In this document: piece after piece, positions 1 through 55,105 of the stretch | Numbering within the stretch: the first letter of the stretch is position 1 | Layout: the number at the start of each line of letters is the position of its first letter | UHGV virus genome: UHGV-0308106 | Reading direction: 5' to 3' (one strand) | Source of the DNA: a virus | DNA: 55,105 nucleotides | Program-made: the position numbers and the translations under genes | The notes under the pieces: model-generated | What the model was told of the DNA's origin: nothing | Databases searched by the model: none | The model's input: only the letters and a program-made list of their open reading frames with translations

Positions 1-448
1 TGATACCTCTGTAACCACAATTTTGTTTAATTATCTCAACGTGCACATTTTCTGAACATACATGCGGCACGTGAATGTGTTAAACAATAGTAGATGACTT
101 TATCCGCAGTAATCAAAGGTTTTGAGTGAGCAACTCTGCGTCAGGAAAGGGCATTTTTCCTGAATATGCTCACATCATATAAAGAAATACAGATAAAGTT
201 ATTATCTGCTTGTGGGGGTGAATGCACTGACCGACCTATAAGGAAAGGCCAAACAAGAACACGGTTGCAAAAACCGTGCCCTTAAATATTGAATCTCTAT
301 TCAGAACACTTTCTTAAATTGTCATTTGGCATATTACGAACAATTCCGCGTAAAAACGTTCTGTTACGCTAAACCCTTATCCAGCAGGCTTTCAAGGATG
401 TAAACCATAACACTCTGCGAACTAGTGTTACATTGCGTGTAGCTTTGA

Positions 449-1699
449 GTGGGCAACTTTGTGTACACTTTTGTGTACCCAAAAACAAAAATGTGTACCC
501 ATTCAATGATCACCGACACAAAGCTCAGGAAGGCGCTCGGCAAGAAAAGAGATGATATCGAGATTATTTCTGATTCGCACGGGCTCAACGCCAGAATCAG
601 CCAGGCCGGAAAAATATCATTTTTCTATCGGTATCGCTGGGCCGGTAAAGCGGTAAAACTCAATGTTGGTGATTATCCTGCAATGAGTATCACCCAGGCA
701 AGAGAGCGTCGCCAACAATTCAGAAACTGGTTAACTGAGGGACTGGATCCGCGAGAGCAGGTGAAGCTGGATAAGCAGACCCGACAGGAAGCGATGTCCG
801 TTGCCGAAGCGTTCAATTACTGGATTGAAAGGCACTGTATCGCTAACGGGCTAGTTAAAGTCGATTACTATCGCCAGGTGTTTGAGAAACATATCGCCGA
901 ACCGATGAAGAATGTCAAAGTCGATAACACAGCGAAAATGCACTGGATCAACGTCTTCGATTCTATAGAAAGCAGGGTGATGGCTCATTACATGCTTTCG
1001 CTGTGCAAACGGGCGTTTAGGTTCTGCGTTAACAGAAGTGTGATCGCCTCAAACCCACTCGAGGGATTACTGCCATCTGATGTCGGGCAAAAGCCTAAAA
1101 AGAGAACTCGCAGGATGGACGATGACGATCTGCGCAAAATCTATCAGTGGTTGAAAAGCCATATGTCGATAGAGTCCGTTTTCCTGGTGAAATTTATTAT
1201 GCTTACCGGATGCCGTACGGCTGAGATTCGACTTAGTGAGAGATCATGGTTTCGATTGGATGATAATGAGTGGGTCGTGCCTGCGGGCAGTTATAAAACT
1301 CGGGTACATATTAGAAGGGGACTCTCAGACGCCGCCGTTAACCTGGTCAGAAATCACCTCAAGAAAATAAACACCAATCACCTGGTGACTTCACAACGTA
1401 AAATTGATGGCGGGATCAAAGATTCGCCCGTTCATTCACCTGTGGCATCCAATTACGCCCGTTCTATTTGGAATGGAACAGGTATGGCAGAGTGGTCGCT
1501 TCATGATATGAGGCGGACGATAGCCACAAATCTCTCTGAGTTAGGTTGCCCGCCGCACGTAATTGAAAAGCTGCTCGGGCATCAGATGGTGGGGGTTATG
1601 GCGCATTACAACCTTCATGACTATATCGATGATCAGAAACACTGGCTCCGCGTTTGGCAGAGCCATCTTGAAGAGATCATCGGAGAGCCCTTCAGTTAA
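449..1699 (+). CDS. int: tyrosine integrase (P4/Rac-type)
   Basis: 416-aa ORF; N-terminal [10 protein letters not shown] arm-binding-like segment; C-terminal RRTIATNL and LGHQ..MAHYNLH catalytic-type motifs; true start may be an internal ATG at 491 or 506. Confidence 0.85.
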
Positions 1700-1938
1700 T
1701 TTATCTTCTTTTTATCCTCCCACTCTTTGATTGACTCAGAGCGCCAGCGGTTAGGGTTGCCGGGCCAGTCAGGGGGTGGGAACGGGCATACGAAGCCCCG
1801 AGGCATTGTGTCTGCACTTTGCCATGACCAAAGGGTTTTGCGTGAAATTTTGTAGCGACTGGTCAGGTCTGACGTTACCAAAATATCATCCATAGCTCTC
1901 TCCAGTTGCCCGTTCGGGCCATTCAAAATCTTTTTCAA
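1696..1938 (-). CDS. small DNA-binding protein, excisionase/AlpA-like
   Basis: 80-aa ORF convergent on integrase stop (4-bp overlap); HTH-like [10 protein letters not shown] segment; position typical of xis. Confidence 0.45.
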
Positions 1939-2177
1939 CCAACCTGCCCGGGCAGGGAGCGGAGACGGCGCATGCCGGTCATCGCTGTGGCCACGTAGCT
2001 CGCCTTTCGGTTCACCACCTCCACCCAGACTTTCACGCCTTCAACCTTCACCGTATAAGTCTCTTTCATCTTGCTTCGCCCATAGTCGCCATATGTTTGC
2101 AAGTGAGCTGCCAGCGCGATGTCGCATGCTTGGCGAGCTAAAGGTGATTGCTTACTTCCTCGATTGATCAGTCGCAT
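1935..2177 (-). CDS. hypothetical small phage protein
   Basis: 80-aa ORF, 4-bp overlap with downstream gene, same leftward operon as recombination genes. Confidence 0.35.
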   Translation of the reverse strand: MRLINRGSKQSPLARQACDIALAAHLQTYGDYGRSKMKETYTVKVEGVKVWVEVVNRKASYVATAMTGMRRLRSLPGQVG

Positions 2178-2215
2178 ATAATCTCCTTGAGGGAGGGTTA
2201 CCCCTCCCGGTTTCG

Positions 2216-3334
2216 TCAGGCCACGTATTCCGGTTTCATATCCGCCAGGGTGATGCTGAATTGATCGTGCAGTTCATCGCCTAAGTGACGCTTTGAAGAT
2301 GCAAGCATGCGCTCGGCTTCAGCGAACCGTTCGGCTGCATGCGGCTCGTCGGGCTGGGGCAGGGATTTAATAGCCTCCTCAACCTTGTTGCGTGCATCCA
2401 CTAGGTAATAACGCTTTACGGCTTTGTTTTTCAGCTCGGTGAATAGTGCGGATCCCAGCGTAGCTTTCGCCGTTTCAATGTCGGCACGCAGCGATTTGGC
2501 GCTATCCACGTCCTGAGCAGATTCGATGCGTTCGCGGAAATCATCGGCAAGAGAGTCGACATTTACCGACGATTCCTGTGCGCTTTGCGTGGTTGTGACG
2601 GTGTCACCTGAGATATCAGCCAGGCTAACGCGTTGCGGCGTTGGGTTGATCTCTTTTTCTGTGCGCTGTTCAATCTCATCAGGGGTGTACACACCAAGAA
2701 CAACTGCAGGGCAATACAGGCGCGCCCAGTATTTGAGTGCCAGATAAGCGATCTGCTGTTTCGGGTTTGATACCCAAAGTGGAGAATTACGTGTGATTAC
2801 GCTGGAGAGGAAAACAGGCTCTCCCCAGGTGATATCACTTTCACCGCGAATAACGGCACCTACCCGTACCGACAGTCCTTGTTCATCAGCACTTTCCCAA
2901 CCGCGTACCATTTCTTTCTTGTCGTACGTCCCGCCACCTTTCGCAGGCTTTTTAACGGTTATCTCGCGGCTGCTGGCACATTTCGACCAGTCGCCCTCGT
3001 ACTCATAGTGAAAGCGGCCAACGATGGCGTTTGAGCTGGAGATCACCGCATTAACCAGTTGCGCTTCGTATCCCAGGACACCGTTAACCAGGTGCGTCTT
3101 TTGCGCCACGGCGTAAGGGTTCATACCCCACTGCATCGCCTGCATGATGATGGCCATGCAGTCTGCCGGATTGCCGCGGAGGTGCTCAGGCACCGTTACG
3201 GCTGCCTGTGCCATCAACCCGGCGACAGACTGAAGCTGGGTTAAAGCCTGCACGTTGAAAATGGCATTGCTGGCTGAGATCGTGTTTGGAGTCTGCTGTT
3301 CAGCGGTTACGATATTCGTGTTTTCCATCATCAT
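2216..3334 (-). CDS. single-strand annealing protein (Bet/RecT superfamily)
   Basis: 372-aa ORF immediately downstream of RecE-like gene; segment ADCMAIIMQAMQWGMNPY resembles the lambda Bet region DAQFIALLIVANQYGLNPW as recalled from memory. Confidence 0.65.
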   Translation of the reverse strand: MMMENTNIVTAEQQTPNTISASNAIFNVQALTQLQSVAGLMAQAAVTVPEHLRGNPADCMAIIMQAMQWGMNPYAVAQKTHLVNGVLGYEAQLVNAVISSSNAIVGRFHYEYEGDWSKCASSREITVKKPAKGGGTYDKKEMVRGWESADEQGLSVRVGAVIRGESDITWGEPVFLSSVITRNSPLWVSNPKQQIAYLALKYWARLYCPAVVLGVYTPDEIEQRTEKEINPTPQRVSLADISGDTVTTTQSAQESSVNVDSLADDFRERIESAQDVDSAKSLRADIETAKATLGSALFTELKNKAVKRYYLVDARNKVEEAIKSLPQPDEPHAAERFAEAERMLASSKRHLGDELHDQFSITLADMKPEYVA

Positions 3335-3339
3335 TCCCC

Positions 3340-6300
3340 TTATGCCTGAGTACGCAGCGCTTCAAGGCGGCGCAGGTCGAAGTCGTTCAGTTCGTCGGTG
3401 TAGTCAGCAGTGATTGGCGCTGGCCATTCACCTGTGTCGAATCCGGTTGCGATATTGCGCATCGCTTTGCGGTACTCGAGCATACCCAGCTCCAGTAGTT
3501 CAGCGGATGCCTCGATGATGGCGATCCAGTGGTAGTTCTCGTCTTTGTTGACGAAAATCCAGAAGAACTGATCCAGCGCTGCGGTTTCGCAGTACATAGC
3601 CGCGCTCAGGTGATAATCACGTTCAATAATTTCCCGGTGTAGCCTGGCGCGCAGGCTTTCCTGCTTAACATTCCACATGCTGATGGTTTTCAGGTCAGCA
3701 CCGATACGCACGCCGTCTAGGTCGATCTCAAGATCAGGGCGCACACGAACTTCCAGTCCCGTCTCCTCGTCAAAGCCAAAGTAGCTCACCTCAACGGCGC
3801 GGCTCGGGTGGGTTAGCAGCATGCCTGCGGTCGGGTGTGCCAGAAGCGCTTTTTGAATATTCAGCGCGGTGCTCAGCTGCTGGCGGGTGACCAGCACTTT
3901 TCCTTCCGGGTTATCGCGCCAGGCATCCAGCAGTTCGTCGGCAAATACGGCATCTGGTTTGACTGCCTTCACGGCCTGGATCATGTCTGCTTTGGTACCG
4001 GACACTTTCAGTGGTGCCGGTTTCTGTGCTTCCTGAGCCACAAGGTCAGGGTTGATGATTGCCAACTGCTCCAGCAGCGCGTCACGGCTGCCGCTGGTTT
4101 TAACCGGCGGCGGCAGGGTGGCGTTGTACTCTTTAATGCATGCCTTCATTGCCGTCGCCGTCTGCTTCTGGTCACCATCAATACGCTGGAAGTCAGCTGG
4201 CAGCGCCATATAGTTCTGTGCCGTTTCTTCCAGGTTAGCGCCAAGCGGAACCTGCGGCGGCAGGGTGGCGTTGTACTCTTCCAGTAACACCTTGATGTCG
4301 TCGGCAGACAGCAGCGCCGGCAGGCTGGCATTGTGCTCATCGATAAAGGCGCGCAGGGTCGCGGCCGTTGTGAATGCGCCTTCAGGGATCACCGGTTCAA
4401 CGCTGAATTCTGCGTCCAGTAGTTCAGGCTGCAACGCCAGCGCATGCACCAAGTTGCCCATGTCCAGCACCGCTGAGCGCTCTTTGACGATGGTTTTCTC
4501 TACGTGGCGCGCATTGAAGTACATCAGCGAAACGCGCGCATCTTTCACCTGGGTTGAGCTGATGCCGTTGGCGGCGTGGTAAACCTCGTTTGGCAGCCCT
4601 TCATAGCGGCCTGGCTCGAAATAAGCGGGATAAACAACAGCTGGTTCGTCAGATTGCGCTTCTGGCTCGGTTTGTGCTGCAACTGGTTCGGTTTGGCTTA
4701 CAGAATCGCTATTTTTGGCGACAGAATCCGTATTCTGGTTTACATCGTCCTTCTGGCTGGTATCTGACTCTTCACCAGACTCCAGACTGCTTTCGCCTGG
4801 CTGTACTTCATCACCAACATTTTTTTCATCACTGACAGTTTCTTGAACCTGCACATTGCTGGTGGTTTCCGTAGCCTGTTTCGTGCCATGAGTTGCTGAG
4901 TTCTGCAGTAAAGCCGTAACATCGAATATTCCGTTGCCGACATTTTTAACCAGTTCTTGTTCGGCTTTATGTGGTTGTGCTGTCGCTTCCTCTGCGCGGC
5001 GGCGTGCTTCTTCTTCACGTACGCGTTGCAGGTTCTCTTCGTGAGTGCAGAAGGATTTGCGCGGAGACTCCTTACCTTCAGGTTGGGGAATTTCCTGTGC
5101 TGCGGGTTCAGCCTCATGCAACGGCAATAACTCGACCGCGGAATTGAACGCGGCTGTCATGGTCTGGTTAACAAATTCCAGGTGAGCGACAGGAGTTAAA
5201 TGAATATTTTCCGGTGCGATACGTACCAGGTTAAAAATAGCCGTGCGGTTAACACCCAGAACGCCTGGCTGATTGCGCAGGATGTTGCTCCATGATTTCC
5301 ATGGTTCTTCTTTTTTGGTCACGATTTCTTTAGCGCGACGAAGAATGCTGCCCGGGATCTCGAAGTGGTTGAAGTCCATAGGCAGAAGGGCACATGCAAT
5401 CTCTAAATCGAGAGTGTCAAGGGTATGGTATGTATCAGGTCCACGGTCAGTGACGTAACCGCCGTTGGCATTGGTTCCGGAATCAGTACGCTGCACACTA
5501 CTGATGCGATTACCGGCGGCCCATTCGCGAACAAGGATACCGCGGTCGATGTGATCTGTAGCGAACCACAATTTCAAAAACTGGATTAAGGTTGCGAGTT
5601 CAGGGATTTTTCCATCGACAGGGAAGACTTTCTTAACGGCATTCACGACTTTATGAATATCGTGCTCAATGGCTTTTTTGAATGCTTCCACATTCTCAGC
5701 TGCCAGCAGCAGGTTCTGGACGTACGCGTCATCGGTGTCCATCTCAAGGCGGACAATCTCATTTTTCTGCCCTGCGTCGATGTGATAGAGATATTCACCA
5801 TCACCGATGAACTGAGCCAGTACGCGCTGGCGGAATGGCAGGGTGGCAACAACGATCAGGTTCGGTTGCTGTGTCTGCTGGGATTGCTCTTCGGTATCGA
5901 CTTCACCATCAACGACGCCACCTTCTGCCCGGCCGTTCTCGTCGGTCTGGATACCGTCCTCAACAGTGAGATCTTGACCAGTTGTAACGTCAGCAGCGTT
6001 GCTGGTTTCAGTTTTGAGCAACTGCAACTTACCACTGCGCCAGTCTTCTACCAGTTGATTGCGGTCACCGGCATCGGTGTTCACCCAGTCAGACATGAAT
6101 GCAGCGATCAATCTTGGTTCGTGCTCTTCGTCTGGTGTGAAAATGTCCTTAACCGCCCGAATCATTTTCCACTCAGCATTCAGGCTGAGTTTGGCGGTCG
6201 CGGGCACATCGTTCCTTGCCACAAGCAGGCTATGGAGATATGTATTGCCTTCATCCAGTGACATTTCGCTGGCAGCCAACTGCTGCTCTTTAGTGACGTG

Positions 6301-6729
6301 GGTTTGGTATTTATCGTTCATCAGATGGACGGCAAAGCGGACCGCTGGAGTACGGTTTTCAACCGGGACAATTTCGGACGCAGTCGCATCTTCAACGATT
6401 ACGGTCGGAGTAGGTGTGTAGGGGGCGTCAACGGAACCAGTAGACACACCAGCGGCTTTTGGCAGCCAGGTGCGCCCATCGTCCTGAAGCTCGTAGCGAT
6501 CACACCAGGTAAAATCAACTTCACCTTCTTTCGGCAGACCGTCGACAACTGGGAAATCAGTGCGAATCGGTTTGGCGTAGTCCTTACCCCGACCTGTTTC
6601 GATACCTGCATCTTCCAGCGCAACATCCAGCATCAGATTGGCGCGAGCCTCGGTTTTAGCAGTGAACCAGACCACTGCATCTTGCTTTCCGGATTTCTGA
6701 GTGGCTTTAACCACATTAAAGAATTCCAT
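3340..6729 (-). CDS. recE: RecE-like exodeoxyribonuclease VIII
   Basis: 1129-aa ORF; N-terminal TDFPVVDGLPKEGEVDFTW and GNRISSVQRTDSGTNANGG match my memory of E. coli RecE; long acidic low-complexity middle; C-terminal nuclease-like region; paired with annealing protein. Confidence 0.8.
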   Translation of the reverse strand: MEFFNVVKATQKSGKQDAVVWFTAKTEARANLMLDVALEDAGIETGRGKDYAKPIRTDFPVVDGLPKEGEVDFTWCDRYELQDDGRTWLPKAAGVSTGSVDAPYTPTPTVIVEDATASEIVPVENRTPAVRFAVHLMNDKYQTHVTKEQQLAASEMSLDEGNTYLHSLLVARNDVPATAKLSLNAEWKMIRAVKDIFTPDEEHEPRLIAAFMSDWVNTDAGDRNQLVEDWRSGKLQLLKTETSNAADVTTGQDLTVEDGIQTDENGRAEGGVVDGEVDTEEQSQQTQQPNLIVVATLPFRQRVLAQFIGDGEYLYHIDAGQKNEIVRLEMDTDDAYVQNLLLAAENVEAFKKAIEHDIHKVVNAVKKVFPVDGKIPELATLIQFLKLWFATDHIDRGILVREWAAGNRISSVQRTDSGTNANGGYVTDRGPDTYHTLDTLDLEIACALLPMDFNHFEIPGSILRRAKEIVTKKEEPWKSWSNILRNQPGVLGVNRTAIFNLVRIAPENIHLTPVAHLEFVNQTMTAAFNSAVELLPLHEAEPAAQEIPQPEGKESPRKSFCTHEENLQRVREEEARRRAEEATAQPHKAEQELVKNVGNGIFDVTALLQNSATHGTKQATETTSNVQVQETVSDEKNVGDEVQPGESSLESGEESDTSQKDDVNQNTDSVAKNSDSVSQTEPVAAQTEPEAQSDEPAVVYPAYFEPGRYEGLPNEVYHAANGISSTQVKDARVSLMYFNARHVEKTIVKERSAVLDMGNLVHALALQPELLDAEFSVEPVIPEGAFTTAATLRAFIDEHNASLPALLSADDIKVLLEEYNATLPPQVPLGANLEETAQNYMALPADFQRIDGDQKQTATAMKACIKEYNATLPPPVKTSGSRDALLEQLAIINPDLVAQEAQKPAPLKVSGTKADMIQAVKAVKPDAVFADELLDAWRDNPEGKVLVTRQQLSTALNIQKALLAHPTAGMLLTHPSRAVEVSYFGFDEETGLEVRVRPDLEIDLDGVRIGADLKTISMWNVKQESLRARLHREIIERDYHLSAAMYCETAALDQFFWIFVNKDENYHWIAIIEASAELLELGMLEYRKAMRNIATGFDTGEWPAPITADYTDELNDFDLRRLEALRTQA

Positions 6730-6868
6730 GTGAGATCCTCATTTTTGGGTGTTAGAATCCCCGGACCATTGATAGCGCCCATTGGGTTAACTTTGGTTTT
6801 AATGTTGTTTCCGGTGTAACTTTGGTCGGTACCACCGGACGTAGATCCCGCCTTGCGCGGGTTTTACG

Positions 6869-7030
6869 TTAGCCTTCGTGAGCCATCTGGTCGTGCGAAG
6901 CGCAACGTTTGGAGCAATACTCTTTTTCTTTGCGCGCCAGCTGTGAGCCGTTGCGATAGAGAAGGGTGCTCTTGATTACTTCCTCCGTTTTAACCGGCTT
7001 GCCGCAATATCCGCATTTCTTGTCTAACAT
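6869..7030 (-). CDS. small zinc-ribbon protein (YdaE-like by size and position)
   Basis: 53-aa ORF not in supplied track: MLDKKCGYCGKPV...YCSKRCASHDQMAHEG; CxxC plus CxxxC; GGAGG 5 nt upstream of ATG. Confidence 0.45.
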   Translation of the reverse strand: MLDKKCGYCGKPVKTEEVIKSTLLYRNGSQLARKEKEYCSKRCASHDQMAHEG

Positions 7031-7041
7031 GACATCCTCCG

Positions 7042-7248
7042 CTAGTGGCTGAGTCCATGCCCCAGACCGTTCAGATAAACTTCAACCAGCAAATCCTTGG
7101 TGTAAGTCATTTCTACGCCGCGATGCAGATACAAACGTCCGCGAGCGTTAGCTGATGCCGTCCAGGTTGAGTCTTTGTGTTTGACGAGCATCCCCGGCTG
7201 AACTGCGCCGCGGTTTACTGTCTGTGTACCGTAGTGCTGATGAACCAT
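7042..7248 (-). CDS. small protein at Kil position (function unknown)
   Basis: 68-aa product from internal ATG with GGAGA Shine-Dalgarno; the longer 116-aa track ORF (7042-7392) probably over-extends. Confidence 0.35.
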   Translation of the reverse strand: MVHQHYGTQTVNRGAVQPGMLVKHKDSTWTASANARGRLYLHRGVEMTYTKDLLVEVYLNGLGHGLSH

Positions 7249-7632
7249 GATGTTCTCCAGTTTTTCTGAGTGAACTTCGCTGGTGGTGCCGCGGCGCTGA
7301 TCTTCACGGTTGAGCGTTTTAACTCTGCAATTCACCACCGCGAAGCTCACTCTGTGCTTTGCCCTTGTCGCCAGGCTGGCGGAACGTTTCAAACCTACTG
7401 CGCGTTAATCTCACCACCTCATTCCGGTCTTCGTATGCCCCGGACGGCTTCTTCGTGGGCGTCCTGCTTTGGTGGTTGTGTTGATGGAGTAATTAAACAC
7501 AATGTTTATTTGCGTGTCAACATAATGAGTGTTTTTATATAAACAAAAAGTTTAGTTGGTTGCGCTCGTTGGCACGAGTAGTATGTTTTATGGTCTATTT
7601 TGTGGTTATAAAAAAATCGATGAGGGTGAGTT

Positions 7633-7839
7633 ATGGATCGTGACGAACTGGAAGAAGACCGCGCAGCGTTTATTGCGGGGGAGATTGGTGGCGCAGTTGT
7701 CAGTCTGATAGCTAACGGGATTGTGATCAGCCGCGATGCGATTGTGGATAGTCTAGAGGCTAAGCGCAGGGTAGTGGGAAACGTCATTCACAAGTGGGTA
7801 TTGCGGGATGCGGTTGCTATGGTGAGAAAAGGGCAATAA
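7633..7839 (+). CDS. hypothetical protein
   Basis: 68-aa ORF followed directly by a hairpin terminator. Confidence 0.35.
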   Translation: MDRDELEEDRAAFIAGEIGGAVVSLIANGIVISRDAIVDSLEAKRRVVGNVIHKWVLRDAVAMVRKGQ

Positions 7840-7874
7840 AAAACCCAGTTCGGTAACTGGGTTATTGCTTTATT
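7838..7874. terminator. bidirectional intrinsic terminator
   Basis: 9-bp stem aacccagtt/aactgggtt with 4-nt loop, A-run on one side and T-rich tract on the other, between convergent genes. Confidence 0.5.
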
Positions 7875-8328
7875 CAACAGATGATGGGGGGGTCGGTGCT
7901 TTCTTAAAGATCGACCACTGAGAAATGTAGGTCAGCAACCTTGAGCTTAACTCGAGTTCTTTTCGTAATATTTCGTCATAACGTTTTTTTGCTGCTTGCA
8001 TGGTCGCATCACTAGCGTGATTGTCATCCATAATGATCTTTAGCCTTTTCTTTTCTCGGCTTGAGCATATTGTAAATAACAGACCTGTAAATGACATTCC
8101 ACCAAAATCCTTTAACGTTTTGATTACAAAAAGAAGAATCAAAGACAGAAAAGGAACAGATCTGTAGGCCCAATCACGAAACTCACCGTCAGGAAAGAAG
8201 ATAGGAATAGCATCTGTAGCATAACCACATATGAGGGAGACAATTAGAAAAGGTAGTCCATTTTTAGCTACATTTTTAACGTTATCGTTAGCCATGATTT
8301 TTTCCCGAGAACGATTTCGAGTCAACAT
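7870..8328 (-). CDS. membrane protein, possible superinfection-exclusion component
   Basis: 152-aa ORF with hydrophobic helices, AT-rich; in operon downstream of repressor; start may be ATG at 8295. Confidence 0.45.
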   Translation of the reverse strand: MLTRNRSREKIMANDNVKNVAKNGLPFLIVSLICGYATDAIPIFFPDGEFRDWAYRSVPFLSLILLFVIKTLKDFGGMSFTGLLFTICSSREKKRLKIIMDDNHASDATMQAAKKRYDEILRKELELSSRLLTYISQWSIFKKAPTPPSSVE

Positions 8329-8671
8329 GTAACTTTTGTGTTTTGACTACATAATACGCAAATCCAATCTTAACTAACCAATAAGCTACTGGTATGAGTG
8401 CTGCGTAAAGAGGGATATAGTACATAACCTTACCTCCTGTTAACCACACTATAACACCTAGCATCACTATTAGCGCGACAGAAAATGCTTTCAGCCCAAC
8501 ACAGCTATCAGGATGTGAAACACTGTTCCTTAGCAACAATATCCTGGATTCATCAAGTGTGTAAGGAATATCGCCAACATGATTTTCGATTTTTGGGAAG
8601 GTCTCAAATACTTCAACCCGATCAATCGAAATAATTGAGCTTGATTGATGATCTAAGCAAACTGCAGCCAC
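8288..8671 (-). CDS. membrane protein, possible superinfection-exclusion component
   Basis: 127-aa ORF with two hydrophobic helices; AT-rich; immediately upstream of 7870-8328 gene. Confidence 0.45.
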   Translation of the reverse strand: MAAVCLDHQSSSIISIDRVEVFETFPKIENHVGDIPYTLDESRILLLRNSVSHPDSCVGLKAFSVALIVMLGVIVWLTGGKVMYYIPLYAALIPVAYWLVKIGFAYYVVKTQKLHVDSKSFSGKNHG

Positions 8672-8673
8672 TG

Positions 8674-9009
8674 TTATCCCTCTCGAACCTTTAGTGATAC
8701 TCGGTTAGCAGCAAATGTGGCAATGAAACCACATTCTACACATATAACAGGGAATGCCCATATACCTCGGCCAGCTGAATGAGGTAGAGGAAGGGTAATT
8801 ATTGCAGGATAGTCTTGACTATCTTCTCGTGGAGGAACTCCCCAAAGCGTATGCTTACAAAGCGGACAGGCCATCTCGCCATGTTTTTCTTCGAGGCGTT
8901 GAAAATAATCTCGAAATTCTTGTCTTGATATTGATAGCGTCAATGCTGTTGTATTGACACTTTCCTGACTTTTTTCTTCTTCAACCTGTTCGCCCATCTC
9001 AGCTCTCAA
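8674..9009 (-). CDS. hypothetical Cys-pair protein
   Basis: 111-aa ORF with CPLCKH and CVECG pairs; first gene after repressor on the same strand. Confidence 0.4.
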   Translation of the reverse strand: MRAEMGEQVEEEKSQESVNTTALTLSISRQEFRDYFQRLEEKHGEMACPLCKHTLWGVPPREDSQDYPAIITLPLPHSAGRGIWAFPVICVECGFIATFAANRVSLKVREG

Positions 9010-9108
9010 TATAATGATAATTAACTGGTAAGTGAATTTTGCATATCGTTAAGATGTATCCCATTGGTACAGAAACATCTGAGGGGTAAGTAGCTTTTAA
9101 CTACCGTG

Positions 9109-9504
9109 CTACTCACCATCCCCCTTAATCCGCCGTCCCATGTACTTGGCGTACAGTTCATCGAGTTCTTTCAACCGTAGAGATACGATCCGCAACATGT
9201 TCTGTTGTTCTTCTTCGTTTGGGAGTTGATTATAGAGTTCCAACAGTCTCCGTTCGTCGTGTCTCAAACCGTCCTTAGCATCCACGTCCTGACCTAGAAC
9301 CCACTCAAGACTTACGCCTAGCGCATCGGCAAGTTTTATTGCTGAGCTTTTTCCTATCGCTCCTCTGACAAACCAGTTGTTGACTGATTGTGCGCTCACA
9401 CCACAGATTCTCGCTATATCCGCTTTGGATATGCGCTTCTTCTCGATGATTTCATTTAACCGCCGAACCTGCGGGTTATCTGTTTGGTGTGTGTTTTTTC
9501 TCAT
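9109..9504 (-). CDS. prophage repressor (HTH, CI/RacR-like role)
   Basis: 131-aa ORF; N-terminal HTH ISKADIARICGVSAQSVNNW; divergent from Cro-like gene across operator palindromes. Confidence 0.65.
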   Translation of the reverse strand: MRKNTHQTDNPQVRRLNEIIEKKRISKADIARICGVSAQSVNNWFVRGAIGKSSAIKLADALGVSLEWVLGQDVDAKDGLRHDERRLLELYNQLPNEEEQQNMLRIVSLRLKELDELYAKYMGRRIKGDGE

Positions 9505-9518
9505 ATATCAAGATTCTA

Positions 9519-9580
9519 AACTAAAAGTTTATCGCCTCAACATTCATAATGTTGACTTGAACATAAACATAATGTTTAAT
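9519..9580. promoter_or_regulatory. operator/promoter region between repressor and cro-like gene
   Basis: Three palindromes: aaact-aaa-agttt (9519-9531), aacatt-cat-aatgtt (9539-9553), aaacat-a-atgttt (9565-9577); TTGACT -35 at 9552-9557 and TTTAAT -10 at 9575-9580 with 17-bp spacing. Confidence 0.55.
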
Positions 9581-9607
9581 TTGGTTCGTTATTACTTGGA
9601 GCCAAAT

Positions 9608-9841
9608 ATGAAAGCACTTGATAAAGCAATATGCATCGTAGGGGGTGCAACCCGTTTAGCAGAAAAGCTCAATGTATCCCCAATGACGGTCAGTCACTGG
9701 CGTCACCGTGACAATGGATTCGTACCGGCTAACCGTGTCATTCCTATTTTCAATGCTACAGGTGTAACTCCACATGAGTTACGCCCTGATTTGTACCTCA
9801 ACCCTACGGATGGATTACCGGCTCAGGAAGCGAGGGCATAA
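9608..9841 (+). CDS. Cro/YdaS-like HTH regulator
   Basis: 77-aa product MKALDKAICIVGGATRLAEKLNVSPMTVSHW; GGAG SD; track ORF 9377 start is over-extended. Confidence 0.7.
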   Translation: MKALDKAICIVGGATRLAEKLNVSPMTVSHWRHRDNGFVPANRVIPIFNATGVTPHELRPDLYLNPTDGLPAQEARA

Positions 9842-9843
9842 CC

Positions 9844-10383
9844 ATGCAGTCACTATCACTTCATCAAAATAGCGGATATCAAACGGCTGCGATGATAAAT
9901 CGCAATCAACCTGTCTCGGTAGATAAACATGACCAGATCCGCGATGCCGTTCGTGCGTGGGCGGGTGTAGATGGTCAGGATGTCGTTTCTGCTCTGATCA
10001 TCGAAGAGTACCAGGCTCAAGGGGGAGACGAGATCACTTTCCCTGATGACCTCAGCCGACAGCGTCAGAAGCTTTTCCGCTTTCTGGATAACCATTTCAA
10101 CAGCGAACGGTACCGCGAAAACGTTCGCCAGCTGACTCCGGCAATCCTCGCTGTCCTGCCGATTGAATACCGCAATCGTCTGCTACCAGAAGACAACGTA
10201 ATGGCTCGTCTGGCAAGGCTGGAGAAGGAAACCAGCGAAGCGAAGATTGCTGTCGCAATGGATGCGCCACGTCATCAGAAGCTGAAAGAGTTGAGCGAGG
10301 GGATCGTGGAGATGTATCGCGTTGACCCTGGGTTAACCGGTCCGTTGATGGAAATGGTGCAGATTATGCTGGGGGCTATATGA
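9844..10383 (+). CDS. YdaT-like regulatory protein
   Basis: 179-aa ORF; IIEEYQAQGG and LTPAILAVLPIEYRNRL resemble my memory of Rac YdaT; sits at CII position. Confidence 0.6.
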   Translation: MQSLSLHQNSGYQTAAMINRNQPVSVDKHDQIRDAVRAWAGVDGQDVVSALIIEEYQAQGGDEITFPDDLSRQRQKLFRFLDNHFNSERYRENVRQLTPAILAVLPIEYRNRLLPEDNVMARLARLEKETSEAKIAVAMDAPRHQKLKELSEGIVEMYRVDPGLTGPLMEMVQIMLGAI

Positions 10384-10467
10384 CCGGTTCAAAAATGGCG
10401 AAAGCCGCGGTGCTCGAACACCAACGGCTTTCAGGTGCAAAAACAGTGCGTAATTGCGGAGAACAGT

Positions 10468-11376
10468 ATGTCAAACACCGCTGAAATAATCAATTTCCCA
10501 AATAAAACCGAACAACCGGGAGGTCGTATGGCCGACCTGTCGAACGGGTATACCAAGGTCGCTAACGAGATCCAACAGCTTAAGCCTCGCCTGAGACTGT
10601 CAGGCCGGGAATGGCAATGTTTTGAGGCGGTGATCTGGCTTACCTACGGCTGGAACAAGAAACAGGACCGCGTGACAAATACGGTTATTGCCGAGCTTAC
10701 GGGCCTGAGCGATACGCATGTATCGGACGCGCTTAAGTCTCTCGCAGAACGCAAAATCATCTTTTCACAGAAGCAGGGCATGATGAAAATCGTCGGTGTA
10801 AACACTGACCTTTCAGCATGGATTTTAGACAAACCGGAAACGGGAAGAAAATTCCCGAAAACGGGAAAATCCTTCCCGAAATCAGGAATAACCTTCCCGA
10901 AAACGGTAGACACCCAATACAAGAACAAGAACAGTATTAAAAGATCTTCGTCCGAGAATTCTGACGAATCCTCTGACGCACGTCTGAAGAAATTTTTATC
11001 AACTCATCCTGAAGCTGCGGTCTACACACCATCCGGTGCGAAGTGGGGCTCTGCTGAAGACCTCGAGACAGCTAAGTGGATTTCCTCCAGGGTGAAGCTG
11101 ATTAACCCAACCTGCAAAGCCCCGGACATGACCTCCTGGTCTAACACTGTTCGCCTGATGCGCCAGATAGACGACCGGTCGCACCAGGACATCTGCGCGC
11201 TGTATGACTGGGCTAGCAAACACCACTTCTGGCAGACCAACATCCTGAGTCCCGAAAGCCTGCGTAAGCAGTGGGACAAGCTGACAATGCAGCGTAACGC
11301 CGGAGGTGAGCAGCGCGCTGTCAAGCCAGATCTGGACTTCAACAACACTGACTGGGCCTATGGGGTGATCCGATGA
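10468..11376 (+). CDS. replication initiation protein (lambda O-like)
   Basis: About 302-aa from ATG with GGAG SD; N-terminal O-like domain (REWQCFEAVIWLTYGW); iterons embedded mid-gene; 4-bp overlap with P-like gene. Confidence 0.8.
   Translation: MSNTAEIINFPNKTEQPGGRMADLSNGYTKVANEIQQLKPRLRLSGREWQCFEAVIWLTYGWNKKQDRVTNTVIAELTGLSDTHVSDALKSLAERKIIFSQKQGMMKIVGVNTDLSAWILDKPETGRKFPKTGKSFPKSGITFPKTVDTQYKNKNSIKRSSSENSDESSDARLKKFLSTHPEAAVYTPSGAKWGSAEDLETAKWISSRVKLINPTCKAPDMTSWSNTVRLMRQIDDRSHQDICALYDWASKHHFWQTNILSPESLRKQWDKLTMQRNAGGEQRAVKPDLDFNNTDWAYGVIR
10831..10910 (+). repeat. origin iterons inside O-like gene
   Basis: About four direct repeats of roughly 20 bp with core TCCCGAAAACGGGAA (units starting near 10834, 10852, 10873, 10893), encoding the repeated KFPKTGKSFPKSGITFPKT peptide. 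Confidence 0.6.
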
Positions 11377-12062
11377 AATCTCTTGCAGAGCAGATGCGTA
11401 ACCACGACCGCGAGCAGATGAGCCGCATGGCCCATAACCTGCCAGAGCAGTACCAGGAGTGCGCGCCGGTCGAGCAGGTGGCGCAGGTATTCAACAAGCT
11501 GTTCAACGAGCTGCGCGCCGCGTTCCCGGCCAGCATGGCGAACTTCCGCACCCAGGAAGACCTGAACGAATTCCGCCGTCAGTGGCTGCTGGCGTTTCAG
11601 GAGAACGGGATCCACACCATGGCTCAGGTCGATGCCGGCATGCGCATTGCCCGCCGCCAGGAGCGCCCATTCCTGCCGTCGCCGGGCCAGTTCGTCGCCT
11701 GGTGCAAGCAGAGCGGCGGCGCGCTGGGCGTCAACGTTGACCAGGTGATCGCCGAATACTGGGACTGGCGTAACCGCTCGTTCGAATTCATCTCCAGCGA
11801 GCAATTTCCATGGTCGCAGCCGGTCATGTACCACATTTGCGTAGAATTGCGCCACCGCAGCACCGAGCGCCAGTTAACGCATGGTGAACTGGCACGCGAG
11901 GCAGGCGATCTGCTGGACATGTGGGAAAGGCGCGTCACCGAGGGTAAGCCAGTGCCGCCGGTACGCCGGGCTATTGCCGCACCAGCTGCCGAGCAAGGGC
12001 CGACGCCGATCCAGCTGCTGCTGGCCAAGTACAACCGCAACAAGTCGAACGGGATGGTGTGA
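11373..12062 (+). CDS. P: replication protein P-like helicase loader
   Basis: 229-aa ORF; near-collinear similarity to lambda P as recalled (REQMSRMAHNLPEQY, RPFLPSPGQFVAWC). Confidence 0.85.
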   Translation: MKSLAEQMRNHDREQMSRMAHNLPEQYQECAPVEQVAQVFNKLFNELRAAFPASMANFRTQEDLNEFRRQWLLAFQENGIHTMAQVDAGMRIARRQERPFLPSPGQFVAWCKQSGGALGVNVDQVIAEYWDWRNRSFEFISSEQFPWSQPVMYHICVELRHRSTERQLTHGELAREAGDLLDMWERRVTEGKPVPPVRRAIAAPAAEQGPTPIQLLLAKYNRNKSNGMV

Positions 12063-12063
12063 C

Positions 12064-12303
12064 ATGAACATAACAATCCGTGAGCAGGTGCTGGCAGCCC
12101 TGCGCAACAACCCAGGGTTGAACAACGCCAAACTGGCAGGGCTTCCCGGAGTGGTACATCATCGATCAGGACTATCGGGGGCAGAAGTACGCGAAGGACA
12201 AGCAGGTTGCGCGTTGTGGCAACGCAGTTCCGCCGCCATTCGCCGAGGCACTGGTGAGGGCTAATTTACCGGAGCTTTGTCAGCAGAAAGAGATCGCAGC
12301 TTA
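12064..12303 (+). pseudogene. DNA methyltransferase remnant (frame-disrupted)
   Basis: ATG at 12064 opens frame MNITIREQVLAAL; a different frame carries the C-terminal tail ARCGNAVPPPFAEALVRANLPELCQQKEIAA ending at 12303; no intact long ORF. Confidence 0.3.
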
Positions 12304-12403
12304 ATGTCCGAGTTTCAGAACATGGTGTAACAAATCCTGCTACTTCAATGACGTAGATTCAAACCTGATATAATTAGGCTCTTCACAACACGAGGAGCCT
12401 AAA

Positions 12404-12640
12404 ATGCACCATTACATGATCCCTATCAACGGAACTGTTCACCTGATCAAGACTGACTCTCTAATCCCTGAAGGGACTGAGTATAGCTTTGAAGGAGAAA
12501 GTCTAATCTGCGCTCATGCCACTTTTAAATCTGGGACGTATGGCTTCCTGATACCAAAGGGAAATCAGTTGAATAGAGAGCATGCGTTCTGGCATGTAAG
12601 TGGAATTCACCCTAATCCCCTGGGAATGGATAAATCGTAA
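12404..12640 (+). CDS. hypothetical protein (moron)
   Basis: 78-aa ORF in AT-rich insert; AGGAGCC SD and TATAAT-like element upstream; flanked by duplicated methyltransferase 3-prime ends. Confidence 0.4.
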   Translation: MHHYMIPINGTVHLIKTDSLIPEGTEYSFEGESLICAHATFKSGTYGFLIPKGNQLNREHAFWHVSGIHPNPLGMDKS

Positions 12641-12910
12641 TCCATAATATGCATGCCATCGTCCTGAACATACGGTGGCATGCATCCGGCACTACAACAG
12701 AAACGTTAAAGTGCAAACAATACAATTCGAGCAATATTCAACCTGTCACAGATGGCGAATACCACCGCCATTTCGTGCATTCTGTGGTTTCTATTACCCA
12801 TTGCGTTAATGCTGTCCAATCATCAGCTCGCTGAGGCGCTGGTTAGGGCTAACCTACAGGAGCTTTGTCAGCAGAAACAAATAGCGGCGTAATAAAACAT
12901 CGCTAATTCA

Positions 12911-12938
12911 ACCCGCTACGGCGGGTTTTCTTTTTTTA
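12911..12938 (+). terminator. intrinsic terminator
   Basis: acccgc-tacg-gcgggt hairpin followed by ttttcttttttt. Confidence 0.6.
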
Positions 12939-12996
12939 CTACTGACAGAAAATTAACAATTTGTGCTCTTAAAGCGTTGATCATTTCCGCGCATAG

Positions 12997-13019
12997 GTAT
13001 ACTGTATAAAAACACAGTA
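12997..13019 (+). promoter_or_regulatory. LexA box overlapping -10 of dinI promoter
   Basis: TACTGTATAAAAACACAGTA (13000-13019) fits CTGT-N8-ACAG; TATACT -10 at 12997-13002. Confidence 0.7.
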
Positions 13020-13037
13020 AATGCAATGGGGGCCATT

Positions 13038-13271
13038 ATGAAAGTTGAATTAACCATTGATCGCATGAAAGAACTTCCTAAAGGCGCAGTACCAGCACTG
13101 GAGAAAGAACTGCTTAAGCGCCTGAATGATCACTATGACAATTGCAGGCTCACAATCCGCCGTGCCGGGGCCGATGGGTTAAGTGTTTTTGGTGGTGACA
13201 AGGACGATAAAAAGAAAATTGAATCAATCCTCCAGGATACCTGGGAAAGCGCTGACGACTGGTTTTATTAG
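13038..13271 (+). CDS. dinI: DinI-family damage-inducible protein
   Basis: MKVELTIDRMKELPKGAV...ILQDTWESADDWFY, DinI-like throughout; alternative start 13026. Confidence 0.85.
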   Translation: MKVELTIDRMKELPKGAVPALEKELLKRLNDHYDNCRLTIRRAGADGLSVFGGDKDDKKKIESILQDTWESADDWFY

Positions 13272-13388
13272 AATTGCGCTTAAGGCTGGCGCGCATTTTT
13301 CAGAATACCGCAATTTGCGTAACCCTCTGATGCTGCTGCCGACAATCTTTAATCGCGTCTGTTAGTCGCTCGAAGGGAGAACATAAAT

Positions 13389-13637
13389 GTGAGTGATTCA
13401 GCTTTGCAAACGTCAGAAGACAACTGGTATGACATTGTAAGAAGGTCTGACGGCTGCGTGGTGTTTAGCTTTCCTTCATCGGGCAGGCATCTAATTTATC
13501 GCGTCAATGGCATGGTTTCTATGCGGCCTTTGCTGGATGATGAAGAGGTCTTTACTCCTAATGGTTTTATGCAGTTTATTCACCGTCTCGGCTACCGGGT
13601 AACCCCACCTTCTGATAATATGAAATCAACGGTCTGA
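13389..13637 (+). CDS. hypothetical protein
   Basis: 82-aa ORF, GTG start. Confidence 0.35.
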   Translation: MSDSALQTSEDNWYDIVRRSDGCVVFSFPSSGRHLIYRVNGMVSMRPLLDDEEVFTPNGFMQFIHRLGYRVTPPSDNMKSTV

Positions 13638-13671
13638 ACAACCGTAACCTACTGCGCCACGGAGAGAAACC

Positions 13672-14271
13672 ATGGCGCACGAACTACAACTCATCAAGCA
13701 TTCCTCAGGAATCCTGATCCCCGCTACGCCGGAGACCAGTGATTTACTGCAATCAAAAATCAAACTCGGCTCCGTACTGGTGGCTGAGTTCCGGCAGGTA
13801 CGCAACCCGGCCTTTCACCGTCGTTTCTTCGCGTTACTCAATCTCGGTTTCGAATACTGGGAACCCACCGGCGGGGCAATCTCCTCCAACGAACGCAAGC
13901 TGGTAACCGGCTATGCCAAGTTCCTTGCCTCATTCGCGGGAAGTGAAGCAGCACTCCTGGATGCTGCTGAGCAATATCTGGACCGCATCGCCGATAAGCG
14001 TACTGGTAGCATCTGCGCCTGTAAGTCATTCGATGCATATCGTGCATGGGTCACTATTGAGTCCGGCCATTACGACGCCATTCAGCTGCCTGACGGCACC
14101 CTCCGCAAACATCCCCGCAGTATCTCATTCGCAAATATGGATGAAACTGAGTTCCAGCAGCTGTACAAAGCCGCGCTCGATGTTCTGTGGCGATGGATAC
14201 TCTCCCGATCATTTCGCAGTTGTGAAGAGGCAGAAAACGCCGCCGCCCAGCTGATGAGCTTTGCGGGGTGA
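13672..14271 (+). CDS. nin-region protein (DUF1367/YbcN-like)
   Basis: 199-aa ORF; motif RNPAFHRRFFALLNLGFEYWEP; position upstream of ybcO-like and rusA. Confidence 0.45.
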   Translation: MAHELQLIKHSSGILIPATPETSDLLQSKIKLGSVLVAEFRQVRNPAFHRRFFALLNLGFEYWEPTGGAISSNERKLVTGYAKFLASFAGSEAALLDAAEQYLDRIADKRTGSICACKSFDAYRAWVTIESGHYDAIQLPDGTLRKHPRSISFANMDETEFQQLYKAALDVLWRWILSRSFRSCEEAENAAAQLMSFAG

Positions 14272-14477
14272 TGGCGATGAAATTTTCCTGGTTCCACCAT
14301 CACGAATGCACCACCGAACAGGCCGACGAGCTGGTGGAGAAATACCGGGCGCGCGGTGTAAAGACAGAGCGCAGCCTGAATCGCGACAACATCACCTGGA
14401 CCGTCAGCGCGCAATTGCCGGAAGGCGATAACGCGCCTCGCCCGAGCCGGGTATGGCAAAGCAAGGCGTGGGGGTGA
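14268..14477 (+). CDS. hypothetical nin-region protein
   Basis: 69-aa ORF, ATGA overlap with upstream gene. Confidence 0.35.
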   Translation: MMAMKFSWFHHHECTTEQADELVEKYRARGVKTERSLNRDNITWTVSAQLPEGDNAPRPSRVWQSKAWG

Positions 14478-14479
14478 GC

Positions 14480-14770
14480 ATGGCAAATTTACGCAAAGAG
14501 GCTCGTGGTCGTGATTGTCAGGTTCGAATTCCCGGCGTCTGCAACGGTAACCCGGAAACGTCTGTACTGGCGCACATTCGCCTGGCCGGGTTATGTGGCA
14601 CCGGAATCAAACCGCCTGATCTGATTGCCACCATTGCATGCTCTGCCTGTCACGACGAGATCGACCGCCGTACACATTTTGTCGATGCTGAGTATGCTAA
14701 AGAATGCGCGCTGGAAGGTATGGCGAGAACGCAGGTTATCTGGCTGAAAGAGGGGGTAATCAAGGCGTGA
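14480..14770 (+). CDS. YbcO-like Cys-rich putative nuclease (DUF1364)
   Basis: [32 protein letters not shown]...CSACHDEID; overlaps rusA GTG start. Confidence 0.55.
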
Positions 14771-15129
14771 ATACTTACAACATCACATTGCCCTGGCCGC
14801 CGAGCAATAACCGCTACTACCGCCATAATCGCGGGCGCACGCACATCAGCGCAGAAGGGCAGGCATACCGCGATAACGTCGCCCGAATCATTAAAAACGC
14901 AATGCTGGATATCGGTCTGGCTATGCCTGTGAAAATCCGCATTGAGTGCCACATGCCGGATCGCCGTCGCCGTGACCTGGATAATCTGCAAAAGGCCGCT
15001 TTTGACGCACTCACCAAAGCAGGTTTCTGGCTGGACGATGCTCAGGTCGTTGATTATCGCGTTGTGAAGATGCCCGTTACCAAAGGTGGAAAGCTGGAAC
15101 TGACAATCACCGGGCTGGAGGCCGTATGA
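14767..15129 (+). CDS. rusA: Holliday junction resolvase RusA
   Basis: [24 protein letters not shown]...[18 protein letters not shown] near-identical to E. coli RusA as recalled; GTG start. Confidence 0.9.
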
Positions 15130-15262
15130 CATTTGAATCCTGTTTTTCCGATCACCTCCGCGTTCGCTGGCAGCGGCTTCGCTTATACCACTTTCCCGGC
15201 TCTGTGCTAACGGACTACCGGATACTGAAGAATTACGTGAAAACTTATGCTGGAGAAGCGCT

Positions 15263-16045
15263 ATGAACCTTGAAAACACAGTGAAATACCACTTCGCTAA
15301 ATCCACACTGATTAGCGATTCTCCGCGCGCTACCGCCTCCGATTCACTGACCGGTACCGACATAATGGCTGCCATGGGCATGACGCAGGAACGCGCCGCA
15401 ATGGGTTACAGCGCCTTCCTCGGCAAGATGGGCATAAGCAATAACGACCGGGATCGGGCGATCGGTCTGCTGGCTGAGTACGCGATGACAAAATGCGACA
15501 AGGTTGCCGCACTGCGTAAGCTCGGTGCCGCGGTTAAACCTCAGGTGATGCACCAGTTGGCCACCTTCGCTTTTGAGGACTATTCCCGCAGCGCTGCCAG
15601 CGTGAAGCAGTGCGATTGTTGTGACGGTCAGGGCTTCATTGAGGCTGACGTGTTTACCAATAAATTCCGTAAGCCAGAAGGGAAAATGACCGTGTCCGGG
15701 ATGGTGAAGGTCAAAGAATCCATCAAAGTGCTATGCAAAAAGTGTAATGGCTCTGGTGTGGTTAGTGCTTCTTGCAGTGATTGCCATGGGCGCGGCAAGG
15801 CAGTGAACCAGGCTCTTACTGAGAAACAGGGCGTTCCTGTTCTGGCTGACTGTAAGCGCTGCGGAGGGCGTGGGTATGAACGACTTCCGTCGACTGAAGC
15901 CTATGCTGCTGTATGCCAGATTACTGACGCCATTAGCCTGGACACCTGGAAAAAGTCTGTTAAGCCATTCTACGACCTGCTGATCACGAAATTTGATATC
16001 GAAGAGTCCTGGGCCGAAAAACAGCTTAAGCAGATAACGCGGTAA
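15263..16045 (+). CDS. late-gene antitermination protein Q-like
   Basis: 260-aa ORF after rusA and before lysis genes; multiple CxxC pairs (CDCCDGQG, CKKCNGSG, CSDCHGRG, CKRCGGRG). Confidence 0.6.
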   Translation: MNLENTVKYHFAKSTLISDSPRATASDSLTGTDIMAAMGMTQERAAMGYSAFLGKMGISNNDRDRAIGLLAEYAMTKCDKVAALRKLGAAVKPQVMHQLATFAFEDYSRSAASVKQCDCCDGQGFIEADVFTNKFRKPEGKMTVSGMVKVKESIKVLCKKCNGSGVVSASCSDCHGRGKAVNQALTEKQGVPVLADCKRCGGRGYERLPSTEAYAAVCQITDAISLDTWKKSVKPFYDLLITKFDIEESWAEKQLKQITR

Positions 16046-16143
16046 CGCCTATAGCGATAGCCTATGATTTTGTCTTGGGCTATTTACTTTTCCCGAATCT
16101 GTGTTAATTTTGTCCCAACGATGGGTTAATGCCTTCGTTTCAA

Positions 16144-16176
16144 GCCCTGCGGATAACACCGTGGGGTTTTTTGCGT
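16144..16176 (+). terminator. intrinsic terminator (tR-prime-like)
   Basis: ccctgcgg-ataaca-ccgtgggg stem with G-U pairs followed by tttttt, about 100 bp after Q stop. Confidence 0.45.
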
Positions 16177-16249
16177 TTCTGGAGACAGCAATACCAAGGT
16201 TCGAGACATTCAGGTAAAATTGATGCATTACAGGATGTGAGGTTGGGGA

Positions 16250-16819
16250 ATGAATAATCTACCCGATGATTACTTTTTGGATGCGGACGACGAACTCGTT
16301 GCTTTTCTGGAGAAGCAGGGCGAGGATTGTATACGCGAAATTCACCAGTCCAACGCACTAAACAAAGAAAATGGCCAGAAGTTATTGAGTATACTCATTG
16401 CTGGCGTGGGCTCGTCATTTTTGTTATTAACGCAACGTACAGGTTTTGATTACCTCACCGCTGGAATGTCTGTTTTTTTAGTCTACTGGGCAATGTGTGC
16501 GGCTTATCTTGTTCGCTGCGTCCTCGTTGTAAGGTCACGAGCTCTCGTGTCATCGACACCCTATGCGCTTTACCATGATGGCTATAAAGGGTTTACTGAA
16601 GATGATTACACTGGTTTTGAGTCGAAAGGATTTTCAGGAAAGCGTTCAACATTGAACGTCTTGCGGCGCTACCGGCTTGCGGATTTAACCAGAATGGCTG
16701 AAATGAGTAAAAAAGAGAATGCCAGAATAGGCCGAGAACTAGAAAGGGTAAGGATCGCTACAATCCTCACCCCTGTTTGTGCACTTGTAATCTCAGTACT
16801 TACTTACCTTTTTTTCTGA
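16250..16819 (+). CDS. membrane protein (moron between Q and lysis)
   Basis: 189-aa ORF with three hydrophobic segments; AT-rich; bracketed by two terminators. Confidence 0.45.
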   Translation: MNNLPDDYFLDADDELVAFLEKQGEDCIREIHQSNALNKENGQKLLSILIAGVGSSFLLLTQRTGFDYLTAGMSVFLVYWAMCAAYLVRCVLVVRSRALVSSTPYALYHDGYKGFTEDDYTGFESKGFSGKRSTLNVLRRYRLADLTRMAEMSKKENARIGRELERVRIATILTPVCALVISVLTYLFF

Positions 16820-17041
16820 TGTTTTCAGCAGAATCGGCAACAAAGGTATAACCTGTCCTCAGATTTCTTTCGGCTGGCTGTGGAGCCGGTTTAGGCTGTG
16901 GTGCGGGTTGAGGCTTATTTTCTCCAGATGGTTTGTTTGATTCACTCATATAATTCTCCATGTTTGATAGGGTTATTTTTGGCGATTTAACGATATCAAA
17001 TACAGTGATTTGCTGCTAGAGCATGCACTTATCTATAACTC

Positions 17042-17069
17042 GCCCCGGCACCCGCTGGGGCTTTTTTAT
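17042..17069 (+). terminator. intrinsic terminator
   Basis: gccccggcacccgctggggc hairpin followed by ttttttatttcc. Confidence 0.6.
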
Positions 17070-17183
17070 TTCCGGCTCACGGTAATCATCCGCTACGTGC
17101 TTTGTTGATAAATCCAACCCGTGAAGCCTGAGCCTATTTCCCCTCATACCTGAGAGGACTCACAGCAATTAAGAGGGGGCTAA

Positions 17184-17570
17184 ATGTCCGATCCAATTTC
17201 CGGTACTGGGCTGGCTGGTGGTGCCCTGACGGGTGCCAGTGTTTATGGACTGCTGACCGGAACTGATTACGGCGTTGTATTTGGCGCATTTGCAGGGGCT
17301 GTATTCTACATAGCAACAGCAGCGGATCTGAGCGCATCGCGCCGACTGGCATATTTTATCGTGTCGTATATTGCCGGGATCCTTTGCTCTGGGTTGGTTG
17401 GCTCCAAGCTGGCAAGCTTGACCGGATACAGTGATAAACCTCTGGATGCCATTGGTGCCGTAATCGTATCTGCTTTAGCCGTTAAGATCCTGACGTTCCT
17501 GAATAATCAGGATATCGGGTCGCTGGTGGCGCTCATAACGCGCCGGGGAGGTTCAGGTGGAGCTAAATGA
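17184..17570 (+). CDS. putative holin
   Basis: 128-aa Gly/Ala-rich multi-TM protein, first gene of lysis cassette. Confidence 0.45.
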   Translation: MSDPISGTGLAGGALTGASVYGLLTGTDYGVVFGAFAGAVFYIATAADLSASRRLAYFIVSYIAGILCSGLVGSKLASLTGYSDKPLDAIGAVIVSALAVKILTFLNNQDIGSLVALITRRGGSGGAK

Positions 17571-17838
17571 CCCGACAGCAACTATAAACGCGCTGTTATG
17601 TGCTTGTGTTGTTATTACTCTGATGTTTTATCGTCGTGGTGATTCGCGGCATCGTCCTTGGGTTTCACGTTTAGCCTGGCTGATTACTGTTACATACAGT
17701 GCTGTTCCGTTGGCCTATCTCTGTGGGATTTATCCCCATTCCTCATGGCCCATTATCGTGGCGAATACTATTTTTCTTTCCGTGCTGGTGGCCGTCAGAG
17801 GCAACGTTGCACGCCTGGTTGATCATCTGAGGCACTAA
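17557..17838 (+). CDS. membrane protein (holin/antiholin-like)
   Basis: 93-aa ORF with two or three TM helices, overlaps neighbours, directly upstream of endolysin. Confidence 0.4.
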   Translation: MELNDPTATINALLCACVVITLMFYRRGDSRHRPWVSRLAWLITVTYSAVPLAYLCGIYPHSSWPIIVANTIFLSVLVAVRGNVARLVDHLRH

Positions 17839-18452
17839 TGAACCAACAATTATTTCAAAAGGCGGCTGGTATCAGCGCCGGACTGGCTGTGCGCTGGTTT
17901 CAACCAGTAGATGCAGCGATGAAAGAATTCGGCATTACAGCACCCGCGGATCAGGCCATGTTCATCGCTCAGGTAGGTCATGAGTCTGGTGGCTTTAGCG
18001 CTGTAGTTGAAAATTTGAACTACACACCATCTGCGCTGGTGGCGACGTTCGGAAAGAGGATCACACAGCAGCAGGCTGATGCCCTTGGCAGAACATCCGG
18101 ACATGCAGCTCGTCAGGATGCTATTGCCAATCTGGTGTATAGCAACCGCCTGGGTAACAAAGCGCCCGGCGACGGCTGGAAATATCGCGGCAGAGGGTTA
18201 ATTCAAATCACTGGCCTCGACAATTATCGCACCTGCGGGGCTGCTCTGAAGTTAGATTTGGTGACTTCACCTGAACAACTGGAACAGGAACTACAGGCTG
18301 CGCGCTCAGCTGCATGGTTCTACACCTCTAAAGGCTGCATGATCTACGGTGCCGATATTAATCGTGTTACTCGCATCATTAACGGCGGTCTGAACGGTAT
18401 TGAGGATCGTAAGGTCCGATACAACAAGGCGCGGGCGGCGCTGCTGGTATGA
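17838..18452 (+). CDS. endolysin, glycoside hydrolase family 19 (chitinase-like)
   Basis: MFIAQVGHESGGF...YRGRGLIQITGLDNYR...INGGLNG motifs typical of GH19 phage lysozymes. Confidence 0.85.
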   Translation: MNQQLFQKAAGISAGLAVRWFQPVDAAMKEFGITAPADQAMFIAQVGHESGGFSAVVENLNYTPSALVATFGKRITQQQADALGRTSGHAARQDAIANLVYSNRLGNKAPGDGWKYRGRGLIQITGLDNYRTCGAALKLDLVTSPEQLEQELQAARSAAWFYTSKGCMIYGADINRVTRIINGGLNGIEDRKVRYNKARAALLV

Positions 18453-18841
18453 AGATGAGTTATTGGGCGCTTATTTTAACGTTTATTGCTTGTATTGCTG
18501 GTGGTCTTGTCTGGTCAGCGAATCATTACCATGGAAAGTTTCTGGAGGAACAGCGGCGCGCTGACGATGCAGAACAGCGCGCTGATTCCTTTGAGACCAT
18601 CACCGCGAATGTCCTGCGCACCGTAGCAATAACGAACATCATTCTGGAGACAAATCAATATGCCAGGCAGCAGATCGCACTGGAGTCACAGAGAACCGAG
18701 AACGATATCAAGGCTGCTGTTGCGGATGATGATTGTGCTGTTCGTTTTGTGCCTTCTGGCGCAGTTAAGCGGCTGCACGACTACGCGAACGGTCTACGTT
18801 CCAGTTCCGGTGGTTCCGTTACCAGCCAACCTGACGGCTGA
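18449..18841 (+). CDS. Rz-like inner-membrane spanin
   Basis: 130-aa; N-terminal TM then coiled-coil-like region; ATGA overlap with endolysin. Confidence 0.65.
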   Translation: MKMSYWALILTFIACIAGGLVWSANHYHGKFLEEQRRADDAEQRADSFETITANVLRTVAITNIILETNQYARQQIALESQRTENDIKAAVADDDCAVRFVPSGAVKRLHDYANGLRSSSGGSVTSQPDG

Positions 18842-19004
18842 AACACCCCAGCCAGATTTACCCGATCCGTTTACGTGGGGAGCAAGCCTTAACCTGAATG
18901 TTGCGTTGTTGTCAGCGTTAGCACAGTGCAACAGGGATAAGGCTGATATCAGGACTTTCGAGAACAACAGGGCAGGACAAACAGATGGCACGATTAAACG
19001 TTGA
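18726..19004 (+). CDS. Rz1-like outer-membrane lipoprotein spanin
   Basis: Starts inside Rz in another frame; MMIVLFVLCLLAQLSGC lipobox; Pro-rich. Confidence 0.6.
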   Translation: MMIVLFVLCLLAQLSGCTTTRTVYVPVPVVPLPANLTAETPQPDLPDPFTWGASLNLNVALLSALAQCNRDKADIRTFENNRAGQTDGTIKR

Positions 19005-19224
19005 AGTTATCCCACCAGACAGCGAGGTGCTGAACGGGATTTTTGCAGAGATTGAGCGCAAATATGCGCGTCAGCCGCTGACGCCAAAAGTAATTGATGA
19101 AATGCAACGCGAAGCGACGCGCCTTGTACGGCGAATGATAACCACAAAGGTTACGTTCGTCCGGGACTGACATTACAGAAGCCCTTCACTGAGGGGCTTC
19201 GATAATGGAGCACTGGGATTATTC

Positions 19225-19845
19225 ATGAACAGACCACACCCACCAGCGCATTTTACGATGCCACCTGACCCGAAGCCTTACATCAGCATAATGCCCGCCA
19301 TTGACGTTGGCGAGTGGCTGAATCAGCACATCCTGAGCGATGAGGGTGACCTCTACAACCCTGACCACCAGCATTTGCTTGAAGCGGATCTGTGCTTTCT
19401 CTGGGCGTCGAACACTTTCGAGAAGAAAGGGCGGTCCGTGCTGGGGCAGGCGGAAGAAGTGGCAATGCGGGCTGGAGGCTGGCAGAAAGCGCGGATGGAG
19501 CAGCAGATGTATGAATGGTTCGGCAGGGTGCCGCAGTTCATCATCACGCTGGCCGCCGATTACTGCTCGCAATGTTCCGATCTGGAATTCTGCGCGCTGA
19601 TAGAGCACGAGCTTTATCACATCTGCCAAGCGACAGATGAATTTGGTGTGCCGAAGTTCACGCAGGAAGGGCAGCCAAAGCTGAAGCTGCGCGGCCATGA
19701 CGTGGAAGAGTTTGTGGGCGTGGTTCGCCGTTACGGTGCGAGCCGTGATGTGCAGGAAATGATTGATGCGGCGAATCAGCCAGCGGAGGTTGCTCATCTC
19801 GATATTGCCAGAGCTTGCGGGACGTGCATGCTGCGACTGGCTTAA
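19225..19845 (+). CDS. HExxH motif protein (putative metallopeptidase)
   Basis: 206-aa ORF; CSQCSDLEFCALIEHELYHIC contains HELYH plus flanking Cys. Confidence 0.45.
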   Translation: MNRPHPPAHFTMPPDPKPYISIMPAIDVGEWLNQHILSDEGDLYNPDHQHLLEADLCFLWASNTFEKKGRSVLGQAEEVAMRAGGWQKARMEQQMYEWFGRVPQFIITLAADYCSQCSDLEFCALIEHELYHICQATDEFGVPKFTQEGQPKLKLRGHDVEEFVGVVRRYGASRDVQEMIDAANQPAEVAHLDIARACGTCMLRLA

Positions 19846-19875
19846 AACTGGACTGAATAAGACGAATGGTGATTT

Positions 19876-20349
19876 ATGGCTGCATTAAAACCTGATGTGA
19901 AAGCCTTCATCATTCAGTCGCTTGCGTGCTATGACACGCCGACGCAGGTGGTTGAGGCTGTCCAAAAAGAATTCGGGATCAAGATCACCCGCCAGCAGGC
20001 TGAATCTCACGACCCCACGAAGGCCAGCGGTAAGACGCTCGCCAAAAAGTGGATCGAGATGTTCCACGCTACGCGCGAACGGTTCCTGACCGAAACCAGC
20101 GACATTCCGATCGCGAACAAATCCTATCGCCTCCGCGTGCTTGACCGCATGGCAACCAAAACCGAGGGGATGAAAAACTTCTCCCTGACGGCGCAGCTGA
20201 TTGAACAGGCCGCGAAAGAGGTTGGCGACGCTTACACCAATAAGCTGAAGGTTGAAAGCACTGGCAAGGATGGCGGCCCGATCAAGACCGAGACGACCAA
20301 CCTCACCGCAGATCAGGCCGCAGAGATTTACCGCAAGATGATGGGGTGA
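19876..20349 (+). CDS. putative terminase small subunit
   Basis: 157-aa ORF upstream of large terminase; paralog at 37662-38135. Confidence 0.5.
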   Translation: MAALKPDVKAFIIQSLACYDTPTQVVEAVQKEFGIKITRQQAESHDPTKASGKTLAKKWIEMFHATRERFLTETSDIPIANKSYRLRVLDRMATKTEGMKNFSLTAQLIEQAAKEVGDAYTNKLKVESTGKDGGPIKTETTNLTADQAAEIYRKMMG

Positions 20350-20374
20350 TAGCCGCATGTTGCGGCTATGGATT

Positions 20375-20587
20375 CTAGGCTTGTTTTGGTCGAGTAATAC
20401 GGCCAAGAGCTTTAATTGCAGCGACTTTGACGTTGTGATTTAGATCCGAAGATAAATCAAGTAAGCGATTTACATGAGCTGGCGTTGCTGAAGCACTCTC
20501 GCCGAGAGCATAAATTGCAGACAATTTTACTTCGTTGTTAAGGTCGTTGGTTAATTCCAACAACTTAGCGCTAACTGCTGGTGTCAT
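20375..20587 (-). CDS. HEAT-repeat-like small protein (antisense moron)
   Basis: Two repeats DLNNEVKLSAIYALGE and DLNHNVKVAAIKALGR; GGAGG SD before ATG at 20587; AT-rich; track ORF extends to 20635 via TTG. Confidence 0.45.
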   Translation of the reverse strand: MTPAVSAKLLELTNDLNNEVKLSAIYALGESASATPAHVNRLLDLSSDLNHNVKVAAIKALGRITRPKQA

Positions 20588-20658
20588 AAAACCTCCTGTA
20601 ATTGGTACATAAACAATATCAACTTTGTTACGCAAAAACTCAATGCCTGGAATTGTTT

Positions 20659-22281
20659 ATGCCTCTGCCGTTTGAATTCGATTTCAGAAACCCTGATTAC
20701 CAGATGGTTTTTGAATGGCGGATGGAGCGCTTACAGCGCATTCGCCAGAACCCTGAAATGCTGCCAGCACTAAAGCAGTTTTACCGCACCAACCCGGCAC
20801 AGTTCATCATCGACTGGGGTATGACTACTGACCCGCGTAACATCGATTATGGCCTGCCGGTCACAATCCCTTTTCTGCTGTTCCCGAAACAGGAAGAGTG
20901 GATTCACTGGATCATTGAGCGGCGCGAACGACTGGAGAACGGCATCACCGAAAAGAGCCGCGAAATGGGGCTCAGTTGGACCGCGATCGGGCTGGCCTGC
21001 TCGCTTTGTCTCTTCAACAAAGAAATGGTTATCGGTTTCGGCTCCCGTAAAGAGGAATACGTCGACAGCACCGGTGACCCGAAGGCGCTGTTCTGGAAGG
21101 CGCGAAAGTTCGTGGAAACACTGCCCATCGAGTTTCGTGGTTCGTGGGACGAGAAGAAGCATGCGCCGTATATGCGCGTTGAGTTTCCAGATACTGGCGC
21201 GGTTATCAAAGGCGAGGCTGGCGACAATATCGGACGTGGTGACCGTACCACGCTCTACCTGGTGGATGAAGCTGCATTCCTCCAGCGTCCTCTGTTGATT
21301 GATGCGGCGCTGTCGCAAACCACCCGTTGCCGTATTGACCTGAGCTCGGTTAATGGCATGGCGAACCCGTTCGCGCAGAAGCGCCACGGCGGAAAAATAC
21401 CAGTATTCACGTTCCACTGGCGAGATGACCCGCGCAAGGATGAAGAGTGGTATCGCAGGGAGTGCGAGAAAATCGACAATCCGGTGGTGGTGGCGCAGGA
21501 ACTTGACCTGAACTACAGCGCATCTGCGGAAGGCGTCCTGATCCCGTCCGACTGGGTACAGGCTGCCGTCGACGCGCATATCAAACTTGGTATTCAGCCA
21601 ACGGGCAAGCGACTGGGCGCGATGGACGTCGCCGACGAAGGCCGGGACAAAAATGCCTTTTCGACCCGTCACGGCTTCCTTCTGGAGAACGTGCGTGAAT
21701 GGTCCGGCGTTGGCAGCGACATTTACCAGTCTGTTGAGAAGGTCTTCGGCTTTTGCGAACAGGACAACCTCGAAGAGTTTCGCTTCGACGAGGACGGCCT
21801 GGGTGCTGGCGTTCGCGGCGATGCGCGCGCCATCAACGAACTGCGTTACGCAGCGCGCCGACCGTCAATACTCGCCACACCGTTTCGTGGTAGCGGCGCG
21901 GTATTTGATCCGGACGATGAAGCGGTGCGCGGGGACAACGGACAGGCCGCACGCCTGAACAAGGACTTCTTCGCCAACGCCAAGGCCCAGAGCTGGTGGT
22001 GGCTACGCAAGCTTTTCCAGAACACCTATCGCGCCGTGGTTGAGGGCATGGCCTACAACCCGGACGAAATCATCTCAATCAGCAGCGCCATGGCGAGCAA
22101 AGACAAACTCATCATTGAGCTGTCGCAGCCGACCTACTCCATTAATGGCGTGGGGAAAATCGTTGTTGATAAACAGCCTGATGGCACCAAGTCGCCGAAC
22201 CTCGCCGACTCGGTGATGATCAGCTACGCGCCAATGAATTCAGCCCTGAACATCTGGGAGCTGCTAGGGAGACAGGCCTGA
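20659..22281 (+). CDS. terminase large subunit
   Basis: About 540-aa from ATG 20659; ATPase and nuclease-type motifs ([18 protein letters not shown]); followed by portal. Confidence 0.85.
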
Positions 22282-23750
22282 TGGCACGAAACAAACAAGC
22301 CCTGCGGCGAACGGCACAGGCCACCGCTGACGGCTACGAGAACTTCGTCGCCCGCGTTGGGATGCAGACGCCTAACCAGCATTCAGCATCGACCTACCGG
22401 GCGAACTTCACCAGCCGCAACCGCATGCTGGTGGAATGGTCATATCGCGGTTCGTGGGTTATCGGTGAAGCGGTCGACGCTATCCCGGACGATATGACCC
22501 GAAAGGGCATTCGCATCACTTCGGAGATTGACGCCAAAGACCGTGGCACCCTCGAAGCGCAACTGGATGAGTTGCAGATCTGGGATGCGCTGAACGACGT
22601 GCTGAAATGGTCGCGCCTCTACGGCGGCGCGGTCGGCTTCATCATGATCGAGGGGCAAGCACCAATGACCCCGCTGCGACTCGAAACCATTGGCGAGGGC
22701 AAGTTTAAGGGCATTCTCCCGCTCGACCGCTGGATGATTAACCCGGTGCTGACACGCCGCATTAAAGAGATGGGGCCGGACCTCGGCAAGCCTGAGTTTT
22801 ACGACGTGGTGACCACCGCAACGGGCATTCCGGCCTGGCGCATCCATCACAGCCGCCTGATCCGCTTTGATGGCGTCACGCTGCCATTCCAGCAGAAGAT
22901 GACCGAAAACGAATGGGGAATGTCGGTTGTAGAGCGTATCTGGGATCGGCTTACTGCGTTCGATAGCGCTACTGTCGGCGCGGCGCAGCTGGTCTATAAA
23001 GCGCATCTGCGTACCTATAGCGTGGAGAAGTTGCGCGAGCTTATCGCGCTTGGAGGCCCGGCGTTCGAAGCGTTGCTGAAGAACATCGACCTGATCCGCC
23101 AGTTCCAGAGCAATGAAGGTATGACGCTCATGGACTCGCGGGATAAGTTCGAAACCCACCAGTACAGCTTTAGTGGTCTGGATGACATTCTTTCGCAGTT
23201 TGCTGAGCAGATCAGCGGTGCCGTTGGTATCCCGCTGGTACGCCTGTTCGGTCAATCCCCGAAAGGCTTCTCTACTGGTGATGCAGACCTCGCCAACTAT
23301 TACGACCGGGTGAGCTCATTGCAGGAGCGCCGCTTACGACTGCCGATGCGCCGGATACTGGACATTATGCACCGCTCGGAACTCGGAAAGCCGCTGCCGG
23401 ACGATTTCACGTTTGAGTTTAACCCGCTATGGCAAATGTCAGACGTTGACCGATCAACGGTGGCCGTAAACACCACCAACGCGATCAGTACCGCGCTGGG
23501 CGACGGATTGATGACGCGTAAGGCGGCGATGACCGACCTGCGCGAAAACTCTGACGTCACCGGCATCGGGGCATCCATTACCGACGAGGATATCGAGAAT
23601 GCCGAAGACGAAGCGCCGCCAGGCATCGGCGAACTTGGCGACAAACCGCCAGAGCCGCCAGGCGGAGATCCGATATCGAACGAGCCTACGGCAGATAGCG
23701 CGGGCGGTCGGGGATATCGTAAATGGGCGCTACGATGGTTCAAACGATAG
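22281..23750 (+). CDS. portal protein
   Basis: 489-aa ORF immediately after large terminase (ATGA overlap); acidic C-terminus. Confidence 0.8.
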   Translation: MARNKQALRRTAQATADGYENFVARVGMQTPNQHSASTYRANFTSRNRMLVEWSYRGSWVIGEAVDAIPDDMTRKGIRITSEIDAKDRGTLEAQLDELQIWDALNDVLKWSRLYGGAVGFIMIEGQAPMTPLRLETIGEGKFKGILPLDRWMINPVLTRRIKEMGPDLGKPEFYDVVTTATGIPAWRIHHSRLIRFDGVTLPFQQKMTENEWGMSVVERIWDRLTAFDSATVGAAQLVYKAHLRTYSVEKLRELIALGGPAFEALLKNIDLIRQFQSNEGMTLMDSRDKFETHQYSFSGLDDILSQFAEQISGAVGIPLVRLFGQSPKGFSTGDADLANYYDRVSSLQERRLRLPMRRILDIMHRSELGKPLPDDFTFEFNPLWQMSDVDRSTVAVNTTNAISTALGDGLMTRKAAMTDLRENSDVTGIGASITDEDIENAEDEAPPGIGELGDKPPEPPGGDPISNEPTADSAGGRGYRKWALRWFKR

Positions 23751-24372
23751 CGTCACCGAAATAATGGATGCGCTGGAGCGCTACAGCGAAATCATCACCC
23801 CCTGGGCGACTAAGGTTGCTGAGAGCTTCACCGCCGACATTGCGCGCCAGAATGAAAAGCAGTGGCGTCAGCACAGCCGGAACATCAGCGCAGAGCTGCG
23901 CAACATGGTTGACCGCGCCCCGGTAGGCCAGGTGATGAAATCCATCGTTGCCGAGCAAATTAAGTACATTAAATCGCTGCCTCTTGAGGCCGCCGATCGG
24001 GTGTATGACATTCAGAACAAAGCCATCGAGGCTGTTGTGACTGGTGGCCGCGCTGAGCCATTCGCGAAAGAGATAGCTGCGTCCGGTGACGTGTCACGCT
24101 CGCGAGCGAACCTTATCGCCCGTACCGAGCTTGGACGCGCAACCGGCGCGCTCGATCAGGCGCGTGCGCTGTCAATCGGCTCGAATGGTTATATCTGGCG
24201 TACAGCCGAAGATGGCGACGTCCGGCATTCTCATCGGGAGATGGAAGGTAAGTTTGTCGAATGGGGCCGACCTCCAACGCTTGACGGTATGACCGGTCAC
24301 GCTGGTGAGCTGCCGAACTGCCGCTGTTACAAAGAAATCGTCTTCCCCAACCCTCATTCTTATCTCGCCTGA
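23599..24372 (+). CDS. head morphogenesis protein (Mu F-like)
   Basis: C-terminal region with RTELGRA and GELPNCRCY; start ambiguous (23599 overlaps portal; alternative ATG 23764). Confidence 0.65.
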   Translation: MPKTKRRQASANLATNRQSRQAEIRYRTSLRQIARAVGDIVNGRYDGSNDSVTEIMDALERYSEIITPWATKVAESFTADIARQNEKQWRQHSRNISAELRNMVDRAPVGQVMKSIVAEQIKYIKSLPLEAADRVYDIQNKAIEAVVTGGRAEPFAKEIAASGDVSRSRANLIARTELGRATGALDQARALSIGSNGYIWRTAEDGDVRHSHREMEGKFVEWGRPPTLDGMTGHAGELPNCRCYKEIVFPNPHSYLA

Positions 24373-24386
24373 ATCGCAGGTAAACC

Positions 24387-25619
24387 ATGAAATATTTTTT
24401 CAATACCCGGCTGGGGGAAACCCGCTATCAGCTGGCTGACGGCTCGCTGTTGTGTAAAGACGTGCCGATAGGTCGAACGGGTAAGCAGCTCTACGGCGCT
24501 GCCGATCTGCCAAACCTCAAACCCGACAAGCTCGGTGAGATAGTCGTAACGCGTTCTCCTGAGCAGGTATTCCATCCGGCCACGCTCGCCTCATTCGAAG
24601 GGATGAGCATCACGATCCTGCATCCTGAAGATGAAAACGGGAATGTGCGGCTGGTAAATCCCGAGAACTGGAAAGAGCTTGCGGTCGGGCATTTTCAGAA
24701 CGTTCGGCGCGGGACTGGTGACCAGTCTGATTTGATGCTGGCAGACCTTATCGTCAAAGACGAAAGCGCCATTCAGCTTATCGAAGATGGTCTGCGCGAA
24801 GTGTCGTGCGGCTATGACGCGGAGTACGAGCAGACCGAGCCAGGTAAAGCCGAGCAGGTCGATATTACCGGAAACCATGTGGCTCTTGTCCCTAAAGGCA
24901 GAGCCGGAAATCGTTGTGCAATTGGAGACAGAGACACAATGGCAAATCAAAAGAAAAGCTGGTGGACCCGCATGCGCACGGCCATCAAAACGGGTGACGC
25001 TGACACCATGAACGAACTGCTGGACTCTGCGCCAGCGGCGGTAACGGGTGACGAAGGGGATCTGCCGAGCGGCGTTAACCTCAACATTAACCTTTCACCG
25101 CAGCAACCATTGCCGGACAAAAAGCCGGAAATGGGCGGAGATCCAACCGGCGACGGCGAGGACGATATCAAAACCTTGCTCAAAGCCCTGCTGGCTAAGC
25201 TCGAAGGAACTGCGACGGGCGATAACGACAATAAGCCTGACGAAAAAGACAAAAAAGATCCGACCGGCGACGGCGAGGACGACGAAGAGGAAACCACGAT
25301 TACCGGTGACTCTGCCTATCGTGCCGAGGTTATCGTCCCGGGTATCGATCTGAGCCGTAAGGTGAAACCGACCGCGTTCAAACGTGATGTGCTGGCTGCC
25401 GCTGACAAAACACTGGTTCGCCAGGTTGTCGGTGATGCGGATATCCGCAAATTGCCCAAGCAATCGGTAGATATGGCGTTTAACGCCGTGTCAGAGATTG
25501 CCAAAGGGCGAAACACCCGCAGCACCACGGGCGATGCACAACGTCCAAATATGGGCATGACCAGCATCGCTTCCCTGAACAAACAAAACGCCGACTTCTG
25601 GTCTAACCGCAAAGGATAA
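24387..25619 (+). CDS. scaffold/protease-like head protein (DUF2213-like)
   Basis: 410-aa ORF; acidic repeats DPTGDGEDD x2; C-terminus TTGDA...NADFWSNRKG. Confidence 0.5.
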   Translation: MKYFFNTRLGETRYQLADGSLLCKDVPIGRTGKQLYGAADLPNLKPDKLGEIVVTRSPEQVFHPATLASFEGMSITILHPEDENGNVRLVNPENWKELAVGHFQNVRRGTGDQSDLMLADLIVKDESAIQLIEDGLREVSCGYDAEYEQTEPGKAEQVDITGNHVALVPKGRAGNRCAIGDRDTMANQKKSWWTRMRTAIKTGDADTMNELLDSAPAAVTGDEGDLPSGVNLNINLSPQQPLPDKKPEMGGDPTGDGEDDIKTLLKALLAKLEGTATGDNDNKPDEKDKKDPTGDGEDDEEETTITGDSAYRAEVIVPGIDLSRKVKPTAFKRDVLAAADKTLVRQVVGDADIRKLPKQSVDMAFNAVSEIAKGRNTRSTTGDAQRPNMGMTSIASLNKQNADFWSNRKG

Positions 25620-25833
25620 TCCAATGACTGCATATCTGTACCTTATGCAACTAATATCTATTAATCAGTGCGTTATCGTTCGGAATCATACTGCGTTACT
25701 GGCCTGAACCATAAAAATGACACTCCGAACATGTGCGGATTTATTCGCCGGATTTCGCTTTGATTCGGTACGTGAGGGACTAGAGCGAGAATCATGCGCC
25801 GTTTGCATTACATGGTAGCCAGAGAGGTGTTGA

Positions 25834-27063
25834 ATGATTGTTAGGCCACTAACTAACGTCGAAGTGAAAAGCGCGAAGGCACAGGGCAAGGATTTCAGTT
25901 TGCACGATGGTTTCGGTTTGTTGCTTTACATCACAAGCCGGGGCGGTAAGTCATGGCGTTTTCGGTATGTACACCCGGTAACGAAGAAGAGACAAACCTA
26001 TACCATTGGAAGATACCCGGAGTTTACTTTGTCCGAAGCGAGGGAGGAACGTTCGAAACTGCGCCGTATGGTAGCGCGGGGGATAGATCCGAACGAAGTC
26101 AAAAAAGATACCAGGAATGAACAGCGTAAAATGTACGCGCAGTCATTTCAGGCCGTTGCCGATGAATGGCTAAAAATCAAGATTAAAGAAGGTGCGAGAA
26201 GCAACACGCTTGAATCGCACAATGTGACGTTGAAGCATCTTTCCACGATTTTTAGGCATACCACAGTACATAAAATAAACGCAGCCGATACTATTCAGGC
26301 TTTTAAACCTTTCAGGGAAAGGCCATCAACGCTTACGAAAATGGTTATTACCATCAACGCCATAATGGATTATGCGGTAAATATTGGGGTTATTGAGCAC
26401 AACCCACTATCGAAAATTGGTAAAGCATTCCCGGCTGAAAAAAACGAACCAAGAGCGACTTTACAGAAAGAGCGGTTGCCAGAATTTTTAAGCGCATGGA
26501 ACGAGTTGAGCTTATGGGAGCCATCAAAGCTGGCATTATTATTTCAGATCATTACGATGGTCCGACCTTCGGAAGCTGGCGGCGCTCTCTGGAATGAGAT
26601 TGATTTTGATAATTCAATCTGGCAAATCCCTGCAAGCCGGATGAAAGGAAAGCGCCCCCACGTAGTCCCATTATCGAGCCAGGCTATAAACGTGCTTAAA
26701 GAGGCCGAAAAGTGGAAGCGCTGCGATTATGTTTTCCCCTCATGGCGAAAAGAAAATAAGCCGATCTCACGATGTGCGACTCAGGCCGGAATACACAAAA
26801 CGTCGTTTAAAGGAATGATTGTTCCTCATGGGTTCAGGGCGTTGGCATCTACAGTTTTAAATGACGAGGGGTTCAACCCTGATGTGATTGAGGCTGCACT
26901 CGCTCACAAAAGCGCCGATGCGATTCGAAATGTTTATAACCGTAGCGACTATCTGGAAAAACGCCGGGTTTTAATGCAATGGTGGGGGGACTTTATCGAG
27001 GCCGCAGAGCGTGGAGAGATACTGGAGACCAGCGGCGATAAGGGCTTAAGGCTGGTTGTGTAG
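25834..27063 (+). CDS. int: tyrosine integrase (P4-type) of nested element
   Basis: 409-aa ORF; N-terminal arm-binding-like GKSWRFRYV; catalytic domain (HGFRALAST, AALAHKSADAIRNVYNR). Confidence 0.85.
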   Translation: MIVRPLTNVEVKSAKAQGKDFSLHDGFGLLLYITSRGGKSWRFRYVHPVTKKRQTYTIGRYPEFTLSEAREERSKLRRMVARGIDPNEVKKDTRNEQRKMYAQSFQAVADEWLKIKIKEGARSNTLESHNVTLKHLSTIFRHTTVHKINAADTIQAFKPFRERPSTLTKMVITINAIMDYAVNIGVIEHNPLSKIGKAFPAEKNEPRATLQKERLPEFLSAWNELSLWEPSKLALLFQIITMVRPSEAGGALWNEIDFDNSIWQIPASRMKGKRPHVVPLSSQAINVLKEAEKWKRCDYVFPSWRKENKPISRCATQAGIHKTSFKGMIVPHGFRALASTVLNDEGFNPDVIEAALAHKSADAIRNVYNRSDYLEKRRVLMQWWGDFIEAAERGEILETSGDKGLRLVV

Positions 27064-27104
27064 GGCATATCCATTTTTGGATAATTATGATTTCAAACGG
27101 GAAT

Positions 27105-27129
27105 AGCTGGCTTTAAGCCAGCTTTTTTT
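27105..27129 (+). terminator. intrinsic terminator after integrase
   Basis: agctggc-tttaa-gccagct hairpin followed by tttttt. Confidence 0.55.
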
Positions 27130-27206
27130 ATGCCCAAAGCTAACCGGAATGCGTTTTTTTTTATTCAAATCATATATAATCATATCGAATATATACGGAG
27201 GTTTTT

Positions 27207-27419
27207 ATGTCTATAAGTGGCGGTGATATTCTGCTAAAAGGTGAAGTGAAAGCGCGTTTACGTTATCGCTCAGACTCGTCATTCTACGAGTTTCTAAAAG
27301 ACGAGAAAAACGGCTTTCCAATGCCTTTTAAAGTCGGTGGGCGTAACTGCTGGTATGAAGATGAAGTAGATGCCTGGATAAGTAAACAAAGCGAGAAGCG
27401 CGGGATCTGCACATCATGA
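27207..27419 (+). CDS. AlpA-family transcriptional regulator
   Basis: 70-aa ORF; GGAGG SD; short HTH protein (FPMPFKVGGRNCWYEDEVDAWI) adjacent to integrase. Confidence 0.65.
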   Translation: MSISGGDILLKGEVKARLRYRSDSSFYEFLKDEKNGFPMPFKVGGRNCWYEDEVDAWISKQSEKRGICTS

Positions 27420-27558
27420 ATGTTTGCAGATTTGGGAAAGAGGGCTTGCTAACGGCTATCCGGGCAAGCCCTTTTTATTGTCAGTGGTGGGGATCTGTAA
27501 CTTACGGCCACCAGCGCCGGTAATCACCTTCTGGCTGGTGGCTTCACTGGCATGGCTA

Positions 27559-27918
27559 TTACGCTGCCGCATCATCTGAATTGAATTCAATGTGAATTCG
27601 GTCATAAGGCAGCACGATTTTTTCGCCGTCTTTGTCCAGAACGCCGCCGTTAAGCAGTGACTGAACATCGTTATAAACACCGCGAAAATCACGGTTAACA
27701 ATGCGTGATAGTTCGCGGATTGATACGGCTTGCGCTCCCTCCATCGCTTTGATGATCTGCCAGCGGTTAGGGGCAAGCATAGTTTTAGCCAGTTGTTCTA
27801 CAGTGGGAAAAATCAGTTCGGAACCGATGAAATCCCCGTTCATTGCGCGGGAGGCGTCGGACATTGCCACCCGGAAAGCATCATCAACGGTCATTACTCT
27901 GACGGTCAGCACTCGCAT
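27559..27918 (-). CDS. winged-HTH protein (antitoxin/regulator-like)
   Basis: 119-aa ORF, GGAGG SD, 4-bp gap after upstream 93-aa gene; HTH-like AVSIRELSRIVNRDFRGVYNDV. Confidence 0.5.
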   Translation of the reverse strand: MRVLTVRVMTVDDAFRVAMSDASRAMNGDFIGSELIFPTVEQLAKTMLAPNRWQIIKAMEGAQAVSIRELSRIVNRDFRGVYNDVQSLLNGGVLDKDGEKIVLPYDRIHIEFNSDDAAA

Positions 27919-27922
27919 GGTA

Positions 27923-28204
27923 TTACCTCCTCAACAGGTTTATGTCAGCCTGAAAGCTGGCGATCAGGTTCTCAATGGTGGTGAATGTCACCGGATATTC
28001 CCGATCATGGATGTGTTTGTGGTCGCCTTTGCCACGTTCGTTGTCGTAACGCATGACGCACTCGCCATCTACGATGTAGGCCAGACTGTACTTGTATTGG
28101 TGCTGGCTACCTAAAATTGCCGGGTCTACTTCCAGAATGCGGATCGAGGCGAAAGCGTTATCAGCTATCTGGATACGGCGGTTCATCAACTCAACAGCGG
28201 GCAT
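27923..28204 (-). CDS. small protein (toxin-like partner, family not recognised)
   Basis: 93-aa ORF, AAGGAG SD, operator palindromes immediately upstream. Confidence 0.45.
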   Translation of the reverse strand: MPAVELMNRRIQIADNAFASIRILEVDPAILGSQHQYKYSLAYIVDGECVMRYDNERGKGDHKHIHDREYPVTFTTIENLIASFQADINLLRR

Positions 28205-28220
28205 TGGCTTATCTCCTTGT

Positions 28221-28270
28221 TGATGTAAATAATAACATCACAAACGAATGATGTAAATGATTACATCATT
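28221..28270. promoter_or_regulatory. inverted-repeat operators upstream of two-gene cassette
   Basis: tgatgt-aaataata-acatca (28221-28240) and aatgatgtaa-atga-ttacatcatt (28247-28270). Confidence 0.45.
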
Positions 28271-28412
28271 GCGGGTAAGTTACCGATGGCATGAACGGTT
28301 CGCTGCTGGTGGCTCTCGATCTCCTGAAAGCTCAGGATATTGCCGGGCATGATTTTAATCGGCGGACTTTTCGGCCGATTGAATACGGGCAGTTCGCTCC
28401 CTGTGTATCGGC

Positions 28413-28552
28413 TTCGTTTCTGGATGATTCGCGTTTCGTTTCTGGTGAATTCGCATTCGCAATTTGTCCGCGAAGCCTTATCAGGCCTGATTTGAGCGGT
28501 GCTCTCTCTTTGCGAATTCGCAGTTCCATTTCGCACTTTGATTCGCAGTTTT
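28413..28552. repeat. cluster of palindromic GAATTCGC/GATTCGC motifs
   Basis: Tandem 20-mers ttcgtttctggatgattcgc (28413-28432) and ttcgtttctggtgaattcgc (28435-28454); further gcgaattcgca and gattcgca copies to 28552; overlapping ORFs look non-coding. Confidence 0.4.
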
Positions 28553-28713
28553 CAAATGTTCCCATTCCGGGGACACGGACGATTAGACAGGTGTTACAAA
28601 CGTTGGTGGTGAAATATCTTCTTGCGCTGGCGGGCACGGTGTGGTTATGATTATTTCGCACCTCACAAAACGGGTGCCGGGCGTGAGAACCCGGATAAGG
28701 TCAAAGGCGACAA

Positions 28714-28737
28714 CAGACGCCTATCGCGTCTTTTTTT
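28714..28737 (+). terminator. intrinsic terminator in leader upstream of icd-like gene
   Basis: agacgc-ctatc-gcgtct stem followed by tttttttt. Confidence 0.4.
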
Positions 28738-28931
28738 TGTCGCAATGTCAGTACCCCCATATGTAGCGGCGCAGATCCGCGCACAGAATCAATGGTGGCT
28801 CTGGCAGGGCAGCTTTCGGGCTGGCCGGTTCCCTTTGACGCCGGTATTCTCACCCCTGTCAGTGTCACCACCCTTTAGAGCGTGAGAACTCAGGTGGTGG
28901 CTCCTTAAATTAGTCAAAGGAGATCATCATC

Positions 28932-29129
28932 ATGATGACTATCCCTACCCTCGCTCAAACAAAATTCACCTGGCGCTTTCTCGCGCTGAATCGCCACGAT
29001 AAAAAAGCCAAACCTTGCCGTCTGTCCGTTGAGGCTGCGACCGAACGCGAAGCCCGCCGCATCCTTGCGCCGCACTTTATTTTGTCTCTGGCCGCACGTC
29101 TGCCAGTGCCGGAGGTGCGTCATGTTTAA
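28932..29129 (+). CDS. Icd-like small protein (P4 family)
   Basis: 65-aa; KFTWRFLALNRHD...RLSVEAATEREARRILAPHFILSLAARLP resembles Icd/Ash proteins as recalled. Confidence 0.45.
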   Translation: MMTIPTLAQTKFTWRFLALNRHDKKAKPCRLSVEAATEREARRILAPHFILSLAARLPVPEVRHV

Positions 29130-30000
29130 CCTCCAGACACTGACAGCTAAAGCCCGTGAGCTGCGCGGCAACGTCGTTAAAGCGGCGAGCACAAAGGGAA
29201 GTCGCACCATGACTCCTGTCTATGACCGTGACGAGCAGCGCAAGCTACGCGAGCGCATCCAGCAGACACAGCCCGATTGGGTGTTGCTCTGGTGGGATAT
29301 TGCGACCGTAACCGGCTGGCGTACCAGCGACGTTTGCAACCTGCGCTATTCCTGCGTCAATTGGGAAACGGGGCAGGCGACAATTATCGTTGCCAAGCAG
29401 ACCAAAGCCGCCGAAGCGCGGGCAACCCGCAAAGGTATTGAAATTGTGCGCCAGCAGCGCAAGGACGCCGCGCGGCTCGCCGCTGACCATATCGCCTACA
29501 TGAAGTGGGATAGTATCGGTTGTGACGAACTGGCCGCCGATATGAACGACGAGGAACAGGCGATTGTGTTCGGGCTGGTGGCAAAGGCTGACGTCAAGCA
29601 CGACACCAAACAGTTACCGCCCGGCATTATCAAGCGGCTGCGTGACCGTCAGGATCGGAATCTGGTGGAGGACGACCTGGTATTTTCACGCTCTCAAATC
29701 GAAAGTAACCGTTGTCAACGTCTGGAAGGTAGCGTTACTCGCCAAACCATCTGGCGCAAACTTCATGGCGTCATGGCGTGGTTTACCCGTTTCATTAACG
29801 CTAAATTGCGCCTGAGCGCGTACTCAAGCCGAAAAATAGCAGCCTTTAATCTTATGTCCGCAGGTGGCGAACAGGGATTATTGGTGGCTTCTGAAATGCT
29901 GGGGCATAGCAACCCGGCGATAACTCGCACTTACCTTCAATTAGGCAGCAAAGCCGCCGCTATCCAGTCCCGTTTAGCAATGGAGGTGTGCCATGCGTAA
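29122..30000 (+). CDS. tyrosine recombinase-like protein (catalytic domain only)
   Basis: 292-aa from ATG 29122 (GGAGG SD); WDIATVTGWRTSDVCNL and C-terminal LGHSNPAITRTYLQ; no N-terminal core-binding domain. Confidence 0.55.
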   Translation: MFNLQTLTAKARELRGNVVKAASTKGSRTMTPVYDRDEQRKLRERIQQTQPDWVLLWWDIATVTGWRTSDVCNLRYSCVNWETGQATIIVAKQTKAAEARATRKGIEIVRQQRKDAARLAADHIAYMKWDSIGCDELAADMNDEEQAIVFGLVAKADVKHDTKQLPPGIIKRLRDRQDRNLVEDDLVFSRSQIESNRCQRLEGSVTRQTIWRKLHGVMAWFTRFINAKLRLSAYSSRKIAAFNLMSAGGEQGLLVASEMLGHSNPAITRTYLQLGSKAAAIQSRLAMEVCHA

Positions 30001-30172
30001 TCTCTTTCATATCACTGGCTACGCCGTCAATAAACGCGGCCTGACAGTCGGTTTTAGCTATCTCATCGACGCCGAGGACGCCATGCAGGCAAAAGTTAAT
30101 GCCATTGCTGAGGCGAAAGACGATGAACTCACCCACGTATCTATTGCCCGTATTCTGGAGGTGGCAGCATGA
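29993..30172 (+). CDS. hypothetical small protein
   Basis: 59-aa ORF not in track; GGAGG SD; coupled to neighbours. Confidence 0.35.
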   Translation: MRNLFHITGYAVNKRGLTVGFSYLIDAEDAMQAKVNAIAEAKDDELTHVSIARILEVAA

Positions 30173-30381
30173 GCAAAGTATCCCTGGCCGATTCAACCTG
30201 CCGTATCCAACAGGCGCAGGAAGTCCTGTCTCTCTGGCTTGAGGCGACGAATAAAAACGATAGCGGCACGGCTAAATTAATCGGCGCAATCATTTCCCTT
30301 CTGGATGGTATCCCCGAATTGATGGATTCAGTAGAGGATGAATTGGCTGGCATGGACTTAAAAGCGATGGATAAAGCATGA
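30169..30381 (+). CDS. hypothetical protein
   Basis: 70-aa ORF, ATGA coupling on both sides. Confidence 0.4.
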   Translation: MSKVSLADSTCRIQQAQEVLSLWLEATNKNDSGTAKLIGAIISLLDGIPELMDSVEDELAGMDLKAMDKA

Positions 30382-31004
30382 GCAACGTAGAGAAATTCAC
30401 ACCGGGAAATGCCGACTTATTACACGCCGAAGCCACACCGCACGGCGTAAACATCATGACCCGCAATGATGCCGGGATGTATGAGCATGTAGCCATTATC
30501 ACCTATGAGAGCGCTGTAAGCCGTCTGGATGCGGGAGAGTACGACGATACGCCAGATATCGGCTACGCCATTCATTTTGCCGTTGCTGATGGCGGGGCGC
30601 GTGGCTGGTTCGACTTTACCGCGCAGCATGAAGTAACCATGTGGCGCTGGCTGATTGCTGCGACGTTCGTTTCTGAGATGAAGCGCGAAAACGGCACAAC
30701 CTCCGTCACGGAGGCTGACGGCACAACATCGCAGGTGGCGATTTACTCCAATGGTAATGCGGGCATGGTGATTTACCCGTTTGCTGAACGGCTGGCGATG
30801 GCGAACAACATCGAGGGCGCAATGATTGAGCGATACGGCGTCGAACAGGGTACGGAAAAAGCCATTGTGTTTTATCAGGCCATGCTGGATACGGAGCGCG
30901 GCGAGCTTACCCCGTTCGGACGTGAAACGCTGGCAGAGCTACACGATCACTTCATTGCTGATCTGGATGAAAACGGCTGGCCTGAAATGCCAGCGGCGCA
31001 CTGA
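30378..31004 (+). CDS. hypothetical protein
   Basis: 208-aa ORF upstream of primase in same operon. Confidence 0.45.
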   Translation: MSNVEKFTPGNADLLHAEATPHGVNIMTRNDAGMYEHVAIITYESAVSRLDAGEYDDTPDIGYAIHFAVADGGARGWFDFTAQHEVTMWRWLIAATFVSEMKRENGTTSVTEADGTTSQVAIYSNGNAGMVIYPFAERLAMANNIEGAMIERYGVEQGTEKAIVFYQAMLDTERGELTPFGRETLAELHDHFIADLDENGWPEMPAAH

Positions 31005-31016
31005 GGGAGCGACACA

Positions 31017-33797
31017 ATGCGTAATATCGACCTTATCCGCGAAGTGACCAGCGCCGCAGCAGGGCGCTGGCCTTATGTGCTGGCTGGGTTGTCTATCGAC
31101 GTGCCTGATTCATCGCGCCGCCATTCTCCATGCCCTGCATGTGGTGGAAAAGACCGTTTCAGATTCGACGACAACGGGCGCGGTAGCTTTATCTGCAACC
31201 AGTGTGGCGCTGGTGACGGGCTGGATTTAATCAAGCGGGTTAACAACTGCGACACTACGGAGGCGGCACAGCTTGCCGCTGACGTGCTGGGTATTGATTA
31301 CCGGGCAGCGCAATCCGACCCGGTGGCAGCGAGCCATATAAGGGAGCAACTGGAAGCTGACCGCCAGCAGCGTGAGCAGGAGCGCCAGAAACAGGCAGCA
31401 GGGGACGCAGAGCAGCGAAGGGCTACGTTTGCCCGTCTGTATGCCGGAATGCGCCAGAGTGCCACACAGGGCGAATCTGATTACCTGCAATCAAAAGGGC
31501 TGACCGGGTTTAACTATCCGGTTATGCCTGATGGTTCGTTATTGCTGGAGCTGGTGGACGAATCCGGCGCAGTGGCAGCAGCGCAAACCATTACACCGCA
31601 GGGAGAGAAGCGACTCCTGACAGGTTCAGCAAAGCGCGGGGCATATCACGCCGTAAACGCGCCAGAATCGCCGCAGAGCGTTTTAATTGCCGAGGGGCTG
31701 GCGACGGCCCTTTCAGTTCACCTGATGCGCCCGGACGCGCTGGCAGTGGCAGCAATTGACGCGGGCAACCTGCTACCCGTTGCCGAAGTGATGCGCCGGA
31801 AGTACCCACAGGCACAAATCATCATTGCCGCAGATAACGACCAGATGGGCGAAAGTGACGGAATTAAAGGAGTGAAAGTTAACACTGGCAAGGAGGCCGC
31901 AGAGAAAGCCGCGAAAGCCGTTTCTGGCTGGGTTTCCATGCCACCAGTGGACTATAAAGCGGACTGGAACGACTACCACCAGCAATACGGCCTCGAAGCG
32001 GCCACAGCAGCATTTAACGACTCAATGTATCAACCGGAGGGTAAGAAAGTGGGTGCGACACTGACAGCTATCGACGGCGGCAAGAAAAAACTTGGTATCG
32101 ACGACGATCTGAAACCGCGAGTAGAGAGCCGTGCGGATGGCATTCACTGGATCACCCCGAAAGTGGACAAAGACACAGGAGAAATTATCAATACCGAGGC
32201 GTGGCTATGCTCTCCGCTGGAGATTGCTGGTGCGGGGAGTGATAACGCCAGACAGCGCTTTCTGATCCTGCGTTGGGACGTCCCCGGCAACCGGGGGCAA
32301 GTTACCCGTGCGCTTCCATGGGAGGACATTGGCGACCGTGAGGGATGGCGCACGCTGAAAAACGGCGGTGTCAGTGTGACAACCAAACCATCGTTGCGGG
32401 CAATTCTGGCCGACTGGCTGCAGCGAACTGGTAGCGGCAAGGAATGGCAGATCAGCCACACCACAGGCTGGCACAACGGGGCGTACATCATGCCGGATGG
32501 TGATGTTATTGGTGAGCCAGAGATACCGCTGTTATTCAGTGGTCGGAGTGCGGCGGCTGGTGGCTATACCGTCAGTGGAACGCCGGAAAGCTGGCGTGAT
32601 TCGGTGGCGCGTCTTGCGCTGGGAAACCCGTCAATGATGCTGGGCGTTGCTGCTGCGCTTTCTGCGCCGCTGATCGGGCTTGTTGGCGCTGACGGGTTCG
32701 GCGTGCATCTTTTCGAGCAGTCCAGCGCAGGGAAGACAACCACCGCCAACATTGCCAGCAGTTTATACGGTGAACCGGATGCCTTGCGCCTTACCTGGTA
32801 CGGTACAGCGCTGGGTATCGCCAACGAAGCGGAAGCGCATAACGACAGCCTGTTACCGCTGGATGAAGTGGGGCAGGGCAGTAGCGCCAAAGACGTTGCT
32901 ACGTCTGCTTACACGCTGTTTAACGGTGCCGGAAAGCTACAGGGGGCCAAGGAGGGCGGCAACCGTGAGTTAAAGCGCTGGCGCACCGTGGCGATCAGTA
33001 CCGGGGAAATGGACATTGAGACGTTTCTTTCTGCTGGTGGGCTGAAAGTTAAGGCCGGGCAACTGGTGCGATTGCTTAATTTACCGATGGAGAAATCAGT
33101 AACGCACCATGAGTACCAGAACGGGAAGCAACACGCCGACGCACTCAAAGAGGCTTACCAGACGAACCACGGAGCCGCAGGCCGTGAATGGATTAAATGG
33201 CTTGCAGGCCACCAGCAGGAGGCAAAACAAGCTGTCAGGGCGGCGCAAGAGCGCTGGCGCAGTCTTATCCCCGCTGATTATGGCGAACAGGTTCATCGTG
33301 TCGGTGAGCGGTTCGCCATTCTGGAGGCGGCGCTGGTGCTGGGGATGCCTGTCACTGGTTGGGGGGAGCAGGAAAGTCGGGACGCTATCCAGCATGGCTT
33401 TAATGCTTGGGTAAAAGAGTTTGGCACGGGGAACCGTGAGCATAAGCAGATCATCGAGCAGGCAGAGGCGTTTCTTAATGCCTACGGCATGAGCCGTTTC
33501 GCGCCGTTCCCGTATAGCCCGGCTGACATGCCGATCCGGGATTTAGCCGGATACCGTCAGAAAGGTGAGCATGACGAAAGCCCCGTAGTGTTCTACACCT
33601 TTCCGGCTGCGTTCGAAAAGGAGATAGCGCAGGGCTTTAATGCGAAACAGTTTGCCCGTGTGCTGGCCGGGGCTGGGGTACTGAAACCGCCAGCCAGCGG
33701 AAGGGGATATCAGCGTAAATCCCCGCGAATTGATGGACGCCAGATAAACGTTTATGTGCTCCAGCTACGACCCGACGAGATAGAGGGCGAAGAATAA
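31017..33797 (+). CDS. primase-helicase (P4 alpha-like)
   Basis: 926-aa; zinc ribbon CPACGG...CNQCG; TOPRIM-like AEGLATALSVH and IIAADNDQ; P-loop-like SSAGKTT. Confidence 0.9.
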   Translation: MRNIDLIREVTSAAAGRWPYVLAGLSIDVPDSSRRHSPCPACGGKDRFRFDDNGRGSFICNQCGAGDGLDLIKRVNNCDTTEAAQLAADVLGIDYRAAQSDPVAASHIREQLEADRQQREQERQKQAAGDAEQRRATFARLYAGMRQSATQGESDYLQSKGLTGFNYPVMPDGSLLLELVDESGAVAAAQTITPQGEKRLLTGSAKRGAYHAVNAPESPQSVLIAEGLATALSVHLMRPDALAVAAIDAGNLLPVAEVMRRKYPQAQIIIAADNDQMGESDGIKGVKVNTGKEAAEKAAKAVSGWVSMPPVDYKADWNDYHQQYGLEAATAAFNDSMYQPEGKKVGATLTAIDGGKKKLGIDDDLKPRVESRADGIHWITPKVDKDTGEIINTEAWLCSPLEIAGAGSDNARQRFLILRWDVPGNRGQVTRALPWEDIGDREGWRTLKNGGVSVTTKPSLRAILADWLQRTGSGKEWQISHTTGWHNGAYIMPDGDVIGEPEIPLLFSGRSAAAGGYTVSGTPESWRDSVARLALGNPSMMLGVAAALSAPLIGLVGADGFGVHLFEQSSAGKTTTANIASSLYGEPDALRLTWYGTALGIANEAEAHNDSLLPLDEVGQGSSAKDVATSAYTLFNGAGKLQGAKEGGNRELKRWRTVAISTGEMDIETFLSAGGLKVKAGQLVRLLNLPMEKSVTHHEYQNGKQHADALKEAYQTNHGAAGREWIKWLAGHQQEAKQAVRAAQERWRSLIPADYGEQVHRVGERFAILEAALVLGMPVTGWGEQESRDAIQHGFNAWVKEFGTGNREHKQIIEQAEAFLNAYGMSRFAPFPYSPADMPIRDLAGYRQKGEHDESPVVFYTFPAAFEKEIAQGFNAKQFARVLAGAGVLKPPASGRGYQRKSPRIDGRQINVYVLQLRPDEIEGEE

Positions 33798-33811
33798 AAC
33801 ACACATACGAG

Positions 33812-34104
33812 ATGTTTTTTTGTTGGTTCAGTTGGTTCAGTAACTATTTAATTAAGATAAGTATATGTATTTAATATATTTCTATACCCATAAGTGAACC
33901 AACACTGAACCAACAAATACCCATTTTGAACCAACAAATGCCGCTATTGAACCAACGCCCTTTTCTGGCTGGCCTGTAAATCTTTCCCACTGAACCAACA
34001 CGAAAATAGCGTTTGTTGGTTCAAAACAAGGCTTTGTTGGTTCACTCCTCAAGAAATAATCCTTACAAAACAACAATCTTTACAAATTGAACCAACTGAA
34101 CCAA
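33812..34104. repeat. iteron array / candidate origin of replication
   Basis: 12 copies of GAACCAAC in both orientations (e.g. 33812, 33821, 33886, 33897, 33918, 33939, 33982, 34005, 34026, 34079, 34088, 34097) flanking an AT-rich tract 33830-33880. Confidence 0.65.
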
Positions 34105-34397
34105 CTGAACCAACATGTTTTTGTTTATCTATAGAGTTTTTTCGGAGAGTAATTACGAATTTGGAGGGGCATCGCCTAAGCGACAGTATGCGGAAACGGC
34201 AACTTTGCGGAGCGGAAAAGAAAAAGCCCGCGCTGGAGAGGCGAGGGCTTTTGTTAACCATGTTTATGCAATCACACAATGGTGGATCACCGTCATAGTA
34301 CCACGTCGATTTATCATTTCAATGTACGCAATGATGTTTACTAATATTGCAATTTATGCAATGATCAGAATTTAAACAACGCAAAAGGTTATGAACA

Positions 34398-34961
34398 ATG
34401 AAACAGATAACCAATGTTAATCTGGAAAGTGATAACGCTGGTGGTACAGTCGAGGTGACTTACTCCGATGATACGTTCGAAAGGCTGACCTGTTCGCTGC
34501 CTGTGGCTCTCGTCATTGCGAACCTTGCAACGACGCTTAAGCAGGAACGTGCAACACGCATTGCAACCGGCGACCGCCTGCGCCGGATGTATACCCGCGA
34601 TAGTGACATGATTACCCGCAGCGGCAGCGGCGCTTCTACGACCTCCACCGCGCCAACGTCAATGGACGCTGAATTTATGCGCCTGGTACGCGCTGTAGCA
34701 CCAAAGTATGACAACGCCCTTCCTGATACCGATCCTCGCCTTGTTGCGCTTGATGTGCTGCGTTACGCACCCGCTGAGGCATTCAGTGCGGTACACCCGA
34801 CCCCGCTATCAGAGATTCAGCTTGATCAGGCTATCGACGTTCTGGAACAGGTTGGCGACTACATGCGAGTTAACAACGTTTCACCGAAGATTCTCACCAC
34901 AGGCGACGCCATTCGCAGCATTAACACCGACAACGCCAGTTTCTGGCATCGCACGAAGTAA
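34398..34961 (+). CDS. hypothetical protein with scaffold-like C-terminal motif
   Basis: 187-aa; C-terminus TTGDAIRSINTDNASFWHRTK resembles helper 24387-25619 C-terminus. Confidence 0.5.
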   Translation: MKQITNVNLESDNAGGTVEVTYSDDTFERLTCSLPVALVIANLATTLKQERATRIATGDRLRRMYTRDSDMITRSGSGASTTSTAPTSMDAEFMRLVRAVAPKYDNALPDTDPRLVALDVLRYAPAEAFSAVHPTPLSEIQLDQAIDVLEQVGDYMRVNNVSPKILTTGDAIRSINTDNASFWHRTK

Positions 34962-34967
34962 GGAGCA

Positions 34968-35162
34968 ATGAGCATGGCTATTTATGACCCGAAATTAGCA
35001 GCAGGAAACCCGCAAAGCGCCGGGCGTAAACTCTTTGGCCGTGAACAGGCCGAGCAATTGCGGATGCGTAACAACTTCAACAACGAATGCCGCAATCTGG
35101 AAAAAGTCAACGAAGCGAATGCAAAGTTCTGGAGTGAACAGGATGAAAAAGCCAAACGTTAA
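34968..35162 (+). CDS. hypothetical small protein
   Basis: 64-aa; contains NAKFW near C-terminus. Confidence 0.4.
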   Translation: MSMAIYDPKLAAGNPQSAGRKLFGREQAEQLRMRNNFNNECRNLEKVNEANAKFWSEQDEKAKR

Positions 35163-35310
35163 GCCGGTATTACTCTCTGGCGACCAGTTCGCCGCAATCT
35201 GCAAGATCCAGGAGCGCGAACGCCAGCGCTCCGATATTGGCGTAGCGCCGTCTGTCCATCAAATTGCCCGTGGGCTGGTGGCGAAAGCGCTGGCATCAAT
35301 TCAGGAATAA
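35143..35310 (+). CDS. hypothetical small protein
   Basis: 55-aa from ATG 35143 with GGAG SD. Confidence 0.3.
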   Translation: MKKPNVKPVLLSGDQFAAICKIQERERQRSDIGVAPSVHQIARGLVAKALASIQE

Positions 35311-35315
35311 CGACT

Positions 35316-36383
35316 ATGTCATATAACTGGATGCGCCATTTCGAGCTACAGCTCATCGATGAGAATGGCAAAGGAATTAGCCTTAGTGATTTCAAAGTTA
35401 CCTTTGATATAGAGCGTAACGATAACAAATGGCCAGCTGTTGCGACGGTCAAGATCTACAACCTTTCACCAACTACTCAGAACCGTATTATGCAACGTGA
35501 GTTTGCCAAAATTGTGTTGATAGCGGGGTATGATGGTCGTGCGCAGGATGTAAGGGCAAGTGATGTGGGGATTGCACGTGAAATATCAGCAAGCGAAGTG
35601 GGCCAGGCTAACGGCGCAAACTACGGAGTCATTTTCAGCGGTGATATCCGCTTCACTGTGACCGGAAAAGATAACCCTGTCGATTCATGGGTACAGGTGC
35701 AGGCTTGTGACTCTGTGGAGGCGTTTACCAGCGCATTTATCAACACCACTATCAGCAAAGGCTACACCACAGAAGATATTTATGTTGAGCTTATGAAAAG
35801 GCTGGAACCTTACGGCATTTCTCGCGGTATTGTTCCTGAATTCCCGGCAACGGTATTTCCTCGCGGTCGAGCCCTCTTTGGCTATGTCCATAACTATCTC
35901 GATGAAGTGGCCGCGCAGTGCAAAGCCACTTGGCAATTCAACTATGGAAAAGTCGATATTGTTCCCAGAGACAAGGCCACTCATGAAGCTGTGGTTCTCA
36001 ACGCTAATACCGGGCTTATCGGTATGCCTCAGCAGACCATCGGTGCGGGTGTGAATGTCAAATGCCTGATTAACTCACGGATTCACCTGAACGGGCTTAT
36101 CCAACTGGATCAGGCTTCGGTATATCGTAGCGCCTTATCTGCGGATCAAATTGCCCAAGCTGGTGGGCCAATTTCGGTGGAAAGCCAAAACGGAAACCTT
36201 GTCACTACTGGATTAACGCAGAGTCCGGCGAGCATTGCTACCGATGGTATCTATAAGGTTCGGTATATCAGTTACACGGGCGACACGCGCGGTCAAGCGT
36301 GGTATATGGATCTGGCGTGTGAGGCTCGCGGGAATTCTGATTTATTTTCAAGTTCATTTATGAATAAGCAGAGTGAAGAATGA
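35316..36383 (+). CDS. baseplate hub-like protein (paralog of 47472-48536)
   Basis: 355-aa; about 70 percent identical by eye to helper hub-like protein (MSYNWMRHFELQLID vs MSLNWMRHFELQLLD). Confidence 0.5.
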   Translation: MSYNWMRHFELQLIDENGKGISLSDFKVTFDIERNDNKWPAVATVKIYNLSPTTQNRIMQREFAKIVLIAGYDGRAQDVRASDVGIAREISASEVGQANGANYGVIFSGDIRFTVTGKDNPVDSWVQVQACDSVEAFTSAFINTTISKGYTTEDIYVELMKRLEPYGISRGIVPEFPATVFPRGRALFGYVHNYLDEVAAQCKATWQFNYGKVDIVPRDKATHEAVVLNANTGLIGMPQQTIGAGVNVKCLINSRIHLNGLIQLDQASVYRSALSADQIAQAGGPISVESQNGNLVTTGLTQSPASIATDGIYKVRYISYTGDTRGQAWYMDLACEARGNSDLFSSSFMNKQSEE

Positions 36384-36724
36384 AGAAGATTATTTTACTG
36401 ATTGGTTTATTGGGCGCATCTGGAAGTCATGCTGCGCAGGTTATTACCATGCAGTGCGGAAACTTTCGCTTTGAGATGATAGAAAACTCGATGGCGAGAA
36501 TTAATGGTGAGTATGTAACATCTCAGAAAATTACAGAGTTCGGACAGAACGGGGCAAAAGTAGAAATGACGCTTATGCCTGCCAGCGATGGGAATCTGTA
36601 TGGGTTTGAATACATCCATCCTGACGGTAGCAAAAAGCGCTGGCTGAATGTTGAGCTTATCCGCACCAATATGAATCAGGCGCGGATCATTGGCTCGTTT
36701 GATTGTAAGCGCGTGAAGGGGTAA
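36380..36724 (+). CDS. secreted small protein (paralog of 48549-48893)
   Basis: 114-aa; signal peptide MKKIILLIGLLGASGSHA; two Cys; shared C-terminal DCRKVK. Confidence 0.5.
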   Translation: MKKIILLIGLLGASGSHAAQVITMQCGNFRFEMIENSMARINGEYVTSQKITEFGQNGAKVEMTLMPASDGNLYGFEYIHPDGSKKRWLNVELIRTNMNQARIIGSFDCKRVKG

Positions 36725-36732
36725 GGGGAATC

Positions 36733-37395
36733 ATGCCATTCATTCGACCCGCAAATGAGCAGGATGTAACACAGCTTGTTCAGGACAATGCTAAAGCATC
36801 TGTAACCAATGCGTTACCTGGCATTATTCGTTCGTTCGATCCCGAAACTGTCACCTGCGATGTTGATATAGCCATTACGGCAAGAATGACGAAGGCTGGC
36901 ACAATGGGTGAAGATTTCCAGTATGAGTCCGTCCGCTATCCGATTCTTAACGATTTGCCTGTGGTTTTTCCGCGCGGGGGCGGAGTTACGCTTACTTTCC
37001 CGGTTAAAGATGGTGATGAATGCCTCATCGTATTCTCTTCGCGTTCGATTGATTTCTGGTGGCAGAACGGCGGTGTGCAGGAGCGAGCTGATGGGCGTAT
37101 TTTAGATCTGTCTGATGCGTTCGTTATTCCTGGCCCCCAATCACAGGTAAAGAAGATATCCAATATCAGTACCAACGCTGCGCAGCTGCGTACAGATGAT
37201 GGAGCGGCATTTGTAGAGGTGTCCGCTGGTGGAGCCATTACTATTACCAGCTCTCAAATCACCCTTAACGGGCCCGTGCAGGTAAACGGAACGATCACTT
37301 CCACTGGCGACCAAACGGCCAACGGTATCAGCCAGATTAACCATACCCACGGCGGCGTACAATCAGGCGGCAGCAACACAGGAAAACCACAATGA
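36733..37395 (+). CDS. baseplate spike protein gpV-like (paralog of 49430-50170)
   Basis: 220-aa; PGIIRSFDPETVTC, FPRGGG, C-terminal HTHGGVQSGG; about 65 percent identical to helper gpV. Confidence 0.7.
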   Translation: MPFIRPANEQDVTQLVQDNAKASVTNALPGIIRSFDPETVTCDVDIAITARMTKAGTMGEDFQYESVRYPILNDLPVVFPRGGGVTLTFPVKDGDECLIVFSSRSIDFWWQNGGVQERADGRILDLSDAFVIPGPQSQVKKISNISTNAAQLRTDDGAAFVEVSAGGAITITSSQITLNGPVQVNGTITSTGDQTANGISQINHTHGGVQSGGSNTGKPQ

Positions 37396-37571
37396 GCAAT
37401 ATTGAAAAACTGAAACCAGAAGAAAGCGGATCCAGCCAGAATGGTAAGGTTCGTACCTGGCTGGATGATATCAACGGGCAGCCGGAACCAGATGGTATTG
37501 GCAGCTTCGGTGAGAGTGCGATCTGCGAAGAATCACGCACAGCGGAAACCATGCGAAATAACGTAGGGTGA
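37392..37571 (+). CDS. hypothetical small protein
   Basis: 59-aa ORF, ATGA overlap with gpV-like stop. Confidence 0.3.
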   Translation: MSNIEKLKPEESGSSQNGKVRTWLDDINGQPEPDGIGSFGESAICEESRTAETMRNNVG

Positions 37572-37599
37572 CGGTCAGATGACGTGATCTGTAACTTTA

Positions 37600-37647
37600 A
37601 GTAGCGGTGCAGGGGCAGAACTCAGCACGCTACTTTTATTTTCTTTG
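37600..37647 (+). terminator. intrinsic terminator upstream of orphan small-terminase paralog
   Basis: agtagcggtgc...gcacgctact stem with one bulge, followed by tttattttctttg. Confidence 0.5.
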
Positions 37648-37661
37648 TCAAAAGGTGAACA

Positions 37662-38135
37662 ATGGCGGCATTACCAACAATGGCTAAGGTTATGATTATT
37701 CAATCATTAGCTTGCTACGAACCCCCTTCCAGAATCGTTGAGCTTGTAAAACAAGATTTTGGCATCGTCGTTACCCGGCAGCAGATATCGGCCTACAACC
37801 CTGAAAATACAATGGCAAAAAATCTTAGCCAAAAATGGGTAGAACTCTTTAATCACACTCGCGCCCGCTTCCAGAGTGAAATATCCGAGATCCCTATCGC
37901 TAACAAAGCGTACCGGCTGCGTATGCTCGATCGCATGGCTAACCGTGCAGAGGCAATCAAGAATTACGCATTAACAGCGCAGCTTATTGAACAGGCCGCG
38001 AAAGAGTGCGGGGACGCTTACACCAACAAATTAAAGGTTGAAACAACGGGTAAAGATGGTGGTCCGATCAGAACGGAAACAACGAACTTAACCGCCGAAG
38101 AAGCCGGGGAGGCATACCGCAAATTTATGGGATAA
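37662..38135 (+). CDS. small terminase paralog (orphan)
   Basis: 157-aa; same length as 19876-20349 product, C-terminal half nearly identical; no large terminase or portal follows. Confidence 0.5.
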   Translation: MAALPTMAKVMIIQSLACYEPPSRIVELVKQDFGIVVTRQQISAYNPENTMAKNLSQKWVELFNHTRARFQSEISEIPIANKAYRLRMLDRMANRAEAIKNYALTAQLIEQAAKECGDAYTNKLKVETTGKDGGPIRTETTNLTAEEAGEAYRKFMG

Positions 38136-38366
38136 CCACCAGCGCCGTGACACGTCACACGCAAAAATAGCACCGCCCATTAATGGGCTGGTGGCACAGC
38201 TTGCATATTGAAATTCCCTGTAAATCTTACAGATCTGGTATTGAGTAACTTACCCCATTCAGCGCCATACATCACAGAGCAGCCTATGGACTACACACAA
38301 AATCAGGCTGCAAATAAATCCTTATATTTCAGTTGATTAAATAATAGCCTTGCATTCCTGTACCGG

Positions 38367-38849
38367 ATGCCTGTTGGCATTGCCGGGGCTATCTCTCGCC
38401 CGCAGGACTTAACCGTCGAACCGGTGATCCTTAAATCCGCTAACGCCTTCGCTGCCTATGGTCTGGCTGGCAAATATGACGCTGACGGCTTTTTCGTGCC
38501 GCTGGCGGACGGTGACACCGCCGACAAGGTGAAGGGGATCTACGTTCGTCCGTATCCGACCACATCGCAGCCAGACATGGTTCGCCAGGTGGGGACGGAT
38601 AAGAACTTCCCGGGTGACGCCATGAAGCGTGGCTACATGACCGTTAATCTCGGTTCTGATTTTGATGCCAGCACCATCAAAAAAGGCGACCCGGTATACG
38701 TTGTCGTCTCCACTGATGAATCCATAAAAGTGCCGCTGGGCGGCTTCATGTCCACGTCCGTCAGTGGCAAAAACGTGGCGCTGACCAACGCCGAATTCAC
38801 AGGGGCCGGTGACGCTAACGGCAATGTAGAAATCTCCTGGAAGATTTAA
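38367..38849 (+). CDS. head protein (decoration or scaffold-like), hypothetical
   Basis: 160-aa ORF directly upstream of major capsid gene. Confidence 0.4.
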   Translation: MPVGIAGAISRPQDLTVEPVILKSANAFAAYGLAGKYDADGFFVPLADGDTADKVKGIYVRPYPTTSQPDMVRQVGTDKNFPGDAMKRGYMTVNLGSDFDASTIKKGDPVYVVVSTDESIKVPLGGFMSTSVSGKNVALTNAEFTGAGDANGNVEISWKI

Positions 38850-38860
38850 GGAACAGACAA

Positions 38861-39802
38861 ATGATTACTTTTGATCAGGCAACCGTAGATAGCTCCGGTG
38901 CCTTTCTCATCGGGGAGCTGGAGCGACTCGACCAGACGCTGAACCTGCCTCTGGTGGGGTACACCTGGACCCGAGATATTCAACTGCGTGAAGACGTGTC
39001 TATCGCAGATGACATTTCCAGCTGGACGAATACCAGCTTCGCCGCTGCGGGTACTGGTGCAAATCCGAATGGTAAAAACTGGGTAGGCAAAGACTCCACC
39101 GCTATTGCTGGCGTGAACGTGGATATCAGCAAAGACGGCAATCCACTGAACCTCTGGGGTATGGAACTGGGCTGGACCGTTGTAGAGCTGGCAGCTGCTC
39201 AGCAGGTAGGCCGCCCGATTGATACCCAGAAGTACGACGGGATGCAGCTCAAATGGCAGATGGACAACGACGAGCAGGTTTACATCGGTGATGACGCACT
39301 CGGCCTGAAAGGTCTGGCAAACCTCGTCGGTGTGACGCTGAACAACGCGCCGAAGACCTGGGCGAACTCAACCAACGACGAGATCCTCGATAGCGTGAAC
39401 AGCATTCTGTCTAATGCCTGGGCAGCATCCGGTTATTCCATCGTGCCTTCTGATCTGCGCATTCCGCCAGAGCAGTATTCACTGCTGGCGAGCCGTAAGG
39501 TTTCCGAAGCGGGTAACCAGTCACTGCTGACCTATCTGGCTGTGAACACTATCGCTTTCCACCAGAACGGCGTTCCGCTTGAAATCAAAGCGGTCAAATG
39601 GCTGAAAGGGCGTGGGGTTGGCGGTAAAGACCGTATGATCGCCTACACCAACGACAAGAAATACGTGCGCTATCCGCTGGTGCCGTTGCAGAGCGTTCCT
39701 GTCCAGTATCGCGGTCTGTATCAGATTGCGACCTACTACGGCAAGCTCGGTGCGGTTGAGCCAGTGTACAAAGAAACCCTGTCCTACGTGGACGGTATCT
39801 GA
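38861..39802 (+). CDS. major capsid protein
   Basis: 313-aa ORF in head module; size, position and composition typical of coat proteins. Confidence 0.55.
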   Translation: MITFDQATVDSSGAFLIGELERLDQTLNLPLVGYTWTRDIQLREDVSIADDISSWTNTSFAAAGTGANPNGKNWVGKDSTAIAGVNVDISKDGNPLNLWGMELGWTVVELAAAQQVGRPIDTQKYDGMQLKWQMDNDEQVYIGDDALGLKGLANLVGVTLNNAPKTWANSTNDEILDSVNSILSNAWAASGYSIVPSDLRIPPEQYSLLASRKVSEAGNQSLLTYLAVNTIAFHQNGVPLEIKAVKWLKGRGVGGKDRMIAYTNDKKYVRYPLVPLQSVPVQYRGLYQIATYYGKLGAVEPVYKETLSYVDGI

Positions 39803-39843
39803 TAACCAGAACGGCCCCGAAAGGGGCCAGAAGGGAACTGAAA

Positions 39844-40233
39844 ATGGCGAAAGAAAAGCTGGTTACCATCCATGTTCACACCCCGTTTACGCTGACGCTC
39901 GGCGATCAGTCAAAAAGGGAGTTTGGCCGGGGACGGCATAACGTACCGGAAGAGGTCGCGTCGCACTGGTTCACCCAGGCGCACTCCGAGCTTTCCGAAA
40001 GCGTGATTAGCGACACCGATGATCTGCAACCCATTATCGACAGCCTGCAAGCTCAGATTGCCGACAAAGATAAGCAGATTATCGATAAAGATCAGTTGAT
40101 TGCCGATCTGCGAGAAGCGCTGCTCAAGCTGCAAGAGCAGAACGACAGCCTGCAAGCGCAGATTGCTGCCGCCCAGACTGGCGGTAATGGGGCGAAAGAT
40201 GCCAAAGAATCAAAGCCTGCCAACAGTAAGTGA
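39844..40233 (+). CDS. hypothetical head-associated coiled-coil protein
   Basis: 129-aa; heptad-like [44 protein letters not shown]. Confidence 0.4.
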
Positions 40234-40606
40234 TTTTCGGCGCGACTTTCCACAGTTTGCTGACCCTGCCAAATATCCCGAAGCACAAATCCAGTTTCGT
40301 CTGAATCTGGCTGATGTGCTGCTGAGCGAAAACGTCACCGGCAAAGAGTTGTTTCCGTACTTTGTCGAGTTGTTCGTGGCTCACTACATGACGCTCTGGG
40401 CGGCAGATAGCCGGGCAATGCTCGTCGGCGGCCCGGGTGGCTCAACCAATGGTGTTCAGTCCTCCAAGTCCGTTGACAAGGTAAGCGTCAGCTATGACAC
40501 CAGCGCGACGCTAAACCCTGACGCAGGCTTCTGGAATAACACCCGATATGGCGCTGAATTTTATCAGCTGATCACGATGTTCGGTGCGGGCGGTCGCCAG
40601 CTATGA
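40199..40606 (+). CDS. head-tail connector/completion-like protein
   Basis: About 135-aa from ATG 40199 overlapping upstream gene end. Confidence 0.4.
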
Positions 40607-41157
40607 GTTTCAAAAGTGGTGTAACAACGAGGGTTGATAACGCTCAGGCCATTCTGGATGCGCTCCGGTCGCTAACCAAAAAGGATGTGCTGGTGGGCAT
40701 CCCGGAAGAAGACAGCGAGCGTGAGGATGTTCCGTTTGGTAATGCCGGGATCGGTTACGTCAACGAATACGGCTCACCAGCGCAAAACATACCCCCACGC
40801 CCGCACCTGATCCCCGGCGTTAAATCCGTAGAGGAACAGACGGTGCCGCAGCTCAAAGCAGCGGCGCAGGCTGCGCTTGATGGAAATGCGGCGGGTGCGG
40901 AAAGAGCGCTTAACCGCGCCGGAACGCTGGCCGCGAATGGTGTCAGGCGTTACATGACCATTACCGGCTTTACACCGCTTGCTGATAGCACCGTTGAAGC
41001 ACGCGCACGCCGTGGGCGCAAAGGGGCAAAAGAGGAACTTGCGCGGCGCGCTGCTGGTGAGTCTCCTGGAACCGATCTGGTGAAACCGCTAATCGACACC
41101 GGGCAATATCGCAGAGCTATTACCCATATTGTGAGGGATAAAGATGCCGACTCTTGA
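40603..41157 (+). CDS. virion morphogenesis protein, hypothetical
   Basis: 184-aa, ATGA-coupled. Confidence 0.4.
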
Positions 41158-41533
41158 TGTAACAGACGTGCTTTTTGACCCCGATTTTTGCGACTTCAAC
41201 CTGTGGGTAACGCGTCGCGCGCAAACGGTGGACGATGACGGGATCGGCAGCGACAGCGAAGTTAAAACGCAGTTTGCCGGGGTTGTTACTGTTGACCGCT
41301 CCCTGGAAAACCGCCGCATGCAGGCCGGGCAGGTTATCAGCGGCGCGATTCTCATCGTGACAACTGAGCGGCTGACGCAGGGGCAGACTGGCCGTGATGC
41401 CGATATCGTGACGTATCAGAACCGTGATTATCGCGTGACATTCGTCGACCCGTATACGGCTTACGGTGCTGGCTTCGTCCAGGCTCATTGTGAATTACTG
41501 CCGTTTGATGGGGGAACTCCCATTGAGCAATAA
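41144..41533 (+). CDS. head-tail joining protein, hypothetical
   Basis: 129-aa, overlaps upstream gene. Confidence 0.4.
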   Translation: MPTLDVTDVLFDPDFCDFNLWVTRRAQTVDDDGIGSDSEVKTQFAGVVTVDRSLENRRMQAGQVISGAILIVTTERLTQGQTGRDADIVTYQNRDYRVTFVDPYTAYGAGFVQAHCELLPFDGGTPIEQ

Positions 41534-42071
41534 CACCAGCACAGAGCGCGGCTGGCTGATACCAACCAGTGGCGATCCGGATTATGACGAAGCGCTCGAC
41601 AGGCTGCTAAGCCAGTGGATGCGCAATGTTTCCGGCTTGCCGTCTGGAATGGTTCGTCCGCGCTGGCAGAAAAATCAGCCGCCACAGCCACCCGTTGAAA
41701 CGAACTGGTGCGCGTTTGGCGTTACCGGGTTGCTCATTGATAACAACCCTGCATTCACCAATCAGACCGACGAGGGCGCTCAGCTCTGGCGGCATGAAAC
41801 GTTCGAGTGCATGGCGTCGTTCTATGGCCCGGCTGGTATGTCTTATGCGTCCCGTTTTCGCGATGGCATATCTGTCCCGCAAAACAATGCTGAGCTGAAC
41901 GCGCTTGGTTTGTCTCTGGGCGACTATACCGGTCTGACCCCTTTCCCCGAACTTATCAACCAGCAATGGGTTCGCCGCTACGACATGACGGTGCGCCTGC
42001 GCCGGAAGGTCGTGCGCGAGTACGGCATTAAATCGCTGGTGGAAGCGCCAGTCACCTTTTTTGGAGAATAA
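41508..42071 (+). CDS. tail completion protein, hypothetical
   Basis: About 187-aa from ATG 41508; immediately upstream of sheath gene. Confidence 0.4.
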   Translation: MGELPLSNNTSTERGWLIPTSGDPDYDEALDRLLSQWMRNVSGLPSGMVRPRWQKNQPPQPPVETNWCAFGVTGLLIDNNPAFTNQTDEGAQLWRHETFECMASFYGPAGMSYASRFRDGISVPQNNAELNALGLSLGDYTGLTPFPELINQQWVRRYDMTVRLRRKVVREYGIKSLVEAPVTFFGE

Positions 42072-42074
42072 ACT

Positions 42075-43235
42075 ATGACGCAGGGCTTACCTGTATCCAA
42101 CGTTGTAAACGTTGATGTGATCATCTCGCCGAAAGCGGCTACTGGTCGTAACTTCGGCGCGCTGCTGATCCTCGGTTCTTCCACTGTCATTCCGGTGCAG
42201 GAGCGCGTTCGCCTTTATGCGTCTGTTGAGGACATTGGCGAGGACTTCGGAGTCGACAGCCCGGAATATGAAGCGGCGCAGGTTTTCTTCAGCCAGTCGC
42301 CGAAGCCGACGCAGGTTTATGTTGGCCGCTGGGCGAAGACGCTGACCTCTTCCGAAGGTGGAAGCGTGGAAACCATCGTGCAAGCTGTTAATGCCTGCCT
42401 GCAGTATACCAACTGGTATGGGCTGGTTGTCGCTGATGATGTTGCTGATGGCGATGATGTGCTTGATGCTGACGACGTGATTGAGGTTGCTAAACTCATC
42501 GAAGCGTCCAGCCTGAGCCGCATTTTCGGGGTAACGTCAGCCGACGCTGAGATCATCAGCACGACTTCGACGACCGATGTTGCGTCTAAATTAAAGGCCG
42601 GTAAGTATACCCGTACCTTTATTCAATATTCCACCAGCAGCCCTTATGCGGCGGTTTCAGCTTTCGGTCGCGCGTTTACTGTCAATTTCAACGGCAGCAA
42701 TACTACCATTACCCTGAAATTCAAACAGGAACCGAGCGTAACCTACGAAACGCTGACGGTAGGACAGGCGGCGGCTGTGGATGCGAAGAATGCGAACGTG
42801 TTCGTGTACTACGCCAACGACACGGCGATCCTGCAACAGGGTGTCATGGCGAACGGTGACTTCTTCGACGAGCGCCACGGGCTCGACTGGTTGCAGAACT
42901 ACGTTCAGACCAACCTCTATAACCTGCTTTACACCAGCACCACCAAAATTCCGCAGACTGATGCCGGTGTGACCCGTCTGCTTTCCAACGTTGAACAGTC
43001 CATGGATCAGTCCGTCACGAATGGTCTGGTAGCGGCTGGCGTGTGGAATGGTGGCCCTATCGGACAGCTGAATTCCGGCGATACGCTGACCAAAGGCTAT
43101 TACGTGTATGCGCAACCGCTGTCCGAACAGGCGCAGGCCGACCGCGAAGCGCGCAAAGCACCGTTAATCCAGGTGGCCTGTAAGCTGGCTGGCGCAGTTC
43201 ATTATGCCGATGTGCAGATCAACGTGGTTCGCTAA
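42075..43235 (+). CDS. tail sheath protein
   Basis: 386-aa ORF preceding tube and chaperone genes. Confidence 0.65.
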
Positions 43236-43245
43236 GGAGCGATAA

Positions 43246-43686
43246 ATGGCAACTTATTCTTTTCTCGATGTAACCGCGTCGCTCACCGGGCCGACCGGAG
43301 TTATCGATCTTGGTCAGGGTTCTGCGAACTCTGAGGAAGGTATCACCCAGACTATGGGCGGCAACAAGAACACCATGACCATCGGTGCCGATGGCGAAGT
43401 GATGCACAGCCTGCACGCCGATAAGTCAGGCACCATTACGGTGACGCTGCTGAAAACCTCCCCGGTGAACAAGAAGCTGTCTCTGGCGTATAACGCGCAA
43501 AGCCAGTCCTCTGCCACCTGGGGAAATAACGTGATCGTCATTCGCAACACGGCATCGGGTGATATTTCTACTGCGCGTTCGTGTGCATTCCAGAAACAGC
43601 CTGATTTCAATAACGCCAAAGAGGGCGGAACCGTAGCCTGGGTATTCGATTGCGGCAAGATTGACCAGCTGCTCGGGGAGTTTTAA
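43246..43686 (+). CDS. tail tube protein
   Basis: 146-aa ORF between sheath and chaperone. Confidence 0.6.
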   Translation: MATYSFLDVTASLTGPTGVIDLGQGSANSEEGITQTMGGNKNTMTIGADGEVMHSLHADKSGTITVTLLKTSPVNKKLSLAYNAQSQSSATWGNNVIVIRNTASGDISTARSCAFQKQPDFNNAKEGGTVAWVFDCGKIDQLLGEF

Positions 43687-43689
43687 CGC

Positions 43690-44115
43690 ATGGAATTCGA
43701 AATTAAAGGCGTGAAATATCGCACCGCAAAGCTCAGCGTTTTCGAACAGCTGAAGGTGTCCCGAAAGCTGTTGCCGGTGCTGGCCGGGATGGTTTCTGAC
43801 TTCCGGAGCGTTCAGGAGAAGATCAGCAGCAAAGACACCGAAGGCGCGATGGCTACCATCCTGCCAAAGATTGCCAATGCTGTGTCCGATCTGAGCGATG
43901 GCGACGTTGACGCTATCCTGTTCCCCTGCCTTTCCGTTGTTTCACGCGAGCACATGAAAGGCTGGGTGCCGGTCTGCCAGCATGGCGAAATGGCGTTTGA
44001 CGATATCGACCTGCTGACCATGCTGCAACTGGTGGCGCGGGTGGTCGCCGACTCGCTGGGAAATTTTTTGCAAGGACTCCCTACCAGCGAGACGCCCACC
44101 CCGCCAGCGGAATAA
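43690..44115 (+). CDS. tail assembly chaperone (with probable -1 frameshift extension to about 44298)
   Basis: 141-aa ORF before tape measure; slippery-type aaattttttg at 44061-44070; -1 frame stays open to TAA at 44296-44298. Confidence 0.5.
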   Translation: MEFEIKGVKYRTAKLSVFEQLKVSRKLLPVLAGMVSDFRSVQEKISSKDTEGAMATILPKIANAVSDLSDGDVDAILFPCLSVVSREHMKGWVPVCQHGEMAFDDIDLLTMLQLVARVVADSLGNFLQGLPTSETPTPPAE

Positions 44116-44292
44116 CCTTCAACAGCCTGCCGGGCGGTGAAGACTTTATTCTTCGTCCGGCGCTTGCCTTCCATATTGACCAGAAAGACCTTAACAGCGG
44201 TGCGGTAGACCTCTGCCGTATCGCGCTTCTCAATGACTACCTCGACATGCGCGAGGATAACGACGCCCGGGTAGATAAATGGAGAGCGGCCA

Positions 44293-46560
44293 ATGAGCGG
44301 TAACGCAGATACGATTAAAGACTTCCTTGTTTCGCTGGGATTCGATATCGATCAGGCTGGCGCTAATAAGTTTGAAGCCGTGCTGAAAGGCGTTACCGCA
44401 AACGTTCTGAAGGTCGGCGCGGTGGTGGAAGGCGCAGCGCTGAGCATTGTCGGATTTACCACCCAGATCGCGAATGGTCTGGATAAAATTTACTGGGCAT
44501 CCCAACGGACGGGGGCCAGCGTCCAGGGCATCAAAGCGCTGGGCTATGCCGCGTCGCAAACCGGTGCCAGCGCCGAGTCGGCCATGTCCTCCCTCGAAGG
44601 GCTGGCCGGTTTCATGCGTAGCAATCCGGGGGCGGAAGGCTTCCTGAACCGTCTTGGTGTCCAGACCCGAGATGCCAGCGGAAAGATGCGTGATACTGCG
44701 GCCATCTTTACTGGCGTTGGGCAAAAGCTCAACAACATGCCGTATTACCGCGCGAAGCAATACGCGCAGATGCTTGGCATCGATGAAAACACGCTGATGG
44801 CGATGCGGCGCGGCATGAATGGCTTTACCGCCGATTACCAGTCTATGCTGCAAAAGACTGGGTTCAACGCTGATAAGGCGGCTGTGCAGTCCAATAAATT
44901 CATGACGTCCATGCGCGGGCTTACGTCGCTGTTCGGCATTATGCGGGACAAGATCGGCTCAAACCTCGCTGGTGGTCTTGCTGGTTCGCTGGACAGCCTG
45001 CGGCGGCGCATCCTCGACAACTTCCCGAAGATTGAAGAGACGCTGACCAGAGTTATTAAAGGCGTGATCTGGCTTGCGAACGCCTTCACGCGAATGGCGT
45101 GGCGGCTCATACAGGGCGCTGGCTCTGTCATTGACTGGTGGAAGCGTCTTGACGATGGCAGTAAAAATCTGCTGAAAATATTCGGTGCTCTACTTGTCGC
45201 ATGGCGTCTGCTTAATTCTGCGTTCCTGAAATCCCCGATTGGAATTATCACCACGCTGATTCTGGCGATCGGATTACTCTATGACGATTATCAGACGTGG
45301 AAAGAAGGCGGTAAAAGCCTGATTGACTGGTCCAAGTGGGAGCCTGCAATAGAAAAGGCGAAAAAGGCAATTCTCTGGCTGCGCGATAAGCTTCTGGGGC
45401 TGAAAGATTCTGTTGGTGGATGGCAGAACTCGCTGGAAATTTTGGCTACTTTCATCGCTGGGGTATGGGTAACAAAAGTATTGGGAGCATTCGCAAAAAT
45501 ATCCGGTCTTCCGATACCTCCATGGCTTAAATTATGGGGAGCGTATGCTGGTTACCTGGTTTCAGATCGTGAAAACATAAAAGCCAGTGCTAAATCATCT
45601 TTGGACTATACCAAAAGGAACATTGGTGATGCTCTTGCTACGGTTGGCATCAAAACCGACCTTGGGCGAAAAGATGTTAGCGAGGTAAGAGAATGGCCCG
45701 CATGGATGGATTGGCTGCATGGTGGCCCAGGTAAGATTATTCGTCAGGCGCAAAGCAATGGCGTCGTTTATGGCGATAATGTTCAGCCTGACATTCCCGG
45801 GGCGGAACAGCATGTTCGTAGTAATGAAATTGCCCCGCATGAAAGAGATGAAATAAAAAACCGTCAGCAGGCTGCTAATGGTTATCTTGAAAAAATCTCA
45901 GACGGGATTGCCAAAATCGGTAATTTATTTTTCTCCCCGGCTGGAGCTGCTGAAATCTCTCCAAATATATCGGGTGACCCCTCCCAGTTTGCGCAATCAG
46001 TCAAACGTCCACAGGCCACAGCCCAGGGCAAAGTATTGCTCGACTGGATGGGGCCAATGTTCAATAAACTTGAGTCGCTTTATCAACTTCCAGCTGGTCT
46101 ATTGAAAAGTGTGGCGATAACCGAGTCAGGTGGTAACCAGTTCGCCATGTCCGGCGCGGGTGCAAAGGGGCTGTTCCAGTTCATGGATGGCACGGCGCGA
46201 GACATGGGCCTGCGTGGTAACGATGTGTTCGACCCGGAAAAGTCAGCTCAGGCAGCCGCTAAGTACCTTAGCCAGCTATTGCGGCAGAACGGCGGAGACC
46301 TTAGCAAAGCACTTGCATCATATAACTGGGGAATCGGGAACGTTCAACGTTATGGAATGGGGCTAATGCCGCAGGAAACGCGCAATTACATTCCGAAAGT
46401 AATGAGCAATATGCCCACCAGCGCCCCGGTGATTCAGCAGGAAACGAACATTAACATCCACGGCGTTTCCGATCCTCGCGAAGCTGCCCGTTTGACTGTT
46501 GACCGTCAAAAGGGTGTGAATTCACAGTTAACCCAGCAACTCCCCGCAGGACCGAGATAA
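44293..46560 (+). CDS. tail tape measure protein with C-terminal lytic transglycosylase domain
   Basis: 755-aa; hydrophobic central segments; SLT-like ITESGGNQFAMSGAGAKGLFQFMDGTARDMGL...ASYNWGIGN. Confidence 0.8.
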   Translation: MSGNADTIKDFLVSLGFDIDQAGANKFEAVLKGVTANVLKVGAVVEGAALSIVGFTTQIANGLDKIYWASQRTGASVQGIKALGYAASQTGASAESAMSSLEGLAGFMRSNPGAEGFLNRLGVQTRDASGKMRDTAAIFTGVGQKLNNMPYYRAKQYAQMLGIDENTLMAMRRGMNGFTADYQSMLQKTGFNADKAAVQSNKFMTSMRGLTSLFGIMRDKIGSNLAGGLAGSLDSLRRRILDNFPKIEETLTRVIKGVIWLANAFTRMAWRLIQGAGSVIDWWKRLDDGSKNLLKIFGALLVAWRLLNSAFLKSPIGIITTLILAIGLLYDDYQTWKEGGKSLIDWSKWEPAIEKAKKAILWLRDKLLGLKDSVGGWQNSLEILATFIAGVWVTKVLGAFAKISGLPIPPWLKLWGAYAGYLVSDRENIKASAKSSLDYTKRNIGDALATVGIKTDLGRKDVSEVREWPAWMDWLHGGPGKIIRQAQSNGVVYGDNVQPDIPGAEQHVRSNEIAPHERDEIKNRQQAANGYLEKISDGIAKIGNLFFSPAGAAEISPNISGDPSQFAQSVKRPQATAQGKVLLDWMGPMFNKLESLYQLPAGLLKSVAITESGGNQFAMSGAGAKGLFQFMDGTARDMGLRGNDVFDPEKSAQAAAKYLSQLLRQNGGDLSKALASYNWGIGNVQRYGMGLMPQETRNYIPKVMSNMPTSAPVIQQETNINIHGVSDPREAARLTVDRQKGVNSQLTQQLPAGPR

Positions 46561-47162
46561 TGGATATTTTATCAGCGATTTTTCGCCAGCAATCACGGCG
46601 AATTGGCCTGCTGATCCCCAGCGTGGTCGTTTCCGAAAAGCATTCTGATGCGCTCGAAATTACTGAGCACCCGGTGGAGAAGCCAACAACGAATAGCGCC
46701 TCGGGTTTCATCGCCGATCATGCGTATAAGCGCCCCAGCGAAGTCACAATGGAATGCGGCTTCGCTGGGGGCGGTTCGTTGCTGGACTTCATTGATACAT
46801 CTTCAATCGGCCTCAGCGCCGGACTGAGCCCGAAAGAGACCTATCAGCAACTGCTGGATCTCCAGTCCTCCCGGGTGCCGTTCGATGTGGTGACCGGGAA
46901 GCGGGTGTACAGCAATATGCTGGTGAGAGCCATCGAGGTGACAACGGACAAAACCAGCGAGAACGTGCTGAACTGCACGCTTACCCTGCGTGAAGTGATC
47001 ATGTCGCAAACGCAGAGCGTTAGCGTTGCTGATAAATCAGATATGCAGGATGGCGTCAGCACATCGGCGGTGCAAAATTCCGGGACGAAATCCACTACAC
47101 CGCCAAACGAATCTTTGCTGAGCCAGCTGGGCGGAAGCGTTACATCAGCATTCGGGGGATGA
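46560..47162 (+). CDS. tail/baseplate protein, hypothetical
   Basis: 200-aa, ATGA overlap with tape measure. Confidence 0.4.
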   Translation: MDILSAIFRQQSRRIGLLIPSVVVSEKHSDALEITEHPVEKPTTNSASGFIADHAYKRPSEVTMECGFAGGGSLLDFIDTSSIGLSAGLSPKETYQQLLDLQSSRVPFDVVTGKRVYSNMLVRAIEVTTDKTSENVLNCTLTLREVIMSQTQSVSVADKSDMQDGVSTSAVQNSGTKSTTPPNESLLSQLGGSVTSAFGG

Positions 47163-47163
47163 T

Positions 47164-47469
47164 ATGCAGTTTAACGAAATACCGCTTTCTCCTGACAATC
47201 AGCAGTTCCGCGTTTTGCTGGGCAATACTACGTATACGCTCAGGATCATCTGGCGCGATGCGGCTGGTTGGATTATGGACGTGATGGATAGCGGCGGTGC
47301 CGCGCTTCTCTCTGGCGTACCTCTACTGACCGGCGTGAACCTTTTACGACAATTTCCACAGCTTGGCATTGATGGTGCGCTGGTGGTGGCGACCGATAAG
47401 GGCGCACCAGACGAGCCCACCAAAACCAACCTCGGCACATACAGCCACCTCATTTTCGTGCAGGAGTAG
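47164..47469 (+). CDS. baseplate protein, hypothetical
   Basis: 101-aa ORF. Confidence 0.4.
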   Translation: MQFNEIPLSPDNQQFRVLLGNTTYTLRIIWRDAAGWIMDVMDSGGAALLSGVPLLTGVNLLRQFPQLGIDGALVVATDKGAPDEPTKTNLGTYSHLIFVQE

Positions 47470-47471
47470 AA

Positions 47472-48536
47472 ATGTCTCTTAACTGGATGCGCCATTTTGA
47501 GTTGCAGCTGTTGGACCAGAACGGGCAGGGTATTTCCCTGTCTGATTTTAAGGTCACGTTCCAGATCGAGTGGGCAGATACACGCTGGCCGCGCGTGGCA
47601 AACGTGAAAATTTACAACCTTTCGACCGATACCACGAACAAGATACTGGGGCAGGAGTTTGCAAAAATTCGCATCATTGCCGGGTATGACGGTATTGCGC
47701 CGGATGTTGATGCGAGCCAGGTTGGTGTCGCCCGGGAGATTTCACCAGACCAGGTAGGGCAGGTGAACGGTCAGAACTACGGCCTGATATTTGACGGTGA
47801 TATTCGCTTCACCGTCACCGGGAAGGACAACATCACCGATTCCTGGGTGCTGATTCAGGCCATCAGTAACCACGAAGCGTTCCTCTACGCGACTACCATC
47901 ACCACGCTTGCCGCTGGCTATACCGTTGCGGATCTGCACCGGGCGACGATGCAGGATTTCAACGCGTTCGGCGTGACACAGGGCATTACCGGCGATTTTC
48001 CTGATACCGTGTTTCCTCGTGGCCGCGCGATTTACTCATCCAGCCGCAACGTGATGGATAATATTGCTGCGCAGTGCAAAGCGACATGGCAACTGGTGGA
48101 TGGTCAGGTCCAGATGGTGCCGGAGGATAAATATATTCACGAAGCCATTGTGTTGAATGCCAATACTGGCCTGATCGGTATGCCGCAACAAACGATGGGC
48201 GGCGGAGTAAACGTGCGGTGCCTGATAAACCCAAACATCCGTATTAATGGTCTTATCCAGCTCGATCAGGCTTCGGTGTACCGCGCCACGCTCGGCAATA
48301 GCGAAATAGCACAGTCGCCCGGGCGTATCACCGAAACAGAAGAGAACGGCAACCGTGTGCTGACCGGCACGACGTCACAGGCTGCCAGCATTGCGACGGA
48401 TGGCGTTTATATCGTCAAAGCTATCGACTATACTGGCGACACCAGAGGTCAGGCGTGGTACATGGATTTGATGTGTTTTGCGCGTGGCGCTCGTGATCTT
48501 TATAGCCCGAAAGCAATGCAAGGGACGACGAATTAG
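47472..48536 (+). CDS. baseplate hub-like protein
   Basis: 354-aa; position before gpV-like spike, as Mu gp44; paralog in nested element. Confidence 0.5.
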   Translation: MSLNWMRHFELQLLDQNGQGISLSDFKVTFQIEWADTRWPRVANVKIYNLSTDTTNKILGQEFAKIRIIAGYDGIAPDVDASQVGVAREISPDQVGQVNGQNYGLIFDGDIRFTVTGKDNITDSWVLIQAISNHEAFLYATTITTLAAGYTVADLHRATMQDFNAFGVTQGITGDFPDTVFPRGRAIYSSSRNVMDNIAAQCKATWQLVDGQVQMVPEDKYIHEAIVLNANTGLIGMPQQTMGGGVNVRCLINPNIRINGLIQLDQASVYRATLGNSEIAQSPGRITETEENGNRVLTGTTSQAASIATDGVYIVKAIDYTGDTRGQAWYMDLMCFARGARDLYSPKAMQGTTN

Positions 48537-48548
48537 TGAGGTGGGGCC

Positions 48549-48893
48549 GTGAGACATTTACTTTGCACTGTTACCGTGTTCGCGGTGCTTATATCAGCAC
48601 CCGCTTTTGCGGATCAGCAATGTGGTGATTTTAAAATCCATTGGGCAGATGATGGCTTAGCCAGAATCAATGGCGCAAAGCCAGAAATGCAAAAAATCAC
48701 CTTCCTGAAAAACAAAGGCGATTATAACAATATCAAGATGGATTGGCGTATGGCTACCGATCAGCCTGGAAGATGGGTTGGTCTTGAGTACATCAATCGA
48801 AACGGCAAAGCCATTCTCAACGCACAGTGGTTGCAAGCCAGCATGGATTCGCCGCGTCAGTATGCAACATACGACTGCCGAAAAGTAAAATAG
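48549..48893 (+). CDS. secreted small protein
   Basis: 114-aa; signal peptide MRHLLCTVTVFAVLISAPAFA; two Cys; C-terminal DCRKVK. Confidence 0.5.
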   Translation: MRHLLCTVTVFAVLISAPAFADQQCGDFKIHWADDGLARINGAKPEMQKITFLKNKGDYNNIKMDWRMATDQPGRWVGLEYINRNGKAILNAQWLQASMDSPRQYATYDCRKVK

Positions 48894-48916
48894 CCCGCCA
48901 GATAGGCGGGCATGCG

Positions 48917-49207
48917 TCAAAAATATTGAGCTTTAATTATAATAAACACAATAATTACGAACAGGATGTTTCTAATTATTTTTTGCTTATGAGTAAGTTG
49001 TTTTTTTTCTGTCGATTTCCCGGGAGAGTAAAGGTTAGTGGTATGCGACAGCCCCGTGCCGGGAAGGCCATTTGTCATCTTTACGCCTTTTTTCCCGATG
49101 TTAATGGTGGAACCTTTACCACCAATTGAAGTGCTTACTCCGCTTTTACTAATGTTGATCGCGAGTCCGGGCGCAATCCGGATTCTTTTACGAAATCTAA
49201 ATCCCAT
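48917..49207 (-). CDS. DUF4236-like protein (antisense moron)
   Basis: 96-aa; RIAPGLAINISKSGVSTSIGGKGSTINIGKKG; C-terminal TM; AT-rich; hairpin terminator at 48895-48912. Confidence 0.45.
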   Translation of the reverse strand: MGFRFRKRIRIAPGLAINISKSGVSTSIGGKGSTINIGKKGVKMTNGLPGTGLSHTTNLYSPGKSTEKKQLTHKQKIIRNILFVIIVFIIIKAQYF

Positions 49208-49429
49208 TTGTTACTCCTGTAGTCAATAATGCGATGGTGCAGGTCCACTCTATGGCGGCTTCATGGCTGAAATTGATTTTCAATGCTTACTTGTTGCAAA
49301 CATATCCTAATACACCTTGTGAATGTGTGCCATTGCAGCGGAAAAGCCTTACTTCACACTGATGTAGCTTAGTTACTAAGAGATAATTGATACCAAACCA
49401 GCTTCGGCTGGTTTTTTTATGGGGGTTTT

Positions 49430-50170
49430 ATGCCAATTCCAACTCAATCACAGATCGGCGGTGAGCAGCAGACCGCGCAGGCCATTGCCGATTCGGTGTC
49501 GACCCAGATGCGCGTAGCGATGCCCGGCATCATTCAGTCGTTCGATCCTGAGACTGTTACCTGCACAGTAGAGGTGGCGCTACGCGGTATTGTTGGCGAT
49601 GGATCCACCGAATTAAAACCGCTGGTGGATGTGCCGGTCATCTTCCCGCGCGGCGGCGGTTGCACGCTGACCTTTCCGGTAAAAGAAGGCGACGAGTGCC
49701 TCCTGATTTTTGCTGACCGTTGCATCGATTTTTGGTGGCAGAGCGGCGGCGTTCAGGAGACCGTCGACCCGCGCCAGCATGACTTATCTGATGCGTTCGC
49801 CATCGTTGGCCCGCAGTCGCAAGCACGGAAAATCAGCGGTATCAGTACCAGCGCCGCGCAGCTGCGAACCGATGATGGTGCGGCGTTTGTAGAAGTCGCC
49901 GCAGGACATAACATCACCATTAAAACACCGGGCCAGCTTACAGCTACGGCTGAAGGTGGAACGACAATCACATCCCCGACTATCACGCTGAACGGCAACG
50001 TAACGATTAATGGCAACTTGTCTCAGGGAATGGGCGAAAGCGGCGGTACTGCGACGATGCTTGGGCCGGTGACGGTAACGAATGACGTAACAGCTTCTGG
50101 TATCAGTGTCGCCACGCATAAACATGGCGGAGTACAGACTGGCGGGGGAACTACCGGAGGGCCGCAATAA
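49430..50170 (+). CDS. baseplate spike protein gpV-like
   Basis: 246-aa; FPRGGG, C-terminal THKHGGVQTGG; followed by W/J/I-like genes. Confidence 0.75.
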   Translation: MPIPTQSQIGGEQQTAQAIADSVSTQMRVAMPGIIQSFDPETVTCTVEVALRGIVGDGSTELKPLVDVPVIFPRGGGCTLTFPVKEGDECLLIFADRCIDFWWQSGGVQETVDPRQHDLSDAFAIVGPQSQARKISGISTSAAQLRTDDGAAFVEVAAGHNITIKTPGQLTATAEGGTTITSPTITLNGNVTINGNLSQGMGESGGTATMLGPVTVTNDVTASGISVATHKHGGVQTGGGTTGGPQ

Positions 50171-50523
50171 TGCGATACCGTCGCGAAGATACTGAAGGCG
50201 ATTACACTTTCGGCCAGGGTGACGATACTTTCCTTATCGACAGTCCGGAATGTGTCGCCCAGGCCGTAAAAACCCGTTTCGAGCTGTGGCGCGGTCAGTG
50301 GTTTCTCGATCTGACGGAAGGCACGCCGTATGTTCAGTCAGTGCTTGGGAAGCAGCGATCAGATGTCTACATCCTGGCTATACGCGAACGCATACAGGAT
50401 ACACCGGGCGTTCTGTCGATTCTTTCCTTCGATACCAATTATGACGGCACCAGCCGTCGCGTCACCTTCACTTCCTCCATTGACACAATCTACGGCCAGA
50501 CGACTGTAACAAGCGAGGCATAA
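50170..50523 (+). CDS. baseplate protein (gpW/Mu gp46-like)
   Basis: 117-aa, ATGA-coupled between gpV-like and gpJ-like genes. Confidence 0.5.
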   Translation: MRYRREDTEGDYTFGQGDDTFLIDSPECVAQAVKTRFELWRGQWFLDLTEGTPYVQSVLGKQRSDVYILAIRERIQDTPGVLSILSFDTNYDGTSRRVTFTSSIDTIYGQTTVTSEA

Positions 50524-51723
50524 ATGGCTTTGAACCTCGACACGCTGGGGCTATCGGCAACGGTAACCGCCCAGGGGATTAGTGCGCCTGATTACCAGAC
50601 AATCCTAGATACACTGACCAGCTATTTCAGGCAGATTTACGGTAGTGATGCCTACCTCGAACCAGACAGCAAAGACGGGCAGATGGTCGCGCTGGTGGCT
50701 CTTGCCGTGCATGACGCTAACAACACCGCTATCGGGATCTACAACTCTTTTTCACCGACGACAGCGCAGGCCGCAGCGCTTAGCAGCAATGTGAAAATTA
50801 ACGGGATCACGCGAAAAGTAGCGACAAACTCTACTGCTGACCTTCTGTTAACCGGTACGGCAGGCACGACTATCACGAATGGCTCCGCACGGGATAAAAA
50901 CGGCATTATCTGGAATTTTCCCGCAAGTGTAGCGATCGGCGTTGATGGTACTGTGCTGGTGACGGCCACATGTGCGAATAGCGGTTCGGTTGCGGCGCTG
51001 GCCGGGACTATTACCACTATCAACACCCCGACCCGAGGTTGGGTGTCGGTAACCAATCCAGTTGCGGCTACTGTCGGTTCACCAGCCGAAACCGACGCAG
51101 AGCTGCGCATTCGGCAGGGGCAAAGCGTCGCGCTACCATCGATCACACCGTTTGAAGGTGTCGACGGTGCTATCGCTAATGTTGCTGGCGTGACACGTCA
51201 CAAACTATATGAGAACGACACTGGGGCAACCGACAGCAACGGGCTGCCGCCACACTCTATTTCCGCCATCGTCGATGGAGGGGATGTTACCGAGATAGCC
51301 CAAACAATCCGGGGGAGTAAAGGGCAGGGAACCGCAACTTACGGTACAACTTCTGTCACCGTGCCGGATACTTACGGTAATCCTCACGTCATCAGTTTTT
51401 CGCGTTCTACCGATGTGCCAATTTTTGTAGCCATTACCCTGAAAGTTTTTACCGGGTATACATCTCAAATCGGCGAGCAGATAAAACAGGCTGTTGCCGA
51501 TTATATAAATGGCCTGGCAATTGGCGATGACGTTCTGCTGAGTCGTATTTATTCCCCGGCAAACCTTGGCGTGGTAAGCGGAGGCAGTGCTCGCTATTAC
51601 GACATTCAGGAGCTGCTCATCGGCAAATCCTCTGACTCAGTCGCAAGCGGAAATATCGATATTGCTTATGACGAATCTGCGTCATGCGTTGCGAGTCACG
51701 TCACTATCACGGTGACCTCATGA
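50524..51723 (+). CDS. baseplate J-like protein
   Basis: 399-aa; ETDAELRIRQ motif; position typical of gpJ. Confidence 0.7.
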   Translation: MALNLDTLGLSATVTAQGISAPDYQTILDTLTSYFRQIYGSDAYLEPDSKDGQMVALVALAVHDANNTAIGIYNSFSPTTAQAAALSSNVKINGITRKVATNSTADLLLTGTAGTTITNGSARDKNGIIWNFPASVAIGVDGTVLVTATCANSGSVAALAGTITTINTPTRGWVSVTNPVAATVGSPAETDAELRIRQGQSVALPSITPFEGVDGAIANVAGVTRHKLYENDTGATDSNGLPPHSISAIVDGGDVTEIAQTIRGSKGQGTATYGTTSVTVPDTYGNPHVISFSRSTDVPIFVAITLKVFTGYTSQIGEQIKQAVADYINGLAIGDDVLLSRIYSPANLGVVSGGSARYYDIQELLIGKSSDSVASGNIDIAYDESASCVASHVTITVTS

Positions 51724-52400
51724 GCAAATACACCGAACTGATCACTAACTACCATGCTACCAAGCCACTCTTTTTTGACCATATAGATCTGAGCACCCGC
51801 CCGCTGATTGATGTGTCCAGCACTATGTCAGGGCTTGTAACAGCCTTCGATATCGATACGGCGGTTGGCGTGCAACTCGATATCCTCGGCCTGTGGATTG
51901 GGCGTAGTCGTATAGTCAGCCAGCCAATTAGCGGCGTTTATTTCAGCTGGGACACTGACGGGCTCGGATATGACCAGGGCATCTGGCAAGGGCCATATGA
52001 TCCTGATTCTGGCTATACGACGCTGAGTGATGAGACGTACCGCATCATTCTGAAAGCGAAAATCGCTATCAACAACTGGGATGGTCGGAACGACTCTCTG
52101 CCTCCCATCCTTGACGCTGCTACCGCAGGCTCTGGACTGAAGATGCAGATCGTCGATAACCAGGACATGACGATATCGGTCTGGGTTTTTCCCGAGACTG
52201 ATATTTCTGATGTGTCACTCGAACTGATAGCCGCTATCAAACAGGGTTATCTCACCGTTAAAGCTGCTGGTGTATGGGCTGGCGGCGTTGAAACACCCTC
52301 AGTCGAAACACCGTCCGAAGGAACAAAATTCTTTGGATTTGACATGGATAACGAATACATCGCCGGTTTTAATGACGGCGCATGGGGGAGATTACTTTAA
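51720..52400 (+). CDS. tail protein (gpI/YmfQ-like)
   Basis: About 226-aa from ATG 51720 (ATGA overlap with J-like gene). Confidence 0.5.
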   Translation: MSKYTELITNYHATKPLFFDHIDLSTRPLIDVSSTMSGLVTAFDIDTAVGVQLDILGLWIGRSRIVSQPISGVYFSWDTDGLGYDQGIWQGPYDPDSGYTTLSDETYRIILKAKIAINNWDGRNDSLPPILDAATAGSGLKMQIVDNQDMTISVWVFPETDISDVSLELIAAIKQGYLTVKAAGVWAGGVETPSVETPSEGTKFFGFDMDNEYIAGFNDGAWGRLL

Positions 52401-53026
52401 TGGCTGGAACTAATGATTTTAAAGCGTTTGCGACAGATGCTAATGCAAATGTTACCTCGCAGGAGGAATGGGAGACGCTAACCGCACTGAAGAAAGGATT
52501 CTCCTCGGGTAAAGCATCCAGCGCACAGGTCAGTAAAGCGCTGCGCCAACCGTCGACGATGGCGGCTGTACTGGGGCAGTTTATCGCGAACGCCGAACTG
52601 GACGCGCTCGATGATGGTGACGTTGATGGACTGGTGGCAAAGCTGGCGACAGCGATTACCACAAACCTTGGTTTAGGAGAAGCGGCGAAAAGGGATGTGG
52701 GCACAGGAGATAATCAGATACCGGATATGGGAGCATTCGCTTCTGGTTCGGGATGGTTCAGGCTACCAGGTGGATATATTGTTCAGTTTGGCACTTTTTC
52801 AGGAAACACGACCCGCTTTATCAGTGGACACTTCCCTATACCATTCCCTAATCAGCCGATGGTTTCAGTCAGTGTTATGTCTGATGCCGTTCAGTCAGAC
52901 CCGTCGAATCCTGCCCCGCAGGTTTTGTCTGTAAATTTTGAACATATCAGTAATTCAGCGTGGCGTGTGGCAACCAGTGATATCTCACAGCAATACAGAT
53001 TCAGTTATATTTCGATAGGACGGTAG
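52400..53026 (+). CDS. tail fiber protein (constant N-terminus plus variable C-terminus)
   Basis: About 208-aa; crossover-site peptide LGLGEAAK near residue 90 mirrors VGLGEGSA in the inverted alternative gene. Confidence 0.6.
   Translation: MAGTNDFKAFATDANANVTSQEEWETLTALKKGFSSGKASSAQVSKALRQPSTMAAVLGQFIANAELDALDDGDVDGLVAKLATAITTNLGLGEAAKRDVGTGDNQIPDMGAFASGSGWFRLPGGYIVQFGTFSGNTTRFISGHFPIPFPNQPMVSVSVMSDAVQSDPSNPAPQVLSVNFEHISNSAWRVATSDISQQYRFSYISIGR
52660..52681. repeat. candidate invertase crossover site (left)
   Basis: acaaaccttggtttaggagaa is near-inverse of the 54472-54497 site. Confidence 0.4.
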
Positions 53027-53028
53027 AA

Positions 53029-53469
53029 ATGCAGAAATATATTTTCAGTGCCGATAAAAATGCGTTTTTCCCTGTGGAGCTTAAAATCGCTTATCAGGAA
53101 TCCGGCGAATGGCCCGATGATGGAATCGAAATTGACGACACTGTTGCCGCCGAATTTATGAAGGAAGCACCAGAAGGAAAATACAGAGGTGTCATCGACG
53201 GAATGCCAGCATGGATTGATATTCCACCGCCAACTCATGAGGAACAAATTGCCGCAGCCGAACTGGAAAAGCAGCAATTGATTAATCAGGCCAACGATTA
53301 TATGAACAGTAAACAATGGCCTGGTAAAGCGGCTATTGGTCGTCTGAAAGGTGACGAGCTGGCGCAATATAATTTGTGGCTGGATTATCTGGACGCACTG
53401 GAGCTGGTCGATACTTCCGGTGCGCCAGATATTGAATGGCCTACACCTCCGGCAGTTCAGGCCAGATGA
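53029..53469 (+). CDS. tail fiber assembly protein
   Basis: 146-aa; C-terminal DIEWPTPP typical of Tfa chaperones. Confidence 0.7.
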   Translation: MQKYIFSADKNAFFPVELKIAYQESGEWPDDGIEIDDTVAAEFMKEAPEGKYRGVIDGMPAWIDIPPPTHEEQIAAAELEKQQLINQANDYMNSKQWPGKAAIGRLKGDELAQYNLWLDYLDALELVDTSGAPDIEWPTPPAVQAR

Positions 53470-54049
53470 CATCCGGCGCGGTGCTGGTATCTGTTGCCGT
53501 CACCGCGTCAATGTAATCCAGCACAGCGTTAAGGCGGGTTGTTTCTGCCTGCGTCAGTTTACGTCCGGCCTGCAATTTCAGTTGAATCAGACTGATGGAA
53601 GCCATAGCAGCATCAATCAGCGACTGGCGCTGTGCTTCTGCCGCGTCTACTGCGGCGCTATATTGTGCCTCGGTATCGGTCACCCATTTCTCTCCATCCC
53701 ATTTATCGTATGGCGTTAATGGGGCGATAGTGGTGGTTCCTTCCGGGTATTCTCCCAACTGTGAAATAGTCACAGGTTTGCCAGTAGCCGTGCTGTAAAC
53801 GGTTTCGCCGCGATGGTCTGCAACGTATTCCCAACCGGTCAAATCAGCCGTCCGGCAGACAGCAAAGCCGTCCTTTTTGCTGATTGGCGCATCCACGCAT
53901 GAATTGCCTGGAACGCCAACGCCAACGGGAAGATATTCTAACGATGCGGAAGTAAACTCCATCGTTTCTCCGTTGTAGTTGTAAACAGTGATAAAGCCAG
54001 CTTCCGTGGCGAACCCGTTTTCATCCAGGGTGATTTCTTTTGTGGTCAT
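53441..54049 (-). CDS. alternative tail fiber assembly protein
   Basis: 202-aa on opposite strand; C-terminal DVIWPELP; convergent with 53029-53469. Confidence 0.7.
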   Translation of the reverse strand: MTTKEITLDENGFATEAGFITVYNYNGETMEFTSASLEYLPVGVGVPGNSCVDAPISKKDGFAVCRTADLTGWEYVADHRGETVYSTATGKPVTISQLGEYPEGTTTIAPLTPYDKWDGEKWVTDTEAQYSAAVDAAEAQRQSLIDAAMASISLIQLKLQAGRKLTQAETTRLNAVLDYIDAVTATDTSTAPDVIWPELPEV

Positions 54050-54504
54050 TATACTGCCCTTACAATGTAGTTGAATGCAATGTTGCGCGGACGGGTTTCT
54101 GAACCACCTGGCGCGTTGGTCGCTATAGTTTTCAAGTTAATTCTCGCGCCAGTGGCATCAGCCCCCACGACGTATGGGCCGCCCGTTCCGTCTGGACCAG
54201 TCGCCCCCCATATTTCTTGGAAATAGTGGTCGTGGGCTTTAAACGTATCACTTTGTAACGAAAGGATTGTTCGCCCTGAATCCACACCACGCCCGTCATC
54301 CCAGCCACGAATGAATTCACCGCGTAAATCAGGCAATTTATTTGTCGGGTAAGCCTTTGCCAGTTCCGGGTATTCTTCAGCAGAAAAATCCGCACCATTG
54401 CATTTCAGCCAGCCTGTTGGCGGTGTGGCTGAAGGCCACGGAACAGGCACCCCAACAGGTAATGCTGAGCCTTCTCCCAAACCAACCTTTTTTATAACCA
54501 TCAA
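54049..54504 (-). CDS. alternative tail fiber variable C-terminal segment
   Basis: 151-aa on opposite strand; N-terminus spans the invertase crossover site. Confidence 0.55.
   Translation of the reverse strand: MMVIKKVGLGEGSALPVGVPVPWPSATPPTGWLKCNGADFSAEEYPELAKAYPTNKLPDLRGEFIRGWDDGRGVDSGRTILSLQSDTFKAHDHYFQEIWGATGPDGTGGPYVVGADATGARINLKTIATNAPGGSETRPRNIAFNYIVRAV
54472..54497. repeat. candidate invertase crossover site (right)
   Basis: TTCTCCCAAACCAACCTTTTTTATAA resembles hix/gix sites as recalled (TTCTTGAAAACCAAGGTTTTTGATAA). Confidence 0.4.
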
Positions 54505-54556
54505 AAATCTGGTGATGCTTCGCCGTTTCTCCTGTTTTCATAACAGGAGAAATCCC

Positions 54557-55105
54557 ATGATTTACGGTTATGCCCGAGTATCAACAAACCACCAGGACAC
54601 TGAATTGCAACTAACGGCGCTCAAGTCAGCGGGTTGTGAGAAAATTTTTGAAGAGCATGCCAGCGGGAGGAAATCGAATCGGCCGGTTCTAAAACGGCTG
54701 ATCGCCACTATGCAGCCGGGGGATGAACTGGTGGTCTGGAAGCTGGACAGGATAGGCCGCAACGTTCTGCATGCGCTGTTGATGTTCCAGCAGTTACAGG
54801 AAAAGGGTATCAACTTCCGCAGTATTACCGATGGCGTGGATCTCAAAACAGCCAGCGGCCGCTATAACTTTCGTAACATCCTTTCCGCAGCACAATATGA
54901 ATCTGATCTTAATAGCGAACGTACCTTAGCAGGGCTGGCCGTAGCCAGGGCAAAAGGGCGAGTTGGTGGTCGCAGGCCTAAGTTCACGGATGAGCAATGG
55001 TGGGAAATGGGGGAGCGGATGGCAACCGGTGAATCACGACAAAGCGTATCAAAAACATATGGAGTAGGGCTCTCAACTCTGTATAAAAAGTTTCCAGCTA
55101 GCTGA
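54557..55105 (+). CDS. serine DNA invertase (Gin/Hin/Pin family)
   Basis: MIYGYARVSTNHQD...QLTAL...VVWKLDRIGRN; AGGAG SD; ORF ends at last base of window. Confidence 0.9.
   Translation: MIYGYARVSTNHQDTELQLTALKSAGCEKIFEEHASGRKSNRPVLKRLIATMQPGDELVVWKLDRIGRNVLHALLMFQQLQEKGINFRSITDGVDLKTASGRYNFRNILSAAQYESDLNSERTLAGLAVARAKGRVGGRRPKFTDEQWWEMGERMATGESRQSVSKTYGVGLSTLYKKFPAS

Follow-up and report, generated by a model that had tools for sequence, protein, structure and literature searches.

The satellites closest in configuration to the element described here are the helper-embedded PICIs (HE-PICIs) of Tommasini, Mageeney & Williams (2023, NAR Genom Bioinform; PMC10111431). Their 14 mapped sites lie in cognates of the lambda genes A, B, C, E, H, J, L, T, and V (PMC10111431, supplement), with the HE-PICI 11capE serving as a precedent for excision and its timing (PMC10111431). 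The attP of the 11capE clade carries a doubled motif, tgTGTATTGCantgTGTATTGCa, placed ~81 bp upstream and 132 bp downstream of the centre (PMC10111431). As for recognition by gene content, SatelliteFinder takes int, alpA, alpha, epsilon, sid, delta, and psu as the P4-like core, and its PICI and cf-PICI models treat the gene class of hub and spike as forbidden. Here, we analysed a stretch of 55,105 nucleotides (UHGV virus genome UHGV-0308106; the window), in which an initial annotation had placed a satellite-like block within a prophage head operon and called such an insertion unusual. The insertion is real, but the element is a helper-embedded satellite, a configuration already published in 2023 (PMC10111431).

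The element is housed by a prophage (the helper) of ~42 kb, a temperate phage with a contractile tail, which combines a lambda-like early region with SEN34/Omnitron/E217-like virion genes. Its gene order had been read as terminase, portal, MuF-like, DUF2213-like, and then the capsid genes, and the coordinates below agree with this.

15263..16045, + strand: helper Q antiterminator (Pfam Antiterm 2.2e-45), outside the element
20602-22281, left flank: helper TerL
22281-23750, left flank: helper portal (Phage_portal_3, 2.7e-105)
23599-24372, left flank: helper MuF-like
24387-25619, left flank: helper DUF2213
38861-39802, right flank: helper major capsid

The Q antiterminator is included because the read-through into the element proposed below would need it. 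The element's genes point in the direction of the helper late operon, and 12.7 kb with terminator-like hairpins now separates the helper terminase and portal from the capsid and tail genes. That the block is nested in the helper head operon is borne out by these flanking late genes and by precise att junctions.

25625..25642, + strand: attL, orphaned 5′ end of Gp24 (aligned to the empty site of E. coli S1)
38358..38364, + strand: attR core CTGTACC, with the satellite core arm TTGCATTC directly before it
38367..38849, + strand: truncated helper cement gene Gp24 (Pfam XM1_gp53 and Phage_cement, matched from profile positions 8 and 9)

Alignment gives an element of 12,722 bp (one 7-bp core counted), with its true junctions between 25642 and 25643 and between 38357 and 38358, which supersede the limits of 25620 and 38366 first assigned to the block. 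The 7-bp core CTGTACC flanks the element (25636-25642 and 38358-38364) and lies within an inverted-repeat core site that reads TTGCATTC-CTGTACC-TTATGCAA in attP and cTGCATAT-CTGTACC-GGATGCCt in attB. The helper capsid cement gene Gp24, which has 167 aa in its native form (uninterrupted locus, E. coli S1), is split by the element at codons 5-7. At the left junction, the orphaned 5′ piece keeps the native RBS (AAGGA), the ATG, and the first 6-7 codons with the core CTGTACC at its end, and from this start the reading frame continues as a 27-codon junk ORF with a stop at 25708. The attR side reads ..CTT GCA TTC CTG TAC CGG ATG behind an in-frame TGA, without a start codon, and the truncated ORF restarts at native Met8 with no recognisable ribosome-binding site. 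The head gene annotated at 38367 is therefore present, but as a 5′-truncated Gp24 lacking its native start and RBS, and not as an intact resumption of the operon. Moreover, no functional Gp24 replacement is carried in attP, so that the gene is disrupted without a substitute.

The initial annotation had proposed a comparison with related prophages, and this yielded both an empty site and defined junctions, each with the 7-bp core. In 336 complete E. coli genomes, DUF2213 and Gp24 meet at an uninterrupted junction, and phages Omnitron and SEN34 likewise have the empty site. The satellite integrase occurs in 4 of 5426 complete E. coli genomes, with Gp24 as the site in all four, and the junctions are identical across six elements (the window, the 4 E. 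coli genomes, and Apirhabdus). The embedded layout also recurs in eight IMG/VR contigs. The exact sister TerS was embedded at nine of ten places and off-target, at CTGTACCGGATG, at the other. The insertion is precise and site-specific. As to an excised form, the attP junction, circular or tandem, is found in public assemblies: it is present in two public contigs (IMG/VR UViG_3300045988_113726 and OGVK01015064.1), and therefore an excised or tandem form occurs, though these contigs could stem from a tandem double insertion and not from a free circle. Two k=31 contigs begin precisely 30 nt to the left of this junction, where the assembly graph breaks.

The phage-like tail genes and the terminase-small-like gene in the block might suggest a decayed tandem second prophage or a native variable module of the phage group. 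However, profile and homology searches of the block gave no TerL, portal, or capsid homolog and no pseudogene of these, just as had been claimed, nor any lysis or tail-tube/sheath genes or remnants. Its architecture (int-alpA, C4 RNA, Icd, primase, iterons) is instead P4/PICI-like; besides, the junctions at the att sites are exact, and uninterrupted sites are plentiful. This explanation, to which we attach next to no probability, is refuted by the gene content of the block and by the empty sites. The empty site, the precise junctions, the satellite gene set, and the lack of TerL, portal, or capsid pseudogenes together uphold the view of a satellite, and not a second phage.

The early part of the element comprises the integration, regulation, immunity, and replication features.

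25834..27063, + strand: P4-type tyrosine integrase, 409 aa (Pfam Arm-DNA-bind_3 1.1e-23, Phage_int_M, Phage_integrase 7.9e-23)
27105..27123, + strand: terminator-like hairpin directly after int (8-bp stem, 5 GC pairs, then TTTTTTT; consensus match only)
27207..27419, + strand: AlpA-like excisionase/regulator, 70 aa (Pfam Phage_AlpA 4.3e-4)
27559-27918, - strand: HVO_A0114-type partner (Pfam HVO_A0114 1e-18)
27923-28204, - strand: TumE toxin (Pfam TumE 7.5e-16)
28658-28736, + strand: isrK-like RNA (Rfam isrK 61.3 bits; gathering score 50)
28715-28731, + strand: terminator-like hairpin in the immunity region (terminator scan)
28788-28875, + strand: C4 antisense RNA (Rfam C4 78.8 bits; gathering score 45)
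28932..29129, + strand: Icd-like cell-division inhibitor (NCBIfam NF033153, 1.4e-22)
29122..30000, + strand: Int2, arm-less tyrosine-recombinase-like protein (Pfam Phage_integrase 1.5e-10, phrog_216)
31017..33797, + strand: primase-helicase, 926 aa (Zn_Ribbon_Prim, Toprim_3, DUF927; phrog_1139 3.7e-186)
33822..34114, both orientations: iteron array, putative origin (12 exact TGAACCAAC copies)

Pfam, RefSeq name, and NCBIfam matches agree with the P4-type integrase, AlpA-like, and Icd-like genes named at the outset. The AlpA-like gene scores 20.5 bits, just below the Pfam cut-off of 21, and RefSeq calls an identical protein (WP_044702604.1) an AlpA family regulator, while the Icd-like match to NF033153 reaches 79.5 bits against a cut-off of 25. 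The isrK/C4 region (28658..28875) is a P4/P1-type RNA immunity region and resembles the P4 cI region. Int2 is conserved in the satellite family (found in five sister elements), and the TumE/HVO_A0114 toxin-antitoxin pair is opposite-strand cargo that is missing in some sister elements. No promoter-like site was recognised in the element. The expected 926-aa primase-helicase has its domains, and the iteron array, a putative origin, holds its 12 exact copies of TGAACCAAC against 0.49 expected across the whole window.

An integrase, an immunity RNA, a primase, and an origin of its own are typical of a selfish, autonomous element, and they speak against a domesticated partner, for which the insertion would regulate helper capsid and tail expression like a switch, and the spare hub, spike, and terminase would widen the helper host range. 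Domestication would fit with the co-orientation of the element and the late operon and with an excision that would exactly repair the cement gene, and helper virions could in principle use alternative tail-tip genes. Yet the element is present in only ~1% of the E. coli genomes that harbour such a prophage (4 vs 336), isolated phages are without it, and one sister element is independent, at a tRNA-Thr gene. We consider this partnership improbable.

The late zone of the element holds five further genes.

34398..34961, + strand: 187-aa protein that opens the late zone (no family match)
35316..36383, + strand: satellite baseplate hub (phrog_196 4.7e-82)
36380..36724, + strand: 114-aa protein with an N-terminal signal-peptide-like segment (phrog_3443)
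36733..37395, + strand: satellite membrane-puncturing central spike (Pfam spike N-domain 1.4e-37 and Apex motif)
37662..38135, + strand: satellite DUF2280 protein, putative small terminase (Pfam DUF2280 3.4e-39)

The 187-aa protein is 76-99% identical among sister elements. As for the helper counterparts, the satellite hub shares 63% identity with the helper hub (47472-48536), the spike 51% with the helper spike (49430-50170), and the 114-aa protein 31% with an equally long helper protein (48549-48893), both being placed between hub and spike. The orphan small-terminase paralog that had been claimed is the DUF2280 gene, whose role as TerS is putative; it is 64% identical to the helper copy (19876-20349), which sits immediately upstream of TerL, with 50% identity over residues 1-50 and 82% over residues 101-157. 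Between satellites, the helper-gene paralogs are under purifying selection (dN/dS 0.015-0.10), with values of 0.07 for the hub (against the E. coli G5 satellite copy), 0.10 for the spike, and 0.015 for DUF2280. Most sister elements are without hub and spike, so the lifestyle does not depend on these two genes. Neither a pac site nor a capsid-size remodelling gene was recognised in the element. Several features of the block are absent from the initial annotation, namely the hub, the spike, the secreted 114-aa protein, the TumE/HVO_A0114 pair, Int2, and the C4/isrK RNAs.

A TumE-type toxin-antitoxin pair, the lack of a recognised packaging signal, and sister elements without hub and spike would also be compatible with a passenger, that is, a defence or toxin-antitoxin island whose integrase happens to hit a phage gene and which the phage does not mobilise. 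Against this, four late-gene paralogs of the same helper are kept under purifying selection. The DUF2280 paralog, moreover, is present in four of the five sister elements annotated through the late zone (no copy is detectable in that of E. coli ABWA45) and precedes the truncated cement gene at nine of ten further places. In addition, the element has ~30% (about one third) of the size of the helper genome, and a composite of ~55 kb would exceed a 42-kb headful, which makes a passive ride in the phage particle unlikely. A mere passenger thus seems to us a poor prospect.

We regard it as likely that the block is a phage satellite, placed by its own P4-type integrase in the cement gene of the prophage that it parasitises, and that it acts by the model set out here; the element probably exploits the very prophage that houses it. 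In the lysogen, the C4/isrK RNA immunity would keep the satellite silent. Upon helper induction, Q-antiterminated late transcription would read from the head genes into int, alpA, and the replication genes, and excision of the satellite would exactly restore the cement gene and the continuity of the operon. The excised satellite would replicate from the iteron origin with its own primase. Its DUF2280 protein, whose N-terminus has diverged while the C-terminus remains similar to that of the helper copy, would pair with the helper large terminase and steer headful packaging to satellite DNA, at ~3 genome copies per helper-sized head. Lastly, the satellite hub, 114-aa protein, and spike would enter helper tails, which would give satellite-made particles a different tail tip. 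Among these steps, we infer the cis-activation by Q read-through, the redirection of packaging, and the replacement of the tail tip.

More tentatively, helper-embedding may have evolved a second time, with an independent P4-type integrase, the start of a cement gene, and contractile-tailed temperate phages, though we lean against this broader reading. It would include satellite-directed packaging, and since some members have their own hub and spike, the particles under satellite control would carry a satellite-specified tail tip, which would alter entry, host range, or escape from helper-encoded exclusion. If confirmed, a P4-like lineage exploiting contractile-tailed phages would have reached late-operon residence independently, and such residence would be a convergent strategy and not a quirk of one lambda-parasitising integrase clade. 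The locus offers a clean, testable case of a parasite that holds the structural operon of its host hostage, as 12.7 kb of foreign DNA precedes the capsid and tail genes, and the start of the cement gene is missing until the parasite exits. Moreover, the conserved hub and spike copies of the satellites run counter to the SatelliteFinder rule of thumb that tail genes mark a phage and not a satellite, and because of this rule, elements like the present one are systematically missed or mis-called as prophage DNA. The integrase cluster of the family extends over six genera (Escherichia, Salmonella, Citrobacter, Klebsiella, Enterobacter, and Serratia) and at least 300 contigs, which makes the family relevant to the annotation of prophages and to predicting which of them can be induced.

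Set against the known systems, the label "P4-like or PICI-like" holds insofar as the element is a satellite, but it is not a canonical P4-like one, as sid, delta, psu, and epsilon are absent, and at 22% identity its integrase does not belong to the published HE-PICI clade. With P4 it shares an integrase that includes an arm-binding domain (31% identity to P4 Int, E 9e-57), a primase that matches P4 alpha at 32% identity over its N-terminal third (E 2e-26), an AlpA/Vis-type regulator, C4/CI-type RNA immunity beside an Icd-like ORF, and iterons that adjoin the primase gene. In contrast to P4, it has a helper that is not P2-like, a primase whose C-terminal helicase portion is DUF927 and not of the P4 alpha type, and an integration site in a phage gene and not a tRNA gene. 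A tblastn search of the block with P4 proteins gave chance-level matches only for sid, delta, and epsilon (E >= 0.078) and no match for psu at E <= 1. Like pac-type PICIs/SaPIs (SaPI1, SaPIbov1), the element has a paralog of the putative helper small terminase without a large terminase, and about one third of the helper genome size. It differs from these in that its DUF2280 protein is a putative TerS by paralogy and synteny, in that no capsid-size redirection genes are recognised, and in its Gram-negative lineage with P4-like regulation. As in cf-PICIs, the satellite would make part of the virion and take the rest from the helper; however, cf-PICIs encode heads (capsid, portal, TerL, and adaptor) and steal tails, whereas the element encodes none of these and has tail-tip parts only (hub and spike).

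The likeness to HE-PICIs lies in a target gene disrupted with no replacement supplied, such that satellite excision would regulate the integrity of the gene here as in HE-PICIs; in occasional off-target insertions; and in four zones, namely int with AlpA, a dynamic zone with C4/isrK RNAs, primase with origin, and a late zone with captured helper late genes. Nevertheless, the integrase is 22% identical (E 3e-17) to the cap_E:80-type (11capE-type) integrase of E. coli strain 104, is closer to P4 Int, and, judged by pairwise identity, is outside the published 11capE clade. No TGTATTGC pair is found near either element end, with matches in the window at chance level. The target, codons 5-7 of the cement gene, is not among the 14 published sites, and the portion of the PMC10111431 supplementary files available to us gave no cement, DUF2213, CTGTACC, or accession match. 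Furthermore, the helper virion module is of the E217/SEN34-type with a contractile tail and not lambda-like, and the element has hub and spike genes as well as the putative TerS (DUF2280), whereas 11capE has no terS, and cos packaging is presumed for it (PMC10111431). What is new relative to the published HE-PICIs, then, is that the integrase is unrelated to theirs, that the gene targeted is a new one, and that the helper phage is of another kind.

The DNA around the block is a temperate phage genome with a lambda-like early region, which also encodes RecT, a RecE-like exonuclease, and the O and P replication proteins, and with a late region of the SEN34/Omnitron/E217 contractile-tailed type. 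The landmarks of this helper phage are as follows.

Main features of the helper phage (window coordinates)
449-1699, integrase
9109-9504, minus strand, CI-type repressor
15263-16045, Q antiterminator
19876-20349, DUF2280 protein
20602-22281, TerL, followed by the portal and MuF-like genes
24387-25619, DUF2213 protein, the next helper gene being that of the cement protein (Gp24)
38861-39802, major capsid protein, DUF2184-type
42075-43235, DUF3383-family protein (E217 gp31-like), followed by the tape measure, Dit-like, and plug genes
47472-48536, baseplate hub
49430-50170, spike, followed by baseplate J and the fibres

Along its whole length, the helper late region is collinear with the 41.9-kb genome of Citrobacter phage Omnitron (88-99% identity), and here the alignment jumps straight from window position 25642 to 38351, i.e., without the block. 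Omnitron has only the late half in common with the helper, which is a mosaic (window 1-19000) of a lambda-like early region (RecE/RecT, CI, YdaT-like, O, P, and Q) and an E217/SEN34-type contractile-tail virion module.

Alignment against the uninterrupted prophage of E. coli S1 placed the breaks at 25642|25643 on the left and 38357|38358 on the right, with a 7-bp direct repeat, CTGTACC, at both satellite ends. In the reconstructed attP, this core lies between inverted arms (TTGCATTC-CTGTACC-TTATGCAA), and attB reads cTGCATAT-CTGTACC-GGATGCCt, an arrangement typical of tyrosine-recombinase core sites with a 7-bp overlap region. Within the cement gene (ATG ACT GCA TAT CTG TAC CGG ATG...), attB lies in codons 5-7. 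The gene's own ribosome-binding site, start ATG, and first codons are kept at attL and run into a 27-codon junk ORF, and the remainder restarts at Met8 (38367), after an in-frame TGA. Examination of the attR sequence revealed neither a start codon nor a Shine-Dalgarno sequence supplied by the element for the truncated gene. Moreover, the Pfam alignment of the truncated protein begins at profile positions 8 and 9, and therefore conserved N-terminal residues of the cement protein have been lost. The insertion is thus precise, and it cuts the cement gene off from its start.

Among 5,426 complete E. coli genomes, the uninterrupted DUF2213-Gp24 junction is present in 336 and the satellite integrase in only four, all four at the cement-gene site. 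The junction sequences of the window and the four E. coli genomes are identical, as is the attL of Apirhabdus apintestini, the only junction inside the examined locus of that species, and the same embedded layout recurs in eight IMG/VR contigs. At nine of the ten places where the exact sister small-terminase-like protein occurs, the cement gene, truncated to 160 aa, comes next and then the capsid gene. The remaining place is an off-target insertion with unrelated neighbours, where the target shares CTGTACCGGATG with attB. In this off-target copy (4680-4770 of ENA ERZ28566098 scaffold_18), the satellite right end joins non-helper DNA, and its neighbours are a GPW_gp25 gene, a DUF2686 gene, and GntR and mannitol dehydrogenase genes. 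More broadly, the integrase cluster at 90% identity has 106 members in at least 300 contigs from Escherichia, Salmonella, Citrobacter, Klebsiella, Enterobacter, and Serratia. No helper-like flanking genes were found around more distant integrase relatives (≤41% identity, 55 other species), and site tropism is therefore established only within the 90% identity cluster.

The initial annotation had read the block as a P4-like or PICI-like satellite within the helper head operon, and this interpretation proved correct: the block is real and the genes named for it (a P4-type integrase, an AlpA-like regulator, an Icd-like gene, a primase-helicase, and an orphan small-terminase paralog) are all present. 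Homolog searches of the block found no large terminase, portal, or capsid gene, as had been stated. The iterons of the claimed origin are likewise present: 12 exact copies of TGAACCAAC lie at 33822-34114, a count far above chance, as 0.49 would be expected across the entire window. Two other readings, in which the block is a decayed prophage or a native module of the phage, were ruled out by the gene content and the abundance of the empty site. The major satellite genes all share the orientation of the helper late operon. Features that had been overlooked include a baseplate hub, a secreted 114-aa protein, a central spike, an oppositely oriented TumE/HVO_A0114 pair, another recombinase-like gene, this one arm-less (Int2), and two Rfam matches exceeding the gathering score. 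These last two, isrK and a C4 antisense RNA, form a P4/P1-type RNA immunity module directly 5' of the Icd-like ORF.

Additional features of the satellite (window coordinates)
27559-28204, minus strand, TumE toxin and HVO_A0114-type partner, between alpA and the immunity RNAs
28291-28650, 119-aa ORF with no family match, which may not be a real gene
28658-28736, isrK
28788-28875, C4 antisense RNA
29122-30000, plus strand, Int2, a tyrosine-recombinase-like protein of 292 aa without an arm-binding domain, overlapping the 3' end of the Icd-like ORF
34222-34252, GC-rich hairpin AAAAGCCCGCGC...GCGAGGGCTTTT, after the iteron array and before the first gene of the late zone

Int2 is 92-99% conserved across all sister satellites, including one at a tRNA-Thr gene, and, as judged by eye, it keeps candidate catalytic residues (..WRTSD.., ..SSRK.., ..GHS.., and ..TY..); possible roles are multimer resolution or regulation. 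The hairpin at 34222-34252 is probably a bidirectional terminator, and it overlaps a sub-threshold minus-strand Rfam match to OrzO-P (34.9 bits against a gathering score of 60). PADLOC gave no match of note for the TumE/HVO_A0114 pair, and PADLOC and NCBIfam scans of Int2 and the satellite proteins of 119, 187, 208, 114, 91, 70, and 59 aa returned nothing meaningful.

The satellite late zone carries paralogs of four helper genes, in the same order as in the helper.

Satellite late-zone genes and identity to the helper copy
Baseplate hub, 63%
114-aa protein, 31%
Spike, 51%
DUF2280 protein, 64%

Comparison of the window satellite with its tRNA-Thr sister in E. coli G5 gave dN/dS values of 0.015 (DUF2280), 0.07 (hub), and 0.10 (spike), i.e., all three are under strong purifying selection. 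When satellite and helper copies are compared, synonymous divergence has reached saturation in the hub and DUF2280 genes, and the spike comes close to it (dS about 2.7). Taken together, these values identify old, maintained satellite genes rather than recent debris. In the helper, and also in an unrelated Acinetobacter prophage, DUF2280 lies directly upstream of TerL, which is the small terminase position. Satellite and helper DUF2280 proteins are 50% identical over residues 1-50 and 82% identical over residues 101-157, a pattern that would fit divergence of the end that recognises DNA and retention of the end that binds TerL. The element (12.7 kb) is 0.30 times the size of the helper (~42 kb). 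As for the 114-aa protein (satellite 36380-36724 and helper 48549-48893; phrog_3443), it has an N-terminal signal-peptide-like segment, is located between hub and spike, and may serve as an exclusion factor in the periplasm or as an accessory of the tail tip.

Sister satellites differ in both their late and dynamic zones. The most frequent form of the late zone encodes proteins of 197 aa and 238 aa (the second annotated as 'peptidase M41 family') with DUF2280, and the hub/spike version of the window is rare, its only DNA-level match elsewhere among complete E. coli genomes being in E. coli G5. The embedded satellite of EC2001 has five baseplate genes in a row (Dit-like, plug, hub, small protein, and spike) plus DUF2280 (11376-15167 of its locus), a run that mirrors the helper genes at window 46560-50170, and the ECONIH5 satellite contains an IS5 insertion. 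The dynamic zone varies in whether it contains the toxin-antitoxin pair, and likewise a 1,071-nt ORF. Since some sister elements have the TumE/HVO_A0114 pair and others lack it, this pair is variable cargo. The 1,071-nt hypothetical-protein ORF, found between the pair and the immunity RNAs in ABWA45, ECONIH5, and ET791, is missing from the window satellite (28204-28660). The E. coli G5 sister (NZ_CP060065; 4117-16727 of the locus) lies at tRNA-Thr by proA, before CP4-6-like genes (ykfI and yafW). It has a different integrase (32% identical) with the same set of Icd, Int2, primase, hub, spike, and DUF2280, and a swap of the integration module has therefore taken place between the chromosomal and the helper-embedded lifestyle.

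Signs of movement were also encountered. The junction predicted for attP (CCTTGCATTCCTGTACCTTATGCAACTAA) was found in IMG/VR contig UViG_3300045988_113726, which runs through helper head genes, attL, one full ~12.5-kb satellite, the attP junction, and 48 nt of the satellite left end before it stops; this is the expected assembler product when reads join both satellite ends. In two Logan contigs from different samples (SRR1791585 and ERR12726231), the first base lies exactly 30 nt to the left of the attL crossover. With the k = 31 of Logan assemblies, this offset equals k-1, and it suggests an assembly-graph branch between attL and attB, with occupied and empty helper sites within the same sample. 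These signals are suggestive of movement, and they could also arise from a tandem double insertion or from a mixture of strains. The attP arrangement is also present in a 1,050-bp metagenome contig (OGVK01015064.1), where the core and about 60 and 90 nt of the two arms match at 96% identity (600-735). Its outer flanks are unrelated to the window, with no integrase within 400 nt, and it may belong to another element with a shared att module, or the contig may be chimeric.

Terminator-like hairpins were recognised just after int (27105-27123) and within the immunity region (28715-28731). A scan for sigma-70-like promoters gave fewer sites than shuffled sequences and none at the satellite right end, and there is therefore no evidence of a satellite-supplied promoter for the downstream helper genes. 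We infer the following sequence of events. In the lysogen, the C4-type RNA would hold the Icd-to-primase operon off. Upon helper induction, Q-modified polymerase from the head genes would cross attL into int and alpA, and pass the hairpins into the replication and late zones. Until excision, expression of helper capsid and tail genes would be delayed or reduced; excision would then make the cement gene whole and the capsid/tail operon continuous again. The satellite would replicate from its iterons, and its DUF2280 protein may divert the helper terminase onto satellite DNA. The same logic has been proposed for the helper-embedded PICI (HE-PICI) 11capE, for which the excision timing is partly demonstrated (PMC10111431).

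Systems of this helper-embedded kind have been published before: Tommasini, Mageeney and Williams (2023) mapped 491 HE-PICI elements at 14 sites in lambda-cognate late genes, with integrases all of one clade (PMC10111431). Our element shares with these the helper-embedded configuration and the four-zone architecture. It departs, however, from the features by which that clade is defined. Its integrase is only 22% identical to a cap_E:80 HE-PICI integrase (31% to P4 Int), and its cement-gene site falls outside the 14 published ones; its site, genes, and accessions are absent from the text and supplements of that paper. Moreover, the doubled HE-PICI attP motif TGTATTGC is missing; matches to it occur in the window at chance level, with none near the ends. 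While the P4 integrase type, primase N-terminus, and RNA immunity recall P4, the element is not P4-like in the SatelliteFinder sense, as sid, delta, psu, and epsilon are missing, nor is it a cf-PICI. SatelliteFinder treats tail genes as forbidden components in its PICI and cf-PICI models and calls satellites inside prophages a hard case, and so elements of the present sort will probably escape detection. What is new here is an apparently independent integrase lineage that targets the start of the cement gene in a contractile-tailed helper, together with a probable pac-type hijack and conserved satellite tail-tip genes.

Follow-up and report, generated by a model that had tools for sequence, protein, structure and literature searches.

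The window analysed here, a 55,105-nucleotide stretch of viral genome UHGV-0308106, carries on its minus strand a small two-gene cassette that, judged from sequence comparison, is probably a functional TumE-family type II toxin-antitoxin (TA) operon with the regulatory logic proposed below. The first gene, tumE (27923-28204, minus strand), encodes a 93-aa short-branch TumE/DUF6516 toxin homologue identified by its PF20126 match, and the second, putative tumA (27559-27918, minus strand), encodes a 119-aa winged-HTH protein of the HVO_A0114 family identified by its PF25212 match. Membership of the TumE family predicts that the 93-aa protein is the toxin, while anatomy and conservation point to the 119-aa protein as the antitoxin. 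The RNase and ClpXP details of this reading deserve less confidence than the operon reading itself. On this element, the module most likely serves addiction or retention, and it may in addition provide its carrier satellite with abortive infection.

As a phage-satellite accessory module built from known families, the cassette is unexceptional: publications and annotation databases already cover its families as well as the configuration of its carrier. It has little discovery value, because the family's naming and validation date from 2023 and an identical toxin already bears the TumE family name in RefSeq. Its value is descriptive: it represents a large toxin-first branch of the TumE superfamily outside the validated pairs, and the window copy resides in E. 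coli-type DNA on a natural carrier of the helper-embedded PICI type. In addition, the comparative data supply hypotheses, based on a conserved paired operator, an ArsR-like partner with a near-universal C-terminal -AA, and the DNERGKGDHKH motif.

Both proteins belong to described families

An earlier note on this DNA had recognised neither protein family and had suggested HMM searches with both. Those searches place each protein above its Pfam cut-off. The 93-aa protein matches PF20126, "Toxin TumE" (formerly DUF6516), with 58.3 bits (cut-off 23.4, E = 7.5e-16), the alignment spanning model positions 1-80 of 81, and the 119-aa protein matches PF25212, HVO_A0114, with 67.3 bits (cut-off 27.6, E = 1e-18). 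NCBI records also name close copies of both proteins accordingly. RefSeq product names for the identical TumE are "toxin-antitoxin system TumE family protein" or "DUF6516 family protein", TumE homologues are labelled TumE/DUF6516 by NCBI and UniRef, and partner homologues appear in RefSeq and UniRef as "HVO_A0114 family putative DNA-binding protein" or "transcriptional regulator". The two families are thus recognised, since Pfam models and RefSeq/UniRef names cover both proteins, and the claim of unrecognised families falls. NCBIfam has no TumE model and returned only a sub-threshold chance match for the partner. Both families are large, with 1876 clusters at 50% identity matching the TumE profile and 3184 clusters at 90% identity matching the partner profile.

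The toxin alignment contains a near-invariant block, D54-N-E-R-G-K-G-D-H-K-H64 (DNERGKGDHKH), accompanied by H35, K38 and Y39. The window TumE has the invariant motif YDNERGKGDHKH together with these three residues. The conserved polar and charged nature of this block suggests a catalytic site or a substrate-binding site of TumE. There are no non-synonymous changes between the window TumE and the TumE genes of two complete E. coli genomes, and comparison with the Salmonella and Pantoea copies gives dN/dS values of 0.03-0.05 for tumE and tumA alike; by this measure, purifying selection on the two genes is strong. Truncated TumE-like fragments of 53-79 aa occur in some genomes.

In the AF2 model of TumE (pLDDT 93.9), six beta-strands come in succession and a single helix closes the C-terminus. 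The family fold has been described as an antiparallel seven-strand sheet with two helices and without a confident PDB relative (PMC10584680), and the six strands and single helix predicted here, set against those seven strands and two helices, would correspond to a trimmed form of that fold. Comparison of the window TumE with the PDB likewise gave no sequence relative, no solved-structure match and no known toxin fold.

The partner resembles ArsR-type repressors

The earlier note had described the 119-aa protein as a winged-HTH protein, and both the PF25212 match and an ArsR/SmtB-like predicted fold bear this out. Its AF2 model (pLDDT 78.6) comprises an N-terminal beta-alpha-beta unit, an ArsR-like winged HTH and a flexible C-terminal tail, of which residues 116-119 have a pLDDT below 50. 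By sequence, the partner gives only chance-level matches in the PDB. With Foldseek, the best matches are ArsR/CadC/SmtB-type repressors at a probability of 1.00, with E-values of only 2e-3 and weaker, and the predicted core superposes on PH1932, CadC, SmtB, CzrA and YgaV-type repressors. The partner shares a winged-helix core, along with its PF25212 match, with the HVO_A0114/ArsR-SmtB repressors, but carries in addition a beta-alpha-beta unit at its N-terminus and a conserved -AA at its C-terminus. The resemblance does not imply a metal-sensing role. A literature search on the HVO_A0114 family found no published functional study.

The C-terminus of the partner is Ala in 68 of 74 homologues and -AA in 63 of 74, with a variable preceding residue; one partner subclade lacks the -AA tail. 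In the window copy, the tail codons specify Ala-Ala-Ala (27562-27570, minus strand). A free -AA at the end of a flexible C-terminus is reminiscent of the ssrA-type signal recognised by ClpXP. By this analogy the tail is a candidate ssrA-like protease degron of the ClpXP type, which would fit a labile antitoxin.

Paired candidate operators overlap the predicted cassette promoter

Two inverted repeats had been noticed just upstream of the genes, and they are present as 20-bp palindromes. Operator O1 (28249-28268), the promoter-distal palindrome, has the sequence TGATGTAAATGATTACATCA, read on the minus strand as TGATGTAATCATTTACATCA. Operator O2 (28221-28240), the promoter-proximal near-palindrome, has the sequence TGATGTAAATAATAACATCA, with the minus-strand reading TGATGTTATTATTTACATCA. 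The start-to-start distance between the two is 28 bp. The pattern TGATGTWA-N4-TWACATCA has only two sites in the 55-kb window, O1 and O2 themselves, and gave no match in 100 shuffles. A sigma-70-like promoter (28229-28257, minus strand) is recognisable from its consensus match of 10/12 plus TG, the transcription start being inferred. Its -35 hexamer TTTACA (28257-28252) lies inside the distal palindrome and, after a 17-nt spacer, its TG-extended -10 hexamer TATTAT (28234-28229) lies inside the proximal one.

This arrangement is not confined to the window copy. Of 79 loci from other species, 52 carry the motif TG[AT]TGT-N8-ACA[AT]CA, with at most one mismatch, within 125 nt upstream of TumE, against a background of 6 sites in the remaining 755 kb of flanking DNA. 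Two sites at a spacing of 28-29 bp occur in 29 loci. In silico, the cassette thus displays one trait of type II TA modules, namely a DNA-binding partner with palindromic operators over its own promoter. The autoregulated TA architecture proposed in the earlier note is supported, as the first gene belongs to a family with experimentally shown toxins and the operators overlap the promoter.

These data bear on two readings that would dispense with a toxin. It is extremely improbable that the ORFs and repeats have no function, whether as products of chance or as the remains of a decayed module. The truncated fragments of 53-79 aa mentioned above show that such modules do decay elsewhere, but here both ORFs are full length and above the Pfam cut-offs, dN/dS is 0.03-0.05 and all invariant residues are present; the operators, absent from shuffles, are conserved across phyla. 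The second reading has the winged-HTH protein govern the satellite life cycle, with its DNA binding tuned by a 93-aa co-regulator or sensor that is not toxic; on this view, toxicity was lost from the short TumE branch or was never there. This branch is indeed shorter than the validated toxins, has the reversed gene order and falls outside the tested subcluster 1a, and the cassette sits in a regulator-rich zone between alpA and the immunity RNAs isrK and C4. However, there is no other operator target in the window, because the motif is present only before the cassette. The operators, TumE and the partner also recur together in alpha-, beta- and gammaproteobacteria on satellite-free plasmids and chromosomes, while closely related satellites such as that of EC2001 lack the cassette. 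Moreover, the near-invariant DNERGKGDHKH block with H35, K38 and Y39 suggests a catalytic or substrate site rather than a simple adaptor. We therefore regard a purely regulatory role as very unlikely.

Cassette layout suggests coupled synthesis of toxin and antitoxin

The leftward two-gene operon described in the earlier note is present as read there: ORFs of 93 aa and 119 aa are separated by 4 nt between the tumE stop and the putative tumA ATG (TAA-tacc-ATG). Both genes have the strong Shine-Dalgarno sequences that had been claimed, read from the sequence as AAGGAG for tumE (28213-28218, minus strand), 8 nt before its ATG, and GAGGAGG for tumA (27926-27932, minus strand), 7 nt before its ATG. 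The latter is formed by the final L-R-R codons of tumE. Translation of tumE and tumA may be coupled, and the antitoxin would be made in step with the toxin because its Shine-Dalgarno sequence lies in the toxin's last codons.

In the TumE-TumA operon as we propose it, the antitoxin would neutralise TumE through binding and, alone or together with TumE, would repress the operon by occupying O1 and O2 over the -35 and -10 hexamers. The conserved, disordered C-terminal -AA tail would render the antitoxin protease-labile, possibly via ClpXP-type recognition. Once synthesis stops, the antitoxin would be turned over and TumE freed.

Toxin-first pairing is conserved across distant loci

A scan for the motif [YF]DNERGKG, with one genome per species, gave at least 590 loci, of which 80 were fetched. 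The fetched TumE loci come from alpha-, beta- and gammaproteobacteria and from a few other phyla. Wherever the DNA beyond TumE could be read (74 loci), the gene directly 3' of TumE encodes a partner homologue of 112-129 aa, with its start placed -23 to +4 nt relative to the TumE stop. Conversely, reverse look-ups from distant partner proteins found TumE immediately upstream in 3 of 3 cases. The toxin-first gene order at these pairing loci is opposite to that of clusters 1, 2, 4 and 6 in PMC10584680. Long-form TumE paralogues were sought in all fetched loci and none was found.

The cassette is present in 2 of 5426 complete E. coli genomes, at 96-97% nucleotide identity, and the TumE family occurs on 74 plasmids. 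Most copies have ordinary chromosomal or plasmid surroundings without satellite genes, and the neighbours of distant copies include IS66, CcdAB, TIR-TPR and AIPR genes. Such a patchy, mobile spread as a self-contained cassette is a further trait of type II TA modules. Homologues of the int, alpA and primase genes of the window element are absent from the 80 distant loci; hence, outside the Enterobacterales, the cassette is not bound to this type of satellite.

Comparison with characterised toxin-antitoxin systems

The TumE-TumA superfamily goes back to Durairaj et al. (Nature 2023, PMC10584680), who defined and tested it and found DUF6516 proteins in bicistronic pairs. Six gammaproteobacterial TumE toxins arrested E. 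coli growth and were neutralised by their cognate neighbours (PMC10584680). In metabolic labelling, carried out for the Allochromatium tepidum toxin only, 35S-methionine incorporation was lowered; a putative RNase activity of TumE was proposed (PMC10584680). In clusters 1, 2, 4 and 6 of that study, the toxin gene lies downstream of its partner (PMC10584680). The window pair resembles these systems in being bicistronic, with a small DNA-binding partner, and in a predicted toxin fold for which no PDB relative was found. However, the validated pairs all belong to subcluster 1a and consist of toxins of approximately 112-133 aa and unrelated antitoxins of approximately 76-109 aa encoded upstream, some of them RelB-like (protein lengths estimated from synthetic DNA lengths). 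By contrast, the window pair has a 93-aa toxin homologue first and a 119-aa HVO_A0114 winged-HTH protein second, and forms a separate branch.

Toxin-first order is in itself familiar from HigB-HigA, MqsR-MqsA and HicA-HicB, in which the gene for an HTH antitoxin follows that for the toxin. These systems also have palindromic operators over the promoter, and their toxins act on translation. Between the window TumE and HigB/MqsR/HicA-type toxins, no sequence or fold relationship was detectable, and the DNA-binding domain of the partner is an ArsR-like winged helix and not an Xre-type HTH as in these reverse-order systems.

The cassette occupies a variable segment of a helper-embedded satellite

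The carrier is a satellite of approximately 12.7 kb, extending from about 25649 to 38350. It contains an integrase (25834-27063), an AlpA-like gene (27207-27419; 20.5 bits versus a cut-off of 21, assigned to the AlpA family in RefSeq), isrK RNA (28658-28736) and C4 antisense RNA (28788-28875), both above the Rfam gathering score, and a Toprim/DUF927 primase (31017-33797). Other satellite genes are an Icd-like ORF, a second recombinase-like gene, and baseplate-hub, spike and DUF2280 genes. Comparison with an empty E. coli prophage site shows that the satellite is inserted after codons 6-7 of a Gp24-like "structural cement protein" gene, which lies between a DUF2213 gene and the major capsid gene. 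This comparison set the junctions, as an exact-repeat search for att sites found none. The insertion junction occurs in only 4 of 300 E. coli genomes with a matching prophage region.

Within this element, a segment of 799 bp (27494-28292) is present or absent as a unit, as defined by blastn breakpoints and a junction alignment against E. coli EC2001. Its content amounts exactly to operators, promoter and both genes; the window element is otherwise collinear with that of EC2001, and the segment junction has 2 nt of microhomology. A 9-bp terminal inverted repeat near the segment ends, GTAACTTAC / GTAAGTTAC, raised the idea of a transposable mini-cassette, which we dropped because the repeat is missing in the Salmonella, Pantoea and Buttiauxella copies. 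In Salmonella and Pantoea satellites with other primases, the pair has the corresponding position, in some cases with a Bro-N gene as its neighbour.

The earlier note had placed the cassette in a typical accessory slot of P4-like elements. The accessory slot near int-alpA stands, and is sharpened by the precise 799-bp segment, but the P4 assignment does not: the P4 hotspot documented for accessory and defence genes is the psu-int interval (Rousset et al. 2022, PMC9122126), and Psu, Sid and Delta had no match among ORFs of at least 100 aa in 25.8-38.2 kb. The element thus lacks the full P4-like core set (int, psu, delta, sid, alpA, ash, alpha) because psu, sid and delta are absent. A likeness to P4 gop-beta-cII nevertheless exists, since both are small TA-like accessory cassettes next to an integrase on a satellite with a P4-type immunity RNA. 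Relative to the P4 hotspot, however, the window cassette is located between alpA and the C4 RNA, and its carrier is without psu, sid and delta.

[quoted passage not shown] Correspondingly, the window satellite has int and AlpA, a variable zone with isrK and C4, a primase zone and captured late genes; this int-AlpA-primase satellite is co-oriented within a prophage late gene and its zone order agrees. In this scheme the cassette belongs to the dynamic zone, behind AlpA. Searches of the main text of PMC10111431 found mention neither of a TA module nor of this cement-protein target gene.

Possible roles of the module on its satellite

The setting on a phage satellite raises the possibility that the selected role of the same module is anti-phage defence, which would be compatible with the mechanism proposed above. 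Here, a phage that shuts off host transcription or triggers proteolysis would cause loss of the antitoxin, TumE would block translation, and the aborted infection would protect the satellite, the helper prophage and sibling cells. The cassette does lie in the variable accessory zone of a satellite, defence systems, among them the TA-like gop-beta-cII, are known to be harboured by satellites (PMC9122126), distant copies are found beside AIPR (Abi-like), TIR-TPR and CcdAB genes, and TumE and its partner both fall into PHROG families of phage and prophage proteins. However, PADLOC-DB v2 gave no match for TumE and only weak, winged-HTH-level matches to CARF/CasR/Csa3 regulators for the partner (E = 1.5e-3 or weaker); database support for a defence role is missing because PADLOC has no TumE model. 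Our literature search likewise found no paper linking TumE/DUF6516 to defence, most copies reside in ordinary chromosomal or plasmid settings without satellite genes, and the documented P4 defence hotspot, psu-int, is a different locus. Taken together, we consider defence as the selected role possible but rather unlikely.

A related and speculative proposal, which we hold to be doubtful, is that the toxin-first TumE and HVO_A0114 pair serves on helper-embedded satellites as a switch that senses infection or induction. Under attack by a phage, or on induction of the helper, a ClpXP-labile winged-HTH repressor would be lost and a translation inhibitor released, which would then abort competing phages or time the expression of helper late genes for the benefit of the satellite. 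If true, this would be the first biological role for the TumE superfamily.

A hairpin flanks the 3' end of the cassette

At 27442-27476, the sequence reads as a GC-rich hairpin, GGGCTTGC...GCAAGCCC, accompanied by a plus-strand T-run. The terminator scanner passed over it because its loop is 14 nt long. The hairpin is likely the alpA terminator, and it may also provide a stop for the leftward tumEA transcript.

Insertion of the satellite in the prophage head operon

The satellite, an int-alpA-primase element that carries the tumE-tumA cassette, extends over about 25649-38350 of the window, with attL at 25624-25648 and attR at 38336-38350. When compared with E. coli GPEC60-12-649, where the site is empty (ATGACTGCATATCTGTACC/GGATGCC), the window shows the insertion point after codons 6-7 of a Gp24-like cement-protein gene within the prophage head operon, with a DUF2213 gene (24387-25619) on one flank of the cement-protein gene and the major capsid gene (38861-39802) on the other. 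This junction is present in only 4 of 300 E. coli genomes that have this prophage region. The placement of the satellite in the head operon matches the published configuration of helper-embedded PICIs (HE-PICIs), for which 14 integration sites are described (PMC10111431).

The cement-protein ORF that remains after insertion (38367-38849) has the internal Met8 as its sole possible start, with no obvious Shine-Dalgarno (SD) sequence, and the end of the satellite provides a similar stretch, yet without a start codon (TTGCATTCCTGTACC). The helper may therefore need excision of the satellite, or read-through, to express this head gene, a dependence that has been proposed for HE-PICIs.

Immunity, replication and late regions of the satellite

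About 390 nt from the tumE promoter, which is divergent to them, are two tandem RNAs: isrK (28658-28736, + strand; Rfam, 61 bits) and C4 antisense RNA (28788-28875, + strand; Rfam, 79 bits). Together they form an RNA immunity region like that of P4, ahead of an Icd-like ORF at 28932-29129. The replication operon of the satellite contains a second, shorter tyrosine-recombinase-like gene (29029-30000, + strand), which matches the Phage_integrase domain in part (41.5 bits) and which the relatives from E. coli and Pantoea have kept.

The late zone, taken as 35316-38135, holds a baseplate-hub-like gene (35316-36383), a spike gene with an N-terminal domain and an Apex motif (36733-37395), and a DUF2280 small-terminase-like gene (37662-38135). 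Late-gene sets vary among the sister elements, that of E. coli ET791 comprising an M41-type peptidase and DUF2280 and that of E. coli EC2001 baseplate and spike genes, which fits capture of the late genes from helper phages.

The variable zone around the cassette

Just within the ends of the 799-bp segment that holds the cassette is a 9-bp inverted repeat, GTAACTTAC (27497-27505) and GTAAGTTAC (28275-28283). The copies of the cassette in Salmonella, Pantoea and Buttiauxella are not flanked by a conserved form of this repeat, so it is probably coincidental. At the site occupied by the cassette, EC2001 has an unbroken 129-aa ORF, which in the window (27424-27493 plus 28293-28650, + strand) is split into ORFs of 51 and 119 aa; RefSeq calls the 51-aa ORF a "MYXO-CTERM sorting domain" in E. 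coli ECONIH5. The ORF across this site is unlikely to be a genuine gene, as it reads across the hairpin of the alpA terminator and matches no known family. The same zone contains a second indel (28596/28632 in the window, compared with L001 9195-10433 and L083 from 13195 onward, two loci from other genomes), where the ECONIH5 and ET791 elements carry an additional segment of at least 1.2 kb; this includes a hypothetical gene of 356 aa with no counterpart in the window.

tumE leaders across relatives

In most alpha- and betaproteobacterial copies (among loci L008-L064), the operator palindrome nearer tumE reaches into the TumE start codon by one base, its first (for example, L013 5954-6001 and L021 2872-2920), and a CATAAT-like -10 element is placed 7 nt upstream; judged from this spacing, leaderless tumE mRNAs are implied for these copies. 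The enterobacterial copies, including that of the window, have a 17-nt tumE leader bearing an SD sequence.

Follow-up and report, generated by a model that had tools for sequence, protein, structure and literature searches.

C4-family RNAs are stable RNAs of ∼77–79 nt that are processed from a leader transcript, repress the operon downstream and confer immunity. The immI operon of phages P1 and P7 is made up of c4 RNA, icd and ant, and its targets are a1 b1 and a2 b2. It was reportedly worked on by Citron and Schuster in 1990 and by Biere et al. in 1992.

P4 seqA and CI have their structural homologues in the IsrK and C4 families, respectively (PMC3632133). In Gifsy-1, IsrK terminates at its own terminator, and read-through leads to a processed RNA of ∼80 nt (PMC4825925). 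The C4 and isrK profiles also match Gram-negative PICIs and helper-embedded PICIs (PMC10111431).

Here we analyzed the interval 28270–28931 of UHGV virus genome UHGV-0308106. The window, i.e. the whole stretch of DNA that was analyzed, is 55,105 nucleotides long. The interval runs from a gene pair on the minus strand to an icd-like ORF on the plus strand and consists of two unrelated parts, a 5′ non-coding TTCGC module and a 3′ immunity cassette. The cassette, 28622–28931, is very probably an antisense RNA immunity cassette of the P4/P1 type, carried on a PICI-like satellite. This kind of system is already well known, and standard RNA family models detect the cassette. A sequence-only reading of the interval had put forward P4-like RNA immunity, and this idea is borne out by homology: both C4 and isrK score above their gathering scores, and the locus aligns with PLE-seqA-cI-seqC of P4. 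The sequence features listed in that reading exist, but the anatomy proposed from them is wrong and the decisive parts were overlooked.

The C4-type RNA gene, its leader and its targets

The antisense RNA gene lies at 28788–28875 on the plus strand and matches the C4 / P4 CI family (Rfam RF01695) over model positions 1–87 of 87, with 78.8 bits against a gathering score of 45 (E = 1.4e-14). Its minimum-energy fold (−41.6 kcal/mol, z −4.1) matches the family structure. In both the model alignment and the independent fold, a long closing helix surrounds two hairpins, and one loop and one joint stay unpaired. The loop, which belongs to the second hairpin, carries b′, CCUUUGAC (28832–39, plus strand). 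The single-stranded joint carries a′, UUCUCAC (28847–53, plus strand).

An IsrK / P4 seqA-type leader RNA was found at 28658–28736 on the plus strand with Rfam RF01394 (61.3 bits against a gathering score of 50; model positions 1–77 of 77). A point against the cassette reading is that the Rfam sub-model c4-a1b1 reaches only 18 bits in this region, below its gathering score (46.7). From 5′ to 3′, the leader contains a first hairpin, a second hairpin whose loop holds target a1, then target b1 and an intrinsic terminator. As located by a terminator scan, this terminator consists of a stem-loop at 28715–28731 on the plus strand, followed by T8 up to 28738. A hairpin and T-run had been claimed at 28714–28737 and are indeed present. 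Because the hairpin lies upstream of the antisense RNA gene, it is not the site at which the antisense RNA would halt transcription; instead, the IsrK/seqA-type leader has its intrinsic terminator here.

Transcription is predicted to start at the G at 28658, which equals position 1 of the isrK model. The predicted promoter is PLE-like, with a −35 element TTGCGC (28622–27), an 18-nt spacer and a −10 element TATGAT (28646–51) on the plus strand. The −10 element aligns with the annotated −10 of the P4 early promoter (record X02534), and the segment 28639–28681 is 100% conserved in the related loci L005, L007 and L013. The −35 element is a weak match that agrees with the consensus at 3 of 6 positions, which explains why a simple promoter scan made no call here.

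The C4 gene is flanked by two target pairs, one upstream and one downstream, all on the plus strand. In the leader, a1 (GUGAGAA, 28683–89) lies in a hairpin loop and b1 (GUCAAAGG, 28700–07) follows the a1 hairpin. The downstream target region, 28876–28931, is the equivalent of P1 a2/b2 and of P4 seqC. It holds a2 (GUGAGAA, 28882–88) ahead of icd, and b2 (GUCAAAGG, 28913–20), which overlaps the icd Shine-Dalgarno sequence AAGGAG (28917–22), 9 nt upstream of the ATG at 28932. In DNA form the repeated targets read GTGAGAA and GTCAAAGG. These target pairs, together with the C4/CI RNA gene itself, are the parts that the earlier reading had missed.

a′ is perfectly complementary to a1 and a2 over 7 nt, and b′ is perfectly complementary to b1 and b2 over 8 nt. 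The duplex energies are −35.0 and −25.7 kcal/mol, compared with −20.7 and −16.6 kcal/mol for dinucleotide shuffles. An energy of −35.0 was reached by 0 of 500 shuffles and one of −25.7 by 5 of 500.

We compared eight immunity types (sources: E. coli, Enterobacter, Apirhabdus, and metagenomic and viral contigs), and a change in the C4 segment is always accompanied by changes in both of its targets. There are five a alleles (a′ UUCUCAC, UUUCCAC, CUGUCAA, CUGCUAA and ACGCCAA) and five b alleles (b′ CCUUUGAC, CCUUGUAC, CUAUAGUG, CUUUAUCG and CUAGAACG), and a and b reassort independently among the eight types. The b2 target overlaps the AGGAG of the downstream gene in 8/8 types. When L001 is compared with the window, 95% identity stops exactly at the start of a1, and L001 has other a and b segments than the window. 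The homology, the RNA structures, the complementarities and the three-way covariation are shown at these loci, and the covariation is the strongest evidence for the predicted pairing scheme. The cassette set provides clean natural compensatory variants, from which mutual immunity between satellites could be predicted.

Proposed control of the icd operon

The icd/kil-like ORF (28932–29129, plus strand, 65 aa) matches NCBIfam NF033153 phage_ICD_like with 79.5 bits. It is the first gene of an operon that extends up to the primase, in which the ORFs overlap by 4–8 nt. The operon continues on the plus strand with a tyrosine-recombinase-like gene (29122–30000; Pfam), three small ORFs and a Toprim/DUF927 primase gene (31017–33797; Pfam).

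We propose that the PLE-like promoter starts transcription near 28658. Some transcripts would stop at the intrinsic terminator (28715–38) and yield an ∼80-nt RNA of the IsrK/seqA type that carries a1 and b1. Read-through transcripts would carry the C4/CI RNA (28788–28875), which would be excised as a stable small RNA, and its exposed b′ and a′ would base-pair with the a2 and b2 targets of transcripts of this kind. Since b2 covers the icd ribosome-binding site, pairing there would block the translation of icd. Because the ORFs from icd to the primase overlap, the untranslated message would be expected to end prematurely, and the translationally coupled genes through the primase would be kept off. 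With its replication operon off, the satellite would be quiescent and protected against superinfection by a copy of its own type. The a1/b1 pair may act as a second pairing site, which either aids termination, as in P4 seqA, or titrates C4 and activates the operon, as in Gifsy-1 IsrK. For the RNA processing, the translational block, the Rho-dependent polarity and the direction of the a1/b1 effect, this scheme follows by analogy the literature on P1, P4 and Gifsy-1. The overlap of the downstream target with the icd Shine-Dalgarno sequence points to translational repression with polarity, in the P1 style, as the putative primary event; the sequence is compatible with directed termination in the P4 style as well.

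Alternatively, the main task of the cassette might be to switch on induction, as in Gifsy-1 IsrK, and not to repress in the service of immunity. The trans-acting species would then be the short terminated leader; it would target C4 or the read-through transcript, and the downstream operon would be turned on once the ribosome-binding site is freed. The leader does score above the isrK gathering score and has its own terminator. Both C4 targets are present in it as exact copies, which would allow it to titrate C4, and in Salmonella the short IsrK activates translation of downstream ORFs (PMC4825925). However, the closest DNA relative of the cassette is P4 itself, and replication genes, with no antirepressor, lie downstream here. 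A passage of PMC3632133 that cites Sabbattini 1995 states, moreover, that the homologous P4 seqA is required to establish immunity. We regard the induction switch as a possible but rather doubtful main role. It is compatible with immunity repression, which we prefer. As an immunity cassette, the locus adds little new biology: RNA immunity of the P4/P1 type would also control the replication operon of a satellite in a non-lambdoid prophage.

The host satellite and the TTCGC module

By its architecture, the element that carries the cassette is a PICI-type satellite of the helper-embedded kind, published in 2023 (PMC10111431). It is ∼12.7 kb long and carries int (25834), alpA (27207), the cassette, the recombinase-like gene, the Toprim/DUF927 primase gene and an iteron origin. 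The origin has ∼14 GTTGGTTCA iterons (33819–34115) and directly follows the primase gene. The element also carries captured tail-type genes and its own DUF2280 gene (37662–38135). The prophage genes on either side of the inserted element are the DUF2213 gene (to 25619) and the cement/minor capsid gene (from 38367), and the core CTGTACC is present at both element ends (25636–42 and 38358–64). The joined element ends (attP) were found on two metagenomic contigs, L013 and L014. A terminator hairpin stands behind alpA, followed by ∼870 nt up to the TTCGC module.

Pfam matches identify a divergent gene pair on the minus strand, made up of a TumE toxin-like gene (27923–28204) and an HVO_A0114-like gene (27559–27918). 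Next to this pair, a repeat scan found two copies of the 20-bp near-palindrome TGATGTAAATnATnACATCA within 28221–28268 (strand not assigned), and a promoter scan found a promoter-like site on the minus strand at 28257–28229. The TGATGTAAATnATnACATCA copies are likely the operator/promoter of the TumE/HVO_A0114 pair (27559–28204). The whole block is absent from L001, and it lies outside the immunity cassette.

The TTCGC module is a non-coding segment of ∼270 bp (28296–28566, plus strand), with borders taken from the insertion in L016 as compared with L031. It contains a Chi site (28305–12), a hairpin (28319–40) and the palindrome ATCGGCGGA-CTTT-TCgGCCGAT (28358–79), which has a G-G mismatch in the window copy. 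These are followed by tandem 22-mers (28413–28434 and 28435–28456) that are 82% identical, by five direct 12-mers ATTCGCRnTTyn on the plus strand (28427, 28455, 28516, 28528 and 28541) and by the palindrome TGCGAATTCGCA (28511–28522). Within 28290–28600 (311 nt), TTCGC was observed 8 times on the plus strand versus 0.46 expected from the window's own frequency. This cluster is the densest in 55 kb. GCGAA occurs just 2 times on the plus strand. In all other loci, three repeats are exactly 12-bp phased, whereas one 12-mer of the window copy has an extra T. The tandem repeat that had been described as 20-mers is present, but its unit is 22 nt. At least five palindromic motifs had also been counted; the TTCGC cluster behind this count is real, but it consists mostly of direct repeats, and only TGCGAATTCGCA is truly palindromic.

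These repeats and the tandem 22-mers had been proposed as the leader sequences to which the immunity RNA pairs. In favor of this reading, the motif shows strong enrichment and a strand bias. However, the repeats lie upstream of the promoter, 100–360 nt ahead of the transcription start, GCGAA and complements of the 12-mer are absent from both C4 and the leader, and P4 has no counterpart. In architecture B, a 356-codon gene stands between the repeats and the cassette, and in L016 the repeats are located after the primase gene. The actual targets were found elsewhere, covarying with C4. Since they have no complementarity to the immunity RNA, the GAATTCGC/TTCGC repeats are refuted as its targets, and we give that anatomy practically no credence. 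Judged from its sequence, the module takes no part in the RNA immunity mechanism.

The region had been said to lack convincing coding potential, and this was upheld across 10 related loci, Pfam and PHROGs. A protein encoded by 28291–28650, perhaps an eta-like gene of the Bro network that is coupled to alpA as in P4, would agree with several observations. In E. coli EC2001, PGAP annotates a "hypothetical protein" at the corresponding position, an ORF of 101–129 codons is open in most relatives, the ORF of L001 begins 5 nt past alpA, and P4 eta is found at the equivalent place (PMC10111431). However, the variable columns of this longest ORF fall 18:27:20 over the codon phases in the 10 related loci, with no excess of third-position substitutions. 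Frame-shifting 1-nt indels occur among close relatives (window, L003/L006 and L004; 4 lineages). Searches of the ORF against Pfam and PHROGs gave no family match, and only 8 related predicted proteins, of varying length, were found among 5.8 billion. An intrinsic terminator also stands between alpA and the ORF, and the segment is not open in L016. With aperiodic codons, frameshifts and no family match, coding on either strand of 28291–28650 was rejected as very improbable. The annotation calls "hypothetical protein" and "ash family protein" in the region correspond to non-coding or RNA features.

The module is a separate, non-coding and transposable-looking segment that occurs in three arrangements. 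It lies beside the cassette in the window, is split off from it by an unannotatable 356-codon gene in other loci, and is relocated in L016. There it forms a clean insertion of ∼275 bp downstream of the primase gene and the iteron origin, and the empty site is present in E. coli G5 (L031). Among complete E. coli genomes, 4 of 5426 carry the module. An AlpA-guided scan of genome contigs gave one module locus, in Apirhabdus. Phage and plasmid collections gave no match, and in IMG/VR and metagenomes the module is confined to this satellite family.

Several roles for the module were considered and rejected or weakened. The main replication origin is instead the iteron array at 33819–34115, directly after the primase gene, and its GTTGGTTCA iterons are unrelated to TTCGC. 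Three TTCGC-like direct repeats are found upstream of int (25744–25771); the idea of an array that binds AlpA or the arm domain of Int is weakened, since in L016 the module stands beside an unrelated int and alpA. We rejected the palindrome as a core site for the second tyrosine recombinase (29122–30000), because ∼65 of 80 loci with this gene lack it; it tracks the primase/origin type. With Rha/Bro genes, of which the module might be a decayed copy, it has the palindrome alone in common, and tblastn found nothing significant beyond that. The Chi site is not specific to the module, as the window holds 36 Chi sites. As for a structured RNA, the signal is suggestive, the module has no Rfam match at E up to 1, and the single-sequence fold is not significant (z −1.6).

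The palindrome, ATCGGCGGA-CTTT-TCCGCCGAT, is the most invariant piece of the module. Sister satellites that have the same primase and ori and lack the module carry it just past the iteron origin. The same palindrome occurs within the Rha/antirepressor (Phage_pRha) genes of ∼29 viral contigs. In these copies, one palindrome pair is variable and falls on two synonymous third-codon positions, and it is Watson-Crick in every copy (G:C, C:G or T:A). No mention of the palindrome and repeat sequences was found in a literature search.

The module may be a functional cis-acting element of the satellite, either a protein-binding array or a structured plus-strand RNA, centered on the 22-bp palindrome and the phased ATTCGCRnTTyn repeats, with a possible role as a replication accessory, in packaging or in regulation. 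The strong strand-specific enrichment of the motif, the exact 12-bp phasing in all other loci, the movement of the module as a discrete unit and the retention of the palindrome after the iteron origin in module-less satellites are consistent with such an element. So are the palindrome's own fold (z −3.8) and the consensus fold of the module, in which 97.7% of cells stay paired, many substitutions keep G-U on the plus strand only, and the column-shuffle z-score is −4.95 on the plus strand versus −3.74 on the minus strand. On the other hand, conservation of the module is 87–95% compared with 97–99% for the flanking genes. Clustering of invariant columns within the module is not significant (193 of 2000 permutations), and neither is the single-sequence fold given above. 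The window copy carries the G-G mismatch in its palindrome and the extra T in one repeat, the module is missing from E. coli G5 (L031) and from three further loci that have this primase, and its occurrence does not follow that of int/alpA or of the second recombinase. A functional cis-acting element thus seems to us possible but on balance unlikely.

It is more doubtful still that the module, above all the 22–26-nt palindrome AATCGGCNGA-CTTT-TCNGCCGATT, represents a cis-acting element that has yet to be described. If it does, the palindrome would be a nucleic-acid signal common to phages and the satellites that exploit them. It could serve as an accessory site for replication or packaging, as an RNA hairpin that controls expression or as a recombination joint for the shuffling of Bro zones, and the neighboring phased ATTCGCRnTTyn repeats would be an accessory protein-binding array. 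The upstream module with its palindrome is the only part of the locus that might lead beyond known biology.

Comparison with P4, P1/P7, Gifsy-1 and PICIs

The window is 79.7% identical to P4 over 28667–28894 (BLAST, pairwise alignment), and its C4 gene is ∼80% identical to the P4 cI region. The P4 immunity region gives the same pair of Rfam matches, with 60.8 bits for isrK in the seqA region. Both loci have the order promoter, target, terminator-like hairpin, small RNA, target, icd/kil-like ORF and primase operon. In the alignment a1, a′ and a2 are identical (GUGAGAA/UUCUCAC), the −10 elements are aligned, the hairpin and T-run are conserved, and the ATG of the downstream ORF coincides. In contrast, the b determinant is GUCAAAGG in the window and UUCACAGG in P4, whose b allele pair is UUCACAGG/CCUGUGA. 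The satellite in the window thus has the a segment in common with P4 and a different b segment, that is, one of two determinants in common.

P4 differs in further respects. Its eta gene spans the locus, is translationally coupled to vis (alpA) and permits late read-through. The window has no eta frame across the locus, and no ORF spans 28291–28931; immunity bypass on induction may therefore differ from that of P4. The alpA/vis gene of the window lies ∼1.2 kb from the promoter, and the TumE and TTCGC modules make up the gap. The primase of the window is a Toprim/DUF927 protein, and the element lies inside a prophage, whereas P4 sits at a tRNA gene.

Identity with the P1-like phages RCS47, JL22 and D6 is 73–76% (BLAST). 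As in P1/P7 immI, the RNA belongs to the same Rfam family, two target pairs surround the RNA gene, and b2 lies over the ribosome-binding site of the icd gene. In both systems two short segments set the specificity and differ between heteroimmune relatives. However, the P1/P7 operon controls an antirepressor, while a recombinase-like protein and a primase (replication genes) are downstream here.

The IsrK/STnc1160/orf45-anrP locus of Gifsy-1 in Salmonella also has an isrK-type leader with its own terminator and a C4-like RNA behind it (PMC4825925). There, the short RNA was shown to activate an antirepressor gene; the cargo in the window is different, and the role of its leader is predicted.

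As in PICIs and helper-embedded PICIs (PMC10111431, PMC6092414), int, alpA and the primase gene are co-oriented, the iteron origin lies past the primase gene, the immunity RNAs lie between alpA and the replication genes, and the element is found among prophage late genes. The helper is different: published sites of helper-embedded PICIs were mapped in cognates of lambda late genes, whereas the helper here is non-lambda-like and has genes for a Mu F-like protein, DUF1073, DUF2213 and DUF2280.

The module palindrome and similar repeats

The non-coding TTCGC module (28296-28566) contains the palindrome AATCGGCNGA-CTTT-TCNGCCGATT (28354-28383), which was also found in two further settings, namely after the origin in sister satellites and inside Phage_pRha (Rha/antirepressor) genes. 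Copies were located at 13455-13476 of L031 (E. coli G5), 5133-5154 of L034, 3062-3083 of L058 and in about 27 other IMG/VR loci. In the Phage_pRha genes, the palindrome encodes QSADFSADY, or QSAEKSADY on the opposite strand. The free middle pair is Watson-Crick in every one of these gene copies (G:C, C:G or T:A), even though its two positions are both synonymous third-codon sites. A literature search for the palindrome did not find the sequence in any paper.

Three direct TTCGC-like repeats (ATTCGCC, TTTCGCT and ATTCGGT, spaced by 9 and 12 nt) lie 65-90 nt upstream of int at 25744-25771. The stretch TTTCGC..TTTGATTCG upstream of int is similar to 28529-28546 of the module. These repeats could be sites of the arm type or sites for AlpA; alternatively, their likeness to the module may be a coincidence.

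The iteron array and its 3′ neighbourhood

Directly 3′ of the primase gene, an A+T-rich stretch is surrounded by an array of the iteron GTTGGTTCA (33819-34115), with about 14 copies that point in either direction. This array is probably the replication origin of the satellite. The region is kept at 93-95% in three related loci (L016, L022 and L023).

On the minus strand at 34222-34300, in the interval that separates the origin from the late-type genes, the OrzO-P antitoxin RNA family matched with 34.9 bits, below its gathering score of 60. The site includes a strong terminator-like hairpin, AAAAGCCCGCGC...GCGAGGGCTTTT. L016, a tRNA-type relative with unrelated int and alpA genes, has an equivalent hairpin, and the TTCGC module is inserted immediately upstream of it. 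L016 also carries the Rfam int-alpA RNA motif at 1268-1336, with 47.3 bits vs a gathering score of 35.8. The motif stayed below the gathering score in all 13 other related loci scanned alongside L016, and a separate Rfam scan of the window gave no match to it in the int-alpA spacer at E values up to 1.

Extra genes and related cassettes

A TumE-like/HVO_A0114-like gene pair on the minus strand, accompanied by two 20-bp operator-like palindromes (27559-28268), forms an insertion that separates the alpA terminator from the TTCGC module. The pair is missing in E. coli EC2001 (L001) and is therefore an optional cargo cassette. In many relatives (L003, L005-L009, L012-L014, L022 and L023), the module and the immunity promoter are separated by a gene of 356 codons, at the site that corresponds to 28596-28632; the window itself is without this gene. 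The 356-codon gene had no match in Pfam, PHROG or NCBIfam.

The icd stop codon is overlapped by the next gene (29122-30000, 292 codons), which is the second tyrosine-recombinase-like gene and shows the Arg, Arg and His...Tyr motifs. At least 80 IMG/VR loci have this gene in the conserved position behind icd, as do 21 of the 5426 E. coli genomes. The 91 kb plasmid unnamed4 of E. coli ET210 (L002) is a phage-plasmid that includes genes for phage tail and capsid. A cassette composed of the antisense RNA C4, icd, a small ORF and TnpB is present on it twice. The a alleles of the two C4 RNAs differ (UUUCCAC and UUCUCAC) and the b allele is identical.

The satellite within its helper prophage

The whole window contains 36 Chi sites (GCTGGTGG), 28 on the plus strand and 8 on the minus strand, whereas shuffles give an expectation of about 2. 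Prophage and satellite alike have Chi sites scattered through them. Both also carry a gene for a DUF2280 protein of 157 residues, at 37662-38135 in the satellite and 19876-20349 in the helper prophage; relatives share about 71% identity at the DNA level. In analogy to the small terminase genes that SaPIs carry, the satellite gene may be a copy of a packaging-related helper gene.

The satellite (25636-38364, ∼12.7 kb) is inserted among the prophage head genes, with a DUF2213 gene on one side and a cement/minor capsid gene on the other. It comprises int, alpA, the immunity cassette, primase, ori, late-type genes and DUF2280. The 7-bp core CTGTACC occurs at both ends (25636-42 and 38358-64), and the joined ends (attP) were found on two metagenomic contigs (L013 and L014). 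Insertion at this site is also seen in E. coli EC2001, ET791, ABWA45 and ECONIH5. This arrangement is the one published for helper-embedded PICIs (PMC10111431). However, the helper in the window is not lambda-like.

Follow-up and report, generated by a model that had tools for sequence, protein, structure and literature searches.

Two phage control regions, the immI locus of P1 (c4-icd-ant) and the CI-seqA region of P4, place a C4-family RNA directly upstream of an Icd-like ORF, with a loop complementary to the Shine-Dalgarno site of that ORF, a second copy of the target, and a downstream gene that overlaps the icd stop; the final gene of the P4 operon encodes a primase, after which comes an iteron origin. 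The HE-PICI satellites described by Tommasini, Mageeney and Williams (2023, PMC10111431) are organized in four zones: Integration (int, AlpA), a dynamic zone (C4 and isrK RNAs), Replication (primase, ori) and Late, the last holding captured helper late genes. The locus analyzed here, positions 28932-33797 of the window (the whole stretch of 55,105 nucleotides), shares these features, the second target copy being located in an upstream seqA/a1b1-like element, and belongs to a phage satellite that sits inside its own helper prophage; it forms the early/replication operon of this satellite, probably under RNA control. Unlike P1, where the gene coupled to icd encodes the Ant antirepressor, and P4, where kil, eta and cnr take this place, the icd-coupled gene here encodes a tyrosine-recombinase homologue. 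The uncharacterized part of this operon is the stripped-down recombinase encoded by its second gene.

The satellite is a PICI-type element of 12.7 kb (25643-38350) that interrupts a capsid-cement gene of a lambdoid prophage within its first codons. Its left boundary is an attL core, TGCATATCTGTACC (25629..25642, plus strand), that lies in codons 3-7 of the Gp24-like cement gene of the helper, and its right boundary is the attR core TGCATTCCTGTACC (38351..38364, plus strand), after which the cement gene resumes from ATG 38367. Omnitron and SEN34, two phages without the island, align to 21887-25642 and 38351-40864 of the window, with an overlap of 14 nt. At the left end, the satellite encodes a canonical integrase (25834..27063, plus strand; Pfam Arm-DNA-bind_3, Phage_int_M and Phage_integrase) and a small AlpA/HTH_17-like DNA-binding protein (27207..27419, plus strand; Pfam Phage_AlpA, E 4e-4, with a weak Xis_Gifsy_1 match), which occupies the same position as AlpA in three related loci (L011, L014 and L016) and is a likely excisionase/activator and candidate directionality factor. 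The DUF2280 protein of the helper, at the TerS position, and its baseplate hub protein have paralogues in the satellite that are 64% and 63% identical, respectively. A satellite within a helper prophage is the ordinary layout for such elements, and the configuration and four-zone organization have already been published as HE-PICI (PMC10111431). This element differs from the published HE-PICIs in its insertion site, the start of a cement gene in a Brunovirus-like prophage; the 11capE integrase clade is described as having a doubled attP motif (TGTATTGC; tgTGTATTGCantgTGTATTGCa), which is absent here near either satellite end with up to three mismatches allowed, the E. coli relatives do not appear in the supplementary lists of that study, and secondary integrase genes receive only passing mention in it.

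Two structured RNAs precede the operon on the plus strand. The first, an IsrK-like leader resembling P4 seqA and P1 a1b1 (28658..28736), scores 61.3 bits against Rfam RF01394 (gathering score 50), matches c4-a1b1 (RF03163) weakly and ends in an intrinsic terminator (28715-28731, followed by a T-run). The second, a C4-type antisense (immunity) RNA (28788..28875), matches RF01695 over its full length with 78.8 bits (gathering score 45). Its loop, CCUUUGAC, is complementary to GUCAAAGG, a target at 28913..28922 (plus strand) that lies over the Shine-Dalgarno site of icd (AAGGAG, 28917-28922). This 8-mer occurs twice in the island, at 28700 within the IsrK-like leader and at 28913, once on either side of the C4 gene. 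L002, L011, L014 and L016 likewise have the isrK and C4 pair ahead of their recombinase gene, and L001 has C4 alone. Compared with P1 immI and P4, the pairing of C4 with icd here comprises only 8 nt, with a whole-molecule duplex energy no better than that of shuffled sequences (53 of 500 reached it), and a role of Rho or of a terminator in the control of the operon is one that we infer from P1 and P4. By analogy with P1 immI and P4 CI, C4 RNA would occlude the icd ribosome-binding site in the repressed state, and the untranslated leader RNA would then be terminated, so that no downstream products are made; in a naive cell or upon induction, icd would be translated, and coupling through the overlaps would hand ribosomes on from icd to the recombinase, the three small ORFs and the primase, whose synthesis would allow the adjacent origin to fire.

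The six ORFs, all on the plus strand, do overlap or abut from the icd-like gene to the primase, as the original prediction proposed; the junctions, read from the sequence, consist of overlaps of 8, 8, 4 and 4 nt and one gap of 12 nt. The Icd-like leader ORF (65 aa, 28932..29129; NF033153, 79.5 bits, cut-off 25; phrog_1743) overlaps ORF2 by 8 nt at ATGTTTAA (ATG 29122, TAA 29127-29129), and ORF2 overlaps ORF3 by 8 nt at ATGCGTAA (ATG 29993); the ORF3/ORF4 and ORF4/ORF5 junctions are ATGA motifs at 30169 and 30378, and 12 nt separate ORF5 (TGA 31002-31004) from the primase (ATG 31017). Good Shine-Dalgarno sites accompany five of the six ORFs, namely the icd site given above, GGAGG at ORF2 (29111-29115), ORF3 (29982-29986) and ORF4 (30157-30161), and GGGAG at the primase (31005-31009); ORF5 has only a weak GGA. 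No family matches were found for ORF3 (59 aa, 29993..30172) in Pfam, PHROG or NCBIfam profile searches, ORF4 (70 aa, 30169..30381) matches phrog_20558 and other families of unknown function, and ORF5 (208 aa, 30378..31004; phrog_1515, E 2e-49) is a conserved companion of this type of primase. All the related loci that we examined (L001, L002, L009, L011, L013, L014, L016, L018, L019, L020 and L021) have an upstream small ORF that overlaps the recombinase start by 4 or 8 nt. The coupling is therefore real but not unusual, since phage operons normally have such overlaps.

The last ORF (31017..33797) encodes a primase-helicase analogous to P4 alpha, with Pfam Zn_Ribbon_Prim, Toprim_3 and DUF927 domains and a match to phrog_1139 (E 4e-186). 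It is followed by a cluster of 12 iterons (33822..34114), in which TGAACCAAC is repeated in both orientations around an AT-rich stretch; these 12 matches lie within about 290 bp, the window as a whole contains 13 where 0.49 would be expected, and the cluster is a probable origin of replication. ORF5 and the primase N-terminus are co-conserved in about 230 E. coli genomes, and the ORF5-primase segment is common to about 230 E. coli islands, of which only about 5 carry the recombinase. Being dispensable for this primase type, the recombinase is not a core replication function; it is an accessory gene of the variable zone of the satellite.

ORF2 (292 aa, 29122..30000, plus strand) is a minimal tyrosine recombinase. 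A mechanical ORF listing starts it at TTG 29029, a start that we rejected in favor of ATG 29122, which is supported by PGAP, calling 292 aa in an E. coli relative, and by an N-terminus conserved in the family from Met1. The protein matches PF00589 (Phage_integrase) with 41.5 bits (cut-off 27.1) in two stretches split by an insertion, and its AF2 model (pLDDT 85, pTM 0.77) shows the catalytic-domain fold of tyrosine recombinases, with the insertion, about 70 aa long (residues 91-159), forming four helices in the beta2-beta3 hairpin. Upstream of the catalytic domain, the model contains only a helix (residues 4-15) and a disordered linker, with no core-binding domain, and the Pfam search returned no Phage_int_SAM or Arm match, which bears out the earlier proposal that ORF2 consists of the catalytic domain alone. 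Its score against NCBIfam XerA is 16.9 bits, below the cut-off of 220.

The active site is largely intact. Residues R67, D70, K92, Y234 (the His-II position), R237, H262 and Y271 of ORF2 are assigned to the catalytic positions, and the family profile pairs XerD R148, H244, R247, H270 and Y279 with R67, Y234, R237, H262 and Y271. The protein has no core-binding domain and is not a complete recombinase of the XerC/XerD/XerA or phage-integrase type. Across 32 homologues, with identity down to 36%, no change occurs at Arg-I, Asp, Lys, Arg-II or the Tyr nucleophile; 31 of them keep His-III (H262), and the remaining one (P0089) has Trp, a classic alternative. The invariant columns number 26 of about 290 and include R67, D70, K92, Y234, R237 and Y271; from these column counts, we calculate a chance of about 3e-6 that six of the seven sites would fall in the invariant set. 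K92, at the end of beta2 and 25 residues past Arg-I, is a candidate for the catalytic lysine on the basis of this lambda K235-like spacing and its invariance; K163, in beta3, is invariant too. The original prediction singled out a Gln where His is usual in the C-terminal motif. The motif, LGHSNPAITRTYLQ, is present, but the Gln, in 'YLQ', stands two residues past the nucleophile at a non-catalytic position where XerA has Lys and where Q, G, R, S and C alternate within the ORF2 family. The real active-site substitution, overlooked at that stage, is His-II to Tyr234 (LSAYSSRK), which is invariant in the subfamily; XisA, XisC and the SLP1 integrase are reported to have the same change, and Pf-Int shows it as well (PMC3466309). 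ORF2 is an uncharacterized minimal Xer-related tyrosine recombinase with Tyr for His-II and, judging from this conservation, is likely to be an active DNA breaking-joining enzyme.

The homologues offer indications of what this enzyme might act on. On each of five plasmid records, all complete circles, the homologue is the sole annotated recombinase: a Citrobacter plasmid of 8.58 kb, a Klebsiella plasmid of 8.71 kb, a Moellerella plasmid of 8.73 kb, a Shigella plasmid of 13.3 kb that also encodes ParA, and an E. kobei record of four tandem 8.58-kb units, possibly a long-read assembly artefact. These episomal relatives are circles of 8.6-13 kb that encode capsid and primase. A further element, P0076, was met only as contigs of about 8.8 kb (contig sizes almost all 5-10 kb), whose different starting points suggest a circle. 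Because relatives are the sole recombinase of episomes, one of them with ParA, and because the gene is always placed and co-expressed with the replication genes, we suggest that ORF2 would act on the replicon itself, either resolving multimers or cyclizing concatemeric or terminally redundant DNA after its injection, in the manner of Cre for P1, and would be neither an integrase nor a directionality factor. This assignment to multimer resolution or cyclization is tentative. When nine related elements were scanned for palindromes and spacers that could mark an ORF2 recombination site, the scan yielded terminator-like hairpins only, with no shared motif.

The same episomes could be read as favoring a second integrase, which would insert the element elsewhere, in the chromosome or in a phage, for instance if the helper target gene is missing; the PGAP label 'tyrosine-type recombinase/integrase' agrees with this. 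However, relatives without a canonical integrase were met only as episome-sized records (the P0076 contigs and the five circular plasmids), each integrated copy in our small sample of loci also has an Arm-type integrase and AlpA, and ORF2 has neither an arm- nor a core-binding domain of the kind used by heterobivalent integrases, so that we regard a second integrase as unlikely.

Somewhat less likely still is the earlier suggestion of a regulator or directionality factor, in which ORF2 would be a catalytically dead protein of recombinase fold that controls transcription or serves the upstream integrase. The closest precedents are MrpR/YopR and SroF, repressors of the SPbeta family, which have the fold in common with ORF2, are among its structural neighbors and likewise belong to a phage regulatory context. 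MrpR, however, has lost its arginines and histidines and retains three of the seven catalytic residues (PMC10516654), whereas the ORF2 family conserves six of the seven canonical positions, with no variation at five, among them the nucleophile, and the substitution at the remaining one recurs in the tyrosine recombinases named above. This conservation weighs against a degenerate protein in either of these roles, and the satellite already encodes an AlpA-type candidate for a directionality factor. Known directionality factors are small basic proteins, not recombinase folds of 292 aa. ORF2 thus probably functions as an enzyme and not as a regulator.

We consider it quite improbable that ORF2 is an anti-helper enzyme that nicks site-specifically or acts like topoisomerase IB, cutting or rearranging helper DNA as in the case of PLE NixI, given that its sequence and profile affinity is to Xer-type recombinases and not to topoisomerases, that conservation of the gene is no weaker on episomes whose helpers are not known, and that a helper-specific target is not evident. 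Most improbable of all is that only its translation matters, as with the P4 eta/kil leader ORFs that prevent premature termination: some relatives do have a 499-aa ORF that opens ahead of isrK, spans C4 and icd and continues in frame as the recombinase, resembling P4 eta with kil nested inside (PMC10111431), but this long frame is closed in the window (stop before 29029) and in the PGAP-called forms of 290-292 aa, the whole fold and active site are under strong purifying selection (36-95% identity), and the AF2 model is confident.

Taken as a whole, the explanation that we favor, a C4-controlled satellite operon with a minimal recombinase that would be active and, more tentatively, would act on the replicon, is on balance probable. 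More speculatively, the family may constitute a new subfamily of about 290 aa, in which a four-helix hairpin module replaces the core-binding domain, and which would provide the "Cre-like" cyclization/multimer-resolution enzyme of undescribed, plasmid-like, capsid-encoding Enterobacterales satellites of 8.6-13 kb, the possible source of the C4-gated gene in integrated HE-PICIs. If so, gating by the C4 immunity RNA would confine the enzyme's action to arrival in a naive cell or to induction.

Among described recombinases, the FimB/FimE invertases (about 200 aa) likewise consist of a catalytic domain and a short N-terminal segment, with no SAM-like core-binding domain. The nearest relatives of ORF2 that lack the insertion are minimal recombinases of about 180-200 aa with canonical HxxR and weak matches to invertase models, and a distant member, P0110, keeps HSLRK. 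Unlike FimB/FimE, the ORF2 family has the helical beta2-beta3 insertion and YxxR instead of HxxR; ORF2 does not match the NCBIfam FimB/E models (NF007370 and NF007371), and repeat scans revealed no suitable invertible segment or flanking inverted repeats. In proposed role, the counterparts would be Cre/loxP of the plasmid-prophage P1 and the recombinases that resolve plasmid multimers, XerCD/cer and ResD/rfsF. ORF2 differs from these in having no membership at the sequence level and no core-binding domain, its role is one that we infer, and no lox- or dif-like site was found in the repeat scans; its episomal homologues resemble them, each being a lone tyrosine recombinase on a phage-related circular episome, and Cre is one of the structural neighbors of ORF2.

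The six + strand ORFs of the icd-to-primase segment lie at 28932-33797, and their overlapping or abutting arrangement, which the original prediction had read from the sequence, was recovered together with Shine-Dalgarno motifs (AAGGAG, GGAGG or GGGAG) 6-9 nt ahead of five of the six starts, ORF5 having a weak one. The icd-like ORF1 (28932-29129, 65 aa, with an NF033153 match) overlaps ORF2 by 8 nt at ATGTTTAA, and ORF2 (29122-30000, 292 aa, with a PF00589 match) overlaps ORF3 by 8 nt at ATGCGTAA. ORF3 (29993-30172, 59 aa) and ORF4 (30169-30381, 70 aa) each share a 4-nt ATGA with the ORF that follows, while ORF5 (30378-31004, 208 aa) ends 12 nt before ORF6 (31017-33797, 926 aa), a primase-helicase with Zn-ribbon, Toprim and DUF927 domains. 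Since start/stop overlaps are common in phage operons, this coupling is genuine yet unremarkable. A defence system was also considered and rejected: in PADLOC, ORF1-5 had no match and the primase had a weak DRT-primase-like one. The segment is an early operon of the P1/P4 type, under RNA control and translationally coupled, in an already published kind of satellite; nothing new is learned from the operon itself, and the part of interest is the recombinase encoded by ORF2.

ORF2 has 94 close homologues of ~290 aa across Enterobacterales, annotated generically in databases as 'tyrosine-type recombinase/integrase', and further members at 36-44% identity in Shewanella and uncultured phages. The AF2 model (pLDDT 85, pTM 0.77) predicts a catalytic domain from about residue 36 that is preceded by a short helix at the N-terminus and a disordered linker, in agreement with the original description of a catalytic domain only, and it places a four-helix insertion of ~70 residues (91-159) between beta2 and beta3. 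Searching 1.84 billion representatives with a profile recovered ~50 full-length clusters of 260-310 aa with this insertion. The next tier consisted of minimal recombinases of 180-200 aa, matched in two stretches, with a canonical HxxR and weak similarity to FimB/E models; minimal recombinases like FimB and FimE can be fully active.

The original prediction of an altered active site holds in part. The family profile pairs R67/Y234/R237/H262/Y271 of ORF2 with R148/H244/R247/H270/Y279 of XerD (E 1e-6), and the canonical positions, with K92 as the putative catalytic lysine, are all conserved except His-II, which is replaced by an invariant Tyr. The Gln that had been taken as the telling substitution lies two residues past the nucleophile and carries no diagnostic weight, because this position is Lys in XerA and varies within the ORF2 family. 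In a 32-sequence alignment of the family, 26 of ~290 columns are invariant, including R67, D70, K92, Y234, R237 and Y271; H262 is kept in 31 sequences, with Trp in the exception, and the distant member P0110 retains HSLRK. The replacement of His-II by Tyr has been reported in the recombinases XisA, XisC and SLP1 Int, and in Pf-Int (PMC3466309). Judged by these residues, the family is conserved as an enzyme would be, and ORF2 is probably an active one.

The distribution of the gene indicates that it is accessory, since, of ~230 E. coli genomes with the ORF5-primase segment, only ~5 carry the recombinase; a typical chromosomal member of the PICI class of phage satellites has AntA/AntB and DUF4222 in its zone instead. 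Among the relatives examined, the ORF2-type gene always lies immediately upstream of the replication module, usually overlapping it, and the neighbouring primase varies (DUF927, D5/DUF5906, or toprim plus VapE). Using tblastn, it was found on plasmids of 8.58 kb in Citrobacter, 8.71 kb in Klebsiella, 8.73 kb in Moellerella and 13.3 kb in Shigella, the last also with ParA and Arc, and on an E. kobei record consisting of four tandem 8.58-kb units. On these small circular episomes (L017-L021; L008-L010), each with a major capsid gene and a primase, it is the sole recombinase. The metagenomic relative P0076 occurs only as apparently circular contigs of ~8.8 kb. These 8.6-8.8-kb and 13.3-kb capsid/primase episomes look like plasmid-like satellites. 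A tblastn search of ORF2 against 50,697 records of isolated phages gave no match, and therefore the gene belongs to satellites or episomes and not to helpers. As a separate observation, an AT-rich phage-like contig with a distant ORF2 homologue carries two type I-F CRISPR-repeat-like units, only 14 nt apart, ~110 bp downstream of the gene; after these units come tandem cassettes of ~974 bp, five to six in number, each with a 76-aa and a ~123-aa ORF (L005 7981-8050; L006 9390-14749).

Because the gene is accessory, adjoins the replication module and is the sole recombinase on episomes, the most economical reading is a role in maintenance or establishment of the replicon, which we regard as a tentative proposal, the leading one of those considered. 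ORF2 would resolve multimers or, as Cre does for P1, cyclise injected DNA that is concatemeric or terminally redundant; if a helper with ~42-kb headfuls packaged it, the 12.7-kb island would arrive as ~3.3 copies. When the leader, origin and att regions were scanned for inverted repeats, operator-like palindromes at 28221-28270, the origin iterons and a terminator appeared, and nothing like lox or dif. A palindrome scan of nine related elements (11-nt arms, 5-9-nt spacer) returned only terminator-type hairpins and no shared half-site, so that, with no target site recovered by the repeat scans, this role is put forward as an inference. The generic annotation would make ORF2 a second integrase, which is unlikely, as the integrated copies examined all carry a canonical integrase together with AlpA. 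The regulator or directionality factor of the original prediction appears slightly less plausible again: MrpR, a recombinase-fold repressor and a weaker structural neighbour of ORF2, no longer has four of the seven catalytic residues (PMC10516654), unlike the ORF2 family, which keeps six. We consider a nickase directed against the helper improbable, and an effect through translation only hardly credible.

An active ORF2 would represent a compact (292-aa) tyrosine recombinase that clamps DNA in an unusual way, relevant to recombinase mechanism and possibly of use as a small tool for genome engineering. In that case a maintenance or establishment function would also be identified for phage satellites living as plasmids, a lifestyle that, to our knowledge, has barely been described for PICI-like elements. 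For annotation, a 'second integrase' call need not denote a second integration system.

The gene content around the satellite is that of a lambdoid prophage with its own integrase (449-1699), RecT/ExoVIII, O/P replication genes, Q antiterminator, and terminase, portal and DUF2213 genes. In alignments with two phages that lack the island, Omnitron of Citrobacter (99.5% identity) and the Brunovirus SEN34 of Salmonella, the matches cover 21887-25642 and then 38351-40864, overlapping by 14 nt; the 12.7-kb element at 25643-38350 is therefore an insertion. It interrupts codons 3-7 of the helper Gp24-like cement gene, 4 nt past the DUF2213 gene, in the orientation of the helper late operon, with flanks TGCATATCTGTACC and TGCATTCCTGTACC (cores at 25629-25642 and 38351-38364). 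With the island present, the cement gene restarts at ATG 38367 and lacks MTAYLYR.

The satellite encodes, in order, an Arm-type integrase, an AlpA-like protein, a - strand toxin-antitoxin pair, the icd-to-primase operon, iterons and late genes. The pair, a TumE-family toxin and an HVO_A0114-like HTH antitoxin (27559-28204), lies between alpA and the immunity leader; the E. coli ABWA45 relative lacks it, and it is thus variable cargo of a dynamic zone. Directly after the primase gene, at 33822-34114, TGAACCAAC occurs 12 times, in either orientation, around an AT-rich stretch (expectation for the whole window, 0.49); this is a probable origin of replication resembling the P4 ori iterons. The late zone includes a baseplate hub (35316-36383, 63% identity to helper 47472-48536), a lipoprotein-like ORF (36380-36724), a spike-like ORF (36733-37395) and a DUF2280 protein (37662-38135, 64% identity to helper 19876-20349, just upstream of the helper large terminase). 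These diverged copies of helper genes suggest packaging redirection and possibly altered tail-tip specificity.

Upstream of the leader, two 20-nt near-palindromes (TGATGTAAATAATAACATCA and TGATGTAAATGATTACATCA, 28221-28270) overlie promoter-like hexamers on both strands, between the leader and the TumE gene, and probably serve as operators for the divergent promoters of the toxin-antitoxin pair and the operon. They are followed by a non-coding segment of ~280 bp rich in ATTCGC repeats (28292-28570), with five RATTCGCR at 28426-28547 and a 22-nt tandem repeat at 28413-28456. The segment also precedes the leader in L001 and L002, two related loci; its translation has no protein similarity to the 356-aa gene of the same region in L002. 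In the L016 island it lies downstream of the origin (7124-7401, 84% identity), and it may be a portable protein-binding module.

The immunity layouts of P1 immI and P4 CI/seqA, known from the work of Schuster and of Ghisotti, recur in the satellite leader. Directly upstream of the operon, on the same strand, are an IsrK-like element (28658-28736, Rfam 61.3 bits) ending in a hairpin and T-run and a C4 antisense RNA (28788-28875, Rfam 78.8 bits). The second hairpin loop of C4 includes CCUUUGAC, whose complement GUCAAAGG has only two sites in the island, at 28700 inside the IsrK/seqA-like element and at 28913 overlapping the icd AAGGAG. The energy of the whole-molecule C4:target duplex was not significant against shuffles (53 of 500 reached its value), and since this statistic is uninformative, the C4-icd pairing rests on the exact complement of loop and Shine-Dalgarno sequence and on the Rfam matches. 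By analogy, C4 RNA would block icd translation, and polarity and coupling would then shut off all genes down to the primase. The order isrK, C4, small ORF and recombinase is also found in Salmonella (L011), Enterobacter (L014) and L016.

The PGAP 'ash family protein' (87 bp, L002 7893-7979) occupies the same place as the C4 gene, and Pfam Phage_ASH matches coincide with it, so 'Ash family protein' calls in such islands overlie a C4 RNA gene. Some relatives have a 499-aa ORF that begins ahead of isrK, spans C4 and icd and continues in frame into the recombinase (P0001/L016 1769-3268), which recalls P4 eta and the kil gene nested within it. In the long calls of 450-499 aa (P0001 and others), the N-terminal extension, weighed as a possible missing domain, is translated isrK/C4/icd leader, hence the Phage_ASH match. 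It was rejected as part of the mature ORF2 enzyme here: a stop closes the long frame in the window, and PGAP does not call the extension.

A satellite nested in its helper is the configuration of the helper-embedded PICIs (HE-PICIs) published by Tommasini, Mageeney and Williams, with Integration, Bro/immunity-RNA, Replication and Late zones (PMC10111431). The same nesting, with other cargo, occurs in E. coli ABWA45 and ECONIH5, and the E. coli relatives are not in the supplements of that study. The doubled attP motif of the published HE-PICI integrase clade was not found in the satellite, and its insertion site or integrase clade may therefore be undescribed; the satellite probably adds another site or clade to a known kind. 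Tommasini et al. name 'secondary integrase genes' in ten PICIs but do not analyse them, and they summarise the P1 immI and P4 CI/seqA layouts, which the satellite leader shares (a1b1 - c4 - a2b2/icd - ant in P1; PMC10111431). For P1, P4 and HE-PICIs, such an operon, RNA control of it and nesting in a helper have been described before; new here are the definition of the ORF2 subfamily by the lack of a core-binding domain, a hairpin insertion, YxxR and a conserved active site, the connection of this subfamily with small, plasmid-like satellites that encode a capsid, and the functional hypothesis.

Follow-up and report, generated by a model that had tools for sequence, protein, structure and literature searches.

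What is the function of the dense block of short repeats that follows the primase-helicase gene in the viral genome UHGV-0308106? The DNA analysed (hereafter the window) comprises 55,105 bp, and the block lies just downstream of pri-rep (31017..33797, + strand), the gene for a fused 926-aa primase-helicase (Pri-Rep). A sequence-only reading of the locus had proposed an origin recognised by an initiator that the element itself encodes. The analysis reported here leads to a similar view: by analogy with related replicons, the array at 33822-34114 is taken, with a probability of roughly 0.85, to be the vegetative replication origin of a phage-inducible chromosomal island (PICI), for which the fused Pri-Rep would be its own initiator. 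The array is of the known PICI/SaPI pri-rep-ori replicon type and not a new kind of system.

An exact search found the octamer GAACCAAC 13 times in the window, against 1.72 copies expected (SD 1.39), a count that none of 100 dinucleotide-preserving shuffles reached. Twelve of these 13 copies were packed into 293 bp (33822-34114), and all 12 array copies showed the extended form of the octamer, the 9-mer TGAACCAAC. The 13th GAACCAAC/TGAACCAAC copy, at 17840 in the phage part of the window, lies across the ATG of an unrelated phage ORF and was taken as a chance occurrence. The array starts 24 nt past the stop codon of pri-rep (33797) and occupies the first 317 bp of an intergenic gap of 600 bp (33798-34397). 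The earlier description (twelve octamer copies in both orientations, an AT-rich tract flanked by opposed copies, a position directly downstream of the primase-helicase gene) was therefore correct, since exact search, orientation, AT content and position after ORF 31017-33797 all agree with it. Its measures needed correction: the interval given, 33812-34104, was set ~10 nt too far to the left, so that the final copy falls outside it and the copy before that lacks its end base, and the proposed 300-bp non-coding region is indeed non-coding but not of that size. Three program-called ORFs overlap the array (33882-34076 and 34049-34279 on the minus strand, 34115-34375 on the plus strand); all were judged not to be conserved because relatives show indels that are not multiples of three, as well as unrelated spacers.

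The plan of the array, from left to right, is two reverse copies, an AT tract, five forward copies, two reverse copies, a spacer and three forward copies, with successive start-to-start distances of 9, 64, 11, 21, 21, 43, 24, 21, 52, 9 and 9 bp. The left iteron pair (33822..33839, - strand; starts at 33822 and 33831) consists of two tandem 9-bp copies, with the top-strand sequence GTTGGTTCA. Next comes a tract of 55 bp with 82% A+T (33840..33894), proposed as the DNA-unwinding element; the most AT-rich 50 bp of the whole 55 kb are found at 33837-33886 (86% A+T). The five forward iterons (33895..33999, + strand) start at 33895, 33906, 33927, 33948 and 33991, and their spacings of 11, 21, 21 and 43 bp correspond to ~1, 2, 2 and 4 helical turns, the 21-bp units being flanked by TTT/AAA. 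Two reverse iterons 21 bp apart (34015..34044, - strand; starts at 34015 and 34036) precede a second A/T-rich spacer (34045..34087; 43 bp, 73% A+T), after which the array closes with three forward iterons (34088..34114, + strand; starts at 34088, 34097 and 34106) arranged head-to-tail with a 9-bp period. This triple is the perfect inverted partner of the left pair, forming an inverted repeat with 21-nt arms that are 100% complementary. Neither a DnaA box (within one mismatch) nor an IHF consensus was found in the array, which fits a start of replication independent of the host initiator. A promoter and terminator scan of the array gave nothing above chance, no Rfam family was found within it, and a literature search for the octamer GAACCAAC returned unrelated matches only.

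The array belongs to an island of 12.7 kb delimited by two att cores, the junctions of which were mapped against the uninterrupted Citrobacter phage Omnitron with the sequence of Salmonella phage SEN34 alongside. The attL core TGCATATCTGTACC (25629..25642, + strand) marks the left end of the island, at the junction seen relative to uninterrupted phages, and the attR core TGCATTCCTGTACC (38351..38364, + strand) its right end. No flanking pair emerged when att sites were sought as direct repeats of 14 nt or more, because the two 14-bp cores differ at two positions. In a SEN34/Omnitron-like prophage, the island interrupts the small head gene situated directly ahead of the major capsid gene; it lies inside codons 3-7 of this head gene ('Gp24 cement'-like, a homologue of SEN34_6) and shares its orientation. 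As a result of the interruption, the head gene loses its first seven codons, and the remaining open frame starts at an internal ATG (38367). The same island-prophage composite was found in E. coli ABWA45.

All assigned island genes are on the + strand, in the order integrase, AlpA-like ORF, isrK/C4 RNAs, second recombinase-like ORF, 208-aa ORF, pri-rep with its putative origin, and baseplate-like genes. The integrase (25834-27063) matched phrog_1 (2e-67), while the match of the AlpA-like ORF (27207-27419) was weak (20.5 bits versus a Pfam cut-off of 21). Gram-negative PICIs are expected to measure 10-20 kb and to carry int, alpA, pri and ori, transcribed in one direction. The isrK RNA (28658-28736, + strand) and the C4 antisense RNA (28788-28875, + strand) scored 61.3 and 78.8 bits in Rfam, both above the gathering score; they are relatives of P4-type immunity RNAs and lie upstream of the replication module. 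The second tyrosine-recombinase-like ORF extends over 29029-30000, and its copy in ABWA45 is annotated as a 292-aa tyrosine recombinase. The late zone of the island (35316-37395, plus 37662-38135) contains a baseplate hub gene (phrog_196, 5e-82), a phrog_3443 gene and a baseplate-spike-like ORF of 220 aa. The helper prophage downstream has baseplate genes of its own, and those of the island look like captured helper late genes.

On its gene content and insertion, the island would be classed as a helper-embedded PICI, a configuration described by Tommasini, Mageeney and Williams (2023; PMC10111431), who reported 14 HE-PICI sites named after their lambda late-gene cognates. It resembles those elements in its succession of zones for integration, Bro-immunity RNA, replication and captured late genes. 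It differs from them in its helper, which is SEN34-like (Brunovirus) with a sheath-type tail and baseplate gene set, and in its insertion target, the 5′ end of the head gene named above.

The Pri-Rep protein carries a Zn-ribbon (aa 34-69), a Toprim domain (aa 222-325), a DUF927 domain (aa 375-653) and a C-terminal domain; its Pfam matches were DUF927 (7e-46), Zn_Ribbon_Prim (1e-15) and Toprim_3 (8e-14). The N-terminal 340 aa show 35% identity to the primase part of P4 alpha. The Walker A (SSAGKTT) and Walker B motifs, the Toprim DxD (AADND) and the Zn-binding CxxC pairs are all intact in the translation. No Pfam matches to the SF3 helicase domains D5_N, DUF5906 and Pox_D5 were obtained, the helicase part being DUF927. 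The best match among PDB sequences was 8tch, the Rep of SaPIbov1 (E 3.6e-15, over aa 425-823), followed by the SCCmec Cch helicase; in the literature, DUF927 proteins such as Cch are described as kin of SaPIbov1 Rep. More than 1,800 relatives were found for 'DUF927 domain-containing protein'. The C-terminal domain (aa 800-926; 33414..33794, + strand) is predicted to be a winged-helix DNA-binding domain and is the proposed iteron reader, with a putative recognition helix at ~aa 876-886 and a wing at ~aa 889-917. The winged-helix assignment comes from one good model of the domain, since an AlphaFold model of helicase plus C-terminal domain (aa 371-926), made from a shallow alignment, reached a pLDDT of 43 and was discarded, and a profile search of the C-terminal domain against PDB sequences gave only insignificant matches.

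Relatives of the replication module were drawn from E. coli genomes, one Klebsiella 'phage' record and 15 species-representative genomes, two of which (L017 and L019) were left out as they had no open frame. In all 18 Enterobacterales DUF927-type homologues an array lies immediately 3′ of rep, and in most of them it comprises 9-12 short repeats beginning ~20-30 nt past the stop codon. Most homologues also share the orientation plan, with the left pair at offsets of ~24/33 nt after the stop, followed by sets at 98/109/130/151/~190, ~215/238 and ~291/300/309; L013 and L018 have five copies only, without the distal sets. Twelve sites recur in the window, L001, L004, L010, L011, L015 and L016. The first AT tract varies in the 18 homologues from 44 to 65 bp and from 65 to 87% A+T, without conservation of its sequence. 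Among seven diverged GAACCAAC-type origins, iteron columns were 94.6% conserved and 74% invariant, compared with 62.9% and 7.7% for spacer columns, and the last 60 coding nt were 73.6% conserved. This alignment indicates that the iterons are under strong purifying selection.

When IMG/VR was scanned with the iteron doublet, at least 120 loci were retrieved. Among the matches listed, 55 had at least six copies in 400 bp, and 45 of these 55 are preceded by a Rep-tail homologue whose end lies 26-52 bp from the array. Against GenBank phages, the region gave no Megablast match; a search in distant mode gave Klebsiella phage P12620-1 as the sole match. The corresponding entry (L002; GenBank PQ569648) is a 106-kb record deposited as a phage genome, which at 100.7-101.1 kb holds a 711-aa DUF927 Rep and an TGAACCAAC origin with 11 copies. 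Either a satellite is embedded in this record, or a large phage or plasmid-prophage makes use of the replicon too.

An important feature of these relatives is that their iterons are not all alike. Six types were distinguished: GAACCAAC (the window and nine loci), GAACCACG (L010), TAACCCAC (L011 and L020), GGGACAAC (L013 and L016), TGGGATAA (L015 and L018) and GAACCGR (L014). The types track the last ~125 aa of Rep; they follow neither the helicase core nor the 208-aa gene upstream. When L011 and L020 were compared with the window Rep, the core was 97-99% identical while identity over the last 56 aa was 42-44%, and their iterons differ; conversely, L003 and L012, with 76-83% identity in the core and 66% in the tail, have the same iterons as the window. 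For L011, identity to the window protein amounts to 97% in the core taken as aa 551-650 and to 77-97% over the helicase part (aa 451-820). Over all pairs, mean tail identity was 78% for same-iteron and 53% for different-iteron pairs. The lowest tail identity of a same-iteron pair was reached by 9 of the 105 different-iteron pairs; for aa 371-800, the corresponding value was reached by 90 of 105. The differences fall in the putative recognition helix (GFNAKQFARV versus GFNHGQFARA or GFNKDAVAQV) and also cluster in the predicted wing (GRGYQRKSPRIDGRQINVYV versus other sequences). This co-variation argues for cognate specificity, whereby each Rep would recognise its own iterons, and the proposed iteron reader is the stretch of ~125 aa at the C-terminal end of the helicase half. 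This refines the earlier reading, which had named the primase as a candidate for binding the octamer: the part that recognises the iterons would not be the primase domain.

Gram-negative PICIs have been reported to carry two sets of iterons around an AT-rich region 3′ of pri-rep, and a pri-ori segment of EcCICFT073 maintains a plasmid (Fillol-Salom 2018; PMC6092414); neither the octamer nor the word 'iteron' was found in the supplements of that paper. The island appears to resemble EcCICFT073 in its single-direction order of int, alpA-like, Icd-like, pri-rep, origin and late genes, and it resembles it in having iterons around an AT-rich tract right after the rep stop codon. However, the EcCICFT073 protein is a 584-aa D5_N/DUF5906/Pox_D5 (SF3) protein without Pfam matches to Zn-ribbon or Toprim, in contrast to the DUF927 protein of the window, and its iterons are of the GTCTACC type instead of TGAACCAAC. 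Because both helicase and iterons differ, the window origin would represent another initiator-origin pair with the same architecture. The bipartite plan of the window array, with its second spacer and trailing triple repeat, is left unexplained by the published two-set model, as are three short motifs described below.

Judged by homology, the helicase and tail of the window protein are closer to SaPIbov1 Rep, which is described together with its origin by Ubeda 2007, as cited in PMC7581432 and PMC9371898. Several differences separate the two systems: the iterons of SaPIbov1 are 5-6 bp long and those of the window 9 bp (TGAACCAAC); SaPI primases are of the AEP type, whereas that of the window is a fused Zn-ribbon/Toprim, DnaG/P4-alpha-like primase; and the window element has a Gram-negative, enterobacterial host and an array whose conserved plan is bipartite, including a second spacer and a triple repeat at its end. 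Classical iteron plasmids (RepA/pi/TrfA) differ as well, having direct iterons of 17-22 bp, DnaA boxes beside them and an initiator without helicase, while the window array has a 9-bp core in two orientations, no DnaA box and an initiator with helicase and primase.

The likeness to P4 raises the question of whether the array could be a cis enhancer similar to P4 crr, bound by the initiator while the true origin lies elsewhere in the element. P4 crr consists of ten 8-bp type-1 repeats in both orientations, directly 3′ of alpha, and the P4 origin is 4.5 kb away. The window shares with P4 a homologous N-terminal primase domain (the 35% identity given above), 8-9-bp repeats in two orientations directly 3′ of the primase-helicase gene, an initiator that would read its iterons through the C-terminus, and the C4 and isrK RNAs of its island. 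However, P4 has an SF3 helicase, a separate ori and crr that are both needed in cis, and the iteron TGTTCACC, whereas the window has a DUF927 helicase with a C-terminal domain, both SaPIbov1-Rep-like, and a single array with its own AT tract. No second cluster exists in the 55 kb, the only other TGAACCAAC being the single copy at 17840, and the array holds the strongest AT tract of the window, a hallmark of the PICI/SaPI origin proper. An enhancer role in place of an origin is therefore considered very improbable.

Three motifs that do not depend on the iteron type accompany the array. A post-stop motif, CACACATACGAG (33800..33811, + strand; identified by eye), appears as ~yACAyrTGnGAG in relatives and, also by eye, is kept in loci with different iterons. 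The second spacer contains a duplicated motif (34059-34086) of the form ATCyTTACAAA, present as ATCCTTACAAA at 34059 and ATCTTTACAAA at 34076, which by eye is kept only in the GAACCACG locus and the majority of GAACCAAC-type loci; L003, L012 and the TAACCCAC-type loci lack it. The right-border motif GTTTTTGTTTATCTATAGAG (34117..34136, + strand; GTTTTGTwTATATAy in relatives) is kept, as judged by eye, across most iteron types. Since these motifs are kept across iteron types, a site for an additional factor, a priming site or a promoter is suggested; the right-border motif may supply the late genes with a -10-like promoter element or belong to the origin.

The last of these motifs might favour a different function, in which the array serves mainly as a transcriptional operator for the late-zone genes or a small RNA, with replication secondary or absent. 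In most relatives the last iteron is directly adjoined by GTTTTGTTTATATAy, the core of which is TATA-like; genes begin 30-60 nt after the right-border motif in several loci, and a small RNA may be encoded between the array and the next gene. Nonetheless, a consensus promoter scan called none at the right-border motif, at the right edge of the array in the window, and twelve sites in two orientations around a tract of 82% A+T, following a helicase-initiator gene, make an origin layout that would be atypical for an operator. If the array does act as an operator, this would come on top of its role in replication, as it does in many iteron replicons, and a mainly transcriptional function is hardly likely. 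The candidate small RNA itself (~34205-34322, minus strand) lies between the putative origin and the next gene. It has a promoter-like site (34322-34295: TTGAAA, 16 nt, TACTAT, with a TG) and a two-hairpin fold (-25 kcal/mol, z -3.3) with a GC-rich end stem (34222-34252) and a U run. Its Rfam match to the OrzO-P antitoxin RNA was weak (34.9 bits, below the gathering score of 60), and the 282-bp segment was present in just 4 of 5,426 E. coli genomes.

The product of the 208-aa ORF (phrog_1515; 30378-31004, + strand), which the sequence-only reading had named as another candidate for binding the octamer, could in principle be the iteron-binding initiator in place of Pri-Rep, as its gene is immediately upstream of pri-rep and has no known function. 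Its presence is, however, uncoupled from the TGAACCAAC iterons. Its nearest homologue (93% identity) occurs in L005 together with ATCCCTAC iterons and a P4/D5-type helicase, while the protein is undetectable in L002, L004, L006, L007, L008 and L009, all of which have TGAACCAAC arrays; among the IMG/VR matches listed, the gene was near only 12 of the 55 arrays. The 208-aa gene instead travels with the N-terminal primase module, and its candidacy is extremely unlikely. Locus L005 (E. coli S43, NZ_CP010237), compared with window positions 30378-32030, has an N-terminal primase domain 90% identical in amino acids to that of the window, fused to a P4/D5-type SF3 helicase and followed by the ATCCCTAC array; domains D5_N, DUF5906 and Pox_D5 are present in both the L005 and the CFT073 proteins. 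Compared at the sequence level, L005 and the window would be products of module shuffling. In many E. coli genomes the match to the query was confined to its N-terminal-module part (positions 377-2033); its DUF927-tail-origin part (positions 1753-5001) was matched in few.

Short repeat arrays serve elsewhere as binding sites for the terminase small subunit or for centromere-binding proteins, but a packaging (pac/cos-like) or partition (centromere-like) site read by a helper terminase or a ParR-like protein is scarcely credible here, given that the repeat sequence co-varies with the Rep C-terminus, that the same array occurs in islands outside this helper (L003 and L004), that neither par genes nor terS were detected in the island and that the helper prophage has no such array. 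All four alternatives (P4-crr-like enhancer, operator array, 208-aa binder, pac/par site) were rejected in favour of an origin.

The interpretation as an origin draws on the anatomy of the repeats, the homology and fold of the protein, the purifying selection on the iterons and their co-variation with the C-terminal domain; the predictions of the earlier origin proposal hold at this level, for Rep homology, C-terminal domain, AT tract, iteron conservation and co-variation alike. Its function is carried over by analogy with SaPIbov1 only, since EcCICFT073, so far the sole Gram-negative PICI with a tested origin, uses another helicase family and other iterons. According to the model, for which binding, melting, self-loading and double-hexamer stoichiometry are taken from SaPI and PICI work, the winged-helix domain at the C-terminus of Rep would bind the 9-bp iterons TGAACCAAC, and the opposed iteron sets would position Rep oligomers so that they flank the 55-bp AT-rich tract; these oligomers are probably a pair of hexamers, the arrangement that has been proposed for SaPI Rep. 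The tract would then melt, and the DUF927 helicase would be self-loading, needing neither DnaA nor a loader; primers would come from the fused Zn-ribbon/Toprim domain.

That the recurrent number of 12 sites reflects a double hexamer is speculation. A broader proposal, in which a fixed 12-site scaffold is retained while iteron and ~125-aa winged-helix tail are swapped together, so that the origins provide a readable double-hexamer code and template and the border motifs form an extra origin component, is put forward tentatively and is rather doubtful.

With these results a function would be assigned both to a conspicuous block of non-coding repeats and to the so far uncharacterised tail of a DUF927 protein that is widespread. 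The array would also mark the module by which a satellite nested inside a prophage replicates. The tail/iteron pairs found across relatives would be ready natural specificity swaps for the study of self-loading helicase-initiators. If the broader proposal were true, and the 12 sites matched the 12 tails of a Rep double hexamer, the pairs would constitute a readable recognition code provided by nature, and the Enterobacterales DUF927 Pri-Rep family would offer a defined template for double-hexamer self-loading. The border motifs, being independent of the iteron type, would in that case mark one more component of the origin, for instance a site of priming or a promoter coupled to it.
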